Source of the DNA: Nibricoccus sp.
GTDB lineage: Bacteria > Verrucomicrobiota > Verrucomicrobiia > Opitutales > Opitutaceae
NCBI GenBank assembly: GCA_047602425.1
Contig: JASGHG010000001.1
Location: 4,384,001-4,448,000, forward strand
Length of the DNA stretch: 64,000 nucleotides
Direction of reading: 5' to 3'
A model generated the notes under the pieces. It searched no databases, was not told where the DNA came from, and was given only the letters and a program-made list of their open reading frames with translations. Made by a program: the position numbers and the translations under genes. Positions 1 through 64,000 of the stretch are shown one piece after another; the stretch's first letter is position 1, and every line of letters starts with the position of its first letter.

Positions 1-612
1 GGCGGTGAGTTGGGAAATGAAGGTGCCGGCATAGAGGCCTTTTTCGATTCCAGCGAGGGCCTCCTCGGAGGAACTCATATAAACGGCTTCGGCGCGCAGA
101 CCCTGATCGCGCAGAAAACGTTCGCCCATGCTTCCGCGACCGATGATGGCGAATTTTTGCCCATTGAGGTCGGAAAGTTTTTTGATCGCGCCGGTTTTCG
201 GAACAAAGATGGCGCCTTGGAGGGTTAAGAATGGTACGGAAAAATCGGTGTAGCTATCGCGTATCGGCGTCTGGCTGTAAGTTTGCAGCATATCGAATTC
301 GCCCTCGCTGAAACGGCGATGGACTTCGATGCCGGGGGCACCGACACGCTGGATTTCCAAGTGCATGAGACGCGCGACGGCGTCGAGCAGATCGGCCGAG
401 AAGCCCGCCAGCATGCCATCGGGCTTTGTGTAGGCGTAAGGGTAACTGTCCGCCGGCGCGCCGACAATGTAGAGACGTTTTTGTCGGTTTTCTAGTGGTG
501 CGGCGCTGGGATTTTCTTCACCACGGCCTTGTTGACAGAAAAATACGACTCCGAAGAGCACGACGATGCGCAGCAGCGAAACGAAAACACGAAAAGACAG
601 CTGGAGGCGCAT
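1..612 (-). CDS. Periplasmic substrate-binding (SBP_bac_3-like) domain protein, possibly the N-terminus of a sensor kinase; runs off the left edge
   Basis: Manual translation from ATG at 612: MRLQLSFRVFVSLLRIVVLFGVVFFC (signal-like)...SYPYAYTKPDGMLAGFSADLLDAVARLMHL...GEFDML...TDFSVPFLTLQGAIFV; open to position 1; missing from the ORF track. Confidence 0.7.
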   Translation of the reverse strand, partial: MRLQLSFRVFVSLLRIVVLFGVVFFCQQGRGEENPSAAPLENRQKRLYIVGAPADSYPYAYTKPDGMLAGFSADLLDAVARLMHLEIQRVGAPGIEVHRRFSEGEFDMLQTYSQTPIRDSYTDFSVPFLTLQGAIFVPKTGAIKKLSDLNGQKFAIIGRGSMGERFLRDQGLRAEAVYMSSSEEALAGIEKGLYAGTFISQLTA

Positions 613-728
613 GATTGCTCGGGGAGATAGCGAGCATGTTGAAAATCAGCTGCAATACAAGCCTTCGCCAAGGTTTCTTGAAGAAGGTTAGTTTACATAA
701 TTTGCCGTGGGTGAGGCACAAACAACGG

Positions 729-760
729 AAAAGCCCGGGCGAAAAAGGGCCCGGGCATTT
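729..760 (-). terminator. Probable rho-independent terminator of the sugar kinase gene
   Basis: GCCCGGGC...GCCCGGGC stem followed by TTTT on the minus strand. Confidence 0.5.
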
Positions 761-824
761 GCAGCGAAAGCCAAAGAGAATGGGAATGGATACGAACTAT
801 CTCGATTCCCTGCCAGCTGATGCT

Positions 825-1919
825 TTAGCGAACGACGCGGGCGCCGCCACCACCCATGAGCTTCTCGACTTCCTTGCGGGTTGCCATGGAGGTATCGCCC
901 GGGGTCGTCGAAGCGAGCGCGCCATGAGCGGCACCGTACTCGACCGCCTTCTGGGCATCGTTGAAGGTGAGGAAGCCGAACTGCACGCCGGAGGCAAAAC
1001 TGTCGCCACCGCCAACGCGGTCGAGGATTTCGAGTTTCGGGTATTTCTTGCTCTCGTGGAATTTCCCTTCGTGCCAGAGAATCGCGCTCCAGTCATTGCT
1101 GGTGGCGGTGTGCACATGGCGGAGGGTGGTGGCTGCAACTTTGAAGTTGGGATATTCCTTCACCGCAGTTTCGATCATGGCTTTGAAGGCGTCGGTCTCG
1201 ATGTGCTTGAGGTCCTCGGCGCCCTTGACGGCGAAACCGAGCGAGGCCGTGAAATCCTCCTCGTTGCCGATCATGACGTCGACGTACTTGGCGATTTCAC
1301 GGTTCACTTCCTGCGCCTTCTTCAGGCCGCCGATGGATTTCCAGAGCGATGGACGATAGTTGAGATCGTAGCTGACGATCGTGCCGTGTTTCTTGGCGGC
1401 TTTGACCGCTTCGATCACGACGTCGGCCGTGGAAGCAGAAAGAGCCGCGAAAATGCCGCCGGTGTGAAGCCAGCGCACGCCGAGTTTGCCGAAGATGTGT
1501 TCCCAATCGAAGTCACCGGGCTTGAGCTGCGAGGCTGCCGTGTTGCCACGATCGGAAACGCCAACCGCGCCGCGGACGCCGAAGCCGCGCTCGGTGAAGT
1601 TTAGGCCATTGCGAATGGATCGGCCAATGCCATCGTCTTCGCGCCACTTGATGAAGTCAGTCGCGACGCCGCCTTGCATGATGAAGTCTTCGACAAGGTG
1701 GCCGACTTCGTTGTCAACAAAAGCGGTGCAGACGGCCGTCTTCAGGCCGAAACATTTGCGCAGGCCGCGCGAGGTATTGTATTCGCCGCCGCCTTCCCAG
1801 GCGGTGAAGGAGCGGGTGGTGCGGATGCGGTCCTCGCCGGGGTCAAGACGAAGCATGACCTCGCCGAGCGAGATCTGGTCGAATGCACATTGATTGGCAG
1901 GTTTGATTTGGAGGCTCAT
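825..1919 (-). CDS. kdgK: PfkB-family sugar kinase, 2-keto-3-deoxygluconate kinase-like
   Basis: SLGEVMLRLDP, GGGEYN, SYDLNYRPSLW, GNEED, DRVGGGDSFASG motifs; start chosen at MSLQIKP. Confidence 0.85.
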   Translation of the reverse strand: MSLQIKPANQCAFDQISLGEVMLRLDPGEDRIRTTRSFTAWEGGGEYNTSRGLRKCFGLKTAVCTAFVDNEVGHLVEDFIMQGGVATDFIKWREDDGIGRSIRNGLNFTERGFGVRGAVGVSDRGNTAASQLKPGDFDWEHIFGKLGVRWLHTGGIFAALSASTADVVIEAVKAAKKHGTIVSYDLNYRPSLWKSIGGLKKAQEVNREIAKYVDVMIGNEEDFTASLGFAVKGAEDLKHIETDAFKAMIETAVKEYPNFKVAATTLRHVHTATSNDWSAILWHEGKFHESKKYPKLEILDRVGGGDSFASGVQFGFLTFNDAQKAVEYGAAHGALASTTPGDTSMATRKEVEKLMGGGGARVVR

Positions 1920-2102
1920 GGTTTGGGAAATAGGCAACGACATCGGAGCGAAACCAACCAGCGCAGTCAACAAGCGAGGTGGACAGGTGTCCGTTTCAAG
2001 GCCGGCACACGGTTGAGATTAGTTACCCGTATGGGACTTGTGCAGTCGTTTAATAGGCATGCTGGAAGTAATTATGACAACTTCGTCATTTTAGCCGACC
2101 CT

Positions 2103-2258
2103 ATGGGAAAGTTGTGGGGTCGCATTTTCGACAAGGCGACGAATCAACCGGTGGAACACGTAACGGTTGAACTGAAGAAAAAGGACGGCGCGAAAACGCT
2201 TTTTGTGGGCATCACGGATAATATTGGTAAATTCGTGCTCGAAGGTGTTGGCGGCTGA
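2103..2258 (+). pseudogene. 51-aa orphan carboxypeptidase-regulatory-like domain fragment
   Basis: MGKLWGRIFDKATNQPVEHVTVELKK...GITDNIGKFVLEGVGG* matches the GxVxDxxTxxPxxxxxV...TDxxGxF pattern but stops mid-domain. Confidence 0.45.
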
Positions 2259-2266
2259 TCAAGGTT

Positions 2267-2298
2267 AAAAAAAAACGCCCGCCGGAGTAGGCGGGCGT
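2267..2298 (-). terminator. Rho-independent terminator downstream of the PAS kinase
   Basis: ACGCCCGCC-loop-GGCGGGCGT followed by T9 on the minus strand. Confidence 0.75.
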
Positions 2299-2307
2299 GA
2301 TGGAAAA

Positions 2308-3690
2308 TTATTTTGCCTCTGGTGGTCGGTTTTGGCCGGGAGCGTCGAAGCATTCCTCGGGCTTTTTGACGCGGAGGCTGTCGCCTTCGGCTGACTTGTT
2401 GTCTTTCCAGCGGGGTAGCGTGAGCGTGAAGGTGGCGCCTTTGCCCACGCCGTCGCTTTCGGCCGAGAGCGATCCGTTCATTTGTTTGGCGGCAAGAGCG
2501 GAAGAATGGAGGCCGAAGCCGTGGCCATCTTTGCGCGTGGTGAAACCATGCGAGAATATCTTGGTGAGATTTTCCGCCGGAATACCGATGCCATTGTCGA
2601 TGACCTTCATCAGGATCGTCTCGTCGGGGCCGTTTTCGACGCGGATCAGCATGCGACGTTGCGAGGGCTCTTTGCAGTCCATGGCTTTTTTCGCATTGCT
2701 GATGAGATTAACGAGGATCTGAAGAACCTTGTGACGTTCGGCGCGCGCGGCGGGCGTTTGTGCGATTTGTTTTTCAACGTGAACGTTGTGCCGCTGCAGC
2801 GCATTGGTGCTGAGTTTTATCGCGTCTTCGATGGTTTCGGAGGGAACGAGTGGTTCGACCATGCCGGCGACAGAGGCGTAGCTCTGCTGCATCCAGATGA
2901 TGTCCTTAATGTGGTCGATGCTCTTGAGGAGCGTCGAGAGATCGGCCATGGTGTCGACACGTTCCTTGTCGAGATTGTTGGCGAGGCTCTCAAGGTAGGT
3001 TGGGAGTTTTCCGGCGCGCGGATCCTTGGCGAAAAACTCGCCGAGGTTGTTCTGATTGTCGCGAAGAAGTGCGCAGACTTTAAAAATGCTGGTGACTTTC
3101 GAATCGCGGAAACGGTCGGAAATCAAATTGGCGGTGACGTTGATCGAGGTGAGGACGTTGCCAACATTGTGAAGAACACCCGTGGCGACCTCGGCCATGC
3201 CGGCCTGACGCGTGGCTTCCATCAGCTGGCGATTGGAGTCTTCGAGGGCTTTTTGCGTTTCGACGGATTTGGTGACGTCGCGGCTCATGCCGAACGTGCC
3301 GATGATTTTGCCCTGCTGATCGCGCCACGGCAGTTTGCTAGTGACGACCCAGGTCACGCGCCCGTCGGGCCAGACTTCTTTTTCGAGTTTTTCCAAAATG
3401 GGCTGCCCTGTTTGCATGATGGCCTGTTCATCGGCGAACGCGTTTCGCGCGTGCGCATCGGCAAAGAAATCGAAATCGGTTTTGCCGATGTAGTCCTCCA
3501 CTTTTTTGCCGTCGCGCAGAGCCTTGGCCTTGCTCAGCGTGATGAAGCGTGACTGCAGATCCTTAAAATAGATCTGGTCGGGAATGTTATCCAGGAAGGC
3601 GCTGAGGAGCAGGTTCTCGATATTGGGAATCGGCGAGCCGGAAGCGGTGGTGGGCACGGGGTGGGCGGGATTTTCCTGGGGCTGACTCAT
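2308..3690 (-). CDS. PAS-domain sensor histidine kinase
   Basis: PAS (IYFKDLQSRF...IGKTDFDFF), H-box ATGVLHNVGNVL, N-box QILVNLISNA, DNGIGI, GHGFGL. Confidence 0.9.
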   Translation of the reverse strand: MSQPQENPAHPVPTTASGSPIPNIENLLLSAFLDNIPDQIYFKDLQSRFITLSKAKALRDGKKVEDYIGKTDFDFFADAHARNAFADEQAIMQTGQPILEKLEKEVWPDGRVTWVVTSKLPWRDQQGKIIGTFGMSRDVTKSVETQKALEDSNRQLMEATRQAGMAEVATGVLHNVGNVLTSINVTANLISDRFRDSKVTSIFKVCALLRDNQNNLGEFFAKDPRAGKLPTYLESLANNLDKERVDTMADLSTLLKSIDHIKDIIWMQQSYASVAGMVEPLVPSETIEDAIKLSTNALQRHNVHVEKQIAQTPAARAERHKVLQILVNLISNAKKAMDCKEPSQRRMLIRVENGPDETILMKVIDNGIGIPAENLTKIFSHGFTTRKDGHGFGLHSSALAAKQMNGSLSAESDGVGKGATFTLTLPRWKDNKSAEGDSLRVKKPEECFDAPGQNRPPEAK

Positions 3691-3692
3691 GG

Positions 3693-5930
3693 TTAGAAGG
3701 GGCGGTTGGTTGAACGTGCTTTGTTAATGGCGTCGATGTTGCGTTGGAGAGCTTCGCGAATGCCGGCGATCGTAACGGGTTTTGAGAGGTAGTCGTCCAT
3801 GCCGGCTTGCAGGAGGCGTTCGCGTTCCGTGGGAAGAGCGTTGGCGGTGAGGGCGATGAGGCGCAAATGCTTTTTATACCTGACATCGCCGCCAGCTTGG
3901 GCCTTGCGAATGATTTGGGTGGCTTCCACGCCGTCGAGGACGGGCATTTGTTCGTCCATGAACACGATGTCGTACGGGGTGCGCTGGAGCGCGGAAATGG
4001 CCTGCTGCCCGTCATTGGCGAAGTCCGCGGTGTAGCCGAGCCTTTGGAGCTGGTGGCCGGTTACGGTGCGGTTGACGGCATTGTCATCCACCACGAGAAT
4101 GCTGAGCGCTGCATTGGTTCGGAAAAGCGGGGTTTCGACGAGGGCGCTTTCCGCCACACCCGAACCGGGCGCCATGGTCTCGATGATGGTGTTGAAAAGA
4201 GGCGTGGGTTTGACGGGTTTGAGCAGGCAGGCAGAGAGACAATATTGCTTGAGTTGCTCGCCCGTTAGGTGATCGCCGAGGGAGGTGATGAGCACCATTT
4301 TCGGCCGCGGAATGTCGAGATTGGACGCGATGCTCGTGGCAACGGCCAGTCCGTCCATTTCCGGCATGTGGTAGTCGAGCAGCACCAAATCGTATGGCAT
4401 GCCTTCCATCACGGCATGCTTGAGAGCGGTGAGCGCGGCGGGGCCGCTGTCGACGGAGTCGTGCGCCACCTGGCGGTAGGTTAGCTGATGATGGAGAACT
4501 TTGCGGTTGGTTTCGTTGTCGTCGACAATAAGGACGCGTTTTGCGGGAATGGCAAAAGGGGTGGCGCTGGGAGGCGAAGGCTGGGCGTGCTCAAGACAGG
4601 CGGTGAACCAGAATTTACTTCCTTTTCCTGGTTCGCCGATCACGCCGATTTCGCCGCCCATCATTTCCACGAGGCGTTTGCAGATCGCGAGGCCGAGTCC
4701 GGTGCCGCCATATTTGCGGCTCGTGGAGTTATCGCCCTGGGTGAAGGGCTGGAAAAGTATTTCCTGAACCTTTTGCGAGATGCCAATTCCGGTGTCGGAC
4801 ACTTCGAACCGCACAGTCAGCTCCTGCGCGCTGAAGCGTTCCAAGGTGACATGCAGGAAAACTTCGCCCTGATCGGTGAATTTGACGGCGTTGCCGAGAA
4901 GATTGAAAAGCACCTGGCGCAACCGCGTGGCATCGCCACGGAGGCGTCGTGGAACCTCGTTTTCAATGAGGCAGGCCAGTTCGAGCTTTTTGCTGGCGGC
5001 GGGCTGGGCCTGCACGTCGAGCGCGGAATTGACGACGTCGGCGAGAGTGAAATCGGTTTTTTCCAGGATGACCTTGCCGGCCTCGATCTTGGAGAAGTCG
5101 AGGATTTCGTTGACCACGGTCAGCAGGGCTTCGCCGCTATGGCAGAGCGTCTGGACGAAATCCCGCTGGAGATTGGTTAAGTCGGTTTGAAGCAGAAGGT
5201 CCCCCATGCCAATGATGCCATTGAGGGGAGTGCGCACCTCGTGGCTCATGTTTGCGAGGAACATGCTTTTCGCATGGTTGGCGGCCTCGGCGGCGTCCTT
5301 GGCCTTGAGGAGCTCGACTTCGATATTGGTTCTTTCGATGATTTCGGAAGAGAGCTTGCGATTGGTCGCCATCAACTCGGCCGTGCGCTCGGCGACGGCC
5401 TGTTCGAGATTCTGCACGCGCGTGCGCGTCTGTTGCAGCAACGACCATTTTTCGGTGAGGGTATTGGCGATCTGGCGGACCTCGATGTTGTCGAAAGGTT
5501 TTTTGAGAATGAGCAGGCGGTCGCTCATTCCAAGGCGTTTTATAACCTCTTCCCAGGAGTAATCGGAGTAGGCGGTGCAGAGCACGGCCTGCAAATCGGG
5601 ATCTATTCTCCAAATGCGTTCAAGGGCCTCGACGCCGTCAATGCCCGGGGGCATGCGCACGTCGACGAACGCCATGGCGTAGGGTTTTCCAGCGGTGATG
5701 GCCTGGGAAACTTTTTCAATGCCGTCGAGCCCCTGATAGGCGGAGTCGATGTGATAAAAATTTTCCTCCGCGAAAGGCGCGCGACTTAAGGCGCCAAACA
5801 ATTCCTTCTCCAAATCGTCCAGACCCTTTTTCGATTCATCCCTCGGACGCAAAATCCGCGAAAAATCCTCGTGGATGGCGTGGTTGTCGTCGATGACGAG
5901 AATGCGTCGGTTTTTTTCGTGAGCGGACAT
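3693..5930 (-). CDS. Hybrid histidine kinase (REC-HisKA-HATPase-REC-REC)
   Basis: N-terminal receiver ILVIDD...[39 protein letters not shown], two C-terminal receivers. Confidence 0.92.
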
Positions 5931-6195
5931 GAAAGCGTTTGAAGGCGGGAGGGGAACGCGGGCTGCGGGCGAGGGCTCGCGTAAAAACTTTGGGAAAGAA
6001 TGAGCTGATTCAATATCGACGCAATTCTATGCAGCTTGAGGTGTTTACCCTCGTTTTCGTGCGACGACAAAGTAGGTAACATTTAAAACTACTGTAGGTC
6101 TTCGATGGGTGAAGTCCGCCCATTGCAAGTGGTTAGCAAGGTGTCGGATGATTTGCAAAATTGGTTAGGGTTTTTACCCGATCCGCGTTGCGCAC

Positions 6196-6224
6196 AAAAA
6201 AACCGCGGTTTTGACCGCGGCTTT
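6196..6224 (-). terminator. Probable terminator after the LarA-family gene
   Basis: CCGCGG-TCAAAA-CCGCGG followed by T7 on the minus strand. Confidence 0.55.
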
Positions 6225-6256
6225 GGAAAGCGAGTTTTGCCTTGAAAACGTAGAGC

Positions 6257-7531
6257 TTACTGCTCGAAACGTCCGCGATACGCCCAGAGGCCAAGCGCGG
6301 GATTCGAGATGTAGAAGAACTTCTCGCCGTCGGCTCCGGTGTTCCAGCCATCCTTGAGCTTTTCCGGGTTGTAACGCGCAGTCATCGTCTTGAGGTCGGC
6401 ATACTTGAAACCTACGCTCTCGATCTCGGCCTGCGTGAGATGACCGGGGCAATAAGTGATGTTGAAACGGCCTTCGCTCGAACCGTGGATCAAGTGCGCG
6501 GCGGCGCTCAGGTTATTGCGGAGCTCCTCGTTGGCCTTCGTCGCGGCGAGTGTCTTGGGCGTGCCGAAATAACCGTACTTCCTAATCAGCCGGTCGATCT
6601 CGTGGTCTTCACCGAACTCTTTCAAACCGGGAGCGAGAATGATAAGCTCGCCCTTGTCGGCCATGGCCATGCGGGTGCGGTAAATGGCCTTGTTGCCGAG
6701 CCAGGTGCTCTTGAATTCCGATGGATCGAGGTAAACGACGACTTTGTTGAGTTGCACGTCGAGCATCTGGAAGTTGACCTCAAGCGAGAGCTTGGCGGCC
6801 TTGTTGAACACCTCGTGATCGTCGCCGATGTAGAGCCCGCGCACGTGGAGTTTGCCGTCTTCGCCGCGGCCGACCACGGTGTGAATATATACGATCGGCA
6901 AGTGGCTGGTGAACTTCTCGCCGGCGTAGTTGAGGATTTTGCGCACGGGGGTGTTGGCGCGGCCCATCATGCGTTCCATGCCGTAGGCGGCGCCGACGAA
7001 ATGGCTCTTGTTGATGCCCTCCTGGCCGCCGGTGCCGACGAAGATGTTCTTGTTGTAGTTCGCCATGCCGATGACCTCGTGGGGAACCACTTGACCGATG
7101 GAAAGTATCAGATCGTGTTTGCCGGTGGCGATGAGGTTGGCAACCTGTGCGGGCCACGGGAAATCGACGGCGCCTTCGGAAACTTCCTTCACGAATTCCG
7201 CCGGCACGGTGCCGACGGTTGTGATGCCGGTGCGCCAGTTGTGTACGCGGAAAAGCGATTCGGGCACGCCGGGGAACATCTCGTGGATCTGCTCGGATGT
7301 CATCGGCGAATGCGTGCCGAGAGCGGGGAGGACGTCGGTTAGATTTTTGCCGTAGTACTCGTGGACGAGGCTGGTGAGGCGTCCGGCCTGCGAGTGGAAG
7401 CGAGTGAAGTCCGGTGGCACGGCGAGCACGCGTTTGCGGGCGCCGAGTTTGTCGAGGGCCTGTTTGAGGGCCGCGCGCATATCGTCGACGGAAATTTTAT
7501 CGGTAGGGGAGCCGCGTTCGAAGTAGAGCAT
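6257..7531 (-). CDS. Lactate racemase (LarA/DUF2088) domain protein, probable sugar-acid epimerase
   Basis: PPDFTR, ALGTH, VHNWR, VVPHEVIGMANYNKN motifs. Confidence 0.8.
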   Translation of the reverse strand: MLYFERGSPTDKISVDDMRAALKQALDKLGARKRVLAVPPDFTRFHSQAGRLTSLVHEYYGKNLTDVLPALGTHSPMTSEQIHEMFPGVPESLFRVHNWRTGITTVGTVPAEFVKEVSEGAVDFPWPAQVANLIATGKHDLILSIGQVVPHEVIGMANYNKNIFVGTGGQEGINKSHFVGAAYGMERMMGRANTPVRKILNYAGEKFTSHLPIVYIHTVVGRGEDGKLHVRGLYIGDDHEVFNKAAKLSLEVNFQMLDVQLNKVVVYLDPSEFKSTWLGNKAIYRTRMAMADKGELIILAPGLKEFGEDHEIDRLIRKYGYFGTPKTLAATKANEELRNNLSAAAHLIHGSSEGRFNITYCPGHLTQAEIESVGFKYADLKTMTARYNPEKLKDGWNTGADGEKFFYISNPALGLWAYRGRFEQ

Positions 7532-7554
7532 GGGAGAAGGATTCGGAAGAGAGG

Positions 7555-7785
7555 CCCAAGGTCAGAAGCCGGAGGCCAGATGTCGGTTTCGGAGGTCGGA
7601 AGTCGGAAGTCAGAGTTCGGAGTGTGCAGAATGGAAAACAGAGGCCGGAGACCGGAGAACAAACGTGATCATATTTGTTAAAGAAGCGAGCGTCCGAAAA
7701 GCAAAAGACCGCGAAGCATGAAGGCTCGCGGTCTTATTGTTTTCAAATGCTGGTATCCGGCATCTGGCTTCTAGCCTCTGGTTCG
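7555..7785. repeat. Intergenic degenerate heptamer tandem repeats in inverted arrangement
   Basis: GGAGGTC GGAAGTC GGAAGTC AGAGTTC... on the left; complementary CTGGTAT CCGGCAT CTGGCTT CTAGCCT on the right. Confidence 0.6.
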
Positions 7786-7786
7786 A

Positions 7787-8869
7787 TCAGCGTTGGATGC
7801 GGGCGGAGCCGCCTTTGGCGAAGGCTTTCACCTGTTCGACCGTCGCCATGGTGGTGTCGCCGGGGAAGGTGGTGAGCAGCGCGCCATGCGACCAGCCGAG
7901 GTTGACGGATTCCTGTTCGGAAGCGCCGCTGAGCAAGCCGTAGAAGAAGCCGGTCGCGTAACCGTCGCCGCCGCCGACGCGATCGACGACGTCGAGTTCG
8001 CACATCGGGGATTGGTAGGTCTTGCCGTTGACCCAAGCGACCGCGCCCCAAGTGTGGCGGTTGGTCGAGTGAACTTCGCGCAACGTCGTCGCGACGGCTT
8101 TCACGTTCGGGAATTTCTTGGTGGCCTTTTCGATGACGGCGTAGAACGCGGTCGGATCGAGCTTCGACTTCGACTCGACGTCCTGGCCTTCGATGCCGAG
8201 GCCCTTCTGAAGGTCTTCTTCGTTGCCGACGAGAACGTCGACGTGCTGCACAATGCGGCCGAGCACATCGAGCGCCTTGGACTGGCCGCCCCAGATGTCC
8301 CAGAGCTTTTGACGGTAGTTGAGGTCGAAGGAGGTGATTGCACCGGCCTTCTTGGCGGCCTGCATGGCTTCGACGATCAGTTCGCCGGTCGTTTCCGACA
8401 GCGCCGCGAAGATGCCGCCGCTATGGAACCAACGCACGCCCTGTCCAAAAATTTGTGCCCAATCGAAGTCGCCCTTCTTGAGCTGACCGGCGGCTTCGTT
8501 GGAACGGTTATAAAACACCACCGGAGCGCGCACGCCCTGGCCGCGATCGGAGTAAACGGTCGCCATATTCGGGCCGCGCACGCCGTCGTGTTTGAACTTC
8601 TTGTAGAAAGGTTTCACGCCCATCGCGCGCACGCGTTCCGCGATCAAATCGCCGATCGGGTAATCGACCATGGCGCTCGCGACCGCGGTATTCAGGCGGA
8701 AGCAATCCGAGAGATTGGCCGAAACGTTGAACTCGCCGCCACTGACATGAATGTCGCAATGGTTTGCCTTGCGAAAGGGGATGATACCGGGATCGAGGCG
8801 ATGAACCAGCGCGCCGAGCGAGAGAAAATCGATGGCGCCATCTTGGCGGATATTCAGGGAGTTACTCAT
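7787..8869 (-). CDS. kdgK: Second PfkB-family KdgK-like sugar kinase
   Basis: SGGEFNV, SFDLNYR, GNEED, DRVGGGDGYATG; clear paralog of 825..1919. Confidence 0.82.
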   Translation of the reverse strand: MSNSLNIRQDGAIDFLSLGALVHRLDPGIIPFRKANHCDIHVSGGEFNVSANLSDCFRLNTAVASAMVDYPIGDLIAERVRAMGVKPFYKKFKHDGVRGPNMATVYSDRGQGVRAPVVFYNRSNEAAGQLKKGDFDWAQIFGQGVRWFHSGGIFAALSETTGELIVEAMQAAKKAGAITSFDLNYRQKLWDIWGGQSKALDVLGRIVQHVDVLVGNEEDLQKGLGIEGQDVESKSKLDPTAFYAVIEKATKKFPNVKAVATTLREVHSTNRHTWGAVAWVNGKTYQSPMCELDVVDRVGGGDGYATGFFYGLLSGASEQESVNLGWSHGALLTTFPGDTTMATVEQVKAFAKGGSARIQR

Positions 8870-9006
8870 ATTTGTGGAGGTTGTGTATGGTATGGGAGTG
8901 TGTGACGAAAGGGAGCCGCGAACCTACCGGTTTGGCGGTGAATGAAAAGCAAAAATACGGCGTCGTGTCTTCGGGTGCGCATTCCTTGTCATCTCAAGAC
9001 ATTGGG

Positions 9007-9132
9007 CCACAGAGAGCACAGAGCTCGGACACAGAGTTCACGGAGCGGCAATGGGGTGCCTTTGTAATCCTCCTTACTTCTTCAGTGGTTTGACTCCGTG
9101 TTCTCTGTGTCGGAGCTCTGTGTCCTCTGTGG
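9007..9132. repeat. Long intergenic hairpin built from ~9-bp CACAGAG units
   Basis: GCCACAGAGAGCACAGAGCTCGGACACAGAGTTCACGGAG ... CTCCGTGTTCTCTGTGTCGGAGCTCTGTGTCCTCTGTGGC. Confidence 0.8.
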
Positions 9133-9241
9133 CAAAAATGTCTGCATTCATTTCAAATCACTGTACTGGCTGACCTTGGTTTGCCTCTTGCCAATCCGAG
9201 CTTCCTCATAACTTCCTCTTTTCCACCATTCGCCGATTTCA

Positions 9242-10687
9242 TTGAAACCGAAACCCACACCCTTCGCCAAAGCCACCGCTCAGCTTGTCCGCTCGCTCGG
9301 CCCTCGCGTTGCCACCTCGGACGACGCGCTTTTCCGCGCCTCATTTGACAGCAGCAAATTGTCCTTCCTGCCCGAGGCGGTGATTTCGCCGAAGAAAAAT
9401 GACGACATCGCCACGACACTCGCGCTCGCCAACCAGCACCGCGTACCCGTCACGGTGCGCGGCGGCGGCACATCGCTTACCGGCTCCGGCTCACCGGTCA
9501 AGGGCGGTTGGGTACTCGATGTTTCGAAGTGGAATAAAATCGAAATCGACGCCGAAGCCGGCATGGCCCACGTGCAAGCCGGCGCGATTGTCGCGCAAAT
9601 CCACGCCGCTGCCGAAGCCGCCGGTTGGTTCTATCCAGCGGATCCGGCTTCGAAACAGTATTGCACCATCGGCGGCAACATCGCTTGCAACGCCGGCGGC
9701 ATGCACGGCGGCAAGTACGGCGTGACCCGCGATTTCGTCCTCGCGCTCAAAGGCTTTCTCCCGACCGGCGAATACGTGGAGTGGGGGCGCCCCACGAAAA
9801 AATTCTCCGCCGGCTTCAACCTCCGCGATCTCTGGATCGGCGCCGAGGGCATGCTCGGCGTCGTCACCGAGGCCACGTTGAAACTCGTCCCGCTGCCGCC
9901 CGCGCGCTGGACGCTCCTCACCGCCTTTGCCGATGAGGTCTCTGCTTTCAAGGCCATCCGCGCGCTCTTCGCCCAGCGCGTGCAACCCGCCATCTGCGAA
10001 TTTCTCGACCGCCATGCCGTGCAATGCGCCGAAGCCAAGACCGGCCAAACCGTTTTCCAGGGCCAAGCCGGCCGCCCGGTCATCCTTCTCGAACTGGCTG
10101 GTACCGCCAACGAACTCGCCGACTTGAAGCCCACCGTACTCGCCTGGGCCGAACAACACGCCATCGCCCACCGCGAAGCCGCCAACCGCGCCGAGGCCGA
10201 GGAACTCTGGACCGTGCGCCGCAAATGCTCGTCCGCCATGTTCGCGCTCGGCGACTCGAAGCTCAACGAGGACATCGTCGTCCCGCTGAAAAACTACGAA
10301 AAGTTCGCCGTCTTCCTCGACAAACTCCGCAAATCTTCACGCCTGCCGATCCCGACCTTCGGCCATCTTGCCGATGGCAACTTGCACGTGAACATCATGT
10401 ATCACCGCGAGAACCGCGCCGAATACCTCCGCGCGGAAAAAGCCGTCGGCCAGCTCATGGCCGGCGTGGTCAAACTCGGCGGCGCCATCTCCGGCGAGCA
10501 CGGCATCGGCCTCGCGAAGACGCCGTTCCTCGCGCTGCAACATTCCCCTGCGCAGATCAAAGCCATGCAGGCCGTGAAACAAGCGCTAGATCCAAACGGA
10601 ATTTTGAACCCGGGCAAAATGTTCACCCTCTTCAAAGTCTGGGAACACCCGCGCCTGAAGATCGAACTGCCGTGGGATCATAAATAG
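9242..10687 (+). CDS. FAD-linked oxidoreductase, GlcD/D-2-hydroxyacid dehydrogenase family
   Basis: RGGGTSLTG, DPAS..CTIGGNIACNAGG..GGKYG, FGHLADGNLH, SGEHGIG, DPNGILNPGK; TTG start uncertain. Confidence 0.88.
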   Translation: MKPKPTPFAKATAQLVRSLGPRVATSDDALFRASFDSSKLSFLPEAVISPKKNDDIATTLALANQHRVPVTVRGGGTSLTGSGSPVKGGWVLDVSKWNKIEIDAEAGMAHVQAGAIVAQIHAAAEAAGWFYPADPASKQYCTIGGNIACNAGGMHGGKYGVTRDFVLALKGFLPTGEYVEWGRPTKKFSAGFNLRDLWIGAEGMLGVVTEATLKLVPLPPARWTLLTAFADEVSAFKAIRALFAQRVQPAICEFLDRHAVQCAEAKTGQTVFQGQAGRPVILLELAGTANELADLKPTVLAWAEQHAIAHREAANRAEAEELWTVRRKCSSAMFALGDSKLNEDIVVPLKNYEKFAVFLDKLRKSSRLPIPTFGHLADGNLHVNIMYHRENRAEYLRAEKAVGQLMAGVVKLGGAISGEHGIGLAKTPFLALQHSPAQIKAMQAVKQALDPNGILNPGKMFTLFKVWEHPRLKIELPWDHK

Positions 10688-10840
10688 TTTTTACCACGGA
10701 TTGCGCGGATACCTCGGTTAAAACCATCTGACTTGGGGCAACGCGCCGTCGTTGCCGTATCCCGTATACGCTTAGCCGTGATCGCGGGTAGGGATGGACC
10801 GCCGGGCCGTCCGCTTCGACCCTGAACCGTTTTAAACCGC
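10682..10840. repeat. Composite repeat (CACGGAT-type units, hairpin, GTAG REP at 10788-10813); degenerate direct copy at 12163-12270
   Basis: AAATAGTTTTTACCACGGATTGCGCGGAT..AAACCATCTG..GGGCAACGCGCCGTCGTTGCCG vs AAATAGTTTTAACCATGGATTGCACGGAT..AAACCATCTG..GGGCGACGCGCTGTCGTCGCCG. Confidence 0.7.
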
Positions 10841-10903
10841 TTATGCACACTGATGAGCAGGTCGTCGCGATCGCTTCGAACTCCGATGTACGGGGCCTTA
10901 CAC

Positions 10904-10942
10904 GCAAAAATCCCGCATCGCTGAAGATGACGGGTTTTTTGC
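10904..10942. terminator. Bidirectional-type terminator
   Basis: GCAAAAATCCCGCATC-GCTGAA-GATGACGGGTTTTTTGC. Confidence 0.6.
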
Positions 10943-11333
10943 TTGGAAAAAAATAGGTCCCACCGCGGTAGTGGAGAATTTATTCGAGTTTTATTTCAAA
11001 CATTTCCTCTCGTACTGCAGCGCTCGATCATCTTGCTGTTTAGGGCTAGATAAGTTGCGCGTTTTTTGGTGGGACGCCCGCACTATAGCTCAAGGAGAAC
11101 GAACCTGCCATCGGACCTTTTGCATAACGCGTTATAGGAAAATTTCTGAACGCCAACTGGCGCGATCCGCGGGTAAGAGCATTGTGCAATGTGCAAAATT
11201 TGACTCTGTTTCAGGCTCCCGCTCCTACAGCTTCTCCGAAGGTGGCGCGCGTTGACCTCAACGCGTGGGTTCGAACAACTCAACATTCGCGGAAAGGGCA
11301 GTTGCTCTGGGCCGTCGTGTTGTCCGCCGGCGC

Positions 11334-11543
11334 TTACTGCGTTTTATATTTCCCCGAATCTTCGGCCACCGACAAATCCTGCCGCGTGGTCTTTTGCGCC
11401 TGAGCGGTGGCTTGTTTCAACCTCAGGCCGAGTTCGTGCAACTCCAGCGCCCGTAAGATCCGCTGACCGGGGGTGAGCTTGAGCATAGCTTCGCGGGAGG
11501 CTCTTGCCGCAGCTTCGAAGTCGTGCTTTTCGGACGGATTCAT
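11334..11543 (-). CDS. Small hypothetical protein, putative partner of the adjacent nucleotidyltransferase
   Basis: MNPSEKHDFEAAARASREAMLKLTPGQRILRALEL...; starts 10 bp after the NTase stop; LTPxQR pattern. Confidence 0.55.
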   Translation of the reverse strand: MNPSEKHDFEAAARASREAMLKLTPGQRILRALELHELGLRLKQATAQAQKTTRQDLSVAEDSGKYKTQ

Positions 11544-11553
11544 AGAGCGTGTT

Positions 11554-12066
11554 TCAAGAAACACCAGACGCATCGGGGTGCAACTCCCTCAGTACCCGTA
11601 TATCTTCCTGATCCTTGGGACGGCCAGCATCCTTTTTCATCGCGAGCAAGAGGTCCAACGGCACGACAGGCACCACTACACCGGTAAACAACTCTGCCTT
11701 GGCCGCTTTTTCGTAGGCTGGTTCGAAAGCGAATGGTTCGGTTACAAAAAGATCGACAGGAATATCAAGAGGGTCACCGGTGCGCATTTGAAAAACGAGC
11801 ATGCCCTTCTCTTCGATCCAGCGTTTCCGTATACCGGCTTCTGCATAGTCAGCGGCGTTTACCGGAACTGCCGGTTTATAGCCGAGTGCGACCAACGACT
11901 GAATGGCATTGAGCGCATTCTCGCGCTCCAACGCGACGACAAGATCAATGTCATTGGTTGCCCGGCTATGTCCGTGCGCGGCCACAGCCAAACCGCCCAC
12001 CAGCAGATAACGAACGTCGTGTTGGTTGAGGCTAGCAAAAACACTTTTGACCGTATCGAGAAACAT
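11554..12066 (-). CDS. Nucleotidyltransferase (DUF6036/AbiEii-like superfamily)
   Basis: YLLVGGLAVAAHGHSRATNDIDL and C-terminal LLAMKKDAGRPKDQEDI motifs. Confidence 0.8.
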   Translation of the reverse strand: MFLDTVKSVFASLNQHDVRYLLVGGLAVAAHGHSRATNDIDLVVALERENALNAIQSLVALGYKPAVPVNAADYAEAGIRKRWIEEKGMLVFQMRTGDPLDIPVDLFVTEPFAFEPAYEKAAKAELFTGVVVPVVPLDLLLAMKKDAGRPKDQEDIRVLRELHPDASGVS

Positions 12067-12402
12067 GGGACGCGCAGTGCGAAGCGTCGGAGAAAACCAG
12101 CGAAAAGCAATCAGGCATTCCGAGTCGCACCCGCGTTTGATGCTAGCATGGCCGCGGGACCAAAATAGTTTTAACCATGGATTGCACGGATTTCACGGAC
12201 GAAACCATCTGGCATGGAGGGCGACGCGCTGTCGTCGCCGGTTCGACCCAAAACCGTCTTTAACCGCAAATTAAATAATCGACGCAAATTCCGAAGGTGG
12301 CACGCGACGTCCTCGGCGCGTGGGTTTGAGCGGCTCGCGGTCCGCGGGTAGGGTGGCTTCGGAGCAACCGCTGCGGTAGCAACGTGCAAAAGTTGATCCG
12401 TC

Positions 12403-13296
12403 TCAGGCTTCCTCCCTAGGCTGCGCAAATTTGAATGCATGTGGTTGCCTAAGGAGGGGGGTACTGGCTGGCGCCGGGCCAGTCTGCGGAGAGGACTTTT
12501 CAGGTTGGCTGTTCGTAGGAAATGATCCGAGAAGCCATCCGGCGATGCGGTGGGCCGCACGCCAGATAATCCATCCAAGCAGCAAATTCAAAAGCAGCAA
12601 AACTGCGGTCGAAAGCATTCCCGTAAGGCTGGCACTGCTTGTATTGGGGATGTTCGCCGATCTCTGGTACATCGAGAGGTACGTCGCGAGGTGGCCGAGA
12701 CCAAAGATGCCGGAGAGAATATACGAAAGAGCAAAGAGCCGGATTATCGCTGCGACGATTCGCATGGTTTCAATCGGTTGTGCGGTCTTTTGTCGTGAAG
12801 TTCGTTTGAAACTGACGACAAGCGCGCCGAGCGCGAAAAGACAGCTGGTAACCGACACTCCGATCACGGCCCATGCCATTCCGTTGATCCTGGATGGAGC
12901 TGGCTGCTTTGCGACGGGTGTTGGTGTTTCTGGTTGTGGTGAGGTGACGGGAGCTGGTTCGTTGGAAGGTGGAAGCGGGCGTTCCGGCGCGGTGTCATAG
13001 ATCTTGATGATGCCGTTTTCTTCCCGCCACGCGAAGCCCACGGGTTTTAAGACAAGGTCGTAGATTTGCTTCCACGAGCAATGCATGACCTTGATGCTTG
13101 TTCTCCCAGGAAGGTTTGCGGGGATGACGACGTTGAGCTCGAAGAGGTCTGCGATATTACGGAGAATTACTACACGTGATTCGTCCGGGAAATCGACGCT
13201 GACCGTGTCATCGGCAGCTTTCGCATGAAGCGATAGGGCGAGCAGTAGGGCAAGGCAGACGAAGCTGCGTTTTAGGATGAGCAACATGGTGGTCAT
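12403..13296 (-). CDS. Membrane protein with signal peptide, secretin N0/STN-like domain, Pro-rich linker and about 3 TM helices
   Basis: VSVDFPDESRVVILRNIADLFELNVVIP..LPGRTSIK...WKQIYDLVLKPVGF....NGIIKI resembles PilQ/GspD N0; hydrophobic segments follow. Confidence 0.65.
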   Translation of the reverse strand: MTTMLLILKRSFVCLALLLALSLHAKAADDTVSVDFPDESRVVILRNIADLFELNVVIPANLPGRTSIKVMHCSWKQIYDLVLKPVGFAWREENGIIKIYDTAPERPLPPSNEPAPVTSPQPETPTPVAKQPAPSRINGMAWAVIGVSVTSCLFALGALVVSFKRTSRQKTAQPIETMRIVAAIIRLFALSYILSGIFGLGHLATYLSMYQRSANIPNTSSASLTGMLSTAVLLLLNLLLGWIIWRAAHRIAGWLLGSFPTNSQPEKSSPQTGPAPASTPLLRQPHAFKFAQPREEA

Positions 13297-13537
13297 TGTG
13301 CAGGGGTTAACGCGGTCGCGAAGCTGGTGCTGGTTTTCCCGCTTAGTCGTTGAAGCTGGCCTCCACGGGATGGGCGTTGGTTCTAAGCGGTGGGACGGGA
13401 AGTTCAAGGCGGTTCTTGGCGGAACGGTGCAGTTGAGGTGGAGCGCATTGACCCCAATGCGCTGGTTTGGGCGCGACGTCGGCATACGTGTTGCGCCATT
13501 TCGACAGGCTCAAATCGAAACGGCGGGCACGGCGGTC

Positions 13538-13834
13538 CGCCTTTCAGCGTCGAGGTGCTACCCCAAAGGCTGCGTGCGGCTACCTCGGGGCTTGGCGGTT
13601 TGAGCTCGGAGGGCGGGCGGCCGAGTTCGGAGGTTTCTCCGTCCACCTTTCGTGGTGCATGGGCGGAGCTTTGAGGTAGGAGCTCCGGGCTTGAAGGTGG
13701 ACGGTTGGACCTTTCAGGGTTGGTCGGCCGAGCTTGGAGGTGGGTCGATGGAGCTCGAAGGCTTGCGCGCCGAGCTTTGAGGTAGCCCGGGGTACCCTAA
13801 AGCTCGGCTGAGATACCTCAAAGGTACCCCGGCC
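13538..13834. repeat. Degenerate 21-bp-period tandem array, about 14 units
   Basis: Cores GAGCTCGGAGG/GAGTTCGGAGG/GAGCTTTGAGG/TACCTCAAAGG etc. at 13560, 13581, 13602, 13623, 13644, 13666, 13687, 13708, 13730, 13751, 13772, 13793, 13814. Confidence 0.75.
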
Positions 13835-13878
13835 CATGTCGTGGTAGGTGGGGCTATCGCTTTGGTACGTGGGTTCTT

Positions 13879-13967
13879 AGGTAGGGACTGCCAGCCTTGG
13901 CCGTCCGCGGTTGTTCAGGTCAGTTGCAAGAGACATTGACGGTCGGCCCGGCGGTCCAACCCTACCT
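13879..13967. repeat. REPIN: inverted GTAG-type REP doublet of the family flanking the RAYT at 61.4 kb
   Basis: AGGTAGGGACTGCCAGCCTTGGCCGTCCG ... GACGGTCGGCCCGGCGGTCCAACCCTACCT. Confidence 0.85.
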
Positions 13968-14024
13968 ATGGATGTTGATAAAAGACATCCGTCCCGGGCC
14001 CTTGCGAGCACGGTTGCACGCTGG

Positions 14025-15005
14025 TCACCGGTATTGTTGCGTCAGGCGTCGGACGGCGGCCTTGATGCTTTTGCGGAGCTCGGCGGGGGCGAGGACTTCG
14101 GCGTCGGAGCCCCAGCTCAGTATCCAACTTTCAACTTCAGGGAGCGCGCCGAGTTTCATGCTGAGTTCGACGCCGCCGTTGGGCAATTCGAGGAGGGCTT
14201 GCGAATCGTGCCAGACACGCTCACGCACGCGGTCGGCGACTTTGGCGGTGAAACGCACGCGCACCTGGTAGTTGCCGCTGCCGCCGAGCACGCCGAGGGC
14301 ATTGGAGAAAAAGTTTTCGGGCGAAAAATCCTGGGGACGGGAGAACGTCGTCTTCGTGGTGCGAACGTCCGCGATGCGGGGCAGGGCGAAGGTGCGCAGG
14401 GCCTTGCGTTCGACGTCGTGGCCGACCAGGTACCAGAGATTTTGGCGGTGAGATAAATGGTAAGGTTGAACCGAGCGGCGCGACGCGCGGGCATCGCCGG
14501 GCTTGCGATAGTCGAAGGTGACTTCCAGTTGCTTGAGCACGGCGGTGCTGAGGGTGTTGAAGACGACGAGATCGGCTTTGCCGAGGCCCATGTTTTTGAA
14601 CGATACGGCGCTGAGTTCCTCGGCGGGCGAAAAGGAAATGCGATCCTTGAGTCCTTCAGTGAGTTTATCGAAGGCGATTTCAAGCTGCCGGTGAAAGGGT
14701 GTGCCTTGATATTGCTCGACAGCGCGTCGCGCGACGAGCAACGCCATGAGTTCGCCCTCGGTGACTTCCACGGTGGGAAACGAACTCACCGGGTGCGTGT
14801 AGCGGTAGGCGTTGAGCTGCGCGTCGAATTCGATCGGGAGGTCGAGCTGGTCGCGCATATAGGCGATGTCGCGAACAACGGTTTTGCGCGAAACTTCGAG
14901 GTCGTGCATGAGCTGCGTGCAGTTGGTCATGGCTCCGCGCCGCAGGTCCTCGTGGATGCGCAGCATGCGTTCTAGAGGGGGCCGGGAGCGTCCGCGTGTG
15001 ATCAT
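14025..15005 (-). CDS. HTH-WYL-WCX transcriptional regulator (PafB/DriD-like)
   Basis: N-terminal HTH LEVSRKTVVRDIAYMRD, RSVQPYHL...WYLVGHD...RTFALPRI, C-terminal WILSWGSDAEVLAPAELR. Confidence 0.92.
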   Translation of the reverse strand: MITRGRSRPPLERMLRIHEDLRRGAMTNCTQLMHDLEVSRKTVVRDIAYMRDQLDLPIEFDAQLNAYRYTHPVSSFPTVEVTEGELMALLVARRAVEQYQGTPFHRQLEIAFDKLTEGLKDRISFSPAEELSAVSFKNMGLGKADLVVFNTLSTAVLKQLEVTFDYRKPGDARASRRSVQPYHLSHRQNLWYLVGHDVERKALRTFALPRIADVRTTKTTFSRPQDFSPENFFSNALGVLGGSGNYQVRVRFTAKVADRVRERVWHDSQALLELPNGGVELSMKLGALPEVESWILSWGSDAEVLAPAELRKSIKAAVRRLTQQYR

Positions 15006-15026
15006 AAAATAATTTCAGTTTTTTTT

Positions 15027-15065
15027 AGGGTGGGACAGCTAGTGACCCACCCTGGGTGGTATTGT
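15027..15065 (+). promoter_or_regulatory. Palindromic operator plus -10-like hexamer between the WYL gene and the divergent gene
   Basis: AGGGTGGGACA-GCTAG-TGACCCACCCT (15027-15053), TATTGT at 15060-15065, ATG at 15072. Confidence 0.7.
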
Positions 15066-15071
15066 CAACGC

Positions 15072-15698
15072 ATGAACATGAATACCACCTCCAAAAAACT
15101 GCTCACCCGCTCGATCGAAATCATCTGGTCTCACTATGGCGAACGCTACCGCGTCGACAGCGATATGAAATTTTACCGCGAAAGCGACGAGGGCTGGGTC
15201 AACTGGCAGCCCGATCCCTCGACGGCGATCTTCTCCTCGGCGGCCGACGGCATCTCGGAAACGCGCTGGTCGGCTTTCCTCGAATTCGTTCCGACGGCGG
15301 AGCGGCGGCTGCTCGAAATGTTCGACGTGGGCCGCGCCGGCGTGCTGGCGGTGGTGGCGCTTTGCCCGGGGCTGGTGGCGGATTTGCTGGCGACGCCGGC
15401 ACTTGCGCCCTTCGTGGCCGAACATGCGCGGTTGCGCGGGACCGAAACGCGTTGGGAAGAAATCGCGGCAGTGCACAGTCGCGGTGGCGTTTACGCGCTG
15501 CTCGAATGGCTCGGTCTGCCGGCCTCGCGTCAGACGTTGACGATCTTGCAGAAGATTGCCGAACCCGATCTCGCGCGCCGTTTGCTCGAACCGATCCGCG
15601 CGTCGCTGTGGGAGCCGGAGACAATTTGGTTCCTCCAGCACACGCCTACGCTGACCGAACGCGCGCTCACGCACCACTGCGATTGCGTGGCGGCGTGA
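15072..15698 (+). CDS. Hypothetical protein divergent from the WYL regulator
   Basis: 208-aa ORF with protein-like composition filling the gap between the WYL gene and atzF. Confidence 0.7.
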   Translation: MNMNTTSKKLLTRSIEIIWSHYGERYRVDSDMKFYRESDEGWVNWQPDPSTAIFSSAADGISETRWSAFLEFVPTAERRLLEMFDVGRAGVLAVVALCPGLVADLLATPALAPFVAEHARLRGTETRWEEIAAVHSRGGVYALLEWLGLPASRQTLTILQKIAEPDLARRLLEPIRASLWEPETIWFLQHTPTLTERALTHHCDCVAA

Positions 15699-15707
15699 GC
15701 GATTTCC

Positions 15708-17399
15708 TCAACGTGCAGCGAGGAATGCCCGCCAGCCGCCGAACGAGGTGACGTCGCGAGCGTTTGCCACGGCGGCGGCTTCGCAGAGGAAACTCTGCAC
15801 GGTCGAGCCGTCGTCGAGCGTGACGGTGCCGATGCCAAGCGGACTCGGAATGTTGGAAACGAAATGGCCGTAACCCGCGACGGGGACGTTCCAGACTTCG
15901 ACTTCAATGGGCGCGCCGCCTTCGACGACCCGGATCAGTCCGGGTTTGGGCGGCGTGGTGCCGGGCAGGGCGAAGAGTTTGTAGGTGGGAGCCGTTTTGG
16001 TCGCGCGGTCGAGGGTCGCGCCGAGCTGGGTGAGTTGCCAGTTGAGCGGGAGTCCGCTGAGGTGCGCGCCGCAGACGGCAAGTTTAATCGTGCGGCCGGC
16101 AGATGGCAGGGAGCGTTGCGGCGCGGTTTCGCCGAGAAATTTTGCGCCGAGGCGGAGCACGCGATCATCGCAAAATGCGGGAGCGACGAGCGTAACGCCC
16201 CAAGGCATTTTGTTTGGCAAAAAGCCCACGGGAACGGCGACGGCACAGAGATCGAATAGGTTCAGGTAATTAGTATAGGTGCCGAGGTTCGAATTGAGAC
16301 GGATGGGATCGGACTCGACTTCGGCGACGGTGTAGACCGTGCCCGTGGTGGGCGTGAGCAATACGTCGATGTCGGCCCAAACGGCCTCGGCTTGGCGGCG
16401 GAGCGCAGCGAGTTTGTAGGCGGCCTCGAAGGCGGACGTGGCAGTGAGGGCGCGCGCGCTTTCGATGATCTGGCGCGTGACGGGATGCAGCGCGGCGGGT
16501 TGGCTCTCGATGAAAGGGCGGATGGCCGCATAACGCTCGGCGACCCACGGTCCCTCGTAGAGCAAGCGGGCCGCGGCGAGAAACGGCGTGAAGTCGATTT
16601 CGACGATTTTGGCGCCGAGCGAACGCCAGCGCGCGATGGCGGTGGCAAAAAGTTCGGCGGCGGCGGCGTTGCCGAAAAATTCGAGTTGGTCGGCGCGCGG
16701 CACGCCGATGCGAGGCGGCCAGACTTCATCGATCACCGGCGGAGTGGCGGGGCGGCTGTATGGATCTTCCGGATCGTAGGCGGCAGCGACGGAGAGAATT
16801 TCGGCGGCGTCGGAAATTGTGCGTGTGAAGATGGAAACGCAGTCGAGTGTGCGGCAGGCTGGAACCACGCCGCGGGTGCTGAGGAGGCCGCGCGTGGGTT
16901 TGAGGCCAACGAGGTTGTTGAAGGCGGCGGGAACGCGACCGGAACCGGCCGTGTCGGTGCCGAGGGCAAAATCGCATAAACCAGCCGCCACCGCCACGGC
17001 GGAGCCGGAGCTGGAGCCGCCGGGGATGTAAGCTGAGTTGAACGGATTTACGGGCACGCCATACGGTGAGCGCACGCCGACGAGGCCGGTGGCAAATTGG
17101 TCGAGATTGGTTTTGCCGAGGGGAATCGCTCCGGCATTGACGAGCCGTTGCACGACAGGAGCGGAAGTGGAGGGCGTGTACGCGAAATCGGGGCAGGCGG
17201 CGGTGGTGGGCACGCCAGCGAAGTCGATATTGTCCTTGATCGCAAACGTCAGACCGCGCAGTGGAGCGGGACCGAAAAGTTTGGCCGCGGCATCGGCGAG
17301 TCCGAGCACGTGCTCGCGGCACAGGCGCGAAATCCAGACGGGGTCCTTTCCGCGGGCGTCGAGGCGGGCGAGAGTTTCGGCGATGGGTGAAGGGGCCAT
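15708..17399 (-). CDS. atzF: Allophanate hydrolase
   Basis: AIKDNID, GKTNLDQFATGLVGVRSPYG, GGSSSGS, GTDTAGSGRVPA, C-terminal AVCGAHLSGLPLN. Confidence 0.95.
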   Translation of the reverse strand: MAPSPIAETLARLDARGKDPVWISRLCREHVLGLADAAAKLFGPAPLRGLTFAIKDNIDFAGVPTTAACPDFAYTPSTSAPVVQRLVNAGAIPLGKTNLDQFATGLVGVRSPYGVPVNPFNSAYIPGGSSSGSAVAVAAGLCDFALGTDTAGSGRVPAAFNNLVGLKPTRGLLSTRGVVPACRTLDCVSIFTRTISDAAEILSVAAAYDPEDPYSRPATPPVIDEVWPPRIGVPRADQLEFFGNAAAAELFATAIARWRSLGAKIVEIDFTPFLAAARLLYEGPWVAERYAAIRPFIESQPAALHPVTRQIIESARALTATSAFEAAYKLAALRRQAEAVWADIDVLLTPTTGTVYTVAEVESDPIRLNSNLGTYTNYLNLFDLCAVAVPVGFLPNKMPWGVTLVAPAFCDDRVLRLGAKFLGETAPQRSLPSAGRTIKLAVCGAHLSGLPLNWQLTQLGATLDRATKTAPTYKLFALPGTTPPKPGLIRVVEGGAPIEVEVWNVPVAGYGHFVSNIPSPLGIGTVTLDDGSTVQSFLCEAAAVANARDVTSFGGWRAFLAAR

Positions 17400-17410
17400 G
17401 CGGGAGGAAG

Positions 17411-17494
17411 ATTAGTAATTTGTAGTTGGTAGTTTGTAGTTGGTTTTTGACGAAGGGCAGCTTTGACGAACTACTAATTTCAAACTGCCAATTA
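17411..17494. repeat. Inverted heptamer (GTAGTTG/GTAGTTT) repeat hairpin between uca and atzF
   Basis: GTAATTT GTAGTTG GTAGTTT GTAGTTG ... AACTACT AATTTCA AACTGCC AATTAC. Confidence 0.75.
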
Positions 17495-20400
17495 CACTGC
17501 CGTTGCGGCGGCGATTGGCTTGATGACGACGAGTGGATCGCCGGCTTGCACGGGTTTGCCTTCGGCGCAGAGGACCTGTGTGACCTCGCCTGCGCCGGTG
17601 GCGAAGACGGAAATTTCCATTTTCATGGATTCGAGGATGACGAGAGCTTGATCGCGCGTGATGCGGTCGCCGGGCTGGACGTTGATCTTCCAAACGTTGC
17701 CGGGAACCTGTGCGACGATGGCGGTATGGCCTGGCGGGAGCGCGGCATGTTCGGCGGGGCCGGTGGAGGCTTCGCTCTCGGCGGAAAAGTTGAGCTGGCC
17801 GGACGCTTCCCAGCGTTTGCGCTCGGCTTCGAACGATTGCTGCTGGTTCGTCTTGAAGGCGGTGATGGAGGCGGCGTTATCGCGAAGGAATTTCCGATAG
17901 TCGCGCAGGCGAAATGTCTCGTGGTCAATCTTGAGCTTGTAACGGCCGAGCGGGAAATCCTGGCGGAATTTCAACAACTCCTGGGCACTGACCTCGTGGA
18001 ACTTAATCTGGTCAAAGAAGCGCAGCAACCACGGCTTACCGCCAGTGAAGTCAGAGGTTTGCCGCCAGCGGTTCCACATCTGCACGGTGCGGCCGATGAA
18101 CTGATAGCCGCCGGGACCTTCCATGCCATAAACGCACAGGTATGCGCCGCCAATGCCGACGGCGTTCTCGGGCGTCCACGTGCGAGCGGGATTGTATTTC
18201 GTGGTAACGAGGCGGTGACGCGGATCGACAGGCGTGGCGACGGGTGCGCCCAGATAAACGTCGCCAAGGCCGAGAACGAGATAGTTTGCGTCGAAGGCGA
18301 TGCGCTTCACGTCGTCGATGGAGTCGAGGCCGTTGATGCGGCGGATAAATTCGATATTGCTCGGGCACCACGGCGCGTCCTTGCGGACGGTCTGCATGTA
18401 TTTTCGGATGGCGAGGAGTGTGGACTCGTCTTCCCACGAGAGCGGCAAGTGGACGATGCGCGTGGGAACTTCCATATCGTCGAGAGCAGGAAGGTGAACC
18501 TCGGCGTCGATCAATGTCTCCATCAGACGTTCGAGCGGAAGCACGCGGCTGTCGAAGTGAACCTGAAGCGAACGGATGCCGGGAGTGAGATCGAGGATGC
18601 CGGGCGTGTGGCTGTCGACAAGCCAGTCCATCAAGGCGTGAACGCGGAAGCGAAGTTCGAGGTCGAGGACGGCGGGGCCGTATTCGATCAGCAAATACTT
18701 ATCGCCGGCGCGCCGGTAGACGACGGCGGGCAAATCGTCGCGAGGCGGAATGGTGTGGAGGATGGAGGAGGCAGTGGTTGGTAGTTGGTAGTTGGTGGTT
18801 GGTGCGGACGCAGGCGTGGCTTTGGAAGTTTTACCAATTCCCAAATCCCAACGACCAATTGCCCCGGCTCGTTGCCGGCCGGGAATCAAGGTCTCGATCT
18901 GCGCTTCGTGGACCGCTTCGAGTTCGCGGGCCTTGGCGGCGGTGACGGGCCGGAACCGGACTTTGTCGCCAGGCTTAAGCTGGCCGACTTTCCAGAGATC
19001 GGCGGTGATGATCGTCGCGGGGCATACGAAACCGCCGCAGCTCGGGCCGTCGGGACCGAGGATGATCGGCATGTCGCCGGTGAAATCGATCGCGCCGATT
19101 GCGTAGGCGTTATCGTGGATGTTGGACGGATGCAGGCCGGCTTCGCCACCGTCGGTGCGCGCCCAGCGCGGTTTTGGGCCAATCAGGCGGACGCCGGTGC
19201 GGGCGGAGTTGAAGTGAACCTCGTAGGTCGCGGAGAAAAGATCGGCGATGTCTTCGTCTTTGAAAAAATCGGGCGCACCATGCGGACCGTAGAGGACGGC
19301 GATGTCCCATTCGCGGGTATATGTTGGAACGAGGGCGGCCGGGAGTTTGCGGAGCGCGGAGGAGGTAGTTGGTAGTTGGGAGTTGGAAATTGGTGCGGAC
19401 GCAGGCGTAGGCGAAGGGTTTTCACCAATTACTAAAAACGAATTACCAACTACGGTTTGAGCGAAGTGAAGCACGTCGCCAGCGCGCAACGCACGTCCAG
19501 CGTGGCCGCCGAAGAGGCCGAGCGTGAAGGTGGCCTTGCTGCCGAGGTAATCGGGGACATCGAAACCATGCTGAATCGCCAAATAGGCGCGCATGCCGGC
19601 CTCGGTGACTGCACCGACGCGGAGGGTTTGGCCGCGTTTCACGCGGAAGGCGCGCCAGAAAGTCACGGGCTTGTCGTCGAGTGTCGCGGACGTGGCCGCG
19701 CCGGTCAGGGCGACGATGGCAGAAGTGTTGAAGCGGAGCGTGGGACCGCTGAGGGTAATTTCGAGCCCGGCGGCGGAAGCGGGATTGTCGACAAGACGAT
19801 TGGCTAGCCGGAACGCGAGGGCATCCATCGGTCCGGAGGGAGGAACGCCGACATCCCAATGCCCGAGGCGGCCGGGATAGTCCTGCACGGTGGTTTGGGT
19901 TCCGCCGTCGAGAACCTCAATGGTTGGTGCGGAGTAGGGAAGTTTTTCGAGATACCGCGTGGTGACTTTACCGGCGCGGAACCCTTCGGAGGCGAGAATC
20001 TGGCGCAAGTAGAGCAGGTTGGTTTCGAGGCCGGCGACGCGCGTTTCGGCGAGCGCCTGAGCGAGGCGGTTGAGCGCTTCGTCGCGTGTCGAACCGCGCG
20101 AAATCAGTTTCGCGATCATCGGATCGTAGTACGGGCTGACTTCGGAGCCACGCTCGACCCAGGTTTCAGTACGCAAGCTGTGCGGAACGACAAACTCGGT
20201 GAGCACGCCGGTGGCGGGTTGGAAATTTTTGCCAGGATCCTCAGAGTAGAGACGGACTTGGATCGAGGCGCCAAAAGAGCGGCGCTGAAAATTCGTGAGG
20301 TCAAGTTCGCCAGCGGCCTGCTTGACCATCCACTCGACAAGATCGATGCCGGTGACTTCCTCGGTCACGCCGTGCTCGACCTGGAGGCGGGTGTTAACTT

Positions 20401-21262
20401 CGAGAAAATAGAATTTGTTTGTCGCGTCGTCGAAGACGAATTCGACGGTGCCGGCGGACTCGTAGCCGGCGGCGTGGCCGAGTTTCTCGGCGCAAGCAAG
20501 TAGTTCGGCACGGACGTTTTCGGGCAGGCCGGGTGCGGGCGTTTCCTCGATGATCTTTTGGTTGCGACGCTGGATGGAGCATTCGCGCTCGCCGAGGGCG
20601 ACGACGTGGCCGCGTCCATCGCCAAAAATCTGCACTTCGATGTGACGGGCTCGCTCGACGTATTTTTCGAGGAAGAGACCGCTCTCTTTGAAATTGGCGC
20701 GACTGAGGCGATCGACGCGGGCGAACGCGGGTTCGAGCTCAGCGGCGTTCCAACAGAGTTGCATGCCGATGCCACCGCCGCCGGCCGTGCTCTTGAGCAT
20801 GACCGGATAACCGATGCGCTCGGCTTCGCGCAGCGCGGTGGCGACATCGGGCAAAAGTCCAGTGCCGGGAAGAAGCGGAGCGTTTTCTTTTTGCGCGATT
20901 TCGCGGGCGGTGTGCTTCAGGCCGAAGCGACGCATCTGATCGGGTTTCGGGCCGATGAACACGATGCCAGCGGCAGCGCAGGCTTCGGCGAAGCCTGGAT
21001 TTTCCGAGAGAAAACCATAACCAGGATGTATCGCCTGGGCGCCCGTCTGCTTGGCCACCTCAAGGATTTTTTCGATGACGAGATAGCTTTGGGCGGCTGG
21101 CGCAGGACCGATCAGAACAGATTCATCGGCCTCTGCAACGTGGAGCGAGCCGACATCGGCTTCGGAGTACACGGCAACGGACTTGATGCCCATTTTGCGC
21201 AGGGTGCGCTCGATGCGGCAGGCGATGGCACCACGGTTGGCGATGAGGACTTTGGTGAACAC
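17492..21262 (-). CDS. uca: Urea/guanidine carboxylase (biotin-dependent)
   Basis: Biotin carboxylase (IANRGAIA, HPGYGFLSEN, EVNTRLQVEH), carboxyltransferase (GLHPSNIHDNAY, KYNPARTWTPENAVGIGG), biotinyl ESMKME; GTG start. Confidence 0.96.
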   Translation of the reverse strand: MFTKVLIANRGAIACRIERTLRKMGIKSVAVYSEADVGSLHVAEADESVLIGPAPAAQSYLVIEKILEVAKQTGAQAIHPGYGFLSENPGFAEACAAAGIVFIGPKPDQMRRFGLKHTAREIAQKENAPLLPGTGLLPDVATALREAERIGYPVMLKSTAGGGGIGMQLCWNAAELEPAFARVDRLSRANFKESGLFLEKYVERARHIEVQIFGDGRGHVVALGERECSIQRRNQKIIEETPAPGLPENVRAELLACAEKLGHAAGYESAGTVEFVFDDATNKFYFLEVNTRLQVEHGVTEEVTGIDLVEWMVKQAAGELDLTNFQRRSFGASIQVRLYSEDPGKNFQPATGVLTEFVVPHSLRTETWVERGSEVSPYYDPMIAKLISRGSTRDEALNRLAQALAETRVAGLETNLLYLRQILASEGFRAGKVTTRYLEKLPYSAPTIEVLDGGTQTTVQDYPGRLGHWDVGVPPSGPMDALAFRLANRLVDNPASAAGLEITLSGPTLRFNTSAIVALTGAATSATLDDKPVTFWRAFRVKRGQTLRVGAVTEAGMRAYLAIQHGFDVPDYLGSKATFTLGLFGGHAGRALRAGDVLHFAQTVVGNSFLVIGENPSPTPASAPISNSQLPTTSSALRKLPAALVPTYTREWDIAVLYGPHGAPDFFKDEDIADLFSATYEVHFNSARTGVRLIGPKPRWARTDGGEAGLHPSNIHDNAYAIGAIDFTGDMPIILGPDGPSCGGFVCPATIITADLWKVGQLKPGDKVRFRPVTAAKARELEAVHEAQIETLIPGRQRAGAIGRWDLGIGKTSKATPASAPTTNYQLPTTASSILHTIPPRDDLPAVVYRRAGDKYLLIEYGPAVLDLELRFRVHALMDWLVDSHTPGILDLTPGIRSLQVHFDSRVLPLERLMETLIDAEVHLPALDDMEVPTRIVHLPLSWEDESTLLAIRKYMQTVRKDAPWCPSNIEFIRRINGLDSIDDVKRIAFDANYLVLGLGDVYLGAPVATPVDPRHRLVTTKYNPARTWTPENAVGIGGAYLCVYGMEGPGGYQFIGRTVQMWNRWRQTSDFTGGKPWLLRFFDQIKFHEVSAQELLKFRQDFPLGRYKLKIDHETFRLRDYRKFLRDNAASITAFKTNQQQSFEAERKRWEASGQLNFSAESEASTGPAEHAALPPGHTAIVAQVPGNVWKINVQPGDRITRDQALVILESMKMEISVFATGAGEVTQVLCAEGKPVQAGDPLVVIKPIAAATAV
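18772..18862. repeat. In-frame heptamer-hairpin insertion in uca (copy 1)
   Basis: GTGGTTG GTAGTTG GTAGTTG GTGGTT-GGTGCGGACGCAGGCGT-...-CCAATTC CCAAATC CCAACGA CCAATTG. Confidence 0.75.
19364..19453. repeat. In-frame heptamer-hairpin insertion in uca (copy 2)
   Basis: GTAGTTG GTAGTTG GGAGTTG GAAATT-GGTGCGGACGCAGGCGT-...-CCAATTA CTAAAAA CGAATTA CCAACTAC. Confidence 0.75.
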
Positions 21263-21267
21263 GGGAA

Positions 21268-21299
21268 AGTAGTTGGTAGTTTGTAGTTGGTAATTGGTA
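21268..21299. repeat. Left heptamer arm flanking the four-helix-bundle gene
   Basis: GTAGTTG GTAGTTT GTAGTTG GTAATTG GT. Confidence 0.8.
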
Positions 21300-21359
21300 C
21301 GGGGATGCTCAATCTTTTGTTGCTCTCGTGCATTGGTGCAGGCTTCCTATAAATCCACT

Positions 21360-21737
21360 ATGGCGACTTTTGTATTGGATGAACTGAGGGTTTACCGCAT
21401 GGCGGAGGAATTGGCGGACGCGACGTGGGATTTGATTGGTGATTGGGCTCCGTTTGCTAAGGAAACCGTTGGCAAGCAGCTGGTGCGCGCGGCCGATAGC
21501 GTCGGTGCAAACATCGCCGAGGGTTACGGACGAGCGTCGCCGGCCGACAATCAACGTTTCGTGAGAATGGCACGCGGATCTCTTTACGAAGTTAGGCATT
21601 TTCTGCGCCGAGCGGATAAGCGAGGGCTGGTGGATAAGACGTCGAAGCAGGCATTGCAGAAAGTTCTCAGTGAATTGCTCCCGGGATTGAATGCATACCT
21701 TCGTTCCCTGCGAAATGGCGGGGATGGTGACAAATAG
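21360..21737 (+). CDS. Four helix bundle protein (23S rRNA IVS protein / Avd-like family), antisense to the operon
   Basis: ELRVYRMAEEL, KQLVRAADSVGANIAEGYGR, RFVRMARGSLYE. Confidence 0.9.
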   Translation: MATFVLDELRVYRMAEELADATWDLIGDWAPFAKETVGKQLVRAADSVGANIAEGYGRASPADNQRFVRMARGSLYEVRHFLRRADKRGLVDKTSKQALQKVLSELLPGLNAYLRSLRNGGDGDK

Positions 21738-21768
21738 GAATTTTACGGAGGTGCACACAGGTGTTTCG

Positions 21769-21797
21769 ACCAACTACCAAATACAAACTACTAACTC
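21769..21797. repeat. Right (inverted) heptamer arm flanking the four-helix-bundle gene
   Basis: ACCAACT ACCAAAT ACAAACT ACTAACT. Confidence 0.8.
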
Positions 21798-21798
21798 C

Positions 21799-22491
21799 TC
21801 AATCCGACGCATGGGAGGGCTTGGCATTCCAAACCAAAACTTCGATTGGCGTCGGGTTGTAGGCGTTGCAGGGGTTGTTGAGTTGGGGGCAATTTGAGAT
21901 GAGGCAGATGACGTCGCGTTCGGCGCGGAGCTCGACGTAACGGCCCGGCCCTGAAACGCCGTCTTCGAACGTGAGGCGACCGTCGGGCGTGACGGGGACG
22001 TTCATGAAGAAGTTGATGTTGCAGGTGATGTCGCGTTTGCCCCAGTCATGTTTTTCGAGATGGAAACTGTGGCATGAGCAGGAAATTTCCTGGGCGCCGC
22101 GAATAAAACTGTCGCGGCAGGCGTGCATGTGCTCCTTTTCAAGGGCGTAGCGCATGGTGTTGCTTTCGCGCGAGCAGGCGCCGCCGAGCGTGTCGTGGCG
22201 ACCGCAGGTGTCGGCAACGATAGTGAGGAGCGCGTCGCCTTCGGTGGAAACGAGGCGCGTTCCGGTTGTGAGGTAGAGAGCACCTTGGTGACGAATCGTA
22301 TCGGAGGCGCTGTAGCGGTTGGCTGGTTCGTGTGCGTCGTAGAAAAGTGTGTCGGCCGCCTGATTTCCCTCGAGATCGACGATGCGGAGGGTTTGGCCCT
22401 TTTTAACGACGTAGGAAAAATAGTCGCCGGCGAGCACGACCTTACGGAATGCCGCGGTGGATGGGTCGAGTTTGCTTTCGGTGAGGGTCAT
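21799..22491 (-). CDS. cgdB: Urea carboxylase-associated protein 1 (DUF1989), carboxyguanidine deiminase subunit B
   Basis: [54 protein letters not shown]. Confidence 0.88.
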
Positions 22492-22558
22492 GGGAGGCGG
22501 TGTCTCGCGAAGATACGAAGGGGGCGAAGGAGGAGTTGATAATCAATCCGAAGAAAGG

Positions 22559-23281
22559 TTAGGAGCTTAGCGCGTAGTAGTTCTCGGTGTTGAGGAAAGC
22601 TCGGGCGTTTTCCGGGCGGGAGTTGCGGCACGGGTCGTCCGCGGTGGGCGGTGGTGTGGCGAAGATTTCTACCTTCACGTTGCGCGGGTGGTAGACGGGA
22701 TCTGGATCGAGCGGGTGCTGACAGGTGTTGAGCACGACGAGCGTGTTCATCTCGAAACGGAGATCGACGGAGCCGCCGGCTTTCGAGTGGTCCGAGACGA
22801 AGGAGAGTTTGCCGGAGTCGTCGGCGACAACTTTGGAAAATAGATTAAGGTTCGGCACGAGATCGCGTTTGCCGAGACCATGCTTGGCGAGTTCGATGAG
22901 GAAGCAGTCACGGCCGTTGCGGAAAAATTCGTTTCGAGAGGTCTGGTAGTTTTTGTCGCCGTATTTTTGGGCGACGAGGTTGGCGTCGGAGCAGCCGCAA
23001 ACGGTGTCGTGCCAGCCGGCGGAATCGGCGACGATCGATGCGAGGACACGTCCCATGTCGGAATGCAGACAATACGGTGCGCGGACATGGAAGATATGCT
23101 GGCCCTTGAGCGTATCAGGCATGTTGTACCGTTCGGTTGGTTGGTCGGCGTTGTAGAGAAGCAGGCCAACGTTCGCACCGCCTTCGAGATCGGTGAGACG
23201 CAGAGTCTTGCCGCGAGAAATCACGCCCGACCACATGCCGGCGTGGTGGAGTTGCTTGGTGAGGAGTGGGGCGGAGATCAT
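22559..23281 (-). CDS. cgdA: Urea carboxylase-associated protein 2 (DUF1989), carboxyguanidine deiminase subunit A
   Basis: [48 protein letters not shown]. Confidence 0.88.
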
Positions 23282-23286
23282 TGGCG

Positions 23287-23330
23287 GTATTACGAAATTA
23301 ATGAAAAGTGTTACTGCAAGGATCGTGCCG
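23287..23330 (-). promoter_or_regulatory. Sigma54 promoter with abutting GTATTAC-N14-GTGTTAC operator upstream of cgdA
   Basis: Minus strand CGGCACGATCCTTGCA (GG-N10-GC, 23330-23315); half-sites at 23287-23293 and 23308-23314. Confidence 0.75.
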
Positions 23331-23377
23331 ATTCCTCAGGACGGGTGAAAATTGCCACTGCTTTGTGCTCGGATTGT

Positions 23378-23878
23378 CTACCGAAGGGGTGGAATGGCGG
23401 CGGCGGTGAGATTGAGCCGGCCATTTTTCACGCCTTTGCACGTGACGAGCTCGTCGGTCAGTTTGCGCAGTTCGTTTGCCGGCCCCTGAACGAGGAGAAC
23501 TTCGAGGTAGTTGTGATGTTCCAAGTGTACGTGCATACTGGATACAATCAGCAAGTAGTAGCGGTGTTGGATTTCCGCGAGGCGCGCCTGGAGATCTTTT
23601 TTTCGATAGTCGTAAACGAGGCTGACCGTGCCGGCGACAGAACCGGTGCCGATTTCGCTGGCAAACTCGACCAAACCGTCGCGAGCGAGCGCAGCCACAG
23701 CTTGCGAGCGACTCTGAAAGCCACGACTTGCCACCATGGCGTCGAGCTCGTCGAGCAGGCTTTCAGGAAGCGAAATGCTGAAGCGGGCGACTTTGTCGGA
23801 GCGGGCAGCTGCGACCGGCGAATCCGTTGAAGGATTCGCCGCTGTGGGCAGAGTTGAGTTTCTAGAAGAGGCGGGCAT
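23378..23878 (-). CDS. NikR-family ribbon-helix-helix regulator lacking the nickel-ligand Cys
   Basis: [17 protein letters not shown]...[18 protein letters not shown]...[20 protein letters not shown]. Confidence 0.85.
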
Positions 23879-25223
23879 AACGATCGACTTCCCACTGGCT
23901 GACAGTGAGGTGGTAGGCGCGCCATTCCTCGGATTTGTAGGTGATAAACTCGTCGCGCAATTCCTGGCCGAGCGTTTTGGCGATAAACGGATCGGCGGCG
24001 AAAAGCTCCACGGCTTCCTCCAAGTCGCGTGGCAGATAGGAAATGTTTCGTTTGGCTAGTTCGGTTTCAGGAAGTTCATAGAGGTTCTCCTCCTGGGGTG
24101 AGCCCGGATCGAGTTTTTCGCGGACGCCTTCCAGGCCGGCGGCGAGCAGCAGCGTCGCGGCGAGGTAGGGGTTGCAGGCGGAGTCGGCATTGCGGCTTTC
24201 GCAGCGGCCTCCGCCCATAGGCACGCGAATGGAGTTGGTGCGATTGTTGGTGCCGAAGCTGTTGAAGACTGGCGCCCATGAATAGTAACTCATCGCACCG
24301 CGGCGAACGAGGCGTTTGTAACTGTTGACCGTCGGAGCGAGCGCCGCACAGATCGAGCGACCGTGGCGAATGACGCCGGCGATGAATGAGTAGGCGAGCG
24401 GCGTGAGTCCTAGGCCGCGCGGGTCTTCCTTTGGATCGCACTTGAATGCGTTTTTTCCCGAGGCGAGCTCGTAGAGCGACATGTTGAAATGGGCGCCGTT
24501 ACCGGTTTTGTCGGCGAAGGGCTTGGGCATGAACGTGGCGAGCAGGCCCTCCTCGGAAGCAAACTGCTTCGCCATCATGCGGAAAAAGACGTAGCGGTCG
24601 CACATGGTTAGGGCGTCGGCATATTTGAAATCGAACTCGAACTGCGAAGGCGCATCCTCGTGGTCGAGCGAATAAAGGTCCCAGCCGAGGTTGTTGATCG
24701 CGGTCGAAACCTTGTCGAGCCAGGTGTAGCGATCCATGAAGCGCTTGATGTCGTAGCAGCTCTTCACGAGGTTGTCGTCGGAGTTGGGAATCGAGAGCTT
24801 GCCATCGTCACCGTGCTTCACGACGAAGACCTCACACTCGATGCCGAGGTTGAAACCGAGTCCGAGCTTGGCGGCGTCGGCGAGGACGTTTTTCAGCGCG
24901 ACCCGTGTGTTGATAGGATATGGTTCGTCGTGGAAGGTGTTATCGGCGGGAAACCAGGCGACTTCGGATTTCCACGGCAAAATGATACCACGATCGAGAT
25001 CGGGGAGGGAGGCGATTTCGTCGTCGTTTGGGCGCTGGCCCAAGCCATCGAGCGCGTAGCCGGTGTAAAGCTCGGACCCGTGCGCAAAGTGGAGGAAATG
25101 ATCGATGGGCACGAATTTGCCCTTCGGAATGCCGTGAATATCAGTGTAGGCGCCGACGCAATATTTGACGCCCTTGGCTTTGAGTTCGGCCTGAAGTTTA
25201 AGAATGTCGGAATCGGATTTCAT
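23862..25223 (-). CDS. Type III glutamate-ammonia ligase (GlnT / gamma-glutamylmethylamide synthetase-like)
   Basis: [66 protein letters not shown]. Confidence 0.85.
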
Positions 25224-25285
25224 TTATGAAAAGATAAAGGGTTGTTGGCGATGGGTGATGGGTCCTGTTACTGGCTATTCTCTTT

Positions 25286-26101
25286 TCATAAATGCGAAGG
25301 CGACTGGCCGCTGGCGGACGGAAAATAAGGCACGTCGAGTGGAGAACGTTCGCGCATGCCGCGGCGGACGAGCTTGGCGAGATCGGTGACGAGCCAACGA
25401 AGAAGGCGCTGGCCTTTGGCCTGGGTTGCGCGGCTGGGAAAGCCCGTAACGCCATTGGCACTGGTGCGGTTGACTGGGTGGGCAAAAACGAGACCGCCGG
25501 TGCGGTCAGGATCGTCGGATTTTTTCAGAAGGCGGGGACGGAGGATTTCCGGCGCAGCCGCGAGCATGAGGGCGGTTTCGGCGGCGTTGGCGTGCCAATC
25601 TGCAGCGTCGGAAAAAAACTCACGTCTAACGCGCGGGCTGGCCTCCGCGGCATTGATCACCGCGATCATGAAGCCGTCGTGGCGGCTCCGCAGAATTTCG
25701 AGCGCGCAGCGAAGCGGTGCGTGGTTCGTGACGTGAGTGTTGAGTAAAAAAAGGCGGCGGAAACCCGCGGCAAAGAGCCAGTCGCCGATGTCAGTCACAA
25801 GTGAAATCAGCGTCTGTGGCTGCAGCGCCAGCGTGCCGGGCCAGCGATGCGAATGTCCCAGAGAGCAGCCGTAGTGCAGCGTCGGCAGGACAGGAACGCG
25901 GGTCGTGGCAGAAACGGCTTCGCCCAGAATGGTCGCCAGGGAAGCATCCATGCCGGTGCCGAGGTGCGGACCATGCTGCTCGGTGGCGCCGCAGGGCAGG
26001 ATCACGCCGTCGACGCCGCTGGCGTGCAATGCAGCGATCTCGGGCCAGGTTAGTTTGTCCCAGGCGAGCGGTTTTGGCGAAGACTGTTTTTTGCGCGGCA
26101 T
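25286..26101 (-). CDS. Creatininase-family amidohydrolase
   Basis: LPCGATEQHGPHLGTGMD, YGCSLGH..WPGTL, NTHVTN, DWHANAAET. Confidence 0.88.
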   Translation of the reverse strand: MPRKKQSSPKPLAWDKLTWPEIAALHASGVDGVILPCGATEQHGPHLGTGMDASLATILGEAVSATTRVPVLPTLHYGCSLGHSHRWPGTLALQPQTLISLVTDIGDWLFAAGFRRLFLLNTHVTNHAPLRCALEILRSRHDGFMIAVINAAEASPRVRREFFSDAADWHANAAETALMLAAAPEILRPRLLKKSDDPDRTGGLVFAHPVNRTSANGVTGFPSRATQAKGQRLLRWLVTDLAKLVRRGMRERSPLDVPYFPSASGQSPSHL

Positions 26102-26103
26102 AG

Positions 26104-27021
26104 TTATTCAACGTCGTCGCCGACCTGGGTCAGACGCACGATGGGAAGTCTTTCGATTTCGGCGCTGTGGACGTCCGTTTTGGGGTGGATCAATTCGTCC
26201 AACCGCCTCCGGGTGGCGAGGAACTCCGGCGAATTCACCTGCGCCAGATTGCGAGGCCGGGGCACGGGCACTTCGATGATTTCCTGAACTTCGCCGGGAT
26301 TGGCCTTGAGCACGAGAATGCGATCGGCGAGGAGCACGGCTTCATCGAGATCGTGCGTGATGAAGAGGATGGTGACGTCGACATTGCGCCAGATTTCGAG
26401 CAAGTGCGTCTGCATCTGCGCGCGCGTCTGGGCATCGAGCGCGCCGAACGGTTCGTCCATCAGGAGGATTCGTGGATTGGCGGCCAGCGCACGCGCGATG
26501 GCGGTGCGCTGCTTCATGCCGCCGGAGAGCTGGGCTGGGTAGGCATTTTCGAACCTTGAAAGACCGACAAGCTCGATCCACTGACGCGCTTCGCTGGAGG
26601 CCTGCGTGCGTTCCATGCCCTGCATCTGCAAGCCGAACATCACATTTTCCGCAACCGTGCGCCAGGGGAAAAGCGTGTAGCCCTGGAAGACCATGCCGCG
26701 ATCGGGGCCGGGGCCGTGGACCTCCTTGCCGTCGAGCAGCATGCGACCGGAAGTCGGATAATCGAGGCCGGCGACCATGCGGATGAGCGTGGACTTGCCG
26801 CAGCCGGAGGGGCCGATCACGCAGAGAAATTCGCGGCGGTGGACTTTGAACGACACATCGCGCAAGGCGGTGACCGGGCCATTTTCGCCCTCGAACGACC
26901 GGCCGAGTTGCTGCACATCGAGGACGACGGGGCGTTCCTTGAGCTTGCGAAAACGTTCCGCGACGGCAGACGATTGCGTGCGATAGTCGGGAAGGCTGGA
27001 AATTTCGGTCGCGGAAGTCAC
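26104..27021 (-). CDS. ABC transporter ATP-binding protein (TauB/SsuB-like)
   Basis: [32 protein letters not shown]. Confidence 0.93.
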
Positions 27022-28070
27022 TTGGTAAGAATGGGCTTGTAAGGTGGAATTTTAATCAGCGGCGTGGCGTAACGATCGGTGACGAGACGGACGAAATACG
27101 TGCGCAGACGGCTGGGGCGCGGATTTTTCCACGCGAAAACGCGAACTCCGATAAAGGCGAGTACCTGATCGGTGAGCAGGCCGATGACGCCAATGATCAC
27201 GATGGCGGCATAAACGTTGTCGAAGTTGCGGTACTTGGCCTGCTGATTGATGAAGAAAGTGATTCCCGAACTAACGCCTACCACCTCCGCAACGATCAGG
27301 TAGGTCCAAGCCCACCCCAGCAGAATGCGCAGGTCGTTATAGAGATCAGGGAGGCTGGCGGGGACAATGACGCGCCAGACGAGTTGCCGGCGTCTCGCTC
27401 CGAGTGTCTGCGCAGCCTCGATCAGGCTGATCTCGGTTTTTCGCACCGTATTTGAAACTACGAGGACCTGCTGGAAGAAAGTTCCGATGACAATGATGGC
27501 GACCTTGGGTTCGAGATGGATGCCGAAGATGGCGACCATGAGCGCTCCGAAGGCCGGAGCTGGCATATACCGGATGAAATCGACAAAAGGCTCGGTGAGA
27601 CGGGCGATCGCAGGATGCGCACCGCAAAAAATCCCAAGCGGCACACCGATCAGCGAAGAGATGACGAAGCCCCAGAAGATGGTCTTGATGCTCATCCAAA
27701 GACTCTCATGCAACCAAAGGTCGCCACGCAGAACCGGCTTGGTGGTGAACGCGGTGTAAAGCGCCCGGGCGACGGCGTGCGGAGCGGGAAGAAAAATCGG
27801 ATTTGCGCGCGTGCCCGTGGGAAGGTTTCCGCCCTCGGACTGCAAGCGCGTTGCTTCCTTGGTGAAATCGGCTCGAGGAATAAGCAAGCCCGGGCGAAAC
27901 CAGGAGACATCGCCAGGCGAATCCACTTTCACCATCGGGTGCCAGATGAACGGCACATAGCTCACGATGCACCAGAGCGCCAGGGGTAGCAAAAACGCCA
28001 GCACGCCGAGCACCATGCGGCGGCGGGGTGTGAGGTCTTTGCGGACCGAAAGCCAGCTCTGTTTAGGCAT
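27018..28070 (-). CDS. ABC transporter permease (TauC/SsuC-like)
   Basis: [35 protein letters not shown]; start chosen at MPKQSW. Confidence 0.9.
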
Positions 28071-28163
28071 GACGTGGAATTTTGGATACAACCCAGCCCT
28101 GCGCCGGGCCATTGGCTGCCCGGCGGGGCGAAGAAGACGGAGGGGTTTACGAAGGGCGGGTGA

Positions 28164-29162
28164 TTACTTTTTCTTTAGAACTTCAGCAGTGAGCGACGCG
28201 TCGATGTACGAAGGAACGTTCTGCGCTTCTTTGTAGACGCCATTGGTTACGTTGAATTCGTCGGCGATTTTCGAAGAGCCGATGAGCGAGTCGAAACCCT
28301 TGGTCTGAGCCGAGAGGACTTTACCGCCTTCGGCGAGGGTGAGGAACTGGGTGCCGGGCATGAAGGAAGCGTACTCCTTGGGATCCACACCGGCGCGGGC
28401 AGCCATGATCTTGATGCCGTCTTCACGGGTCTTCGGATCTTTCAAATAAGCCACAACCTTGTCCCAGACGGAAACGAACTTGACCCAATCGGCACGGCGC
28501 TGGGCGAGACTCTGCGGGGTGACGACGACGGCGTCGTAGATCAACCCGGGTTCATTGGCGCTGGTGTAAATGGCCTTGGAGCCGGGGACGGCCTTGAGAG
28601 CGGCCCCGGAATTGGGCTGCCAGGCGCCAATGGCGTCGACCTGTCCGGACGCGAGCACCTGCGGCGTCTGATTTGTGGGGGTGGGAACCAGTTCGAGATC
28701 TTTTTCGGTGAGGCCCACTTTCTTCAGGCCGTTGAGCAGGAGAAGATGTTCAACGAAGCCGATCTCGATGCCGATTTTTTTGCCCTTGAGGTCTTTCAAC
28801 GAGGCGATGCCGGGCTTGGCGACGATCATGTCGTTACCATTGGAAAAATCGGTCATGAGGATCATGACGTTTTTCGCGCCGTTGGCGCCCGTAACGAGGG
28901 CGTCGCCGTTGGTTACGGTAACGGCGTCGCATTTACCGGCGGTGAAAGCTTCCATCGACGGGCCGTACTCGAACCAGAGCAGTTCGACTTCGACGCCGGC
29001 TTCTTTGAACCAACCCTTTTGTGCGGCGATTTCGAGAGCGGTCCAGCCGGGCCAGTCCGAGAAGGCGACTTTGAGTGGTGCGGCGGAAGCGAGGCTGGTG
29101 ATGAGAACGAAGAGCGTGGCGAAAACAGACAGACGGCGGCGGAGGGAGGAGGTGGTGATCAT
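28164..29162 (-). CDS. ABC substrate-binding protein (NMT1/THI5-like, urea-carboxylase-associated type)
   Basis: Signal peptide, [20 protein letters not shown]. Confidence 0.88.
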
Positions 29163-29170
29163 TGGAGGCA

Positions 29171-29225
29171 GTGTTACTTTTTGAGCAAAACGTGTTACGC
29201 CTGTCTCTCAGCACGGGCTATGCCA
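29171..29225 (-). promoter_or_regulatory. Sigma54 promoter with downstream GTGTTAC-N14-GTGTTAC operator upstream of the ABC operon
   Basis: Minus strand TGGCATAGCCCGTGCT (29225-29210); half-sites at 29171-29177 and 29192-29198. Confidence 0.72.
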
Positions 29226-29327
29226 CGAATGGCCGCATGAATATTTCCACGCTTAGTGTAGAGGACGCGGCTCTCAGGTGTGGTGCTTGCCTCCGAGAAG
29301 ACCGGGAGGGTAGCTTGCGGTGATTGT

Positions 29328-29741
29328 ATGAAAACCATCGATGAATTTTTTCGGAGCGACCAGTTTGTGAATCACTGCGGTATTGAACTGATATCGCATG
29401 CGCCAGGACAGGCGGTGGCTCGAATGGTGGTAAGGCCGACTCATCTGAATGCGTTGGGCATCGTGCAAGGCGGAGCGATTTTCACGCTGGCGGATTACGC
29501 CTTTGGTGTGGCCTCGAACGGCCATGGCTCGGCTGCGGTTGGCATTAGTGTGAGTATAACCTACGTCAAAGCGACAACCCACGGCACGCTCACGGCGGAG
29601 GCGCGCGAAGTATCGCTAAACCCGAAGCTGGGCAGCTATACCGTCAATGTGACGGATGAGAATGGCACCATGGTCGCGATCTTCCAAGGGCTCGCATATC
29701 GGAAGAAACAGCCGATCGCCGACGAAGTGAAGCACGGCTGA
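29328..29741 (+). CDS. PaaI-family hotdog-fold thioesterase
   Basis: HLNALGIVQGGAIFTLADYAFGVASN. Confidence 0.88.
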   Translation: MKTIDEFFRSDQFVNHCGIELISHAPGQAVARMVVRPTHLNALGIVQGGAIFTLADYAFGVASNGHGSAAVGISVSITYVKATTHGTLTAEAREVSLNPKLGSYTVNVTDENGTMVAIFQGLAYRKKQPIADEVKHG

Positions 29742-29757
29742 CAACGCACCCGGATAG

Positions 29758-32244
29758 TTACCGATCGCGGGCGAGCCACTGCTCCAAGTCAGAGGATGAA
29801 TCTATCTGATGGCTGGTTCGGTATTCGGAGGCGAGGAGCTTGGTGTAACTTGGTTCGGCAAAGCGACGGCAATGCAGGAGCACCTTGGCTTGTTGTCCCG
29901 GTGCGCGCACAAGGCGCCCGAGCGCTTGGTTCACTTTTTGGATGCCGGGAGCTTGATACACCCGACGAAAGGCTTCGTCGCGACCGAGTGGGGCGGCCTC
30001 GGCAAGCCGGGCTTTTTGCACCGGGTTGACCTCGGGCAGCGCCGGGCCGACGACCATGGCGTGGCTGACGCGTCCGCCGAGCAGATCGATGCCCTCGGCG
30101 AAACTACTGCCAAGAACCAAAAATAGGACGTCGGCTTGCACGAGCGATTCCTCGACCCAGGCGGTCTGGGCAGCGAGATCGGGCAGGCGGGGTTGCAGCG
30201 CGACGCGAAGACGAGAGCCGTTGTCCCGCAGGATGGTTTGAATGGCTTCGGCGTAGCGATAGCTCGAAAAGAAAACGGCGCATGGTCCGTGAGCGGCGGC
30301 ATGGATTTTCTCGATGGTTGCCGCGGTCGTCCCATGGTGGCGGGTGCGTTGCTGGTAGGAAGTGTCGACGCGCAGGTCGATGGCGACGTCGTAAGCGTGG
30401 TCGCGCCAAGGGGCGTGAGCTTGCACGAGCGCAGGTGCCTGACTGGCGTTGGTCTCCTCGACTTTGAGCAATTCGGCACCGGAAGTGAGCTGTTTATAAA
30501 GACGCCGAGTATCGCGTTTATTAAGTTTCCCGAGACGTTCTGGTGGCGTGGCAGGTGGTTCGGGTTCGGTGATGGACGGAGTGTCGAGACCGCAATCGGC
30601 GGCAAAGGTGTCACTTGGGGTCAGGGTGGCGGAAACAAGAAGCGCTCCGCCAAAGGATCGCAGGGTTTGGCCGATCGCCGCGGCGGCATCGAGGCAGGTC
30701 ACGGCGAGTTCGCCAGGCTGGGGACTCCACCAGAGGCGTGGCAGGGCGAGATTGGCGAGTTCGTCGGCGAAGGAAGGGAATTGCCAAAGCTGCTCCATGA
30801 CGTCGGGGCCGAGCGCGGTATTATCAAGCGGCGTCGTGCTGACGAGGCTGGCGACCGTTTCGAGAAGGTGGCGTGTATCGTCCTCTTCGGCGAGCGAGAG
30901 ACTATCGCTGACACCGAGTTGGCTCAGGTGATGCGTCCATTGGTCCCACGCTTGTACGAGGCGTGCTGGAGCGCGGATTTGGTGAAGTTCGGCAGCGACG
31001 GTATTGGCGATTGTAGCGGAGAAGCGCCTCGAAAACACATCGGCGACGCGTGAAGGAAGATTGTGCGCTTCGTCGAGGACAAGGAGCGTGCGCGCTGGAT
31101 CGTAGCCGGGCTGATTTTCGAACAGGCCACGGCTGGAAGGCGAAAAAACGTAGTTGTAATCCCCGATCCAGACATCGTTGAAGGCGAGGGCGGCGCGGGT
31201 GATTTCGTAGGGGCAAACGGAAGCGGCGCGCCCCGCTTTGCGCAGATTGTCGATGTCGCGCGTTTCGGTATCGAAAAGATAAAAACGCGAAAGGCCGCTG
31301 CGCGGCCACTTGCGTTCGAGGTCGTTGAGATGAGGGCAGACTTCGCGCGAACAGTGATACGTTGTGTGAATGCAATGCTCGCGCTTGTTGCGTATTTGCC
31401 AGGCCAATACGCCAGCGCGGCCGTCGGGTTGCCGGGTCATGCGCGCGAGAGTCTCGGCGACGTGCAGTTGGCCGGTCGATTTACTGGTGAGATAAATGAG
31501 TCGCTCAAAACGACCGGAGCGCAGGAGTTCCAACGCGCATTCGAGCGTGACGCCGGTTTTTCCGAACCCAGTCGGCGCTTCGAAAAAAACGATGGGATGT
31601 TGGGCGAGGGCTGTGGCCAGCTCGTTCTGCACCGTTTCCTGTCCCGGGCGTAGCGCGGCGAATGCCGGTTGGAAGCGCAGGGTTTGCAGACGTTCACGGG
31701 CACGGAGGCGCTGATCGAGAAATTCCGTGATTCGTTCCAGTTGGGTGCGGAAAATGGCATCGTCGGCCGGCGAGAATGTGACCGTTTGTGACAACCCGGT
31801 GTCGACTTCGACGAAGACGAGTTCACCCCGAATTTTGGACGACGTTGTTTCCGTCAACGCCGTGAGCGCGACATAGGTGGCAAGTTGGGCGAAGTATTCG
31901 GGATACTCAGCGCGCAATTCTTCTTCGGCGGCGGGAAGCGCGCGGGTAATGGTTTTTATTTCGCGCAGCAGTGCGCCCGACCCGTCAGGAATAATCTGAT
32001 CGATGCGGCCACTCAGCCTAAGAGTCCAACCGCGATGAAAAACTTTTCCGTGAATTGGAACTTCGAATTGCGCGGAGGGTTGATCGGCGGTGGCTTGAAC
32101 GCGGAGTTGCTGATGCCAATGCGTGCCGAGTTGCGCGCGCCAGATTCCCTGCGGACCATCGCCACCGTCGCGCGGGCCGATCACGAAGCTGGCGAAATCG
32201 CCGACTCCGAGGGCTGCGGTGCGTTGTTCGAGGGAAAAATCCAC
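29758..32244 (-). CDS. DinG/Rad3-family Fe-S DNA helicase with N-terminal PD-(D/E)xK (Cas4-like) nuclease domain
   Basis: LGTHWH, LSGRIDQI, EIKT, YFAQLATY; EAPTGFGKT, Cys cluster, CPYE, DEAHN, SATL, EGIDL, QALGRLVR. Confidence 0.88.
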   Translation of the reverse strand: MDFSLEQRTAALGVGDFASFVIGPRDGGDGPQGIWRAQLGTHWHQQLRVQATADQPSAQFEVPIHGKVFHRGWTLRLSGRIDQIIPDGSGALLREIKTITRALPAAEEELRAEYPEYFAQLATYVALTALTETTSSKIRGELVFVEVDTGLSQTVTFSPADDAIFRTQLERITEFLDQRLRARERLQTLRFQPAFAALRPGQETVQNELATALAQHPIVFFEAPTGFGKTGVTLECALELLRSGRFERLIYLTSKSTGQLHVAETLARMTRQPDGRAGVLAWQIRNKREHCIHTTYHCSREVCPHLNDLERKWPRSGLSRFYLFDTETRDIDNLRKAGRAASVCPYEITRAALAFNDVWIGDYNYVFSPSSRGLFENQPGYDPARTLLVLDEAHNLPSRVADVFSRRFSATIANTVAAELHQIRAPARLVQAWDQWTHHLSQLGVSDSLSLAEEDDTRHLLETVASLVSTTPLDNTALGPDVMEQLWQFPSFADELANLALPRLWWSPQPGELAVTCLDAAAAIGQTLRSFGGALLVSATLTPSDTFAADCGLDTPSITEPEPPATPPERLGKLNKRDTRRLYKQLTSGAELLKVEETNASQAPALVQAHAPWRDHAYDVAIDLRVDTSYQQRTRHHGTTAATIEKIHAAAHGPCAVFFSSYRYAEAIQTILRDNGSRLRVALQPRLPDLAAQTAWVEESLVQADVLFLVLGSSFAEGIDLLGGRVSHAMVVGPALPEVNPVQKARLAEAAPLGRDEAFRRVYQAPGIQKVNQALGRLVRAPGQQAKVLLHCRRFAEPSYTKLLASEYRTSHQIDSSSDLEQWLARDR

Positions 32245-32770
32245 AATCGGACACGTTCCAGCGCGACGGTTGAGGCGTCAATTCAACACGAAAAATATGT
32301 CCTGATTGGGAGGTGAATCCCTCGAAAAGAAATTCAGATACGCGAGGCGGTTTTCGTCCGCATGAAAAAAACATCCCAAAAAAATGCGCGGAATTGAAGG
32401 GATGTGAGAAACACCGGTGTTCGGTGTGATTAGAAACCCTTTCGACCTAAAGTAGATTTGCTGTCCGAACGCATCATGATTTTCCACCACCCAATTTAAC
32501 TCCCGTACGATATATTGAGTAAACGCATCGAGCGTTAATAGAGGCCACAACACACCAACTGTCGGTATTCACGACAGTCATACACCACAAGAGCGGCCGG
32601 TAAACCAGACAGCGTGGCAATCAAATCCCATGGAATTGCGACGGCTGGTTTTTAGACGGCAACTTTACCGATATTCCCCTGTTCGTTGCAGGGCGAAGGC
32701 GACTGCCTGCATTCGGGCATGCGGTCCTCATCGCCGCCCGTCTTTGTTCCTACCCACACCCAATAACACC

Positions 32771-35700
32771 ATGAACACTGTAAACACTCGTTTGTATTCA
32801 CAAAATCCTCCGCGGAAAATATTCCGTCGGTTTATAGTCGGCGCTTGCGCCCTATTGCTTTGCTTAACTTCCGCGGCCTTTGCCCAGCAGACGGGCACGG
32901 TGAACGGCCAGGTGGTTGACGGCGCGACCGGAAAATATCTCGAAGGCGCCGAGGTTAACATTAGCGGCACCGATTTGCACACCACGACCGAACGCGATGG
33001 TCGCTTTACGCTCCGAAATGTCCCGGCGGGTTCGCAAAAAGTCGTCGTGCATTATCCTGGTCTCGATTCCGCCGAGACTGGAACTGAAGTAAAAGCCGGG
33101 CAGGGCGTCGACGTGCAGATTAAACTGGCGGCGCAGGACGTGATCAGGCTTGGCGAATTCAAGGTCGAAGGCACCAAGGAGGGCATGGCGCAGGCGATAC
33201 AACTCCAGAAGGTTGCCATTGAGAGCAAGCTAATTGCTGCAAACGATCAGTTCGGCAATATCAGCGAAGGGAATATTGGTGAATATTTGAAATTCCTACC
33301 CGGCGTAGGCATTGTATATAATTCCAACGATGCGCGAGGTGTCGCGCTGCGTGGACTTCGTTCGCAGTTCACAACAATCGACGTCGATGGCACGCCGATG
33401 GCGAGCACATCGTCGATGGCGGATAGCCGCCGGTTCGAAACCGAGCAGGTCTCGGCTAACAGCGTGGAAAAAAACGAGATCGTTAAAACCATCACGCCTG
33501 ACATGCCGGCGAACTCAACGGGCGGTTACATCAACATGGTGACAAAAAGTGCGTTTGATCGCCAGGACCCGCAACGTCTCGATTACAAATTTTATCTGAC
33601 GGGCCCCACATCGCGCCTTTCCTTGAATCCCCAAGATGGCACGTGGGGTAAGGGATCGCATTACGTAGTCCGGCCCAATCTCAATCTCAATTTCGCGAAG
33701 CGCATCACCGACAAGATCGGTTTGAATATCAACTATTCGCTTTCGGAAATTTACCACGACTCCCCGCGCACGGCTTATACTTGGAATATTAATAATCAGG
33801 GGTTGATGAGCGCGGTCGCTCCCGGCGGTCCGACCCCCGTCGTCATCGGAGGCGTGACCTATCAGAGTTACGGCACCCGCACCACGGTCGATGACCCCGC
33901 CTTGGTTACGTACAACATGAACAACGAGCAGAAGCTTACGCACCGCGAATCATTCGCAGGCAAGGTTGATTATATTATTAGCGATTCGACCAGGTTGTCG
34001 GTTTCCGGCCAATGGAACTGGTACGATCTCACATTCCGTCAACGCGGCACACTTTTCAATCTCGGCGCGAATGCCTCAGGCATCGTCAATCTCGTCGGTG
34101 CGACGCAGAATGCGGCGAATTCAACCGCCTCGACTGTCGCCGCCAATGGTTCGGTTGGGACCAGCGCGGGTCGCTCCATTCAGGTGAACGATAATCAGCG
34201 CAACAAGTACGTGACGGGTTATCACTTCAACACCACGCTGACTCATCAGTTCAACGACGCTTCGAAGGCGTGGATTGCAGCTTACTGGTCGCAGGCCGAT
34301 GGCAAATATCGTGACCACACCAAAGGCTACTTTTCCCAGGGCGTCGCTCAATACACCGGTGGCGTCGTGGGCGGTAGTATCCCTCAATATATCGTCGATA
34401 ACGTTCTGGATGACCCGAAGCATCCGTCCGTCCTGATCAATGGCGGTAGCACACCGTTTAGCAGTACGTTTGATAGAAATGCCTATGCATTGTTGGGTGC
34501 TGGCTTGATGCGTCTTCAACCCTTTAACGCCCTTGATACGAAAACCGGATTCAATGCGCATTATAAGTATACTTTTGACTCTGCAATTCCTGTTTCGCTG
34601 CAGGCTGGCGGGGCGTTCGACAAGACCGGTCGTAATATTCGTCGCATTGGTTTGTTCTCCACGAATATTCCGTACATTTCGCCAGTTGCGGCCGGCGTAT
34701 TGGAGGACAAGCCGGTTGACTATGGATTTGATTTTGGTTCTGGCAACGCGATCGACCTCTACAAACTATATGAAAAATATCAGGGTTTGATCCCAGGCGG
34801 CCGGGTTAACAACGACAATTGGCGCCGCTTCGATGAAGAGAATACGGCGGGTTATCTGCGGGCCGACGCCACCTTCTTAAAAGATTTGCTGGTCGTCGGT
34901 GGCGTACGTTGGGAAAAGCGCACGACCAAGGGTAAAGCGGCCAATTATGCGACGCCGTTAGGCCGTCTGCTCTCAACGGAGATCAAATACGACAATTGGT
35001 ATCCCTCGGTGACCCTCCGTTACACACCTAACCGCAATTGGGTGGTTCGCGCTGGTTTCAGTCGTACGGTTGGTGATCCAGACTACAGCGAATTGGTGCC
35101 AGACTTTACGGCGGCGACGACGCCGGCGGCGACTGACGCTTCGTTGTCGGCTCCATCGAGAGACCTGAAGCCGTATTATGTAAACAACTACGATGCCTCG
35201 GTTGAGTACTATTTTAAAAAGACCGGTGTAGTGGGAGGCTCTGTCTTCCGCAAAGAGGTGAGTGGGTTTATCATCAATCGTATTGTGCCGCTGACCGACC
35301 CGTTGATGGTTAAGGCAATCGCAGACTACTCTATAAATCCGGCTGATTTCGGTCTCACGACGACGGGCACGGTGCGCGTCAATGGCGCCAGTTCGGAAAT
35401 CAACGGCTTCGAAGTTTGGTACAACCAAAACCTCTCATTCCTACCTAAACCCTTCGATGGGCTTAACGTCCAAGTGAACTATACCTGGGTGGACATCGAT
35501 GCCGATGATCTCGATACGCTCTACGCGCAATACACGGATGCCGTGACTCGCGCGGTTAACGTTCGTCTGAGCTATCGTTGGCGTAAATTCCAAACCGCAA
35601 TCAGCACGAACTGGACAGGTGAAACGCTCACCACCGCGGCGGCCAATACGATCACCGTCACGAATTCAGACGGTTCAAGAACAGCCATCAACGTGCTCAA

Positions 35701-35914
35701 TATGTACAAGGCCCCCGAAAGTAAAACGAAGTTCGAGGTCAGCTATTCCTTTGATTCTAAGTGCACGGCGTTCTTCGAAATCGATAACATCGGTTATCGG
35801 CGCAAGGAATATTTCAAGAACGGACAGGCGCTCGGCCAAAGCTACAAGTTGCCCGCGACTTACTATGTCTACGGTGATCCGGTGGTCCGCCTGGGCATCA
35901 AGGGCGCATTCTAG
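32771..35914 (+). CDS. TonB-dependent receptor with N-terminal carboxypeptidase-regulatory-like domain
   Basis: Signal peptide, GTVNGQVVD, plug NIGEYLKFLPG..ALRGL..GGYINMVTKS, C-terminal LGIKGAF. Confidence 0.92.
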   Translation: MNTVNTRLYSQNPPRKIFRRFIVGACALLLCLTSAAFAQQTGTVNGQVVDGATGKYLEGAEVNISGTDLHTTTERDGRFTLRNVPAGSQKVVVHYPGLDSAETGTEVKAGQGVDVQIKLAAQDVIRLGEFKVEGTKEGMAQAIQLQKVAIESKLIAANDQFGNISEGNIGEYLKFLPGVGIVYNSNDARGVALRGLRSQFTTIDVDGTPMASTSSMADSRRFETEQVSANSVEKNEIVKTITPDMPANSTGGYINMVTKSAFDRQDPQRLDYKFYLTGPTSRLSLNPQDGTWGKGSHYVVRPNLNLNFAKRITDKIGLNINYSLSEIYHDSPRTAYTWNINNQGLMSAVAPGGPTPVVIGGVTYQSYGTRTTVDDPALVTYNMNNEQKLTHRESFAGKVDYIISDSTRLSVSGQWNWYDLTFRQRGTLFNLGANASGIVNLVGATQNAANSTASTVAANGSVGTSAGRSIQVNDNQRNKYVTGYHFNTTLTHQFNDASKAWIAAYWSQADGKYRDHTKGYFSQGVAQYTGGVVGGSIPQYIVDNVLDDPKHPSVLINGGSTPFSSTFDRNAYALLGAGLMRLQPFNALDTKTGFNAHYKYTFDSAIPVSLQAGGAFDKTGRNIRRIGLFSTNIPYISPVAAGVLEDKPVDYGFDFGSGNAIDLYKLYEKYQGLIPGGRVNNDNWRRFDEENTAGYLRADATFLKDLLVVGGVRWEKRTTKGKAANYATPLGRLLSTEIKYDNWYPSVTLRYTPNRNWVVRAGFSRTVGDPDYSELVPDFTAATTPAATDASLSAPSRDLKPYYVNNYDASVEYYFKKTGVVGGSVFRKEVSGFIINRIVPLTDPLMVKAIADYSINPADFGLTTTGTVRVNGASSEINGFEVWYNQNLSFLPKPFDGLNVQVNYTWVDIDADDLDTLYAQYTDAVTRAVNVRLSYRWRKFQTAISTNWTGETLTTAAANTITVTNSDGSRTAINVLNMYKAPESKTKFEVSYSFDSKCTAFFEIDNIGYRRKEYFKNGQALGQSYKLPATYYVYGDPVVRLGIKGAF

Positions 35915-35949
35915 TCCCAGACGATTTTGTGTTGTGGTTCAGTTAGTCG

Positions 35950-35985
35950 GAAGCCCGCCTTGGGATAGGCGGGCTTCCTTTTTTT
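35950..35985 (+). terminator. Rho-independent terminator
   Basis: GAAGCCCGCCT-TGGGAT-AGGCGGGCTTC followed by CTTTTTTT. Confidence 0.85.
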
Positions 35986-36180
35986 ATTCGAGAGACAAAT
36001 GATCGATAAAGTTTACGCGACTCGATCGCGAACGCGGGCGATTCAGAGTGGGGAATCGAAGCAGACAGTTTGTAACTTAATGGATTACAAACTGATTGAT
36101 AGAGCTAAATCAGCCGGATTCTTCGTGCGCGAGAGTTGAAATTTAGGGCACCGCACGTTTCCCATCGAACTCAGCACTGA

Positions 36181-36798
36181 TTATTCGAGAAGAATCTCGG
36201 TGTGGCCGCGAAGATAGTCTTCAAGGCGACGACGGAGTTTGGCGACGAGTGGTGGTTCGATGCGTTGTCCGGCGACGGGTTGGTTGAGGAGGGCAACGGC
36301 ATTTTCACGATCGGCTGCGGGAAGAGAGGGGAACCATTGTTCCTTCACCGGATAGCCTTCGTCCCGGCCGAAACGGTAGAGACTTTTCAGATAGACGATA
36401 TCGGGACGTTCTGTGCTCGCGAGGGCGGCGAGAGCTTCGCGGAAAAGCATGTAAACTTTCGCGCGACTTTCTTCGGGCACGCTGTTTCGCGCCAGCAAAC
36501 GAGCGAGATCCGAAGCTGCTTGTAGCACCTCATAGGTTCGGCCGAGGCCGGTCTGGCGGGTGAGCAGGCGCGCCTCCTTTGCGAACCAAGCTTGTCCCTG
36601 GTTGTTGCTTTCCAGCGTAAGAGAGACCTCGTCAAAAAGGTCGAGCGCTACGGCATTGGCGGCGGATTTTTTTGAAATGCGCTGCAAGACGAGCAACGAA
36701 CCATGTTCAGCAGAAAAAACGGTGAAGGACTGGAAGGCATCCGAAGGCGGACGTTTAGCCAACACAAAGGCGTCAGTCGTCAGAATCGGGCCAGGCAT
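36181..36798 (-). CDS. recO: DNA repair protein RecO-like
   Basis: TDAFVL, FTVFSAEHG, LDLFD, OB-fold-like N-terminus and helical C-terminus; divergent. Confidence 0.6.
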   Translation of the reverse strand: MPGPILTTDAFVLAKRPPSDAFQSFTVFSAEHGSLLVLQRISKKSAANAVALDLFDEVSLTLESNNQGQAWFAKEARLLTRQTGLGRTYEVLQAASDLARLLARNSVPEESRAKVYMLFREALAALASTERPDIVYLKSLYRFGRDEGYPVKEQWFPSLPAADRENAVALLNQPVAGQRIEPPLVAKLRRRLEDYLRGHTEILLE

Positions 36799-36827
36799 GA
36801 TAAGGAAATCGAGAGGCGGTTTGTTTT

Positions 36828-36944
36828 AACCACGGATTTCACAGATGGGGCACGGATAAATAGGAGAATTTGGCCACAAAAGGCACAGAAGGCTCAAATA
36901 GAACTGGCTTTGGAAATCCGCGTTCATCTGTGAAAATCCGTGGT
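36828..36944. repeat. Intergenic ~9-bp-unit inverted repeat
   Basis: ACCACGGATTTCACAGATGGGGCACGGAT ... ATCCGCGTTCATCTGTGAAAATCCGTGGT. Confidence 0.75.
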
Positions 36945-36957
36945 CAGGATTACGGAA

Positions 36958-37617
36958 TTATTGCGGCTTGTGTGGCCACGGCGGGACGACGGCGCCGCCG
37001 GAAATAACGAACTTCATGCCATCGCCAACGCTCATCTCGAGCTCGACGATCTCGTCTTTGGGGAAAAGCATGAAGTAGCCGCCGGTGGGATTGGGCGTGG
37101 TCGGCACGAAGACCGACCAGAGTTCCTGGCCGGCGCGAAATTGAGCTTCGCCCTGGACCTTGCTCGTGAGAAAGCCGATCGTATGAACACCCTTGCGGGG
37201 AAATTCGACGAGCACGACCTTTTGAAAGAGATTGCGGTTTTTTGTGCCGAACGTAGCGACTAGCTGTTTAACGGTGTTATAGACAGTATTGACGCCTGGA
37301 ATCGTTTGGATGAAGCGTTCGGCGAGGCCGCCAAAATATTTTCCGAGAACGTAACGCGAGAGGTAGCCGAGTAGCGTGATGAGAACGACGGCGATCAGGG
37401 TGAAAAGTATATTCCAGAGGAGAGCGTAACGGCGGAACTGTTCCGGCACGAAATTCTCCAGCAGCGGCCGGAATACGTCCCCAATGTTTTCGAAAAGAAG
37501 GGCGAGCACCCAGCAGGTGACGAAGAGCGGCGCGAGCAGTAAAAGACCCGAGAGAAAAGCGTTGCGCAGCTGCGTGAACTTGGAGGGCGGTGGAATATCT
37601 GGATCGAGATCGGACAT
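36958..37617 (-). CDS. DUF502 membrane protein
   Basis: FLSGLLLLAPL, IPGVNTVYNTVKQ, VVLVEFPR, VFVPTTPNPTGG, ISGG. Confidence 0.9.
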   Translation of the reverse strand: MSDLDPDIPPPSKFTQLRNAFLSGLLLLAPLFVTCWVLALLFENIGDVFRPLLENFVPEQFRRYALLWNILFTLIAVVLITLLGYLSRYVLGKYFGGLAERFIQTIPGVNTVYNTVKQLVATFGTKNRNLFQKVVLVEFPRKGVHTIGFLTSKVQGEAQFRAGQELWSVFVPTTPNPTGGYFMLFPKDEIVELEMSVGDGMKFVISGGAVVPPWPHKPQ

Positions 37618-37727
37618 GTCGGCTTTAGTGTCTAAGTGGCCGGAAGTATGGCCACAAAAACACGCAAAAGACACAAAAATGACGAGGCGCCGCGCCGCGG
37701 CATTTCAAGCTCGGACCTCCAAGCCCT

Positions 37728-37854
37728 TTAACAGAAGACAACTAAGGTAACAAAGTGCCGCTGATGCTCTTGGGTCGAGTTTCCAAAACGAGGCTTGGAA
37801 ACGGGACGCGAGAAAGAGCGGTGACTCTTCGTTTCCTTTGTTAGCTTCTGTAAA
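37728..37854. repeat. Intergenic imperfect hairpin of ~9-bp units
   Basis: TTAACAGAAGACAACTAAGGTAAC ... GTTTCCTTTGTTAGCTTCTGTAAA. Confidence 0.55.
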
Positions 37855-37867
37855 ATAGTTCGTGTTT

Positions 37868-38905
37868 TTATTTTGCGCTGTACATCGCCACGAGAGCGGC
37901 GCCGATTGCCTGGGAAAGTTCACCGAGGGAAGCGGCGACGATTTTCATGCGGGCGCGCTGTGCGGGAAAGAGATAGGGAGCGGCCGCCTCGCGCATCAGG
38001 CGCAGGTAGCGTTCGCGGAATTCCGGCGTGGTGGCTTCGGGGTCGATCAAACCGCCACCGATAATGACATAGCCAGGATCGAGCGCCATCGCGAGATTGG
38101 CGATGTGGAGGCCCATGGCACGGGCTTGGAAATCGAAAATTTCGAGCGCGAGGGCATCGCCTTTTTGCGCGCGGGTGCGAAGCGAAAGAACTTTTTCTTT
38201 GATCGGCGCGGTCGATTTCGCGAGCTCGTGATCGGGAAATTTTTTCAATGTATCCTCGAGCAGCTGAGGCAGGCCGGAAATGGTCGTGTAGGCTTCGACG
38301 CACCCCCAATCGCGGCCGCAACCGCACTTGTACGGACGGATACCGCCGAGCAGGTGCAGAGGCGCCGGCATGTGCGCGGCTTCCATTCCGGCGAGCGTGT
38401 CGCCGTCGAGCGGCAGACCGTTTTGATCCATGAAGGCGCAACCGAGACCCGAGCCAGGGGCGAGCATGAGGACGGAGGCTTTGCTCTTACCGCGGACTTG
38501 ATTGGCTTCGCCGACGCCGCCGAAGTTGCCGTCGTTGCCGACGACGAGCGGGATGGCGCGTCCGGCTGCGACGGCCAGGGCGGCCGCGTAGTCGGCGTGA
38601 AAATTCCATCCTTCGAAACTGGCGGGCAGGTTGGCAGTGCGTTCGAGCACGCCATAGCTCTTGTAAGGTCCGGGAATGGCGAGGCCGACGCCACGGACGT
38701 TGGCCCAAGTGAGTTGATGTTCGGCAAGAAAATCGACGGCGCCTTGTATCCAACCTTTCACGACAGCCTCACGACCGGCCTGGGAGTTGGTGGTAGTTTG
38801 TAGAAGTTTGTGTGAGACGATGGAGCCGTCGCGGGCCCAGATGCCGCCGGTCTTGGAAGTGGTGGCGCCGCTGTCGGTGCCGATAAAAACGTCTTTGCTG
38901 CTCAT
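37868..38905 (-). CDS. ROK-family sugar kinase
   Basis: IGTDSGAT, GLAIPG, GNDGN, GSGLG, EAAH, CGCG..GCVEAY, IIGGGL. Confidence 0.88.
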   Translation of the reverse strand: MSSKDVFIGTDSGATTSKTGGIWARDGSIVSHKLLQTTTNSQAGREAVVKGWIQGAVDFLAEHQLTWANVRGVGLAIPGPYKSYGVLERTANLPASFEGWNFHADYAAALAVAAGRAIPLVVGNDGNFGGVGEANQVRGKSKASVLMLAPGSGLGCAFMDQNGLPLDGDTLAGMEAAHMPAPLHLLGGIRPYKCGCGRDWGCVEAYTTISGLPQLLEDTLKKFPDHELAKSTAPIKEKVLSLRTRAQKGDALALEIFDFQARAMGLHIANLAMALDPGYVIIGGGLIDPEATTPEFRERYLRLMREAAAPYLFPAQRARMKIVAASLGELSQAIGAALVAMYSAK

Positions 38906-39221
38906 GGAGAAAAAGGAGACAGGGTGTGGGCGAAGGGCAAAAATGACACGCTTAGAGGACTCTTACGTTAGAGCAATGCCGCGATCTTACGATGTTTAGC
39001 TTCAGGGCCGATGGAGAACTTTTTCAGGAACGTTTCGAATTCGCGCCTGCCTGATTTTGACGTATTGCGCGGCGAAATATTCGAGCGATTTCTTTTGGCG
39101 ATTCGCACATCGCTGGAGTTTTTGGCGTTGTCGAAATGGATTCTGCGCTGCACCCCGATAGACGGTCGGAATTCAAAAACGCATGCCCGACAAAAAGGGA
39201 GAACGCTTCAAGGCAGCTCGT

Positions 39222-39794
39222 TTACGCGGACGGAGGTGCCGGTTCTTTGGGTGCGGGATTTTTGAACGAGTACCAGAGGTAGATGCCGACTCCGATACAG
39301 ATGCCGCAATCGGCAATATTAAACGTGGGGTAGACGTAGCTGCCGAAGTGGAAGTCGAGGAAATCGATCACGTGTTTGTAGACGAGGCGGTCGAGAAGAT
39401 TGCCGACAATGCCGCCACAAAGCAGACCGAAACTGATCTGCACGGTTTTCACGCGAAGACCGAGGGAGTGTCGCCAGAAAAAGATCGCGGTGAGTGTCGT
39501 GAGTGCGAGCAACGCGAGGATGGTACTCTTGCCGGTGAACAGGCTCCACGCGGCACCGGTGTTGCCGACGTGCACGAGGTTGAAAAATCCCGGTATTATC
39601 GGGATATGGTGCGGTGGTCCGTAGGTGCCGGTTTGCAGGGTGCTGACGATCAGAAATTTTGTTATCTGATCGAGCATGAACACACTGACCGCCAGGCTGA
39701 GCAGCCAGCGGTAGGCGAAAATACGTTGTAGCCTCGGTGCCGGGGCGGCGCCGTTGTCGGTTGAAGCAGGAGGAAGGGAGCTGATTTCGCTCAC
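39222..39794 (-). CDS. lspA: Lipoprotein signal peptidase II
   Basis: LDQITK, NTGAAWSL, GGIVGNLLDR, VIDFLD, TFNIAD. Confidence 0.95.
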   Translation of the reverse strand: MSEISSLPPASTDNGAAPAPRLQRIFAYRWLLSLAVSVFMLDQITKFLIVSTLQTGTYGPPHHIPIIPGFFNLVHVGNTGAAWSLFTGKSTILALLALTTLTAIFFWRHSLGLRVKTVQISFGLLCGGIVGNLLDRLVYKHVIDFLDFHFGSYVYPTFNIADCGICIGVGIYLWYSFKNPAPKEPAPPSA

Positions 39795-40792
39795 TCGTCG
39801 TCGCCGCCGGCGTCCTCGATCTTCGCGCCGTCTTCGCCGAGTTCGCCGAAGAGGCCGGCCGAGGAGCGAGTGCGCATGCGATTGCGTTCAATTTCCTTTT
39901 GGGCTTCGGCGGAGTAGCGAGTGAAGGGGACGGCGGAGAGACGTTCCTTGGCGATGGGTTTGCCAGTGATTTCGCAGGTGCCGTAGGAGCCTTCTTTGAT
40001 GCGTTTGATTGCGGCATCGATTTCCGTCAGGGCTTCCTGTTCGCTCGAGACGAGGCTGAGCGCGAAGTCGCGATCAAAGGTGTCGGTGCCGGCATCGGCC
40101 ATGTGCTGACCGTAACTGGAAAGATCGCCGGCGTCGTCTTTAGCGGAACGTTTGAGTGTTTCCTCGCTGTGGAGCGTGATGCCCTCTGTGAGATGGGTGC
40201 GGAGATCGATCAGGAGTTTATAGTAGCGGCGGAATTTTTCCGGGATGCTTTCAAGGTCGACTTCCATGGGCGGCTTGGTGGCGCGCTTGGGATTGAAACC
40301 AAGAATATCGGTCAGCGAGGCGGCCTTCACATGGTGAGGCTGGACGGGCTTGGCCGTTTTGGTGACATCGATTGTCTTGGGTTGTGTTTTAACGACGGAG
40401 GCCGGTTTGGCCTTGGAGGCATCGGAACTTTCCGGGGCTTTGGCGACGGTCTTGGCGATTTCGCGGACTTCATCGAGCGAGAAAGCGATGGGCTTTGAGG
40501 CCTTTTTGCTTCCAAGAATGCGGTTGCGGAGGAGTTCGCGGGCGGACTCCTTCTTGTCGTTGGCGGCGGATTTTTTGTTGTCGGAGGAAGGCACTGAAGG
40601 TTTGGGCTTCGGAGTTTCAGCTGATGCTGGTTTTGGTGTGGGAGCCGGTTTTGGCGCGGGCTTTTTCGCGGGGGCGGCAACAGCTTTTTTTGGGCCAGAT
40701 TCTTTGGGCGCGACCTTTTTGGCGGCGGGCGCAGCTTTTTTCGGGGCGGGCTTCTTAGCAGCTTGGGGCTTGGATTTTTTTTGCTTAGCCAT
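39791..40792 (-). CDS. TraR/DksA-family protein with long Lys/Ala/Pro-rich N-terminal extension
   Basis: QHMADAGTD, IDAAIKRIKEGSYGTCEITGKPIAKERLSAVPF. Confidence 0.85.
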   Translation of the reverse strand: MAKQKKSKPQAAKKPAPKKAAPAAKKVAPKESGPKKAVAAPAKKPAPKPAPTPKPASAETPKPKPSVPSSDNKKSAANDKKESARELLRNRILGSKKASKPIAFSLDEVREIAKTVAKAPESSDASKAKPASVVKTQPKTIDVTKTAKPVQPHHVKAASLTDILGFNPKRATKPPMEVDLESIPEKFRRYYKLLIDLRTHLTEGITLHSEETLKRSAKDDAGDLSSYGQHMADAGTDTFDRDFALSLVSSEQEALTEIDAAIKRIKEGSYGTCEITGKPIAKERLSAVPFTRYSAEAQKEIERNRMRTRSSAGLFGELGEDGAKIEDAGGDDE

Positions 40793-40825
40793 GTTAGATC
40801 GGATGGGGGTTTCGAAAGTTAAGGC

Positions 40826-43693
40826 CTATGATTTCAACGCCTCGGCGCAACGTGGACACACGTCAGCATGAGGTGTTTTCTCCACCGCGGGCACCCAGCG
40901 CCAGCAACGCGGGCAACGGGTATGTCCGAGTTCCTGAGAAGGGCGTACGTTGATGGTGAAAGAGGTCACAGATGCCGAGGAGATTCCGACATGCGAAACG
41001 ATAAAGAGCTCCGGCAAAAATTCCCGGTGCTTTTCTAGGAGTTTCGACGTGGCGGTGTCGGCGGTGGGAACTTCGAGCGTGAGGGCGGCATCGAGGGACT
41101 TGCCCAGTTTACCGGCGGCGCGGTGCGGTTCGATGGCTTCGTTGACCTGCGCGCGGATTTTCAGGAGCGCGGCAACGTCGGCGTCGAGTTCGGGATTGGT
41201 CCAAGCCGCGGGAGCTTCGGGCCAGTCCTGAAGGTGGATGGAGTCCTGCGCGTACTCGGACTTGGCGGTGCCAAACGACCAGGCTTCGTCCGCGGTGAAC
41301 GTGATGATTGGCGCGAGGATTTTAACCAGCGCTTGGAAAATGGCGTGAATGGCAGTCTGCGACGACCGACGAAGCGGGCTGTGTGTGCCGTGGGTGTAGA
41401 GACGATCCTTCAGGATGTCGTGATAAACGGCTGAGAGCGTCGTCGAGCAGAAATGATTGCACAGCTGATACACGCGGTGAAATTCATACGCGTCGTAAGC
41501 GGCGGTGCATTCTTTGATTAGCGTGGCAGTGTGATGGAGAGCCCAGCGGTCGAGCGTGTCCATTTCTTCGACCGGTACGGCGTCGCGCGCGGGCTCGAAA
41601 TCGAACAAGTTCGAGAGCTGATAACGGAAGGTGTTTCGCAGGAGACGATAGGCTTCGGCGACGATGTTGAGGATGCTCGACGGGTCTTTAAGATCCTTGT
41701 CGAGATCGGAGACGCGGATGTCGTCGGTGAAATTCTGCGAGGAAATCCAGAGGCGAATAACATCGGCCCCGTACTGCGCGATGTAATTGTCGGACGTCGG
41801 CGGTTTCTCGTACTGGCCGGACTTCGAGATTTTTTTGCCGTCCTTGCCGACAATGAAACCATGGGTGAGCACGCGTTTGTAAGGCGCGCCGCCTTGGGCG
41901 ATGACGCCGGTCCAGAGTGAAGACTGGAACCAGCCGCGATGCTGGTCGCTGCCCTCGAGATAAAGATCCGCGGGCCACTGGGTGCCGCCCTGGCCGCGTT
42001 TGAGAACCGCAGCATGTGACGAACCAGAGTCTATCCACACGTCGAGCGTGTCGCGGCCGCAGGTGAGGGCGGAAGCCGCGGGCCAGCCGGCGGGAAGGGC
42101 GATGCCTTCGAGGATTTGTGCGGCATTGGCGTTGTACCAGAAGTTGGTGCCTTGCTTTTCGATCTTGGCGGCAACGGTGCGAACGACCGACGCGTCAAGA
42201 TAGGCGTTTTTCTTTTCGTCGTAGAATGCGATGATCGGCACGCCCCAGGAACGTTGGCGGCTGATGCACCAATCGGGACGCGATTCGACAGCGCCACGAA
42301 TGCGGGATTCACCCCAGGCGGGGATCCACGCGACCTTGCCGATGGCGTCGAGGGCGGAGGTGCGCGTTCCGCTTTTGTCGAGCGAGACGAACCACTGGTC
42401 AACGGCACGGAAAATAATCGGCGTCTTCGAACGCCAGCAATGCGGATAGCTGTGCGTGAGTTTGGCCTTCGCGAGCAAGGCGCCGGCGGCGTCGAGTTTT
42501 TTGAGGACGGCGACGTTGGCGGCGGAGGTGCGTTTCTTTTCGAGATCCTCGACGGACTCGAGGCAGCTCAAGCCAACCAAATCGGCGGGGACTTTTCCAT
42601 CGTCGACGTATTTGCCATCGTCGCCCACGGGGCAGTAGATCTCGAGTTTGTACTTGAGACCGGTGATGTAGTCCTCGGAACCGTGGCCCGGAGCGGTGTG
42701 CACACAGCCGGTGCCGCTGTCGGTAGTGACATATTCGGCAAGGACAACCGGCGATGCGCGGTCGATGAAAGGATGGCGCGGGGCCAAGCCTTCGAGCTTT
42801 GCGCCAGCCAAGGTGGTGAGGATCGCAGGCTGCGTTTCGGATTTCGCGGCGGTGAGTACGGAACTCAGCAACGGATGGGCGACGATGATGCGCTCGGCGC
42901 CGAGGTCGGCGACGACGTATTCAACTTCTGGATGCACCGCAATCGCGAGATTGGCGGGAATCGTCCATGGCGTTGTCGTCCAGATAACGACGAAGAGCGG
43001 CTTGTCGGCGGGCAGGCCGAATTTTTTCGCTTCGTCCTCCGGCACGCGGAATTTCACCCAGATCGATGGCGAGACGTGGTCTTTGTATTCGATCTCGGCT
43101 TCGGCAAGGGCGGTTTCAAATGGGATGGACCAGTAAACGGGTTTCTTAGAACGGTAGACCAGACCTTTTTCGACAAACGCGGCGAAGGTACGGATGATAT
43201 CGGCTTCGTACGCGGGGGCTTTGGTTTTGTATTCCGAGGCCCAGTCGGCGAGCACGCCGAGACGCTTGAATTGCTTGGTTTGGGTCTTGATCCAGGTTTC
43301 GGAAAACTCGTCGCACAGGGTGCGCATCTCGGCCGTCGAGAGCGTTTTCTTTTCGGCCTGCAATTGGCGCATGACCTTTTGTTCGATCGGCAGACCGTGG
43401 CAGTCCCAGCCGGGAACGTATGGCGTGCGGAAGCCGCGCATGGATTTATAGCGAAGGACGATGTCCTTGAGCGTCTTGTTCAGCGCGGTGCCAATGTGCA
43501 CGTCGCCGTTGGTAAACGGCGGGCCGTCGTGGAGAACGAAAGCGGGAGCGGCGGCGCGTTTCTTTTGGATGGCAGCATAGAGTCCCAGCTTCTCCCAATG
43601 CGCCTGCCGGGCGGGTTCGCGTCCCACGAGGTTGGCCCTCATTGGGAAATCAGTTTTAGGAAGCTGAAGTGTGTCTTTCAGGTCTTGCGCCAT
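40826..43693 (-). CDS. ileS: Isoleucine-tRNA ligase
   Basis: LHDGPPFTNG, PGWDCHGLPIE, WTTTPWT, HTAPGHG, EGSDQHRGWF, KISKS, C-terminal CPRCW..CPRC. Confidence 0.97.
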   Translation of the reverse strand: MAQDLKDTLQLPKTDFPMRANLVGREPARQAHWEKLGLYAAIQKKRAAAPAFVLHDGPPFTNGDVHIGTALNKTLKDIVLRYKSMRGFRTPYVPGWDCHGLPIEQKVMRQLQAEKKTLSTAEMRTLCDEFSETWIKTQTKQFKRLGVLADWASEYKTKAPAYEADIIRTFAAFVEKGLVYRSKKPVYWSIPFETALAEAEIEYKDHVSPSIWVKFRVPEDEAKKFGLPADKPLFVVIWTTTPWTIPANLAIAVHPEVEYVVADLGAERIIVAHPLLSSVLTAAKSETQPAILTTLAGAKLEGLAPRHPFIDRASPVVLAEYVTTDSGTGCVHTAPGHGSEDYITGLKYKLEIYCPVGDDGKYVDDGKVPADLVGLSCLESVEDLEKKRTSAANVAVLKKLDAAGALLAKAKLTHSYPHCWRSKTPIIFRAVDQWFVSLDKSGTRTSALDAIGKVAWIPAWGESRIRGAVESRPDWCISRQRSWGVPIIAFYDEKKNAYLDASVVRTVAAKIEKQGTNFWYNANAAQILEGIALPAGWPAASALTCGRDTLDVWIDSGSSHAAVLKRGQGGTQWPADLYLEGSDQHRGWFQSSLWTGVIAQGGAPYKRVLTHGFIVGKDGKKISKSGQYEKPPTSDNYIAQYGADVIRLWISSQNFTDDIRVSDLDKDLKDPSSILNIVAEAYRLLRNTFRYQLSNLFDFEPARDAVPVEEMDTLDRWALHHTATLIKECTAAYDAYEFHRVYQLCNHFCSTTLSAVYHDILKDRLYTHGTHSPLRRSSQTAIHAIFQALVKILAPIITFTADEAWSFGTAKSEYAQDSIHLQDWPEAPAAWTNPELDADVAALLKIRAQVNEAIEPHRAAGKLGKSLDAALTLEVPTADTATSKLLEKHREFLPELFIVSHVGISSASVTSFTINVRPSQELGHTRCPRCWRWVPAVEKTPHADVCPRCAEALKS

Positions 43694-43851
43694 GCCAAAG
43701 AAAAGCGCGGAAGGCTATGCAGGTACCCCCTTGAGTCAAGGGAAGACGTTGGCAGGGTTTGCGAGTGGCTTTGGCCGGAATTGAGGCATTCGCAACCGAG
43801 CCCAATGGGGACTGCGTCCCACGGCGAACGGGTCAGGTCGCTGCGGGTCGA

Positions 43852-44880
43852 CTATTTCCAGCTTGTAACCGTGTCGACGAGGGACTGCATGCACTCGATT
43901 TTGGCGGCGGGAGTGATGCCGTGACCGAGATTGAAGATGTGGCCATTGGTTCCCCGCATCGAATCGAGCAGGCGACTGGTTGCAGAGCGGACGATACCCG
44001 GCGTCGTTTGCATGAGCACGGGATCAAGATTGCCCTGAACGGCGACGTTCGCGGGCAGGTTGCGGCGGACAATAGCGAGATCGCAGGTCCAGTCGACGCT
44101 GATGACTTTCACGCCAGAAAACGCCTGGTCGGTGAGTTGCGCGGCCGTGCCTTTTGCGTAAAGAATGACCGGAAAATCCTTCGGTAAGGCAGCAACAATT
44201 TGCCGTATCCAACGCAGCGACGCCGCTTCGTAGTCTGGCCCGGCGAGAATGCCGCCCCAGGAATCGAAAATCTGAATCGCGTCGGCTCCCGCGCGGATTT
44301 GCATCTGAAAGTAGGCGATGAGCGCAGCGGTGAGTTTTTCGAGCAGCGCGTCGAAGGTGGCGCGTTCGGTATAAAAGAGCAGTTTGCTGCGTTCGAAATC
44401 GTCGGAGCTTCCTCCCTCGATCATATAGGTGGCGAGCGTCCAAGGGGAACCACCGAATCCCAACAAGGCTTTCTGCCTGGACAGTTCTTTTTTGAGCAGG
44501 GCGAGTGTTTCGGCGACGTAATTCAACCGTTCGGGCACCGCGTTGGCGGGAGCCAGGGCGTCGACTTGCGCACGGGTTTCCAAGCGATAGGCCATCGCGA
44601 TGCCGCCGGTGTCGCGGAACGTGTAGGCCTGGCCGAGTGCCTCGGGAATCACGAGGATGTCTGAAAAAAGAATGGCCGCATCGAGCGCGAAACGGTGCAG
44701 CGGTTGCAGGGTGACCTCGGTGGCGAGCGCGGGCGTTTTCACCATTTCGAGGAAGGACGACTTGGCTTTGAGCTCGCGATACTCGGGCAGGTAGCGGCCG
44801 GCTTGACGCATCACCCAGATCGGCGGGCGGTCGAGCGGTTGGCAGGCGGCGGCGGCGAGGAAACGTTCGCGAGAAGTCAT
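43852..44880 (-). CDS. hemE: Uroporphyrinogen decarboxylase
   Basis: PIWVMRQAGRYLPEY, AAILFSDIL, QIFDSW, QGNLDP, FNLGHG. Confidence 0.96.
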   Translation of the reverse strand: MTSRERFLAAAACQPLDRPPIWVMRQAGRYLPEYRELKAKSSFLEMVKTPALATEVTLQPLHRFALDAAILFSDILVIPEALGQAYTFRDTGGIAMAYRLETRAQVDALAPANAVPERLNYVAETLALLKKELSRQKALLGFGGSPWTLATYMIEGGSSDDFERSKLLFYTERATFDALLEKLTAALIAYFQMQIRAGADAIQIFDSWGGILAGPDYEAASLRWIRQIVAALPKDFPVILYAKGTAAQLTDQAFSGVKVISVDWTCDLAIVRRNLPANVAVQGNLDPVLMQTTPGIVRSATSRLLDSMRGTNGHIFNLGHGITPAAKIECMQSLVDTVTSWK

Positions 44881-44906
44881 TGAAGCAAGGAGACAGAAGT
44901 CAGGAG

Positions 44907-46816
<1,910 letters not shown>

Positions 46817-46823
46817 TTGGCCT

Positions 46824-47483
46824 CTAGATTACATCGACGGACGGTAACTCCAGCTTTGCGATCGCGGCCATGATGCGCTGCGAGCAAAGCAGATAACGCT
46901 CTTTGCCCGCCGACGGATCGTCGTAGTCCGACGGATAAAGCGGTTTCCCGTAAACGACGGACACGGGCGTGCCAAAGCGCACTTTGCCATCTTTGCCAAA
47001 CGCGCGAAAAGAGCCAAAAACGCGGGCGGGCACCACCGGCACCCCGGTGCGGCAGGCAAGCAGGCCCACACCTGGTTTGGCAGTCTGAAGATTGCCGTCG
47101 GTGGAACGGGTGCCTTCGGGAAAAAGGATGATGACCTTGTTGTTTTTTAGAGCACCCAGCACGCGCTTGATCGCAGTGACGTCAGTGCCACCGTCGCGGT
47201 CGACGGGAATGGTGCCCACGGCATTAAGCCACCAGGAGGCGAAGCCGGGTTTCCAAAGGGTTTTTCGGGCGAAAAAACAAACTTGTTGGGAAATCAGACT
47301 GCCAACGATCGGAGGATCGAGGTGGCTGGCATGATTGGAGGCGATCATGAACCCGCCGTCAGCGGGAAGATTTTCCAGGCCGTAACTTTCGCCGCGGAAG
47401 AGCAGTTCGTAGAGCTGCCGCAGCACGTAGTGGGAGAAGCCATACATCGGCTCCATGTCCAGTTGGTCGTGAGGGCGGTTCAT
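46824..47483 (-). CDS. plsC: 1-acyl-sn-glycerol-3-phosphate acyltransferase
   Basis: NHASHLD, IPVDR, FPEGTRS, VPVVP. Confidence 0.88.
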   Translation of the reverse strand: MNRPHDQLDMEPMYGFSHYVLRQLYELLFRGESYGLENLPADGGFMIASNHASHLDPPIVGSLISQQVCFFARKTLWKPGFASWWLNAVGTIPVDRDGGTDVTAIKRVLGALKNNKVIILFPEGTRSTDGNLQTAKPGVGLLACRTGVPVVPARVFGSFRAFGKDGKVRFGTPVSVVYGKPLYPSDYDDPSAGKERYLLCSQRIMAAIAKLELPSVDVI

Positions 47484-48154
47484 GCGGAGGTGAGTCGGGT
47501 GCTGATAAGCGCGGACAATTTTTCAACAACCTGCGCCAAGGTCAAATGCGTGCTGTCAATGTCGGTGGCGCCAGCGGGGACGGTGAGTGGCGCGGTTTTG
47601 CGTTGCGAATCGAGGCGGTCGCGCTCGGCGATCTGGTCGGCCTGGCCTTGTTCGGCACGACGGCGAGCGCGTTCCTCGGGATCGGCGTGAAGGAAAAACC
47701 GGAAGTCGGCATTGGGAAAAATCACCGAACCAATATCCCGGCCTTCCATCACGAGGCCGCGAAAACCTTTTGCGCGGGCGACCTCGGCCTGGCCGCGCTG
47801 GTAGGCGAGGAGGGCGGCGCGCAATTCGGGAATGGCGGCGAAATGGGAGACGGCGGCGGTGACCTCGGCGCTGCGGATGCGGGCTTCAGGAACGACCTGG
47901 CCGCCGATTTCCATGAAAGCGGTGCGTCCTTCCACGCGTGTGCCAAGCGAAAGGTTCGTCAAAGCGGCTTTCACGGCGGTGTGATCGTGGCTTGCAACAC
48001 CGCGGGCGAGAAGTTCCGCCGTGACGGCGCGGTAAAACGAGCCGGTGTCGACGTGGAGCAGGTTGAAACGTTCGCTAATGGCGCGTGAAGTGGACGACTT
48101 GCCGGAGGCGGCGCCGCCATCGATGGCGACAATGATGAAAGAGGAGGAACTCAC
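47480..48154 (-). CDS. cmk: Cytidylate kinase
   Basis: AIDGGAASGKSS, DTGSFYRA, MEGRDIGSVIFP, RDRLDSQR. Confidence 0.94.
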   Translation of the reverse strand: MSSSSFIIVAIDGGAASGKSSTSRAISERFNLLHVDTGSFYRAVTAELLARGVASHDHTAVKAALTNLSLGTRVEGRTAFMEIGGQVVPEARIRSAEVTAAVSHFAAIPELRAALLAYQRGQAEVARAKGFRGLVMEGRDIGSVIFPNADFRFFLHADPEERARRRAEQGQADQIAERDRLDSQRKTAPLTVPAGATDIDSTHLTLAQVVEKLSALISTRLTSA

Positions 48155-49491
48155 GGAGAAAGGTGCGAAGTTGTCCGAAGCTCGTTCAAGACGTCGAAAA
48201 AGTTCGGGAAAGTCTTTTTGCAGCAGGCGGGATCCTTGATTGTGAGCCAGGGCCTACCATTGCCGAGCAAGTCGTAACAGCCAAGAATGGCGAAGCTCAT
48301 TGCGAAACGGTGATCGCCATAGGTTTCGATGGTGATACCGGGCGTGAGGGGGCGCGGATGGATTTCGAGTGAATCCTCGGTTTCGACGACGTCCTGGCCG
48401 AGTTTTCTCAATTCGCGCGCCATGCCGGCGACGCGGTCCGTCTCCTGTTTCCGTGTGTGGGCGATGCCGGAGATTTTCGTCGGTCCGTCGAGCAGCGGGG
48501 AAATCGCGGCAAGGGTGAGAAAGGTGTCGGAGAATTCGCGGAAATCGCGAACGAGACCGAAGCGTTTTGAAGTGGGGCTGTACGCCACTTGGATTGCACC
48601 TTCTGTCGCGCCGATTGTTGCGCCGACTTGTTCGAGCGCGGTGAGGAATTGGGTATCGCCTTGGAGGCCTTGCTTCGGAGCGGAAAGATTCGGGATGGAG
48701 ATTGCTCCGCCTACACCCAACGGCAGAGCGGCAAAATAGCTGGCTGCCGTAGCGTCAGGCTCGATGGCATAGGTTGCAGCTATGGAAAAACCGCTGCGTG
48801 GCACTTCAATGATATTTCCGGTACGCTGCAATTTGGCACTGAAGCCGAATTGCGTCATTTGGTTTATCGTCATCTCCACAAACGGCCAGCGAACCGCGCC
48901 GTTGAGTTTGATTTGCAGCGCCGAGGCCGCCAGCGGCGCAACCATCAGCAAGGCGGAAAGCATCTGGCTGCTCTCGCTGGCATCGATTTCGACTTCTCCG
49001 CCACGCAGGCCATGCGCGTGTAGTTCGATGGGAAAAAATCCTTTTTCGCCGAGATAGTTTATTTCCGCGCCCTGGCTGGCGAGCGCGTCGAAGAGACCTT
49101 TCATCGGCCGCTTGCGCATTTGCGGCACGCCGTCGATGAGATACACGCCGCGCGGGACCGCGGCGCAGAGGGCGGTGAGGAAGCGAGCGGCGGTGCCTGC
49201 GAGACCGACGTGGAGGGTGGCTTTTTCGGCGGGGATTTTTCCACCGCGGCCTTCGACGTAGATCGTTTTTTGCGTGGGGTTTTCCTTCACCACGAAGCCG
49301 AGTTGGCGCAAGGCCTCGGCCATGATCTCCGTGTCCTCGCTGAATAAGGCGCCAGTGAGCGTGACCGGACCATCGCAAAGGGCGGCAAGGAGCAGAGCGC
49401 GATTGGTGATGCTTTTCGATCCGGGCAAAGTCACAGAACCGCGCACCGGACGTGTGAAGGGCTGGATCGGAAGCAGGTCGGGCAAAGGCAT
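48151..49491 (-). CDS. aroA: EPSP synthase
   Basis: PGSKSITNRALL, AGTAARF, SSQMLSALL, ETDR, DHRFAM, KTFPNF. Confidence 0.95.
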   Translation of the reverse strand: MPLPDLLPIQPFTRPVRGSVTLPGSKSITNRALLLAALCDGPVTLTGALFSEDTEIMAEALRQLGFVVKENPTQKTIYVEGRGGKIPAEKATLHVGLAGTAARFLTALCAAVPRGVYLIDGVPQMRKRPMKGLFDALASQGAEINYLGEKGFFPIELHAHGLRGGEVEIDASESSQMLSALLMVAPLAASALQIKLNGAVRWPFVEMTINQMTQFGFSAKLQRTGNIIEVPRSGFSIAATYAIEPDATAASYFAALPLGVGGAISIPNLSAPKQGLQGDTQFLTALEQVGATIGATEGAIQVAYSPTSKRFGLVRDFREFSDTFLTLAAISPLLDGPTKISGIAHTRKQETDRVAGMARELRKLGQDVVETEDSLEIHPRPLTPGITIETYGDHRFAMSFAILGCYDLLGNGRPWLTIKDPACCKKTFPNFFDVLNELRTTSHLSP

Positions 49492-49680
49492 GGAAATGGA
49501 AACGATCTAGCTCATGCAAAGCTGCGGAGACGCCAAGAAAGAAGTGCCGGGAAATTTTTCCTGCCAGGCGTCTAGTTTCTCCGTTTTTGCCTTACGGAGC
49601 ATTTCGCAGAAAAACCTTTGTCACGTAATACATGACAAACGGTCGAGGTGGGTATGGGAGCGGGCCGCAGGGACGGGGTT

Positions 49681-50529
49681 TCAAATTTTGAAACCGTCGC
49701 GATAGGTTTTACCACGCGTGAGGCGTTTGTGGAGTTCGTCCCATTCGCGGTTGGCGAGGGCAGCTTGGAAACCTTCGAGTTCGTTTTGGAAATCGCGAAG
49801 GGAGCGGAGGAGTTCTTCGCGATTTTGTTGGAAAATCTCGATCCACATCGTGGCGTCGCTCGCCGCGATACGTGTCGTGTCGCGCAGTCCGCCACCGGCA
49901 AAATCGCGCCAGGCGGGGTTTCTTTGCGCGAGAAAACTACAGAGCGTGGTGGCGATGGACTGCGGAAGGTGACTGATGTGCGCGACGATTTCATCGTGTT
50001 CGTCGGGGGAAACGCGCACGACGTGGGAGCCAAGTGCACGCCAGAAGATGGAAACGGTTTCCGTGGCGGTGGCAGGTGTTTCGGGTAGCGGCGTGACGAA
50101 GCAGGTGCGTCCTTCAAAGAGAGTGTCGCTACTGTTTTCCCAACCGGTTTTCTGGCTGCCGGCCATGGGATGCGAGCCGATGAAGCTGGCGTGGGAAGGA
50201 ATAGCGGAGGCGCAGGCCCGGGTCAGTTGTCCTTTGACGCTCCCGACGTCAGTAACAATAGCGCCGGACGGCAGGGCGGGAGCGATGGTCCGGGCGAGAT
50301 CGACGATTTTTTCGACCGGAGCGGCGAGGACGACGAGGTTGGCGTTACGCACGGCTTCTTCGGGCGTGTCGGTGACTTGGGTGCACCAAGGTTGCGCGCG
50401 GAGTTGTTCACGGACTTCGGGGCGACGAGCCCAGATGACGATGCGGCGCGCCAGCTTGCGAGTGTGGACGGCGCGGGCAACGGAGCCTCCGAGCAGGCCG
50501 GGTGCGAGTAGGGTCAATTGTTCGAACAC
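49681..50529 (-). CDS. tyrA: Prephenate/arogenate dehydrogenase
   Basis: GLLGGS, TDVGSVK, GSHPMAG, HDEIVAHISHLP, RDTTRIAAS. Confidence 0.92.
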   Translation of the reverse strand: MFEQLTLLAPGLLGGSVARAVHTRKLARRIVIWARRPEVREQLRAQPWCTQVTDTPEEAVRNANLVVLAAPVEKIVDLARTIAPALPSGAIVTDVGSVKGQLTRACASAIPSHASFIGSHPMAGSQKTGWENSSDTLFEGRTCFVTPLPETPATATETVSIFWRALGSHVVRVSPDEHDEIVAHISHLPQSIATTLCSFLAQRNPAWRDFAGGGLRDTTRIAASDATMWIEIFQQNREELLRSLRDFQNELEGFQAALANREWDELHKRLTRGKTYRDGFKI

Positions 50530-50656
50530 AAAGACTGAAAACGGGAATGATGGGGCGATGTCGAGCCCGACGATTCACCGGGTCGTTGAGGGCTGGCGCT
50601 GGTGCGGAGGAATTGGTTTGTCAGCGGAGAAGGGCCGGACAGATTTTTGAGCCGTC

Positions 50657-50770
50657 ATGACCGCCACCGAAGAAGAGAAAAAGAAAGCCCGCCGGGCTGT
50701 TTTGATTCTCTATTTTTGCATGATTATGGGGATAGGTCTGCCTATTGTATTGTATTTTGCACTAAGGTAA
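50657..50770 (+). CDS. 37-aa single-TM small protein
   Basis: MTATEEEKKKARRAVLILYFCMIMGIGLPIVLYFALR*; ends 18 bp before the PIN/TRAM gene. Confidence 0.55.
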   Translation: MTATEEEKKKARRAVLILYFCMIMGIGLPIVLYFALR

Positions 50771-50788
50771 GTCATTGGTGATCACCAG

Positions 50789-51817
50789 ATGAACAAAACC
50801 CTGCTGCCCATTCGTCTGGTCTTTGTTTCGCTGTGCGCGTTCACGGGGTGGCTGATTTGTTTGACGAATCCCGCGTGGGATCGGCTGCAGTTTATGTCAG
50901 TGAGCATCGGATTTTTTATCGGTGTTCTTGTCGTGCTGACGGACATTCTGCTGAAGGGTTTTTCACTCCGCGGCCTGTCTGCGATTACGTTCGGATTGGG
51001 AATTGGCCTGCTCATCGCCTACATGATTCACATCTCACCGCTGATGTCGGATGGCGATCCGCAGGTGATCTATCTTGTGCGTTTAGCTCTCTTTCTCGTG
51101 GTTCCTTATCTATGCATCGTGATCGCGTTGCGGGGAAAGGACGAATTCAACTTGGTCATTCCTTACGTGCGTTTTGTACCTCACGAAGTGGAAGTACCCT
51201 TTGTGGTGGTCGACACGAGTGCGCTGATCGACGGTCGTGTGACCAAGGTATGCGAGGCGGGTTTTTTGAATGCCGCGCTGGTGATTCCGCGTTTTATTCT
51301 CGATGAATTGCACGCGGTGGCCGACTCCTCCGACCCGCACAAACAAGCTCGCGGCCGACGCGGTTTGGAAACGCTGAATGCTCTCCGCAAGATCAAGCAC
51401 ATCGACATCCGCACGCCCGAAAGTGACCTCACGAAAAAACAGGACGTGGATGCGAAGCTGGTATTTCTCGCGCAGTCGATGAAGGCGAAATTGCTGACGA
51501 CGGATTTCAATCTCGCGAAGATGGCGGAATTTCACGGCGTGCATTGGCTAAATCTCAACACGCTGGCCAAGGCCTTGCGGCCCGAATTGGTGCTAGGTGA
51601 AAGGCTCGAAGTCGAACTCGTGAAACCCGGCAAGGACGAAGGCCAGGCGGTAGGGTACCTGGAGGATGGTTCGATGGTAGTCGTGAGCAATGCGCGCCAG
51701 TTTGTCGGCCGGCTGGTGCATGTGGAAATCGCCAGCGTGCTGCCGTCGGCGGGCGGAAAAATGATTTTTGCCCGTTTGGTTTCCGAGGAAAAACAGCCAG
51801 GCTCTGTCGCGGGGTAG
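50789..51817 (+). CDS. Membrane PIN/TRAM domain protein (YacL-like)
   Basis: 4 TM, VVDTSALIDGR, RGRRGL, TTDFNL, GQAVGYLEDGSMVVV, GKMIFAR. Confidence 0.92.
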   Translation: MNKTLLPIRLVFVSLCAFTGWLICLTNPAWDRLQFMSVSIGFFIGVLVVLTDILLKGFSLRGLSAITFGLGIGLLIAYMIHISPLMSDGDPQVIYLVRLALFLVVPYLCIVIALRGKDEFNLVIPYVRFVPHEVEVPFVVVDTSALIDGRVTKVCEAGFLNAALVIPRFILDELHAVADSSDPHKQARGRRGLETLNALRKIKHIDIRTPESDLTKKQDVDAKLVFLAQSMKAKLLTTDFNLAKMAEFHGVHWLNLNTLAKALRPELVLGERLEVELVKPGKDEGQAVGYLEDGSMVVVSNARQFVGRLVHVEIASVLPSAGGKMIFARLVSEEKQPGSVAG

Positions 51818-51865
51818 GCCGGGCAAAAGCTGCCTTGTTCTTTGGGGCTTCTTTTGCGCCATCAA

Positions 51866-51905
51866 CATTGCCGAATGGTAATGTTTGCGCAATATCACCG
51901 TAATG
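51866..51905 (+). promoter_or_regulatory. Putative response-regulator box, copy 1
   Basis: CATTGC-N6-GTAATG followed by GCAAT and GTAAT at 11-bp spacing (51878, 51889, 51900). Confidence 0.65.
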
Positions 51906-51952
51906 ATCTTCCGAGAGAATCCCTAGGATCCTAGGTTTCGAAAAGTTCATCC

Positions 51953-52570
51953 ATGTTGCTTCTGAAAAAAACGAGATTTGTTCTGAGCGCTGCCGCAGCG
52001 GTGGCTGGATTTATTTCGTGTCCCGCTCGAGGAGAAGAGGCCACGGCGCCGGCGCCTGCGGCTACAGCCGGCGAGTCCGTTGTAAAGGACGAACTCTCTC
52101 TGTTCGGTGAATTTCTCGACCAGAATCCGACCATCGAGGCCCGGCTGCGCGAGAAAACGGCCTTGGTCAACGATCCGGCCTTTATCAAAAATCATCGGCC
52201 GTTCGGCGAATTCCTCGAACTGCATCCCGCCATTCGCGCGGAGCTTGCCGCTCGACCGCGCTGGTTTCTCCATCGTGAATTCATTCGCCAGTCCACGCCT
52301 CCCGTAACTCCGGAACAAATCGCGGAGTTTGACCAATTTCTCGACCAACATCCCGAGCTAGCGACTCAGCTTACGCCCAATCCCCAATTACTGAGTCAGA
52401 AGGAATTCTTCAACCGCACGCCCGCGCTGCAGGAATACGTTTTGCGGCATCCGGAAATTCATCGCACCGTCACCGTCCTGAAGCCCGGGCCACTATTGAA
52501 ACCAGTGGCTCCCATCGTTCCAGCGAAACGCCCGGAGGTGCCCAAGGTTCGAGTCAAAGTTAAACCGTGA
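51953..52570 (+). CDS. Secreted hypothetical protein with repeated FLxxHP/NP helical units
   Basis: Signal peptide; FLDQNP, FLELHP, FLDQHP, YVLRHP repeats. Confidence 0.75.
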   Translation: MLLLKKTRFVLSAAAAVAGFISCPARGEEATAPAPAATAGESVVKDELSLFGEFLDQNPTIEARLREKTALVNDPAFIKNHRPFGEFLELHPAIRAELAARPRWFLHREFIRQSTPPVTPEQIAEFDQFLDQHPELATQLTPNPQLLSQKEFFNRTPALQEYVLRHPEIHRTVTVLKPGPLLKPVAPIVPAKRPEVPKVRVKVKP

Positions 52571-52605
52571 GATAACTCGGCGATAATTTTAGTGCAAAGC
52601 GGCAG

Positions 52606-53982
52606 TTAAAGCGTGCGCGTTCCTGGCAATCGCAGTTGGAAAACCGAACCACGTTCTACGCCCGAACTGACTTCCGCGCGGCCGTCATGCGCTTCAGCGA
52701 TCGCTTTGACCAAACTCAGTCCGAGGCCCATGCCCGGGGCGGAACGGCTTCGATCCACCCGGAATAATCGGTCCCAGATGCGCACTTGGTCTTCCCGGGG
52801 AATTCCAATGCCATCGTCTTCCACCCGTAGAATAATTTCCCGATCGATCCGTTCGGCGGACAATACCACCAGCCGCCCGTTTCCGAGGTACTTGAGCGCA
52901 TTGTCCACGAGATTCGCCAGCGCCCGGCGTAAACGCACGTGGTCGCCGACGAACTCCATTTTGCTGGCAACCCGCACTTCCAATTTCGCGCCTTTTTCCT
53001 CGGCGGCGAATTCGTAAAGATCCGCCACTTCAGCCAGTAAATCCGCGGCGTTGATCGTTTCCCGCTTGAGTTTCATCGCGCCGGCTTCTGCTTCCGCGAC
53101 ATCGAGCAGGGTATCCAGCGTCGCCTGGACGCGCTGCGTTTCCTCAAGACCGTCGGCCAGTGCCTCTCGCGCCGCGCTGTCGCGAGGCGTTTTGGACAAA
53201 CCAGTTTCCACCGCCACTTGCAATCGCGTCAACGGCGTCCGCAGATCGTGCGCCACACAATCGAGGGATTGTCGCAGGCTTTCGACCAAACGTTGCTGCC
53301 GATCCAAGACTGCATTGAAGGCTTCGGCCAGATCCCTCATCTCGCCTTCCGAGCGCGGCGGGCTCACACGAGCGGACCAATCGCCGGTCTGCACAATATG
53401 TCGCATGACGCCGACGGTATTTCTCAGCGGACGCAACGCGAATATAACCATGAATACACTGCCAAGTACTCCTGCCAGCAGCAGCGGAGCCACGACGTTC
53501 GCGAACAGGCCGCGGTAGGTTTTGCGAACGTCGGCGAGCGCGCTGGAAAAGCGGCCGACGAACAGGATGTCGCCGGAGGGAAGGAGGATCGCCGTGGCCG
53601 TCCATCCTTCCGCGGCCGCGACATGTTTTTCATTTCCGAGCGGCGAAAAACGAAGCTTGGTCCAAGGCGCTTGGGGCGCGTCGACGGTCGCGCCTTCGAA
53701 AAGCAGCGATTGATCGGATCGTTCGATTCGCACGGCCAGTTGTTCGCCCGTTGTCCCATCGAGCTCGTTAAGAAACGCAGTCAGGCTTTCCGCGCCGTCA
53801 TTTTGCCAGGCCAGCCGAATGTCCTCGCGGCGGTCGAGCACCAACGCCGCTTCCTCACGGGTCAACGCGCGCTCTAACATGGTGCCTGCGCTAAAATAAA
53901 TGACGACGACAGCAATGGCGAAAAGACCTCCGACGCCCAGCGCGAGGCGCAGGCTGAATCGCCAGTCGGGCCGTTTACTCAT
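52606..53982 (-). CDS. HAMP sensor histidine kinase (CusS/CpxA-like)
   Basis: 2 TM, HAMP, VAHDLRTPLTRL, NLVDNALKY, DDGIGI, GMGLGLS. Confidence 0.92.
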   Translation of the reverse strand: MSKRPDWRFSLRLALGVGGLFAIAVVVIYFSAGTMLERALTREEAALVLDRREDIRLAWQNDGAESLTAFLNELDGTTGEQLAVRIERSDQSLLFEGATVDAPQAPWTKLRFSPLGNEKHVAAAEGWTATAILLPSGDILFVGRFSSALADVRKTYRGLFANVVAPLLLAGVLGSVFMVIFALRPLRNTVGVMRHIVQTGDWSARVSPPRSEGEMRDLAEAFNAVLDRQQRLVESLRQSLDCVAHDLRTPLTRLQVAVETGLSKTPRDSAAREALADGLEETQRVQATLDTLLDVAEAEAGAMKLKRETINAADLLAEVADLYEFAAEEKGAKLEVRVASKMEFVGDHVRLRRALANLVDNALKYLGNGRLVVLSAERIDREIILRVEDDGIGIPREDQVRIWDRLFRVDRSRSAPGMGLGLSLVKAIAEAHDGRAEVSSGVERGSVFQLRLPGTRTL

Positions 53983-54649
53983 TGCGAAGGACATAACCGT
54001 AGCCGCGTTCGGTGTGCAGCAGTTTCACCGCGGCATTACGATCGAGTTTGCTTCGCAGCCGGCAGACGAGCACATCCACCACATTCGTCTGCGGATCGAA
54101 ACCGTAGTCGTAAACGTGCTCCAATACGGCGGTCTTGGAAACGACGCGGCCCGCATTGCGAATCAGATATTCCAACAGGACGAACTCGCGGGGTTGCAGC
54201 GCGAGCGTTTCACCGGCCCGGGTGGCGCGACGCGCCAGCAGGTCCATTTCGACATCGGCGTAGGTCAGGCGCGTCGCCTCGGGCTGGGCCGTGCTGCGGC
54301 GAATCAATACTTGGACTCTGGCCAGTAGTTCGGTGAAGGAAAAGGGCTTCGTCAGGTAGTCGTCGCCGCCTCGCCGGAGCCCGGCCACGCGATCGTCGAC
54401 GCTGCGTCGCGCGCTGAGGATCAGCACCGGAAACTGCAATTTCGCGGCGCGCAGTTTCTCAATCAGTTGCAGCCCATCAAAACCCGGGATCATAACATCC
54501 ACGACAGCGACGTCGAATGGCGTTGTGCGCGCGAGCGCAAGGGCGTCGGGACCATTGGCCACGACATCGACGGCAAAGCCGGCTTCGCGCAGTCCCTTCG
54601 CGACAAACGACGAGATCTTCGCATCGTCATCCACGATCAGCGCGCGCAT
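53975..54649 (-). CDS. OmpR/CusR-family response regulator
   Basis: LIVDDD, DVMIPG, GGDDYLTKPF, LQPREF, TNVVDVLVCRLR, RGYGY. Confidence 0.95.
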   Translation of the reverse strand: MRALIVDDDAKISSFVAKGLREAGFAVDVVANGPDALALARTTPFDVAVVDVMIPGFDGLQLIEKLRAAKLQFPVLILSARRSVDDRVAGLRRGGDDYLTKPFSFTELLARVQVLIRRSTAQPEATRLTYADVEMDLLARRATRAGETLALQPREFVLLEYLIRNAGRVVSKTAVLEHVYDYGFDPQTNVVDVLVCRLRSKLDRNAAVKLLHTERGYGYVLRNE

Positions 54650-54705
54650 CTTGTGAAATGGGAGGTAGGGCGGGGTGAACGCATGGGTGTTTTTTTCGGC
54701 CGAAA

Positions 54706-55644
54706 CTAAAAGCTGTAACGCGCCGATGCACCGACGCCAAAATCGGGTGCGCTGGTGCTGAGTCCGGCCAGCACGTGGCCCTCCACATTCCAGGATTTTC
54801 CGACATTGTGCGACGCCACGAGGATCAATTCGTTGTCGGCGCCGGTGCTTTCGCTGGAACGCTGGGCGGCGGAAAACGTGAGGCTCAAATCGGTGTCATA
54901 CGTCGGCGAATAGATCGCGCTCGCGCGGCCGAAGAAATAGTTGCGCAGGTCCGAATCCTCGGGTTTGCCCATGATGCAATAGCCGAAGCTCACGACAGGC
55001 GTAAATTTGCCAATGCTTCGGGACACCTCGGCGCTCACACGATAATCGGTTTCGCCCGTGCCCAGGCCTTTTTCTTCCTTTCCCGTGCCGAACTTGACCG
55101 TACCGGTAAGATCGACATTCCAGCCCGTGGCGCTGTCACTGTAGAGAGTGTAGTCGAGCGAGAGTTCAGCGTCTCCGATGCCCGAATTGGTTTCGGTCGA
55201 GGAGTTGGTTGTCGCTGCATCGATCTGCGTCTGCCGTTGCTGCGGCGTGAGGATTTTGAGCTGCGCCAGTGTCAGGCCGAGTTTCTTTAATACCGCGCTT
55301 TGTGTGGCGCCTCCCAAGGTCTGCACCGGACGGCCATCGATGATCGTTGTGCCACCGGGACTTTTAACCGAAAGGTAGGGAACGTAAGCGCGGATGGTCC
55401 AGTCGCGGAACGTATATTCGCCGGTGAGACTGGCGATACAGATTTCGGTTTTGCTCTTCATGCCGTATTTGCCCGCGAGATAATCGACTCCCGGCGTGAG
55501 CGAAAAGCTGGACTGCGGAGCCGCTGCTTCTGCGAGCTTTTCCAAGCCGGGCGAAGCGGCTTTCAGGCCTGTGGCTGACCAGAAGGTTGTAGCGATGACG
55601 GTGAAAATACCGATGCGGGTTCCGCGGGAAAACGGGAGGTTCAT
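54706..55644 (-). CDS. Putative outer-membrane beta-barrel (COG4313/MetA-pathway-like)
   Basis: Signal peptide, GVDYLAGKYG, VPYLSV, SGIGD, VKFGTG..KGLGTGETD, C-terminal GASARYSF. Confidence 0.7.
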   Translation of the reverse strand: MNLPFSRGTRIGIFTVIATTFWSATGLKAASPGLEKLAEAAAPQSSFSLTPGVDYLAGKYGMKSKTEICIASLTGEYTFRDWTIRAYVPYLSVKSPGGTTIIDGRPVQTLGGATQSAVLKKLGLTLAQLKILTPQQRQTQIDAATTNSSTETNSGIGDAELSLDYTLYSDSATGWNVDLTGTVKFGTGKEEKGLGTGETDYRVSAEVSRSIGKFTPVVSFGYCIMGKPEDSDLRNYFFGRASAIYSPTYDTDLSLTFSAAQRSSESTGADNELILVASHNVGKSWNVEGHVLAGLSTSAPDFGVGASARYSF

Positions 55645-55816
55645 TGTGCGTGGGAGGGGTGCGATATTTTTGTTTCATGTTTGCAAACGCGCAAGCGGGG
55701 GAGGGGATTTTTTGCGACATGTCTCCCGACAACAGCCCGTGATTGTCCGCGGCCTTGCTCCGCCCATCGTACGTATTTCCCACGTGGCCCGCGGGGCGAA
55801 GAAGGTCGGGCGGCCA

Positions 55817-55856
55817 CATTGCCAAACCGTAATGCCGCCGCAAGATCGCGGCAATG
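55817..55856 (+). promoter_or_regulatory. Putative response-regulator box, copy 2
   Basis: CATTGC-N6-GTAATG followed by GCAAG and GCAAT at 11-bp spacing (55829, 55840, 55851). Confidence 0.65.
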
Positions 55857-55922
55857 GTCGTATGGCATCTTGGCGGCGTCGGATGAATCAACGTCCGATA
55901 AAACAACAAACCTCCAATACCT

Positions 55923-56540
55923 ATGAAAACACGAACCATTATTACCACCGTCGGAATCCTCTCGTTTCTGCCCTTCGTCGCGTCCGCCCAGGTTTTGGGC
56001 GCCGCTTCTGCCGCCACGAATGCGTCCGCCGCCGCCTCGCGCGCTGCCACTGCGTCCGCGACCGCTGCGGTCAACGCTTCTTCGGTCGCGACTCTTGCCG
56101 CGACCAACGCCTCCCACGCGGTCAGCAGTTTGAGTTCAGCGGCCACATCCGCCACCAATGCCTCGGTCGCCGCATCGAAGGCTGCGGCCGCTTCCACCAC
56201 CGGCGCGGCCAACGCCACGACCAACGCCGCAGTTGCCGCCGCCAAGAATCCACCCGTGACGGGCAACGTGGGTGTCGGCGTCAACGCCGGTCCGACTTCG
56301 TCGGTGTCTGTCTCGACCGAAACCGGCCTCGCCAAGGCGACCAACGTCGCCAACGTGAATGCCTCCGCTGGTTTGGATCGGGCGAACATCGCGAGCGACG
56401 CGACGACCACGGGTCTCGACAAGGCACAATTGGTCGCCAACGCCAATGCCGCCGAGGGGCTTGAAAAGGCCTCCGCCAACCAACCCGCTACCGCCAACGC
56501 CGCGACCAATGCCGGCGCTCAGGCGAACGTGAAGAAATAG
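55923..56540 (+). CDS. Secreted Ala/Thr/Asn/Ser-rich low-complexity repeat protein
   Basis: Signal peptide MKTRTIITTVGILSFLPFVASA; AATNAS repeats; GLAKA/GLDRA/GLDKA/GLEKA repeats. Confidence 0.8.
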   Translation: MKTRTIITTVGILSFLPFVASAQVLGAASAATNASAAASRAATASATAAVNASSVATLAATNASHAVSSLSSAATSATNASVAASKAAAASTTGAANATTNAAVAAAKNPPVTGNVGVGVNAGPTSSVSVSTETGLAKATNVANVNASAGLDRANIASDATTTGLDKAQLVANANAAEGLEKASANQPATANAATNAGAQANVKK

Positions 56541-56581
56541 TCGCCACGCCTCCTCATCCAGCACGGGCACTCGTTCCAGAT

Positions 56582-56620
56582 GGGGAGTTCGCCGCGACAA
56601 GGCGGGCTCCCCCTTTTTTT
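56582..56620 (+). terminator. Rho-independent terminator or attenuator after the Ala-rich gene
   Basis: GGGGAGTTCGCC-GCGACAA-GGCGGGCTCCCC then T7. Confidence 0.8.
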
Positions 56621-56646
56621 CAACTTCATTTCAATCTACTTTCCCC

Positions 56647-57396
56647 ATGCCAAAATACTCCCTTCTTTTTATCGTCGCGCTCACTGGCGTCGCCGCCGCT
56701 TTCGCCGAGCCGGAAAAATCGTCGTTCAAGATCGACACCGGTTTTGTTTTCGCGCGCGGCAGTTATGGACTCGCCACCGACACCGACGTGTTTCTCGCCC
56801 TCGTGAATCCGACCTATGAGACCGCTGCCTGGCGCGTCGAGGGATCGCTGCCCTACGTGCGCCTCAAGGGCCCCGCCACCGTCGTGGGTAATACCGGCAA
56901 CGCCTCCGCCATGCATTCGGCCTCGGGCGTGGGCGATGCGGCCCTTGGGCTGACCCGCAAATTTGCCGCGAGCACGGACGGCTGGTCATCCAGTCTTGGC
57001 GCCAAGGTGAAGTTCCCCACCGCCGACGAACAAAAGGGCCTCGGTACCGGAAAAATGGATACAACCGTGCAGATCGATGTCTTCAAGGCCGGAGGCACCG
57101 TCACGCCCTTCGCCAATATCGGTTACCAATTTCTCGGCCACAGCGAGGCCTACCCGATGAAAAGCGGACCCTTGGCCACCGTTGGGATGACAACCAAAAT
57201 TTCCTCCAACGTCATCGGCCTGGCGGGCAACTGGCGTGCACGCATGATCGAAGGCAGCGATCACGCCCTCGAGGCGATGGCCTTCCTGCAACATCCGTTC
57301 AACGAAAAGAGTCGGATCCAGCTATTCGTTCTCCATGGTTTCACCGACGCCAGCCCGAACCTTGCCGCAGGACTCATGCTTGGCTTCACCTTCTAG
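56647..57396 (+). CDS. Putative outer-membrane beta-barrel, paralog of 54706..55644
   Basis: GSYG, LPYVRL, SGVGD, VKFPTADEQKGLGTGKMD, C-terminal GLMLGFTF. Confidence 0.7.
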   Translation: MPKYSLLFIVALTGVAAAFAEPEKSSFKIDTGFVFARGSYGLATDTDVFLALVNPTYETAAWRVEGSLPYVRLKGPATVVGNTGNASAMHSASGVGDAALGLTRKFAASTDGWSSSLGAKVKFPTADEQKGLGTGKMDTTVQIDVFKAGGTVTPFANIGYQFLGHSEAYPMKSGPLATVGMTTKISSNVIGLAGNWRARMIEGSDHALEAMAFLQHPFNEKSRIQLFVLHGFTDASPNLAAGLMLGFTF

Positions 57397-57567
57397 AGCA
57401 TTTTAAAAATGTGATAGTCGCACAACTCCGGCTGTAGGGGCGCAGTCTTGCTGCGCCCGGGTTGGCTTCGCTACAGAAAAGGCGCAGCAAGACTGCGCCC
57501 CTACGAAGATAGCTCGCTCGGTTCATAACACCGATTTACGGTTACAGTTTTATTGTATGTGCTCTAG
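57393..57567. mobile_element. MITE-like element (8-bp terminal inverted repeat CTAGAGCA) carrying an internal REP doublet
   Basis: CTAGAGCA 57393-57400 and TGCTCTAG 57560-57567; internal GTAGGGGCGCAGTCTTGCTGCGCC ... GGCGCAGCAAGACTGCGCCCCTAC. Confidence 0.5.
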
Positions 57568-58052
57568 GACCCAACGCCAAACTATCTGCTACCGACCCCA
57601 AACCACAAAGCTCTGACTCTTTTTTCAATGCCTCTTGGCAAGGCGGAGTTCGGATTTTAAACGCGAAGAACGCGGCGCGAAGTAGGGCAGGTATGCTTTG
57701 TGGCCTTTGTGTCCGGCGGATTGGTCTCGCGGCCTTTGCGTTAAGAAAAGATCGATTCCACCCTCCGTCGGGGAAATGCTTCGGCGGAGTGTAGGGGAAA
57801 CCATTAACTTAGCGACACAGCCAAATTAAAGTCGGTCGCGTAAATAACTATATCCAAGCGACAACGACGTCGGTTGATGAATATTTAACAAACATCTACC
57901 TCTATTTAGGTAGATAATCACGTGTTCGGTTTTCGGATTACCCGTTTCAAACGGCGGGTCTTGCTTCAACACCGCGCACAACGTCCGCTTTGCCCACGCC
58001 TCCACCCGCTTGTGGTGGGCCGCTTGGTTTTGCCTCCGCCCATTGCCGCGGG

Positions 58053-58346
58053 GAACCTCCGAATTGTGAACTCGGACCCTGGAATTGTGAACTCCACGGG
58101 TAAAATTGGGGATTCGCACCCGGAAGTTCTGAATTCGGATCCCGGAATTGTTAATTCGACCCTTGGAATCTCCTTAAACGAGGAGCGAATTCACAATTTG
58201 ACGGTGGGAATTCAAGATTCGGAGCAGGAGAGCGACAATGGGGAACGGTCACGAAGAGATTCACCGTGGCATCCCGGCAATTCCTCCCGGACAGCAACCA
58301 ATTCAAACCGTCTGCGAAAGGATCGCGGCACTGATTGGGCGGATTT
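58053..58346 (+). repeat. Degenerate 21-bp-period tandem array, about 14 units
   Basis: GAATT-like core at 58061, 58082, 58103, 58124, 58145, 58166, 58187, 58208; AATTC/GATTC/AACTC core every 21 bp from 58069 to 58342. Confidence 0.8.
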
Positions 58347-58422
58347 CAAAACCATTTTCGAGATACCGGCGCACAACGCGCCGAACTCCGAAACAACCGA
58401 AATAAAATACATCCATAAAAAC

Positions 58423-58785
58423 ATGAGCATCACCTCACTTGAACGCACCGCCAAAGCCCTCCGGGTCTGGCAAGCCAATCCGGAAATGAAACTGAAGAAC
58501 CTGACCGTGAAGGAATTTCAGGCGCAATACGACCGCATGGGCGAATTGGAGCCCGACATCGAGGCGCTGGAGGAAAAGCTTACTCCGCTGCGCAACGAAC
58601 GCGACGCGCTGGCGGATAGCATGAGCAAAAACACCACGCGTGTGCGCGGCGGCATCCGCAGCTACTTTGGCGAAGACTCCGACGAGTACGAACTCGCCGG
58701 CGGCACCCGCACTTCGGAGCGCCGCAAGAGCGGCCCGAAGAAATCGAAGGGCACCGACACCCCGCCCAGCGCCGAGGCGAAATAA
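58423..58785 (+). CDS. Small helical hypothetical protein with GEDSDEYELAGGTRTSER motif and basic tail
   Basis: Strong high-GC codon usage from MSITSLE; coiled-coil-like middle; frame is open upstream to 57922 through the 21-bp array. Confidence 0.8.
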   Translation: MSITSLERTAKALRVWQANPEMKLKNLTVKEFQAQYDRMGELEPDIEALEEKLTPLRNERDALADSMSKNTTRVRGGIRSYFGEDSDEYELAGGTRTSERRKSGPKKSKGTDTPPSAEAK

Positions 58786-58830
58786 CGCCCAAGTTGCGAT
58801 CAAACGTCAAAATACTACCGATGTTTGATG

Positions 58831-58916
58831 GGTAGGGACGGCCCGCCGGGCCGTCCGGTTGTGCATGAGCCAATCTCAGACGACGTTGACGGACGACCCG
58901 GCGGGTCGTCCCTACC
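58831..58916. repeat. REPIN (inverted GTAG REP doublet)
   Basis: GGTAGGGACGGCCCGCCGGGCCGTCCG ... CGGACGACCCGGCGGGTCGTCCCTACC. Confidence 0.85.
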
Positions 58917-58981
58917 TTTGTCGTTTCGATATCTTTTGAGAGTAACTTGGCACAGAGCCCGCGTCTCGCCCTGACAACCAC

Positions 58982-59019
58982 CGGCCGGAGCCCACACCAC
59001 GGGCCCGGCCGTTTTTTTT
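58982..59019 (+). terminator. Rho-independent terminator
   Basis: CGGCCGGAGCCC-loop-GGGCCCGGCCG followed by T8. Confidence 0.7.
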
Positions 59020-59280
59020 GCGCGCAGTTTTTGTAGGAGCGGCTTTACGCCGCGATCTTGAAGACCCGCCTTGGCCGGATTGCTGATCCTCGCGCCTGAG
59101 CCTGATGTTTTTGGGTGGAGCGACTTGTCCTCAAGACGCTTTCCGTGTGCCGTGGATTGCACGGAGTGCACGAATGCGGAGTGCAAAAAAGGCCGTGCCC
59201 GGTCAGCCATCCGCAACCATCGGCTATCGTTTCCTCAACCCTCAAATCCTGACTCCGTCTCATGACTTTGTTTATTTTCC

Positions 59281-60633
59281 TCAGGACATTGAGTCGGCTA
59301 ATATCGCTTGCCGAACCTGCTCGAGTGTACGCTGGATTCCTATAAGACACTTGTGATAATAAGCCCTGTATCCTTTGGAAGTCACTTGGATGGATTTTCT
59401 TCGTTGGTCCTTTTCGTCTTGGACACTTATGAGTAATCCTCCGTCCTCCAATTCCTTGATATGAGCGCGCATCACTTGCGGTGACTTGAAGCCAAACATA
59501 TCGTAGTCTCCAGGTGAGCAATTTCCGCCGGCTCCCGATATAATCGCGTCCAGTACTTCAAGCGAGCGCGCCTTGCATTGAGTCTTTGCTGCTGCGTATA
59601 CCGCTGCTACGTCTTCGTAGAACCATTTGTAGAAAGCATCATCTTTTTCTTTATCAGTTTGAGGTGTGCTTTCGTGGTCCTTGGACCAAATACAATATTC
59701 GTCTGCTGCGGCGATTAAGTTTCCTAGATTACGGTTTAGGGCCTCGTATAGTACGCGAAAGGCGACCTTGGTTAAGGGGAGGTATCCGCTCCCTTGAAAT
59801 TTCGAGAACACATTGATGCGAGATTCAAAGACTTTGTCGATAAAGTCATCGCCGAGCCGATCGATAACAATCGGAACGTACACGCGGCGATCCAATCGGG
59901 CTGAGGAAACGACGCCCTGAATTATCCCGTTGGCACCACAAAGCACCCAACGAGTTCCGTGTGTATTGAGCAGCGAGTCTCTAAGACTTTCGATTGCCTT
60001 TCGAGCGTCAGTCGACTCTTGGAGTAACTCCATATTGTCGATAACGCATACTATCCCCCCGCCGAGGGGAAACACTTCGTATAGCCAATCTCTCACTGCC
60101 TTTCGGAATCCTGACTTGTCGAAACCGGTCGCCGTGTTCGGCGAGGAGCCGCCCCCAGCGGACAAACCGTGTCCGAATAGGGACCCCCCAATTTCAACTT
60201 GTTTGAACGTGGGACTATTGAGCCAAGATTCAATTTTGCTTTTCGCGGAGCTTGCAAAACGGAATTTATACTTTTCCTCGTTAAGGCCGATAAGGGTTTG
60301 TGCTACAGAAAAATAGAAGTCTTCTTCTAGCCTTTCGAGCTGCGAAAGATTTGAGATTTGGAACACCTTCGAACACGCGACATATAAATCTCCTGTCCGT
60401 GCCGTAAGGAACTGTTTCGTTAGCTTATAAGTCGCCACATTTACCAAGCTTGTTTTTCCAGCACCAACGCCTCCTTCTACTGTCGGCAACCGCGGTGGGC
60501 TTTGAATGCGTTCCATCAGCCTGGATAATTCTTTGTCTCTGCCTATTAGCAGGTTTTCTCCTTCTTCATCTGGGCCTAACGGATAACTGGTGAAAGGATT
60601 TTCTCTAAATCCCCAATCGTTATAAAAGCTCAT
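59281..60633 (-). CDS. P-loop ATPase (AAA+/STAND-like) with probable C-terminal winged HTH
   Basis: WGFRENPF, LIGRDKEL, Walker A GGVGAGKTS, Walker B VCVIDNME, C-terminal MRAHIKELEDGGLL...VTSKG; visibly AT-richer than neighbours. Confidence 0.8.
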   Translation of the reverse strand: MSFYNDWGFRENPFTSYPLGPDEEGENLLIGRDKELSRLMERIQSPPRLPTVEGGVGAGKTSLVNVATYKLTKQFLTARTGDLYVACSKVFQISNLSQLERLEEDFYFSVAQTLIGLNEEKYKFRFASSAKSKIESWLNSPTFKQVEIGGSLFGHGLSAGGGSSPNTATGFDKSGFRKAVRDWLYEVFPLGGGIVCVIDNMELLQESTDARKAIESLRDSLLNTHGTRWVLCGANGIIQGVVSSARLDRRVYVPIVIDRLGDDFIDKVFESRINVFSKFQGSGYLPLTKVAFRVLYEALNRNLGNLIAAADEYCIWSKDHESTPQTDKEKDDAFYKWFYEDVAAVYAAAKTQCKARSLEVLDAIISGAGGNCSPGDYDMFGFKSPQVMRAHIKELEDGGLLISVQDEKDQRRKSIQVTSKGYRAYYHKCLIGIQRTLEQVRQAILADSMS

Positions 60634-61042
60634 GCTTAGTAAAGGTAAGTTATTTGCTATAGCGGGTTTTGAAAGGAGCCCTAGACGTCAAATGGAGCCA
60701 AAGACATTAGGCCTTGACTCTTTAAAATGAGAAATACGCCGGGTGGTGCGTGTAAGGTTGGCAGTGTGAAGGTTTTTGGTTGGGTGATCACACGCCGGCG
60801 ACATTCTACATCGGCGATGGTTCGTCGCGCTGTGGCGTGCCGCGTATCAACTGACTCTCTCGCTCTTGCAACTGGGGTAGACATTGGCTGGATGCCCCAG
60901 ATGAGAGGATTTCGGCAGGGACGGCAATCCTGGAATCGGTCGGGTATTAAGATGTAGCCCGGCTTCAATGCCCGGTGCTCAATATCCAATATCGAAGGGC
61001 GGAATCTCCGAGGAGATCGGATCTCTGTGGGCTCTGCGAGGT

Positions 61043-61360
61043 GGTTTACGCATTGCCAAAGGTTGTCCCGAGGTGACGGTCGGCCCGGCGGTCCGACCCT
61101 ACATGTATTGGTGCGGGCGGAGTGGTTTGGAAGGTAGGGACGGCCAGCCTTGGCCGTCCGTCAACGTCGCCGGCGATTGACTCGGGCCATAACGGACGAC
61201 CGTGCGGTGCAACCCGCAGCATGCGGTGTCGGTTGGTTTATGCATTACCGAAGGTTGTACCGAGGTGACGGTCGGCCCGGCGGTCCGACCCTACCGCATT
61301 GGTGCGGGCGGAGTGGTTTGGAAGGTGGGGACGGCCAGCCTTGGCCGTCCGTCAGCTTTG
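61043..61360. repeat. Tandem ~190-bp REP-doublet units upstream of the RAYT (about 1.7 units)
   Basis: GACGGTCGGCCCGGCGGTCCGACCCTAC twice; GTRGGGACGGCCAGCCTTGGCCGTCC at 61134 and 61325. Confidence 0.92.
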
Positions 61361-61444
61361 CCCGTGAATGGCCGGCCCATTTCGGCGATCATACGTTCCC
61401 TTCCGGCTTGTTTCCGCATCAACGTTTGGGAATGTTGCCGAGGA

Positions 61445-61927
61445 ATGAATCTGCCGAAACGAAAAGTTTTGCCGCATGAGATTCCAAACTGGGTGCAGCC
61501 GGGGGAACTCTTTTTCATCACCATTTGCTGCCAGCAACGTGGTGCCAATCAACTTTGTCATCCGGAGATTGCCCAGGCGCTTATCGATTCTGTCCGTTTC
61601 CGACAAGAGCGCGGGAACTGGTATACAACGCTATTTTTGCTCATGCCCGATCATTTGCATGCGTTGATTGCGTTTCCGCTGGAGAACACAATGAAAACAA
61701 CGGTTGCCAAGTGGAAGGAATTTACCGCGCGGCAAATGGGTATCCTTTGGCAACGCGGTTTCTTTGATCACCGATTGCGGAAGGCGGAAAGCCTGGATGA
61801 GAAGGCTCATTACATCCGTATGAATCCAGTGCGACAAGGTTTGGTCGCAAAGCCGGAGGATTGGCCATGGGTTTGGGAAGGTAGGGACGGCCAGCCTTGG
61901 CCGTCCGTCAACGTCGCCCGCGATTGA
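61445..61927 (+). mobile_element. rayT: REP-associated tyrosine transposase (HUH Y1, RAYT/TnpAREP)
   Basis: LFFITIC, HUH motif MPDHLH, WQRGFFDH, YIRMNPV..GLV, W.W; flanked by REPs. Confidence 0.9.
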
Positions 61928-62420
61928 CTCGGGCCTGAACGAACGACCGTGCGGTGCAAACCAGCGTGCGGTGTCGGTTGGTTTATGCATTGCCAAAGGC
62001 TGTCCCGAGGTGACGGTCGGCCCGGCGGTCCGACCCTACCACATTGGTGCGGGCGGAGTGGTTTGGAAGGTAGGGAAGGCCAGCCTTGGCCGTCCGTCAA
62101 CGTCGCCCGCGATTGACTCGGGCCAGAACGGACGACCGTGCGGTGCAACCCAGCATGCGGTGTGGGTTGGTTTATGCATTGCCAACGGTTGTACCGAGGT
62201 AACGGTCGGCCCGGCGGTCCGACCCTACCACATTGGTGCGGGCGGAGTGGTTTGGGAACGTAGGGACGGCCAGCCTTGGCCGTCCGTCAACGTCGCCCGC
62301 GATTGACTCGGGCCTGAACGAACGACCGTGAGGTGCAACCCAGCATGCGGTGTCGGTTGGTTTATGCATTACTAAAGGTTGTACCGAGATGACGGTCGGC
62401 CCGGCGGTCCGACCCTACCT
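61870..62420. repeat. Tandem ~190-bp REP-doublet units downstream of the RAYT (about 3 units)
   Basis: GTAGGGA(C/A)GGCCAGCCTTGGCCGTCC at 61881, 62070, 62260; near-identical linkers. Confidence 0.95.
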
Positions 62421-62436
62421 TTGATCACCGACAAAC

Positions 62437-62459
62437 AAAAACGCCTTCCGGAAGGCGTT
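62437..62459 (-). terminator. Terminator after the EF-G gene
   Basis: AACGCCTTCCGGAAGGCGTTTTT on the minus strand. Confidence 0.65.
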
Positions 62460-62467
62460 GACGGGGC

Positions 62468-64000
62468 TTAGCTCGCGAGAGCGTCAATCGTGACGCTCGC
62501 CGGGAGTTGAGCGTAGTGGCAGGGTGTCATCGATTGTTCGGCACGGCCTTTGGACAAGGAGCGGATGTCGACGGCGTAGCCGAAGAGTTCCTGGAGGGGA
62601 ACTTCGGCGGTGATCACGCTCGTTTCCGAGTCGGTTTCGACGTTGCGGATCTGGCCGCGGCGTCGGCTGAGATCGCCGACGATGTTGCCTTGATACTCCA
62701 CGGGCGTGGTGACTTCGACCGCCATGATCGGTTCGAGCAGCACGGGAGCGGCGTCCCGCATGGCCTCTTTGAACGCCATGCGCGCAGCCGTCTTGAAGGC
62801 GAGTTCGGACGAATCGACGGGATGGAACGAACCATCGACGATGCGACAACGCACATCCGTCACGATATAGCCATGGAGTACGCCCTCCTTGAGGGCTTCC
62901 TCGATGCCTTGGATCGTGGGGCGGATGAATTGTTTCGGAATCGCGCCGCCAACGATTTCGTTGACGATGTCATTGCCGTGGCCGGGATGTGGTTCGAGCA
63001 CGACGACGACGTGGCCGTAGTGGCCGCTGCCGCCGCTTTGGTGCTTGAACTCTCCCTCGGCGCGGGCGGCGCGAGTGATCGTTTCACGGAAGGCTATTTG
63101 CGGACGTCCGGCGTTGGTTTTCACGCGGAATTCGCGCAGCATGCGTTCGCGGATGATATCGAGATGCAGTTCACCCATGCCGGACAGGAGGACCTGTCCG
63201 GTCTCGGGATCGGTGCGGGCGCGCAGGGTCGGATCTTCGGCCACGAGCCGTTGCAACGCGAGGCCGAGGCGTTCCTGATCCTCGTTGGTGCTTGGCTCGA
63301 TGGCCAGCGACACCACGGGCTCAGGGAACGTCGGGCGCTCGAGGAAAAGATCGACGTCGGCCGAGAGCGTATCGCCGGTGCTCACGTCTTTGAGACCGAG
63401 CACGGCACAGATATCGCCCGCGATCGCTTGCGGGATGTTTTCCTGAGCGTCCGCGCGCAGGCGCACGAGACGCGTGATGCGTTCGTGGCGTCGGGTGCGT
63501 GGATTGTAGACCGTTTGTCCGGCGCGGAGCATGCCTTGATACACGCGCGTGAAGACGAGCTGACCATTGGGAGTGCTGGTCAACTTGAACGCGAGCGCAA
63601 CCAAAGGCGCTGTCGCGTCGACGCGGAGAGGGAGAGGCTGTTGGTTCTCATCCAGTGCGTGCGGAGTCAGATCGAGCGGGCTGGGCAGATAGTCGACGAC
63701 CGCATCGAGCAGACGCTGCACGCCTTTCTCCTTATAGGCGGAGCCGGGCAGAACGCCGAAGAACGTTTGCGCGATCGTGGCGCGACGAATCGCGGCCTGA
63801 AGATCGTCCGCGGAGATCGGCGAATTGTTGATGAACAATTCGCCCAGCTGCGAATCGACCTCGGCCACGCGCTCGATCAGCGCTTCGCGGGCACGACGAG
63901 CCTCGTCGACGTGCGACGCAGGAATCGTTTCCCAAACTGGCTTCAGGCCGCGAGGGTCGGAAGCGTCGCTTCCGAAGCGGGTGAATTTTTGACGAACGAC
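62468..64000 (-). CDS. fusA: Elongation factor G (5' part outside the window; possibly a divergent paralog)
   Basis: GSAYKEKGVQRLLD, EDPTLR, SGMGELHL, KHQSGGSGHYG, DGSFHPVDSSELAF, LLEPIM; frame open to 64000. Confidence 0.92.
   Translation of the reverse strand, partial: VVRQKFTRFGSDASDPRGLKPVWETIPASHVDEARRAREALIERVAEVDSQLGELFINNSPISADDLQAAIRRATIAQTFFGVLPGSAYKEKGVQRLLDAVVDYLPSPLDLTPHALDENQQPLPLRVDATAPLVALAFKLTSTPNGQLVFTRVYQGMLRAGQTVYNPRTRRHERITRLVRLRADAQENIPQAIAGDICAVLGLKDVSTGDTLSADVDLFLERPTFPEPVVSLAIEPSTNEDQERLGLALQRLVAEDPTLRARTDPETGQVLLSGMGELHLDIIRERMLREFRVKTNAGRPQIAFRETITRAARAEGEFKHQSGGSGHYGHVVVVLEPHPGHGNDIVNEIVGGAIPKQFIRPTIQGIEEALKEGVLHGYIVTDVRCRIVDGSFHPVDSSELAFKTAARMAFKEAMRDAAPVLLEPIMAVEVTTPVEYQGNIVGDLSRRRGQIRNVETDSETSVITAEVPLQELFGYAVDIRSLSKGRAEQSMTPCHYAQLPASVTIDALAS

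Follow-up and report, generated by a model that had tools for sequence, protein, structure and literature searches.

The closest described systems are operons built around guanidine carboxylase, an enzyme defined by aspartate residues where the K. lactis enzyme is numbered 1584 and 1330 (PMC11410670); the same Asp/Asn rule is given in the accessible part of a second report (PMC12186494). In another operon of this kind, the portion of the text available describes how MgdH and MgdL, a 2OG dioxygenase and a lyase, turn methylguanidine into guanidine (PMC12508155). Where free guanidine comes from in nature is treated as an open question in two papers (PMC12186494, PMC12623156). Here we present a 64-kb stretch of DNA, hereafter called the window, in which a predicted guanidine carboxylase operon is extended by a hydrolase-ligase pair and by a regulator of the NikR fold.

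Organization of the Operon

The gene order announced in the earlier note is borne out, with all ten named genes lying on the minus strand. They encode an ABC substrate-binding protein (SBP) of the NMT1/SsuA type (28164..29162, NMT1 match), an ABC permease (27018..28112) and ATPase (26104..27021), both assigned by family match, a creatininase-fold metallo-amidohydrolase (25286..26101), a GlnT/GmaS-type ATP-dependent glutamate ligase (23862..25223), a NikR-fold regulator (23378..23878), the carboxyguanidine deiminase subunits CgdA (22559..23281) and CgdB (21799..22491), a guanidine-type urea carboxylase, uca (17492..21262), and the allophanate hydrolase AtzF (15708..17399). That list had overlooked a passenger ORF of 154 amino acids on the same strand between cgdB and uca (21309..21773), which has no match in Pfam or NCBIfam, is present in few relatives only and presumably resembles four-helix-bundle intervening proteins. 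Intergenic gaps in the operon range from -17 to 96 bases, with 62 bases between the hydrolase and ligase genes; scans for promoters and terminators gave signals no higher than in shuffled sequences.

Every gene of the operon is single-copy in the host genome (5.16 Mb, completeness 99.97%), which also has urease and a urea ABC system. The closest homologs carry the label Opitutaceae, and the same or a rearranged gene set recurs in loci labelled Verrucomicrobiota, Alpha- and Gammaproteobacteria, so that the arrangement is not due to chance.

The core of the operon is, on the evidence of family scores and signature residues, a guanidine carboxylase pathway. The carboxylase matches TIGR02712 with a score of 1866 (cut-off 1304) and, when aligned to 5i8i, has Asp1001 at K. 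lactis position 1584 and Asp726 at position 1330; 30 of the 31 related carboxylases that could be parsed are likewise of the Asp type, the remaining one having Cys. CgdA (TIGR03425), CgdB (TIGR03424), both containing DUF1989, and allophanate hydrolase (TIGR02713) all score over their cut-offs. Guanidine would thus be converted to carboxyguanidine, allophanate and finally ammonia by the successive action of the carboxylase, CgdAB and AtzF. The SBP scores below the cut-off of TIGR03427 (134 vs 334 bits) and is 61-62% identical to SBPs lying under guanidine-I riboswitches (loci L097 and L145).

The Hydrolase-Ligase Pair

We then analyzed relatives of the hydrolase in genomes, keeping the best 80 of 515, and in metagenomes, where the search was seeded with a Hyphomicrobium homolog and the best 80 of 207 were kept. 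Hydrolase and ligase genes are adjacent in 157 of these 160 loci: 78 of the 80 genome loci, the contig edge being 88 and 44 bases away in the two misses, and 79 of the 80 metagenome loci, in both orders (72 and 7), the single miss being a short contig. All three misses end at most 132 bases from a contig edge. Counts of this kind are overstated, since kin are not independent. Among longer proteins there is one fusion of glutamine synthetase (GS) and creatininase domains (P0122, 744 amino acids), a single sequence that could be due to read-through; another fusion, of ATPase and hydrolase (P0121), was rated a likely read-through. The exceptions are locus L104, with a ligase of the clade and no hydrolase, and five genomes of one genus that have a diverged ligase and neither hydrolase nor cgdB. 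A search of plasmids for relatives of the hydrolase gave no match.

The hydrolase matches PF02633 with 216 bits and falls below the cut-off of TIGR04448 (119 vs 235 bits), forming a clade of its own. Its structure model confirms the creatininase fold (TM 0.79), and searches of the ESM Atlas returned creatininase clusters only. The metal-site residues E41, H43, D52, H123 and E175 are invariant in 100 of 100 sequences, and the position of creatininase Glu122 is occupied by Thr, Gly or Ser (Thr in 94 of the 100, Glu in none). The title of PDB entry 3a6d indicates that the creatininase fold binds methylguanidine.

The ligase scores 605 bits against TIGR03105 (cut-off 470) and below the cut-off of TIGR00653 (277 vs 429). 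Using the residues listed for RhGmaS in the accessible part of PMC7948447 as reference, we found that it keeps those for ATP, metal and glutamate, the catalytic Asp177, Glu186 and Arg312, and the Trp flap. Among structures already solved, its best matches are ligases that join glutamate and methylamine (9qur, E 7e-102; 7cql, E 1e-89). The pocket positions Gln175 and Asn188 of GmaS are occupied by Ser and Asp in all 76 hydrolase-linked ligases aligned and kept in all six Mgs-linked ligases of the same alignment; an added Glu51, found in 75 of the 76, is the sole pocket residue specific to the clade. The new residues, Ser185 and Asp198 in the ligase of the window, resemble type I GS, which has Ala and Asp there. 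The idea of a pocket specially acidic for guanidinium is weakened by this same combination of Asp and a small residue in type I GS.

In a quick tree of 53 of the 149 rows, calculated without bootstrap, the ligases linked to the hydrolase fall into a single clade (SH-aLRT 97) apart from Mgs-linked GmaS, and the ligase of the window is 36-41% identical to the Mgs-linked ligases in the collected loci. Hyphomicrobium genomes hold both kinds side by side. The two residues that define type I GS, Asp50' and the flap glutamate, are absent from the ligase, which has Thr54 and Trp316 there, and the host has a separate GS of 343 amino acids, of type II (GSII) by size and appearance. The ligase is therefore, to judge by its residues and grouping, neither GmaS nor an ordinary GS, and the missing residues speak against the ordinary ammonia GS considered in the earlier note.

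Dependence on a Guanidine-Consuming Enzyme

The distribution of the pair is closely tied to that of guanidine-consuming enzymes. Among 121 genomes of the host's class, a ligase of the clade is present in six (72-100% identity), all with the adjoining hydrolase and cgdB, which occurs in only eight genomes of this set, including all six pair carriers. In a sample of 401 Pseudomonadota genomes, the hydrolase is found in four and cgdB in 43; three of the four hydrolase genomes are on the cgdB list, while the fourth has cgdA, a partial cgdB and uca in the locus. Most CgdAB genomes of the Pseudomonadota sample lack the pair.

We also searched the genomes behind 49 loci, picked mostly because the locus lacked cgd genes. 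Of these, 42 carry the pair, and 35 of the 42 have a cgdB match (TIGR03424, E 1e-20 or better). Six of the seven pair-bearing genomes with no such match have a ureohydrolase gene directly upstream of the hydrolase. The single ureohydrolase tested gives much better matches to the guanidine hydrolase GdmH of Synechocystis (7esr/7oi1, E 4e-155) and to the guanidinase of comammox (9fek) than to agmatinases of any kind. In the seventh, a fragmented metagenome-assembled genome of 2.3 Mb with the pair on a 2.7-kb contig (G154), neither cgdB nor GdmH was found. GdmH, an enzyme unrelated to CgdAB and the carboxylase, is present in 12 of 167 loci, in none of them together with cgd or uca, and its loci are spread over three distinct parts of the ligase tree. 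A gene for guanidine consumption is present in 51 of the 66 loci of at least 19 kb; of the 15 loci that lack one, 12 belong to genomes with cgdB at another position, and three come from metagenomes.

The dependence is one-way, for the pair depends on a guanidine-consuming enzyme and not the reverse. Co-occurrence of the two halves of the locus, which the earlier note had proposed as a check, proves strong across loci, the pair nearly always being accompanied by a guanidine-consuming step.

Some relatives carry additional genes. About 27 loci have an inserted cassette that encodes a PuuE-like deacetylase, a Rieske oxygenase, an SDR, an FGE-domain protein and a TIM barrel, and a Rieske oxygenase is present in 30 of the 167; the deacetylase and Rieske genes of the cassette were not found in the host genome. 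An MgdL-family gene, recognized by eye against a published alignment, is present in 13 loci; a 2OG dioxygenase accompanies it in five of these and is absent from the other eight. Because the MgdL-like and 2OG-dioxygenase genes share five loci with the pair, some operons of this kind already possess a feeder for methylguanidine.

Predicted Regulation by a NikR-Like Protein or a Riboswitch

An Rfam search of the window found no riboswitch at either the gathering or the E-value threshold, and a genome-wide search for class I (RF00442) found no guanidine-I riboswitch in the host, the control in B. subtilis being positive. In the window, a 28-bp site precedes both transcription units on the minus strand: predicted operator 1 (29171..29198, GTAACAC-N14-GTAACAC) lies immediately before the SBP start and predicted operator 2 (23287..23314, GTAACAC-N14-GTAATAC) immediately before cgdA. 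Since this pair of sites supplied the pattern, it can be tested in relatives alone. After leaving out 14 loci too short to score, a match was found at most 300 bases from the SBP gene in 55 of 58 loci with a NikR-like gene and in three of 18 without one. The three operator-bearing genomes of the latter group have a NikR-like gene beside cgdA elsewhere, with the site there too, so that even an operon split in this way remains within a single predicted regulon. A third operator-like site in the genome (G000:3967711) is not claimed, given that control spacings yield 0-5 genome matches.

A guanidine-I model built from 12 Rfam hits and run over 168 sources gave 18 matches, 11 of which immediately precede the importer-hydrolase-ligase unit (in two cases an mgdL-like gene comes first). 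All 11 loci are without the NikR-like gene, and the genome behind one of them (L097) gave no match to it. Ten of the 11 appear to belong to one lineage, seven of which are on the ligase tree, where they form one group. The pair and the guanidine genes thus share regulation.

The regulator has the domain architecture of ribbon-helix-helix (RHH) plus NikR_C. In NikR, the Cys of the HNC motif is a nickel ligand in the His/His/His/Cys site. This cysteine is absent in all 79 copies parsed, replaced by Thr in 39, Tyr in 33 (as in the window), Met in four and Leu in three, and it is kept in an unlinked NikR of one of the genomes (G142). The NikR-like protein with its 28-bp operator is likely to be the operon switch that replaces the riboswitch in the other loci, a substitution that, like the operator, the earlier account of the locus had overlooked. 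The protein would act on the 28-bp operators to repress the two transcription units, and its cue would be guanidine or some related signal of nitrogen, not nickel.

Possible Function of the Pair

Our preferred reading, still a tentative one, is that the pair acts as a feeder, glutamylating a small guanidine derivative which is then hydrolyzed to free guanidine. This retains the earlier idea that the pair works upstream of the guanidine step. The ABC importer would bring in a small guanidine derivative other than methylguanidine; the ligase would join glutamate to one of the nitrogens of this substrate at the expense of ATP; the creatininase-fold enzyme would then hydrolyze an acylguanidine-type C-N bond, freeing guanidine (or carboxyguanidine), and one substrate nitrogen would stay on glutamate. 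A feeder with guanidine as its product is suggested because the module requires an enzyme that consumes guanidine, no matter which kind, and is induced together with that enzyme. The chemistry proposed for the pair follows family precedent, and the feeder logic itself has a precedent in guanidine operons in the form of MgdH/MgdL, as reported in the part of PMC12508155 available. Against this reading, the ligase pocket yields no positive sign of a guanidinium substrate. The role of the ligase is its weakest step, since no guanidine-releasing hydrolysis known to us needs ATP. Hydroxyguanidine and aminoguanidine, mentioned in the accessible part of PMC9533460, were considered as substrates and set aside: nothing links them to the locus and a redox-free route from them to guanidine is not evident. 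Substrates of the urea type are disfavored by the predominance of Asp-type carboxylases and by the guanidine hydrolase that stands in where the carboxylase is absent.

An unlikely alternative is that guanidine itself is the substrate of the ligase and that the hydrolase then cuts the glutamylated product at the amidine carbon, giving glutamine and urea (or glutamylurea and ammonia), with urea passing to urease or to the carboxylase and AtzF. Guanidine would then be attacked with high affinity and at the cost of ATP, in parallel to CgdAB and GdmH. The position of the importer-hydrolase-ligase unit directly under a guanidine-I riboswitch agrees with it, as does the fact that this minimal unit would need no further enzyme; urease accessory genes are present in seven loci, urea ABC genes precede several GdmH loci, and the host has urease. 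However, such a route should allow the pair to occur without CgdAB or GdmH, which it almost never does, and a stand-alone ATP-dependent guanidinase was demoted on the same ground. The carboxylase, moreover, remains of the Asp type, and creatininase cleaves an acyl bond, not an amidine. The broader proposition, namely a third, ATP-driven attack via gamma-glutamylguanidine that places one nitrogen directly into glutamine, combined with a NikR-like guanidine sensor replacing the riboswitch across several bacterial groups, seems to us no less doubtful.

It is rather improbable that the pair forms a trap-and-release buffer, in which the ligase would store guanidine as gamma-glutamylguanidine and the hydrolase return it to the carboxylase or GdmH. 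This would account for the dependence on a downstream guanidine enzyme, fits the acylguanidine chemistry of creatininase and could be related to the toxicity of guanidine above 5 mM in Synechocystis, as stated in the accessible part of PMC12704784. Yet both enzymes are encoded 62 bases apart in one transcription unit, and because of this the cycle would be futile unless regulated.

We give equally little credence to the ligase as a non-canonical GS that recaptures ammonia from the pathway, the hydrolase acting as a deaminase or deformylase on some adduct of guanidine such as formylguanidine. The creatininase family includes deformylases, and the MgdL-like genes without dioxygenase in eight loci hint at clean-up of spontaneous guanidine adducts. 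Ser185 and Asp198 have their likeness in type I GS and, in the part of the study available, RhGmaS accepts ammonium at high Km (PMC7948447). Nevertheless, ammonia recapture is at odds with Thr54 and Trp316, which take the places of Asp50' and the flap glutamate, the host already has GSII, and the ligase travels with the hydrolase and not with cgdAB.

Least probable of all is the methylamine trap of the earlier note, whereby the hydrolase would split methylguanidine, methylurea or a creatinine derivative and the ligase make glutamylmethylamide, because, despite the nearest structures and the retained catalytic residues and Trp flap, the ligase clade is separate from Mgs-linked GmaS (even in Hyphomicrobium, which keeps both), Gln175/Asn188 are replaced throughout, mgsABC is linked to the pair in 0 of 167 loci, the host genome has no match to mgsA or mgsB, no stand-alone mgsC (the query matching glutamate synthase only) and no SoxD-type subunit, and MgdL-like plus 2OG-dioxygenase genes share five pair loci. 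The Mgs searches had G040 and two Hyphomicrobium genomes as positive controls, and the SoxD control was positive in two of five. The host also shows a partial match (32%) to the large Mgd-type subunit. Matches of this ligase clade to TIGR03105 or gmaS should consequently not be counted as methylamine use.

Comparison with Known Systems

The catabolic routes based on gamma-glutamylation, Puu, Ipu and Atd, pair a GS-like ligase with a hydrolase. The pair described here differs from them in that its hydrolase has the creatininase fold instead of the glutamine amidotransferase/C26 type, and its minimal unit has no oxidative middle step. In aniline routes, a Rieske oxygenase joins the ligase and hydrolase, as it does in the 30 relatives noted above. 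With NikR (2bj1, 2ca9, 1q5v), the regulator has in common the RHH and NikR_C domains and the geometry of a 28-bp operator with two half-sites, as in the canonical NikR site; it differs in the lack of the HNC cysteine, in a predicted regulon of guanidine catabolism and in sitting in the place of a riboswitch. This makes it a candidate protein counterpart of the guanidine riboswitches, with a predicted binding site.

The hydrolase shares with creatininase (1q3k, 3a6d) the fold and the five metal-site residues, but is only 28% identical to it, has Glu122 replaced and possesses invariant acidic motifs of its own. The ligase has in common with GmaS (7cql, 9qur; PMC7948447, accessible part) the TIGR03105 family, the catalytic Asp/Glu/Arg and the lack of Asp50' and Glu flap, whereas it belongs to a separate clade in which Gln175/Asn188 are replaced, Glu51 is added and no mgs or mgd genes are linked. 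The gca operon of Vreelandella boliviensis, as described in the available part of PMC12508155, likewise has two extra genes that feed guanidine to the carboxylase; in the window these are replaced by an ATP-dependent ligase and a metallohydrolase, in a minimal unit without oxidase.

Finally, the guanidine carboxylase operons with Gca, CgdAB, AtzF and an ABC importer (PMC11410670, PMC12186494, accessible parts) have the same catabolic genes, signature aspartates and upstream importer as the window, which differs in an SBP below the TIGR03427 cut-off, in the hydrolase-ligase pair and in a NikR-like gene with predicted operators instead of a riboswitch. No description of the combined locus was found in the full-text literature searched on guanidine and urea carboxylases (most subscription journals lying outside the search), in line with the earlier statement that the combined route is undescribed. 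The nearly constant presence of the pair beside a guanidine-consuming enzyme, whichever the genome has, suggests either that some guanidine derivative is common in nature or that an activation chemistry has yet to be described.

Repeats, reading frames and operator-like sites

A short tandem repeat family, located at window positions 17408-17449, 18760-18817, 19351-19408 and 21255-21312, flanks the carboxylase gene uca and has two further copies in frame within it, these in-frame repeats rendering the encoded protein about 47 residues longer than its counterpart in the related locus L018. Similar inserts are present in L019 and L021; comparison of the related loci found no repeat-type inserts in the uca of L018, L022 and L023. 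A 154-aa ORF without family match (21309-21773, minus strand) adjoins the uca-flanking repeats, and its homologs occupy the equivalent position in L022, L024, L043 and L050.

Immediately past atzF lies a divergent pair made up of a 222-aa ORF, also without family match (15030-15698, plus strand), and the gene for an HTH-WYL-WCX regulator (14025-15005, minus strand). The pattern search gave a third match to the operator motif in the host genome (G000:C1:3967684-3967711, minus strand), upstream of an unrelated gene pair; this is at most a candidate site, because it falls within the range given by control spacings.

Variation of the hydrolase-ligase pair and additional modules

Five genomes of one genus (L008-L012) retain a diverged clade ligase but neither hydrolase nor cgdB; its catalytic Asp is replaced by Gln, and its function has possibly changed. 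A second subclade has the order ligase then hydrolase (L093, L094, L108, L120, L129, L134, L140 and L157); two of the four TIGR03105 paralogs in Hyphomicrobium facile are hydrolase-linked. In a single sequence, P0249, a peptidase C26 domain (gamma-glutamyl hydrolase type) is joined to a distant creatininase-family protein.

Related operons also carry additional modules. Inserted 3' of the ligase in L027 (12175-16744) and L033 are a second ABC importer, a Rid protein, a deacetylase and isochorismatase-family hydrolases, which are BiuH-like with scores below cut-off. The intra-operon cassette deacetylase-Rieske-SDR-FGE-TIM (L039:5306-9995 and about 26 further loci) is a candidate for an oxidative route by which some larger guanidino compound would be fed into the pathway. 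MgdL-family genes with no dioxygenase gene alongside (L165, L184, L172, L151, L163, L177, L086 and L090) may serve in the clearance of formaldehyde-guanidine adducts.

Follow-up and report, generated by a model that had tools for sequence, protein, structure and literature searches.

We suggest that the 64-kb window, by which we mean the whole stretch of DNA analysed here, carries a likely mobile unit, a cassette of about 530 bases in which a single gene of the four-helix-bundle (4HB) type stands between two inverted arrays of 7-base repeats. From the sequence comparisons described below we give an even chance to the reading that this cassette acts as a unit at the DNA level, that the gene-less hairpins in its neighbourhood are likely copies of its two ends, translated and not excised, and that the encoded protein probably binds its own arrays of four to five units. 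The features concerned are the following.

15708..17399, - strand: allophanate hydrolase, host gene downstream of the hairpin at 17415 (ORF and profile match)
17415..17495, no strand: cargo-less hairpin between uca and allophanate hydrolase, arms 17415-17442 and 17468-17495
17492..21262, - strand: uca, urea carboxylase (TIGR02712), 1256 aa, host gene (profile match)
18774..18862, - strand: in-frame hairpin S2 in uca, about residues 801-830, net +57 nt relative to the same-genus allele L002
19365..19453, - strand: in-frame hairpin S1 in uca, about residues 604-633, net +69 nt relative to L002
21269..21296, + strand: uca-side cassette arm, four GNARTTK units, G/T-rich on the + strand (sequence and regex coordinates)
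21360..21737, + strand: 4HB gene, PF05635/TIGR02436, 125 aa, antisense to the operon (profile matches)
21771..21798, - strand: UAAP2-side cassette arm, four units, G/T-rich on the - strand (sequence and regex coordinates)
21799..22491, - strand: UAAP2, urea amidolyase-associated protein 2 (TIGR03424), upstream operon neighbour (profile match)

The cassette is built as arm, gene and arm and lies between UAAP2 (which we take to be the gene called cgdB) and uca, both on the - strand; one arm begins directly after the UAAP2 stop, and the GTG start of uca lies a few bases beyond the end of the other. An earlier note on this DNA had described an antisense gene enclosed by inverted heptamer arms at this junction and had supposed that the element is free of a transposase. 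Coordinates and profile scores agree with the former, and the ORF list and profile searches leave the 4HB gene as the sole cargo. No Rfam match was obtained anywhere in the 64-kb window, the site being the UAAP2-uca junction and not a 16S or 23S rRNA gene, and a scan of 21200-21900 gave one weak sigma-70 site against 0.4 expected, and 0 terminators.

With TIGR02436 the encoded protein reaches 82.9 bits against a cut-off of 24, and with PF05635 86.3 bits against a cut-off of 33.8. To our knowledge structures of PF05635 members have been solved and no function has been assigned to them. The predicted structure consists of four helices (pLDDT 90) and superimposes on 2GSC (Xcc0516) with TM 0.82 and rmsd 1.1, and on Avd, the accessory protein of diversity-generating retroelements (DGR), with TM 0.70-0.75 at 10-11% identity, so that the kinship to the intervening-sequence (IVS) protein and to Avd that the earlier note had named agrees with the fold comparisons. 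Homologues 2GSC and 2RLD each have five chains, and by this analogy the protein is predicted to be a homopentamer; no recognisable catalytic site was found in it. In comparison with 9 orthologues synonymous changes exceed non-synonymous ones, and by this measure the cargo is under purifying selection.

Besides the fold and the pentamer, the latter by homology, the protein shares with Avd (PMC6182149, PMC10053308) a possible scale of binding, as Avd binds a defined stretch of its RNA, Sp 4-30, which is about the length of one cassette arm (PMC6182149, in the portion available). It could be proposed that the pentamer partners a reverse transcriptase (RT) in trans, which copies the hairpin RNA into DNA. 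The fold match, the targeting of RT by Avd to its RNA (PMC6182149, same portion), a preference in cis and the presence of one RT in this genome would be in line with this. We hold it to be the least probable of the alternatives, a very remote one, as no RT adjoins the cassette and, unlike for Avd, no linked RT or other DGR part was seen alongside the 4HB gene, whose neighbours serve urea catabolism: the only RT match of this genome is at C1:925276, 3.5 Mb away. PF00078, the RT profile, was matched in no more than 55 of 151 genomes, and repeats bloom in genomes where none was found, among them G004 (2 contigs, 100% complete, 162 array matches), G121 and G129.

Returning to the cassette as a DNA-level unit, relatives carry empty alleles at both the cassette and the hairpin sites, as the earlier note had led one to look for in orthologous operons. 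A full cassette at a new site was not found, since all 13 cognate genes of the family sample adjoin uca or UAAP2; judging by sequence comparison, the full cassette has long been established here. A related cassette has been flipped between its arms (L146 as compared with L140 and L143, same flanks, orthologous site), an inversion which would be a behaviour of DNA. When the distances of the 4HB gene and of Uca were compared over 10 orthologous loci, Mantel rho was 0.10 at the protein level (p 0.27) and 0.19 at the DNA level (p 0.12), values which do not separate vertical descent from lateral swapping at the junction; a tblastx grouping of neighbourhoods was left unused, 52 of the 58 loci having fallen into one group.

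The sister hairpins without cargo that had been reported in the same operon were located, one at 17415-17495 and two within uca. The first unit of the former supplies the TAA stop codon of uca, and the whole hairpin is missing in L002. S1 and S2 are in-frame inserts, likewise absent from L002, and the reading frame of uca is unbroken across both; S1 substitutes for a part of the old linker. Their loops hold a 14-base motif (19395-19408 in S1, 18804-18817 in S2), which has exactly these 2 copies in the 5.16-Mb genome and is found just inside the cassette arm in the relative G065, with a shorter match in G099. Since this motif is common to S1, S2 and the cassette end of a relative, both hairpins are likely gene-less derivatives of the cassette, and they are likely translated through; the window's own cassette is without the motif, so the present-day cassette is not their direct template. 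In-gene hairpins occur in 7 of 10 loci with the cassette as against 1 of 20 without, and extra operon hairpins in 6 of 8 extended loci with it as against 1 of 8 without. The genome G048 may serve as an internal control: it has a cassette with another cargo, GxxExxY, at the UAAP2-uca junction, and the hairpin at its linker S2 has arms of the same type as that cassette.

It would be logical to ask whether the element benefits its host, as a domesticated RNA- or DNA-binding regulator whose arrays are operators or signals of stability or translation coupling across the operon. In favour of this, the gene is conserved and keeps to one junction, its 16 rows forming one clade (SH-aLRT 100), arrays stand at many junctions of the same operon, and similar roles have been suggested for the cyanobacterial STRR hairpins (PMC2670836, in the part accessible). 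We regard such regulation as improbable: the occurrence is patchy, with 7 changes along the Uca tree, 20 of 30 loci are without the cassette, different operon junctions are filled in different genomes, the L015 copy has an internal stop, and the in-gene inserts and genome-wide blooms look selfish.

According to the earlier note the element loops out of mRNA as an IVS-like stem. In this reading the operon mRNA would form a stem between the arms, at which RNase III excises the cassette and hairpins or processes the transcript. In the predicted mRNA fold the two arms do form a stem some 30 bp long, and the long stem of terminal inverted repeats is as in an IVS; it is formed on both strands (z -3.4 in the 4HB sense, z -1.3 for the operon mRNA). 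The host encodes RNase III, and for Coxiella the cleavage of an S23p IVS with heptamer repeats by this enzyme has been observed in vitro (PMC4990558, from the part at hand). Arm-to-arm covariation is modest and exceeds that of shuffles (25 cells versus 13.9±3.2; the score was reached in 2 of 500), which suggests that pairing, or conversion between arms, matters too. We nevertheless take the IVS-like reading to be quite unlikely, and did not see the looping out of mRNA supported. In-frame stops are avoided in the in-gene arms (0 of 13 units versus 16 of 39), as expected for translated arms, and a cut without ligation would destroy the uca mRNA. G·U-compatible mismatches in the 16 orthologues number 20 on the mRNA strand and 23 on the other, next to 54 hard mismatches, and over 92 cassettes 78 and 78, without bias to the mRNA strand; a further wobble count, 47 versus 56, is weak, the host-strand calls being a noisy heuristic. 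All four stems, of the cassette and the hairpins, fold more stably on the non-mRNA strand.

The arms themselves are degenerate, with 78% of 28 positions in Watson-Crick pairs among the 16 orthologous cassettes: all 64 cells of position 1 are paired, as against only 112 of the 192 cells of positions 2, 4 and 7, and by these alignments the repeat motif is conserved more strongly than pairing. A fixed-register arm test gave 58%, compared with 48% between cassettes and 50% out of register; it replaced a unit-shuffling test (330 versus 242±9), which was set aside because degenerate edge units bias it.

The association of heptamer arms with the 4HB family, which the earlier note had named as a point to check, is borne out: period-7 arrays are present on both flanks of 97 of 106 family-related loci and of 1 of 325 control windows. 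Four of the five family genes in this genome are armed, each with its own heptamer, and 122 of 184 arms carry 4 or 5 units. The window's 4HB subfamily was represented by 73 cassettes of several phyla, of which 71 have G at unit position 1, 67 have T at position 2 and 72 have T at position 6, and unit similarity climbs from about 3.5 to 6.3 of 7 as protein identity rises. Repeat type thus seems to track protein subfamily, for which reason we infer that the protein binds its own repeat, although such tracking is equally expected from shared descent alone.

This genome has 109 period-7 arrays, compared with 3, 17, 36 and 6 arrays for periods 5, 8, 10 and 11. A complementary arm lies within 1.2 kb of 63 of 166 period-7 arrays (76 of 830 in random placements), and 31 of 32 two-arm sites face inward like the cassette ends. 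Local spread, as had been proposed, is upheld for the window's repeat type and fails as a general rule, because the three other heptamer families of this genome are dispersed and several relatives have genome-wide blooms. For the window's family, permuted matrices at the scan cut-off used gave 12-60 hits against 21 observed, so that weak sites are noise which inflates the denominator of the local-clustering test. Likeness to integron attC sites, whose pattern is GTTRRRY, was dropped, as the other three heptamer families of the genome do not fit.

At least five exact triple-unit matches occur in 12 of 13 genomes with the cognate 4HB gene and in 11 of 138 without it; Fisher values, here as in the other contrasts, are overstated because kin are not independent. 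Among the exceptions, 219 exact matches were counted in G129 (98% complete, 50 contigs), whose operon carries six arrays or hairpins and in which no cognate gene was found, 10 further genomes have arrays without the gene, and G079 has the gene with matches in its own arms only.

Such arrays without a cognate gene could also be explained by MITE-like ends moved by an unlinked transposase (for example Y1/RAYT), with the 4HB gene, like GxxExxY genes, as a passenger. Miniature inverted-repeat elements (MITEs) and the palindromic elements found in coding genes of Rickettsia (RPE) are short palindromic non-autonomous units, derived by a logic of internal deletion. The operon hairpins resemble them as short palindromes and in-frame inserts in protein linkers, with inverted ends common to a longer parent and with filled and empty sites; the genome has 4 matches to PF01797; GxxExxY, a cargo unrelated to 4HB, has the same arm layout in 5 of 5 cases; and junctions exchange cargo, pheS-pheT (read by eye) holding GxxExxY in this genome and 4HB in G056. 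The cassette differs from MITEs and RPE in its tandem-heptamer arms and in that the putative parent is without a transposase. We consider the MITE-like explanation unlikely, since in different phyla the type of the arms goes with the cargo protein, the distribution of arrays over genomes follows that of the cognate gene, the cargo is under selection, and S1 replaces linker sequence; no target-site duplication is visible by eye, the nearest empty allele being only 87% identical in protein.

For the DNA-level cassette we propose that the pentamer would hold the two cassette ends together, each of its subunits reading roughly one heptamer of a strand that is unpaired or extruded. Host recombination or repair might then invert the cassette, delete its middle and leave a hairpin, or place an end-pair at another site, at first close to the gene and in some cases throughout the genome; pasting nearby would probably be due to the binding of the encoded protein to its own arrays. 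The only inserts to be retained by selection would be those at junctions of genes or within flexible linkers of proteins.

In the literature searched only the heptamers of the Coxiella IVS come close to an armed 4HB cassette, tandem heptamers having been noted there upstream of the ORF (PMC4990558, in the text available). The ORF-bearing 23S rRNA IVSs of Coxiella burnetii and Leptospira belong to the same S23p/PF05635 family, are sporadically distributed and have an ORF between inverted arms, with a stem of about 28 bp (PMC4990558, same text). Unlike them, the cassette lies outside rRNA, antisense in a protein-coding operon, has degenerate heptamer arrays as arms on both sides, and has gene-less derivatives, two in frame and likely translated, with no sign of excision. 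We may even suggest, tentatively and as a wider claim that we believe somewhat less than the local one, a widespread transposase-free class of selfish DNA, in which a non-catalytic pentamer would read, and co-evolve with, its own 7-base repeat at about one unit per subunit and would seed bacterial heptamer hairpins, including new translated enzyme linkers; ORF-bearing rRNA IVSs would be members of this class for which rRNA was the landing site, and the GxxExxY cassettes, whose units have 9-10 bases, would form a class parallel to it.

Cyanobacterial STRR and the GGGAATC pairs of Xanthomonas consist, like the arms, of 7-base units, mostly four per array and often in convergent inverted pairs between genes; in the portions available (PMC4692102, PMC2670836) they are, unlike the arms, linked to no protein or cassette, and 'helix bundle' occurs 0 times in that of PMC4692102, which describes the bacterial excess of 7-base repeats as unexplained. 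The present locus ties PF05635 to bacterial heptamer repeats, one protein with one heptamer type. If the cassette seeds repeats, it would be a cause for this excess, and a pentamer that recognised the repeat of its own cassette would amount to a natural protein-to-repeat code and to mobility without a transposase. The locus offers filled and empty alleles of one junction together with derivatives that carry a traceable end motif, and in it repeat DNA has been turned into a likely translated linker of an intact enzyme gene, uca.

Hairpins, as we use the word, are inverted heptamer pairs without a gene, and in the window they accompany the four-helix-bundle (4HB) gene as follows.

21360-21737, + strand: 4HB gene (PF05635/TIGR02436 protein), antisense between UAAP2 and urea carboxylase (uca)
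17415-17495: gene-less hairpin, GNARTTK unit
18774-18862: gene-less hairpin, GNARTTK unit (S2, inside uca)
19365-19453: gene-less hairpin, GNARTTK unit (S1, inside uca)

The 4HB gene is flanked by four GNARTTK units per side in inverted orientation, and period 7 is strongly over-represented among repeats of this genome. Sequence and profile match agree with the earlier note, which described an antisense 4HB gene within inverted heptamer arms, together with gene-less sister hairpins. The predicted model of the product is a four-helix structure resembling Xcc0516 (2GSC; TM 0.82) and BT_0352 (2RLD); its weaker match to Avd (TM 0.70-0.75) is in line with the kinship proposed there.

Inverted heptamer arms were found on four of the five TIGR02436 genes of the genome, with a different unit for each and at sites between housekeeping genes; the fifth (G000:C1:4665768-4666094) has a heptamer array within its coding sequence and none in the flanks shown, and its orthologues in the genomes G129 and G038 are flanked by arms built from the unit type of that array. 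Our arm survey covered 113 loci (30 best family matches, the best 80 of 486 relatives and 3 others), of which 106 were counted, 7 with incomplete flanks being left out and near-duplicates kept. Period-7 arrays on both flanks, the feature that was to be looked for around family members, occurred at 97/106 loci vs 1/325 shifted windows, and an inverted match of at least 21/28 at 90/106 vs 3/325 shifted and 49/300 cross-paired controls. Arm length was 4 or 5 units in 122 of 184 arms. Unit positions 1, 2 and 6 are G, T and T in 71, 67 and 72 of 73 subfamily cassettes from several phyla, and units differ in the other 19 cassettes, outside the window's subfamily. Judged from these sequences, the heptamer unit type follows the 4HB protein; shared descent alone could produce such a tendency, though synonymous positions approach saturation even between the closest 4HB orthologues.

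We compared the UAAP2-uca junction at the 30 uca loci with the highest scores in 151 family genomes. It holds an orthologous antisense cassette in 10 of them and a gene of GxxExxY type, flanked by roughly 9-base arms, in two (L024, by tblastn, and L022, by eye); in three it is bare or nearly so, and the remainder contain short spacers or other kinds of hairpin. The same junction holds the top 18 matches of the all-genome scan and 13/13 cognate 4HB genes of the family sample (151 genomes); no jump of a whole cassette to a new site was seen among these 18 matches and 13 genes. The 16 cassette genes tested form one clade, and the cassette state is scattered over a quick Uca tree (7 changes vs a shuffled mean of 8.6). 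This single junction, single clade and scattered state mark the complete cassette as a long-standing occupant of the site, subject to loss or replacement. One cassette gene (L015, genome G047) is interrupted by a stop codon within the last helix, and its operon has four sister hairpins.

More distant copies at the junction (L094, L095, L112) stand in sense orientation. When locus L146 is compared with L140 and L143, the flanks match reversed and the cassette forward, with the switch point within the arms. Cassettes can thus invert, and inversion may also explain the antisense orientation in the window.

The S1 and S2 hairpins lengthen poorly conserved Uca linkers by a net 69 and 57 bases relative to L002, an allele of the same genus that lacks them both; this allele and the bare junctions provide the empty sites that the earlier note wished to see in orthologous operons. 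Their loops have in common a 14-base motif with exactly two occurrences in the genome. In G065 this motif borders the inner side of the cassette arm, where G099 has a shorter match; in-gene hairpins of G054, G065 and G131 bear it as well. Motif plus arm was found in 6/151 genomes, including the cassette-less G003 and G138, and the window's own cassette is now without it. In-gene hairpins of GNARTTK type occur in 7/10 loci with the cassette vs 1/20 without, and extra operon hairpins in 6/8 vs 1/8 extended loci, at junctions that differ between genomes. G048 combines a GxxExxY cassette at the junction with a hairpin of that cassette's arm type at S2. The hairpins are likely derived from cassette ends. 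Where S1 is empty, the linker is uniform (54-66 bases), and such alleles are spread across the tree, a pattern more in keeping with repeated gains or patchwise exchange than with a single gain and many losses.

Single-arm heptamer-like arrays of other families stand in frame in the S2 linker of L002, L006, L007, L010, L022 and L023, which points to S2 as a repeated insertion site. L003 has a REP-like palindrome of GTAG type inserted in frame at the S1 linker. In G138, a gene read by eye as sulfite reductase flavoprotein (L182) bears the motif and one arm in frame, and also a second heptamer-like array.

The local spread claimed before holds for the GNARTTK unit, with 3 of 14 other sites at most 5 kb from the 4HB gene (0.03 expected), and not for three other heptamer families of this genome, which are dispersed (1/21, 0/43 and 0/75 within 5 kb). 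The closed genome G054 has 4/10 sites within about 7 kb by our own count. At least 5 exact triple-unit matches were found in 12/13 genomes with the cognate gene vs 11/138 without, where the cassette's own arms contribute up to about four; in these local and genome-wide counts kin are not independent. Blooms reach 45-162 matches in several of the carriers. In G129 the same heptamer has 219 genome-wide exact matches, the UAAP2-uca junction is bare, and neither the cognate gene nor an RT was found. A partnership with an RT, as for Avd, is the least probable of the mechanisms considered, being weakened by the finding of an RT in only 55/151 genomes and in neither G004 nor G121.

IVS-like RNA processing, in which the element would loop out of mRNA as previously proposed, seems to us rather improbable. 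The host genome has RNase III, both strands are predicted to fold with the arms paired, and covariation in 16 orthologous cassettes (25 cells vs 13.9±3.2 in shuffles) supports pairing or conversion between the arms. However, only 78% of cells are Watson-Crick, variable positions agree in 58% vs 48-50% in controls, and G·U-compatible mismatches are in no excess on the mRNA (20 vs 23 on the other strand, with 54 hard mismatches). A perfect GNARTTK array has a stop in every frame of its G/T-rich strand, and in 14 in-gene arms stop-making letters were kept in 0/13 dangerous-phase units vs 16/39; the in-gene hairpins thus look translated, which speaks against their looping out.

We propose, with about even confidence for and against, a DNA-level cassette whose product, a predicted pentamer, would bind the cassette's own heptamer arrays and so enable host recombination or repair to invert the cassette, trim it and re-insert its ends. 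A transposase acting in trans is unlikely, though ahead of RNA processing, and domesticated regulation is more doubtful than either.

RPEs and MITEs serve as comparison systems, and we regard the cassette as a variant that connects these MITEs with IVS elements and with heptamer repeats. The class is real and widespread, and no description of it as a class was found in the literature searched, largely without subscription journals. Within that search, the Coxiella IVS study (PMC4990558) was the sole link of heptamers to this protein: there, tandem heptamers precede an S23p ORF inside an RNase III-cut stem. Further papers describe convergent four-unit heptamer pairs in Xanthomonas, resembling the cassette arms but with no protein attached (PMC4692102), STRR hairpins of unknown function (PMC2670836), binding of a defined RNA stretch by Avd (PMC6182149) and the relation of PF05635 to Avd (PMC10053308). 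The locus contributes sequence evidence suggesting that hairpins descend from cassette ends and are translated.

A parallel class appears to be formed by GxxExxY (TIGR04256) cassettes, whose protein we take to have a nuclease-type fold. All five such genes of the genome (G000:C1:1210100, 1214802, 1622126, 3800207 and 4331872) have near-perfect inverted arms with units of roughly 9-10 bases and lie between housekeeping genes. Junctions swap cargo: at one that was identified by eye as pheS-pheT, L161 (G056, same genus) has a 4HB cassette, and this genome has the GxxExxY cassette at G000:C1:1214802.

Guanidine riboswitches are often upstream of urea carboxylase operons; at 29162-29280, upstream of this one, no riboswitch reached the Rfam gathering score. 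Other-family heptamer arrays of the window lie at 7561-7782 (two arrays in inverted orientation with about 170 bases between them), 25241-25269, 44888-44910 and 45489-45522. A RAYT/BIME-like cluster lies at 61547-62419, where a weak Y1 transposase match (PF01797) runs straight into 189 bases of tandemly repeated GTAG-type palindromes. Adjoining the urea operon, an HTH/WYL-like regulator (by eye; 14025-15005, - strand) is divergent from an unknown ORF (15030-15698, + strand). A nucleotidyltransferase with a weak AbiEii match (11334-12066, - strand) possibly forms a toxin-antitoxin pair with the small ORF downstream.

Follow-up and report, generated by a model that had tools for sequence, protein, structure and literature searches.

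A NikR-like regulator without the nickel ligand Cys95 and its predicted operators at putative σ54 promoters of a guanidine carboxylase-type gene cluster in Nibricoccus sp.

Introduction

The NikR proteins of E. coli (1q5v/2hzv), P. horikoshii (2bj1/2bj3) and H. pylori (6mrj) combine an RHH with an ACT domain, and the high-affinity nickel site of NikR is formed by His87, His89 and Cys95 plus His76′ (PMC7055735). For δ-proteobacteria, the NikR box GTGTTAC-N13/14-GTAACAC was predicted (PMC545781). Another described system is the guanidine carboxylase pathway, which comprises Gca, CgdAB, AtzF and an ABC importer controlled by guanidine-I or -II riboswitches (PMC12186494, PMC12508155). Two guanidine riboswitches per operon are common (PMC12508155), and an active-site Asp in place of Asn separates guanidine from urea carboxylases (PMC12186494). 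Protein receptors for guanidine are, according to a 2025 review, a class that is still unknown.

Here, we describe a locus of Nibricoccus sp. that shares features with both systems. It lies in a contiguous stretch of 64,000 nucleotides (contig JASGHG010000001.1, positions 4,384,001 to 4,448,000), hereafter referred to as the window. The regulator encoded there has the fold and the two domains of NikR at about 30–40% identity and shares H76, H87, H89 and a predicted 28-bp bipartite operator with it, but carries Tyr in place of Cys95, Gln for Arg/Lys where strand 3 ends, and a PPL tail at the C-terminus. Its predicted targets are nitrogen-catabolic operons with predicted σ54 promoters rather than nickel uptake genes. 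Half-site and spacing of the window boxes are the same as in the regulons of δ-proteobacterial NikRs and of canonical verrucomicrobial NikRs with the ligand residues HHHC; judged by its letters, the 28-bp box is the already known δ-proteobacterial NikR box and not a new one. In contrast to these regulons, the window half-sites, read on the sense strand, are directly repeated, and the boxes are found at importer and carboxylase operons instead of nikMNQO/CbiM-type or TonB-dependent uptake systems. The cluster encodes the same four enzymes as the guanidine carboxylase pathway, including the guanidine-type Asp, and an importer, but has a predicted protein operator, no riboswitch, and additional creatininase-family and GlnT-like genes.

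Results

The genes and predicted regulatory elements of the cluster are compiled in Table 1. The carboxylase aligned to 3va7 has Asp726 in place of the Asn of the K. lactis urea carboxylase, and Asp was found in 73 of 73 aligned locus sequences. Asn1330 of the K. lactis enzyme, which we take to be the diagnostic Asp/Asn position, fits this alignment. The window thus combines the features that mark the guanidine carboxylase pathway: an active-site Asp in the carboxylase, plus CgdAB and allophanate hydrolase. The closest solved structures for the GlnT-like ligase are those of γ-glutamylmethylamide synthetase GmaS (9qur and 7cql), from which it differs by about 40% identity to annotated, plasmid-borne glnT genes and by its pairing with a creatininase-family gene; our literature search on this gene pair found nothing. 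Comparison of the substrate-binding protein with solved structures revealed none close enough for ligand assignment.

Table 1. Genes and predicted control elements of the Nibricoccus sp. cluster (window positions).
Feature	Position	Strand	Basis or remark
Allophanate hydrolase AtzF	15708..17399	-	TIGR02713 above cut-off
Urea/guanidine carboxylase, guanidine-type Asp726	17492..21262	-	TIGR02712; alignment to 3va7
UAAP2 (DUF1989), subunit of carboxyguanidine deiminase, assigned as CgdB by gene order	21799..22491	-	TIGR03424 above cut-off
UAAP1 (DUF1989), subunit of carboxyguanidine deiminase, assigned as CgdA by gene order	22559..23281	-	TIGR03425 above cut-off
Operator 1 (sense GTAACAC-N14-GTAATAC)	23287..23314	-	predicted -10..+18; 5 nt 5′ of UAAP1 ATG
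Predicted σ54 -24/-12 element, deiminase-carboxylase-hydrolase operon	23316..23330	-	sequence; recurrent spacing to box
NikR-like regulator, RHH + ACT, ligand positions H-H-H-Y	23378..23878	-	PF01402 + PF08753, alignments, model and fold search
GlnT/GmaS-like glutamate-amine ligase (by family)	23862..25223	-	TIGR03105 above cut-off
Creatininase-family amidohydrolase (by family)	25286..26101	-	PF02633 above cut-off, TIGR04448 below
ABC ATPase (NitT/TauT type)	26104..27021	-	profile matches
ABC permease (true start perhaps near 28070)	27018..28112	-	PF00528
ABC substrate-binding protein (NMT1/SsuA-like)	28164..29162	-	profile and homologue comparison
Operator 2 (sense GTAACAC-N14-GTAACAC)	29171..29198	-	predicted +2..+29; 8 nt 5′ of binding-protein ATG
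Predicted σ54 -24/-12 element, importer-creatininase-glnT-regulator operon	29211..29225	-	sequence; recurrent spacing to box

The regulator matched PF01402, PF08753 and PRK04460 above and TIGR02793 below the respective cut-off. All top matches of a fold search with its model were NikR, and ESM Atlas returned NikR-named clusters only. Alignment with the three NikRs named above revealed that H76, H87 and H89 are kept and C95 is replaced by Tyr, so that the nickel site of NikR is represented by three His and one Tyr. Hence, the initial annotation had correctly recognised a NikR fold with retained QH and HVH histidines and Tyr for Cys95, but erred in calling the protein Cys-less, as one Cys is present elsewhere (VTCKG). 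The 7+14+7 arrangement of the predicted operators agrees with the 27–28-bp bipartite operator of NikR; control of nickel uptake or nickel enzymes was not found, the sites being confined to the carboxylase cluster. The regulator gene is the only NikR_C gene of the genome and the last gene of the importer-creatininase-glnT-regulator operon, and it is therefore predicted to be autoregulated.

On the forward strand, operator 1 reads GTATTAC-N14-GTGTTAC and operator 2 GTGTTAC-N14-GTGTTAC. At ≤1 mismatch these are the only matches in the window, and none of 100 shuffles reached two matches. Matrix scores were 38.1 for operator 2, the best in the genome, and 37.4 for operator 1. Both boxes adjoin a putative -24/-12 element on the minus strand, CGGCACGATCCTTGCA by operator 1 (GG 23329-23328, GC 23317-23316) and TGGCATAGCCCGTGCT by operator 2 (GG 29224-29223, GC 29212-29211); a loose σ54 pattern falls ≤20 positions from any given site with a chance of about 0.001, and an rpoN gene was found in the genome. 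Transcription from σ54 promoters generally starts 12 nt after the -12 C. Box and leader positions depend on +1 being placed by this rule, which predicts leaders of 23 nt for the operator 1 promoter and 37 nt for the operator 2 promoter. The genome encodes 12 NtrC-like activators, none of which passed the ntrC cut-off. The search upstream of the boxes gave no consensus NtrC site. At ≤4 mismatches, 39 of the 42 regions were blank, and the other three gave just 4-mismatch-level matches at scattered positions, so that no enhancer was assigned. A scan for σ70 promoters and terminators gave no signal above chance. The genome contains a third exact match to the box (G000:C1:3967684), which is probably due to chance, since no adjoining σ54 element was seen, its matrix score is low (22.6) and its counterpart is missing in five of five relatives. 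A pattern with a 16-bp gap was rejected as a regulon because four of its six matches represent one repeated element.

Of 36 related loci, 31 contain the operator with no more than one mismatch. The 46 sites found there lie at fixed spacings from the σ54 element, with 1 nt as at operator 1 in 20 and 12 nt as at operator 2 in 12 cases. Whole genomes of the branch that retains three His and Tyr, designated the His3-Tyr branch, contain two boxes within the cluster in nine of ten cases, and matches elsewhere occur at about the control rate; the genome G314 of this branch has no box at ≤1 mismatch. These comparative data, like the coordinates and minus-strand elements in the window, are in line with the earlier proposal of a two-site regulon with boxes just downstream of σ54 elements, for which motif conservation in homologous loci had been suggested as a check.

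Deiminase genes were found in 41 Verrucomicrobiota genomes of the phylum sample; in 34 of these a NikR-like gene is linked, 33 times on the same contig and once across a contig break. Cys95 is absent from all 34 carboxylase-linked proteins, and the claimed loss of the canonical nickel site thus extends to each member examined; most have also lost the histidines, with the His3-Tyr branch (9/34) as the exception. An operator was identified near 26 of these regulators at ≤1 and near 30 at ≤2 mismatches, and in none of the seven verrucomicrobial clusters devoid of a regulator. GlnT plus creatininase genes accompany 16 of the 34. In the His3-Tyr branch, the signature HHHY is found in 119 of 120 homologues and in 44 of 45 locus proteins, the neighbouring positions being variable. 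The four metal positions are freely variable across the whole Cys95-less family, with 60 signatures in 72 50%-clusters; the family holds Gln107, Glu96 and a C-terminal Pro, and some members are highly divergent (31–34% identity). From the phylum sample, the 30 NikR_C loci with the best scores were retrieved; all were HHHC, and none lay beside a cluster gene. Both transporter genes tested among their neighbours were CbiM and both others TonB-plug proteins, and the same box is also found next to the genes of these canonical verrucomicrobial NikRs.

A tree with all columns was built from 77 of 113 sequences, 36 near-duplicates being left out by hand. It supported the single-origin node of the Cys95-less members with 99/96; after removal of the ligand columns, Gln107 and the tail, support was 87/43 and the node occurred in 84% of bootstrap trees. 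The His3-Tyr branch adjoins the canonical HHHC NikRs. By these trees we favour one origin of all Cys95-less members, with the His3-Tyr branch as sister to the rest.

An Rfam scan of the window gave no match at the gathering score and none at E≤5 over 21000-30000, and genome searches for guanidine-I and -II riboswitches, in which the top candidates were scored, remained blank. Riboswitch control, a usual though not universal trait of the pathway, was thus not found in the window, and guanidine-I riboswitches were found in none of the 41 deiminase-positive verrucomicrobial genomes. In B. pyrrocinia and P. sprentiae, which have neither regulator nor box, a guanidine-I riboswitch precedes the binding-protein gene and, separately, UAAP1; the Burkholderia and Paraburkholderia binding-protein counterparts 3′ of the riboswitch are 56–57% identical to the window protein. 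The two control points of the window therefore fall on the same two genes that are under guanidine-I riboswitches in Burkholderia/Paraburkholderia. A. baumannii has operator, σ54 element and guanidine-I riboswitch in series at one promoter, and regulator, operator and riboswitch are all missing from seven verrucomicrobial clusters. While the initial annotation rightly stated that the leaders are short and contain no riboswitch, its suggestion that the regulator replaces a guanidine riboswitch holds in part: absence of the riboswitch and identity of the control points agree with it, but the stacking of both controls in A. baumannii and the seven clusters with neither do not. Because of these seven clusters and the 0/41 for guanidine-I, no replacement event can be demonstrated. 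An attempt to identify an Acinetobacter 2OG-oxygenase and its partner as MgdH/MgdL was without success.

The urease operon of the window genome has no box, and neither NiCoT nor NiFe hydrogenase was found in this genome. Among urease operons of relatives, a box was identified at one of 20, where it precedes the urea uptake-urease operon of G007, and urease was rejected as a regulon member; nickel importers had no box in any genome searched. Urease, a nickel enzyme, is encoded in 18 of 18 His3-Tyr branch genomes tested, and in genomes of the same family it accompanies any such regulator in 13 of 13 cases vs 7 of 23 without one. As a hint at nickel sensing this co-occurrence is weakened, since it holds for His-less members too, which suggests that urease tracks nitrogen scavenging and not the His3-Tyr site.

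Discussion

We consider it most probable, at roughly 60%, that the regulator is a local repressor which acts on both promoters via the boxes and which is not activated by nickel but released by guanidine or a related metabolite of the pathway. Within this joint reading the effector would be guanidine or, with about equal weight, a substituted guanidine or an intermediate; the latter may be allophanate, carboxyguanidine or what the creatininase/GlnT pair produces. As in NikR, a tetramer would bind the 28-bp box, each RHH dimer reading one 7-bp half-site. Operator 1 would cover the melting region and the start site, operator 2 the first 29 nt of the transcript, and therefore binding would block initiation. 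Encoded last in the first operon, the regulator would limit its own synthesis, and σ54, via an activator, would make the promoters responsive to nitrogen starvation as well. Upon induction, the substrate would be imported and guanidine carboxylated and deiminated to allophanate, with release of ammonia. The joint conservation of boxes, σ54 placement, residue change and gene content argues for such a repressor, as do the guanidine-type Asp, the riboswitch control of binding protein and UAAP1 in B. pyrrocinia and P. sprentiae, and, in the window genome, the boxless urease operon and the failure to find NiCoT or NiFe hydrogenase. Less easily reconciled with it is G314 without a box at ≤1 mismatch; moreover, canonical NikR binds DNA when liganded, so that an inducer would need a flipped allosteric sign, and the riboswitch at the operator's promoter would make a guanidine-sensing repressor redundant in A. 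baumannii, even though doubled guanidine riboswitches in an operon are common.

The near-invariance of H76, H87, H89 and Y95 in the His3-Tyr branch would rather fit a retained metal site, and so would the regular presence of urease there. The co-repressor of the ATP-costly, nickel-free carboxylase route could be nickel or, as tyrosinate would favour, a harder ion, acting whenever urease is loadable; this would preserve the allosteric logic of NikR, and the sole NikR_C gene of the genome, the proximity to HHHC NikRs in the tree and the G007 box point in the same direction. We nevertheless regard a metal sensor as unlikely, as nickel importers and 19 of 20 urease operons have no box, the sister group has the same regulon without metal ligands, and urease could not take over the substrate of a guanidine-type carboxylase. 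Amino acids are common ligands of ACT domains. Co-repressor logic might hence also be kept with the ACT domain reading nitrogen sufficiency, i.e. glutamine, an ammonium-derived signal or a γ-glutamyl product of GlnT, in order to sharpen σ54 control and not to detect the substrate. Gln107, which is invariant, could together with the conserved Glu96 make up a polar pocket, the operator and riboswitch of Acinetobacter would then represent two different inputs, and the missing NtrC consensus sites are compatible with this; the local regulon, the boxless urt/ure-type σ54 promoters (19 of 20 loci) and the restriction of GlnT plus creatininase to 16 of 34 regulators render it still less probable. Least of all do we expect a regulator without small-molecule effector, whether it constitutively damps two strong promoters under its own control or is released by a partner protein: the old metal site has no family-wide conserved residue and some members have diverged strongly, but a complete ACT domain with family-specific invariant residues is kept, and a damper without ligand would not be expected to mirror riboswitch control points.

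If it represses both promoters as proposed, the window regulator would be a candidate protein sensor for a pathway whose known sensors are RNA switches. A small protein, two exact operators and riboswitch-controlled counterparts provide a locus for matched comparison, and a repressor that responds to guanidine would be of use in biosensing this and related compounds in wastewater. Many such genes carry the database label "nickel-responsive", which probably does not apply to most family members. No publication describing such a regulator emerged from our literature search; the regulon could already be listed in RegPrecise, in subscription journals or in supplements, which lay outside the search.

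In evolutionary terms, a metalloregulator fold appears to have been moved to a metabolic regulon with its DNA code kept, and the His3-Tyr branch is a possible intermediate state. One may tentatively speculate that the regulator is a protein receptor for guanidine derived from a verrucomicrobial nickel sensor, with the box kept and the effector changed; as part of the same speculation, the His3-Tyr branch would represent the first step of a two-step loss, its metal perhaps now helping metabolite binding, and the sister branch would then have lost the remaining metal site. This His-less sister branch would also be the one that spread to Alpha- and Gammaproteobacteria.

Predicted NikR boxes at two sigma54-type promoters

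The cluster comprises two operons of the same direction. One holds the genes of an ABC importer (binding protein, permease and ATPase) together with those of a creatininase-family hydrolase, a GlnT/GmaS-like ligase and the regulator; the other encodes UAAP1 and UAAP2 (predicted DUF1989 carboxyguanidine deiminase subunits), a carboxylase and allophanate hydrolase. Opitutaceae are the closest named relatives. Asp726 of the carboxylase aligns with Asn of the K. lactis urea carboxylase, presumably at the position meant by the guanidine-carboxylase rule, and 73/73 aligned locus rows (some genomes counted twice) carry the same Asp. Asp marks guanidine carboxylases according to the review PMC12186494. 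The genome carries rpoN, urease, a urea importer and one NikR_C gene; neither NiFe hydrogenase nor NiCoT was found with the queries used.

Both boxes of the initial annotation were recovered at exactly the same coordinates as the sole matches in the window at ≤1 mismatch, and two matches occurred in 0/100 shuffles. On the minus (coding) strand they read GTAACAC-N14-GTAATAC and GTAACAC-N14-GTAACAC. The sigma54-type elements (GG-N10-GC) proposed earlier lie upstream of both, at gaps of 1 nt and 12 nt. If transcription begins at the usual sigma54 start position, as we assume, the boxes span -10 to +18 and +2 to +29, and the predicted leaders of 23 and 37 nt are shorter than the 48 positions of the guanidine-II model. 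An Rfam scan of the window gave no match, which bears out the reported absence of a riboswitch. Both operon-leading genes share the start context CCA ATG ATC, and the UAAP1 leader has no obvious Shine-Dalgarno sequence.

Positions of features in the window (bare numbers) and elsewhere
Feature	Position	Strand
Box 1 (UAAP1 operon)	23287-23314	
Box 2 (importer operon)	29171-29198	
CCA ATG ATC contexts	23281, 29162	
Regulator	23378-23878	-
Carboxylase	17492-21262	-
Allophanate hydrolase	15708-17399	-
TIGR02436 gene	21294-21737	+
GTAGTTGGTAGTT-like repeat, intergenic	17408-17449, 21255-21312, 21769-21805	
GTAGTTGGTAGTT-like repeat, in carboxylase gene	18760-18856, 19351-19453	
14-bp inverted repeat	25221-25294	
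TonB-dependent receptor	32630-35914	
GTAACAC-N16-GTAACAC copies, window genome	G000:C1:326725, 3860638, 4544108, 4744842	
Urease-operon box, G007	L186:1501-1528 (G007:C1:3613447)	
A. baumannii box	L168:5440-5467	
A. baumannii guanidine-I riboswitch	L168:5502-5597	
Oxygenase and partner, Acinetobacter sp.	L091:13314-17444	
Oxygenase and partner, Paraburkholderia	L222:5041-6980	
Tandem GlnT-like genes, one relative	L129:1382-4144	
Second ABC importer, three relatives	L022:1573-3965, L026:5280-8441, L054:5232-8294	

The delta-proteobacterial NikR box is GTGTTAC-N13/14-GTAACAC according to PMC545781, and the same box adjoins genes of canonical NikRs in Verrucomicrobiota. Judged by sequence, the window box is this already known NikR box. 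Across homologous loci, 46 sites were found in 31/36, with gaps from the -12 element of 1 nt (n=20), 12 nt (n=12) or 6-11 nt (n=5); nine sites had no sigma54 element by the pattern used. Whole-genome scans returned the two cluster sites in nine of ten genomes of the window regulator's branch and no site at ≤1 mismatch in the tenth. The predicted boxes define a real, conserved regulon. Matches outside the cluster occurred at about the rate of a reversed-pattern control, except for one good site in the relative G007, which precedes a porin-urt-urease operon and lies some 55 nt 5' of that operon's sigma54 element. It was the only box among 20 urea uptake-urease operons fetched and is possibly a recent regulon gain. 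In the 5.16-Mb window genome, a third exact match outside the window scores much lower than the cluster boxes and has a counterpart in none of five relatives. GTAACAC-N16-GTAACAC also lies within a sequence, probably an insertion-element end, that is present there in four identical copies.

A NikR-like family without the cysteine ligand

The regulator consists of RHH and NikR_C domains and shares 30-40% identity and the same fold with solved NikRs. Whereas NikR binds nickel through His87, His89, Cys95 and His76' (PMC7055735), the regulator has His, His, Tyr and His. The description "Cys-less" is apt for the ligand position only, as one Cys occurs elsewhere in the protein. By sequence it is a protein with the fold and predicted DNA reading of NikR that lacks the canonical nickel site. 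A literature search, with RegPrecise and supplementary files outside its scope, found no published description of such a regulator.

The signature HHHY (positions 76, 87, 89 and 95; HHHC in canonical NikR) occurs in 119 of the 120 homologues listed out of 501 found and in 34/36 related loci; of the remaining two, one is HNHY and one is truncated. Gln107, Leu113 and Pro139 (numbering of that alignment) are invariant in 77/77 Cys95-less locus proteins, and Gln107 is replaced, mostly by Arg, in 32 canonical proteins.

Of 401 Verrucomicrobiota genomes sampled evenly, 134 had NikR_C and 41 had UAAP1, with a linked NikR-like gene in 34 of the latter (33 on the same contig, one separated by a contig end). 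Cys95 is kept in none of these 34 regulators; nine are HHHY and 25 show further losses (RHQT, RHLI, RQMN, HLHS and others). The operator accompanies 26/34 at ≤1 and 30/34 at ≤2 mismatches, and none of the seven UAAP1 genomes without linked regulator. The best-scoring 30 other NikR_C loci were all HHHC. The gene also occurs in carboxylase clusters of Asticcacaulis, Sphingobium, Novosphingobium and Acinetobacter. Among the best 150 representatives listed from a profile search, 72 complete Cys95-less clusters displayed 60 different signatures, HHHY in only two, and 63/72 kept Gln107.

In a tree of 77 of 113 sequences, the HHHY and the remaining Cys95-less proteins each formed a well-supported group; the two groups are sisters and fall among the HHHC proteins of Verrucomicrobiota. 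Their union drops to 87/43 when the trait columns are removed, so that one origin of Cys95-less members is favoured, short of demonstrated.

Protein or riboswitch control

In the initial annotation the repressor apparently replaces a guanidine riboswitch. Among 18 regulator-bearing loci scanned with Rfam, window included, 16 lacked guanidine riboswitches and two, both Acinetobacter, had guanidine-I. Ten regulator-less plasmid carboxylase loci, hand-picked from 227 records (two for binding-protein similarity, eight for taxonomic spread), contained guanidine-I in eight cases and no box. In Burkholderia pyrrocinia and Paraburkholderia sprentiae, whose binding proteins are 56-57% identical to the window's, separate guanidine-I riboswitches precede the binding-protein gene and UAAP1, i.e. 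the same two genes that carry boxes in the window. This correspondence agrees with the claim, but several observations speak against strict replacement. In A. baumannii, a box, a sigma54 element and a guanidine-I riboswitch stand in series (the cluster has two further boxes), and seven carboxylase clusters of Verrucomicrobiota, each holding three DUF1989 genes (L151, L153, L157, L159, L160, L164, L165; two are cut by contig ends), have neither regulator, operator nor riboswitch. No urease was found in these seven genomes. Among top candidates scored in the 41 UAAP1-positive verrucomicrobial genomes, guanidine-I was absent and guanidine-II occurred in five, never on the carboxylase contig.

Some guanidine clusters hold a 2OG-Fe(II) oxygenase with a partner gene, in Acinetobacter sp. 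behind a NikR-type box and with an SMR exporter. The partner in Paraburkholderia, a TIM-barrel, is unrelated to that in Acinetobacter; either set could free guanidine from a substituted compound.

Proposed mechanism and signal

Since one box overlaps the region melted by sigma54-polymerase and the other the transcript start, the regulator would repress both promoters and, as the last gene product of its operon, limit its own synthesis. We consider a pathway metabolite the likely signal (probability about 0.6) on three grounds: the regulon reaches no further than guanidine-type uptake and breakdown, the boxes mirror riboswitch control points, and relatives without metal ligands run the same regulon. 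A retained metal site with metal as signal is a serious, though less likely, alternative for this branch, given the constraint on the four HHHY residues and urease in 18/18 branch genomes tested; urease, however, also accompanies His-less members (13/13 regulator-bearing versus 7/23 regulator-less genomes in the family sample, where kin are non-independent) and the box stands at no nickel importer in the genomes searched. Less probable still is a co-repressor reporting nitrogen sufficiency, and a regulator without any effector appears the most doubtful. GlnT and creatininase accompany 16/34 regulators, which together with the likeness to GmaS hints, as a lead only, at an N-substituted guanidine.

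Further features of the cluster

One relative has tandem GlnT-like genes (42% and 73% to the window's) 3' of the creatininase-family gene, and three have a second, more distant ABC importer between glnT and regulator. The creatininase stop-codon region can pair with the glnT start codon through a perfect 14-bp inverted repeat (-14.6 kcal/mol), which could couple creatininase and glnT translation. At a distance of 3 kb from the cluster is the gene of a large TonB-dependent receptor whose N-terminal domain is carboxypeptidase-regulatory-like; no operator accompanies it. A short GTAGTTGGTAGTT-like repeat flanks the four-helix-bundle gene (TIGR02436) between UAAP2 and carboxylase; its two in-frame copies lengthen the carboxylase by about 17 and 19 residues compared with the orthologue from the same genus, and it resembles a small mobile repeat that coding sequence tolerates.
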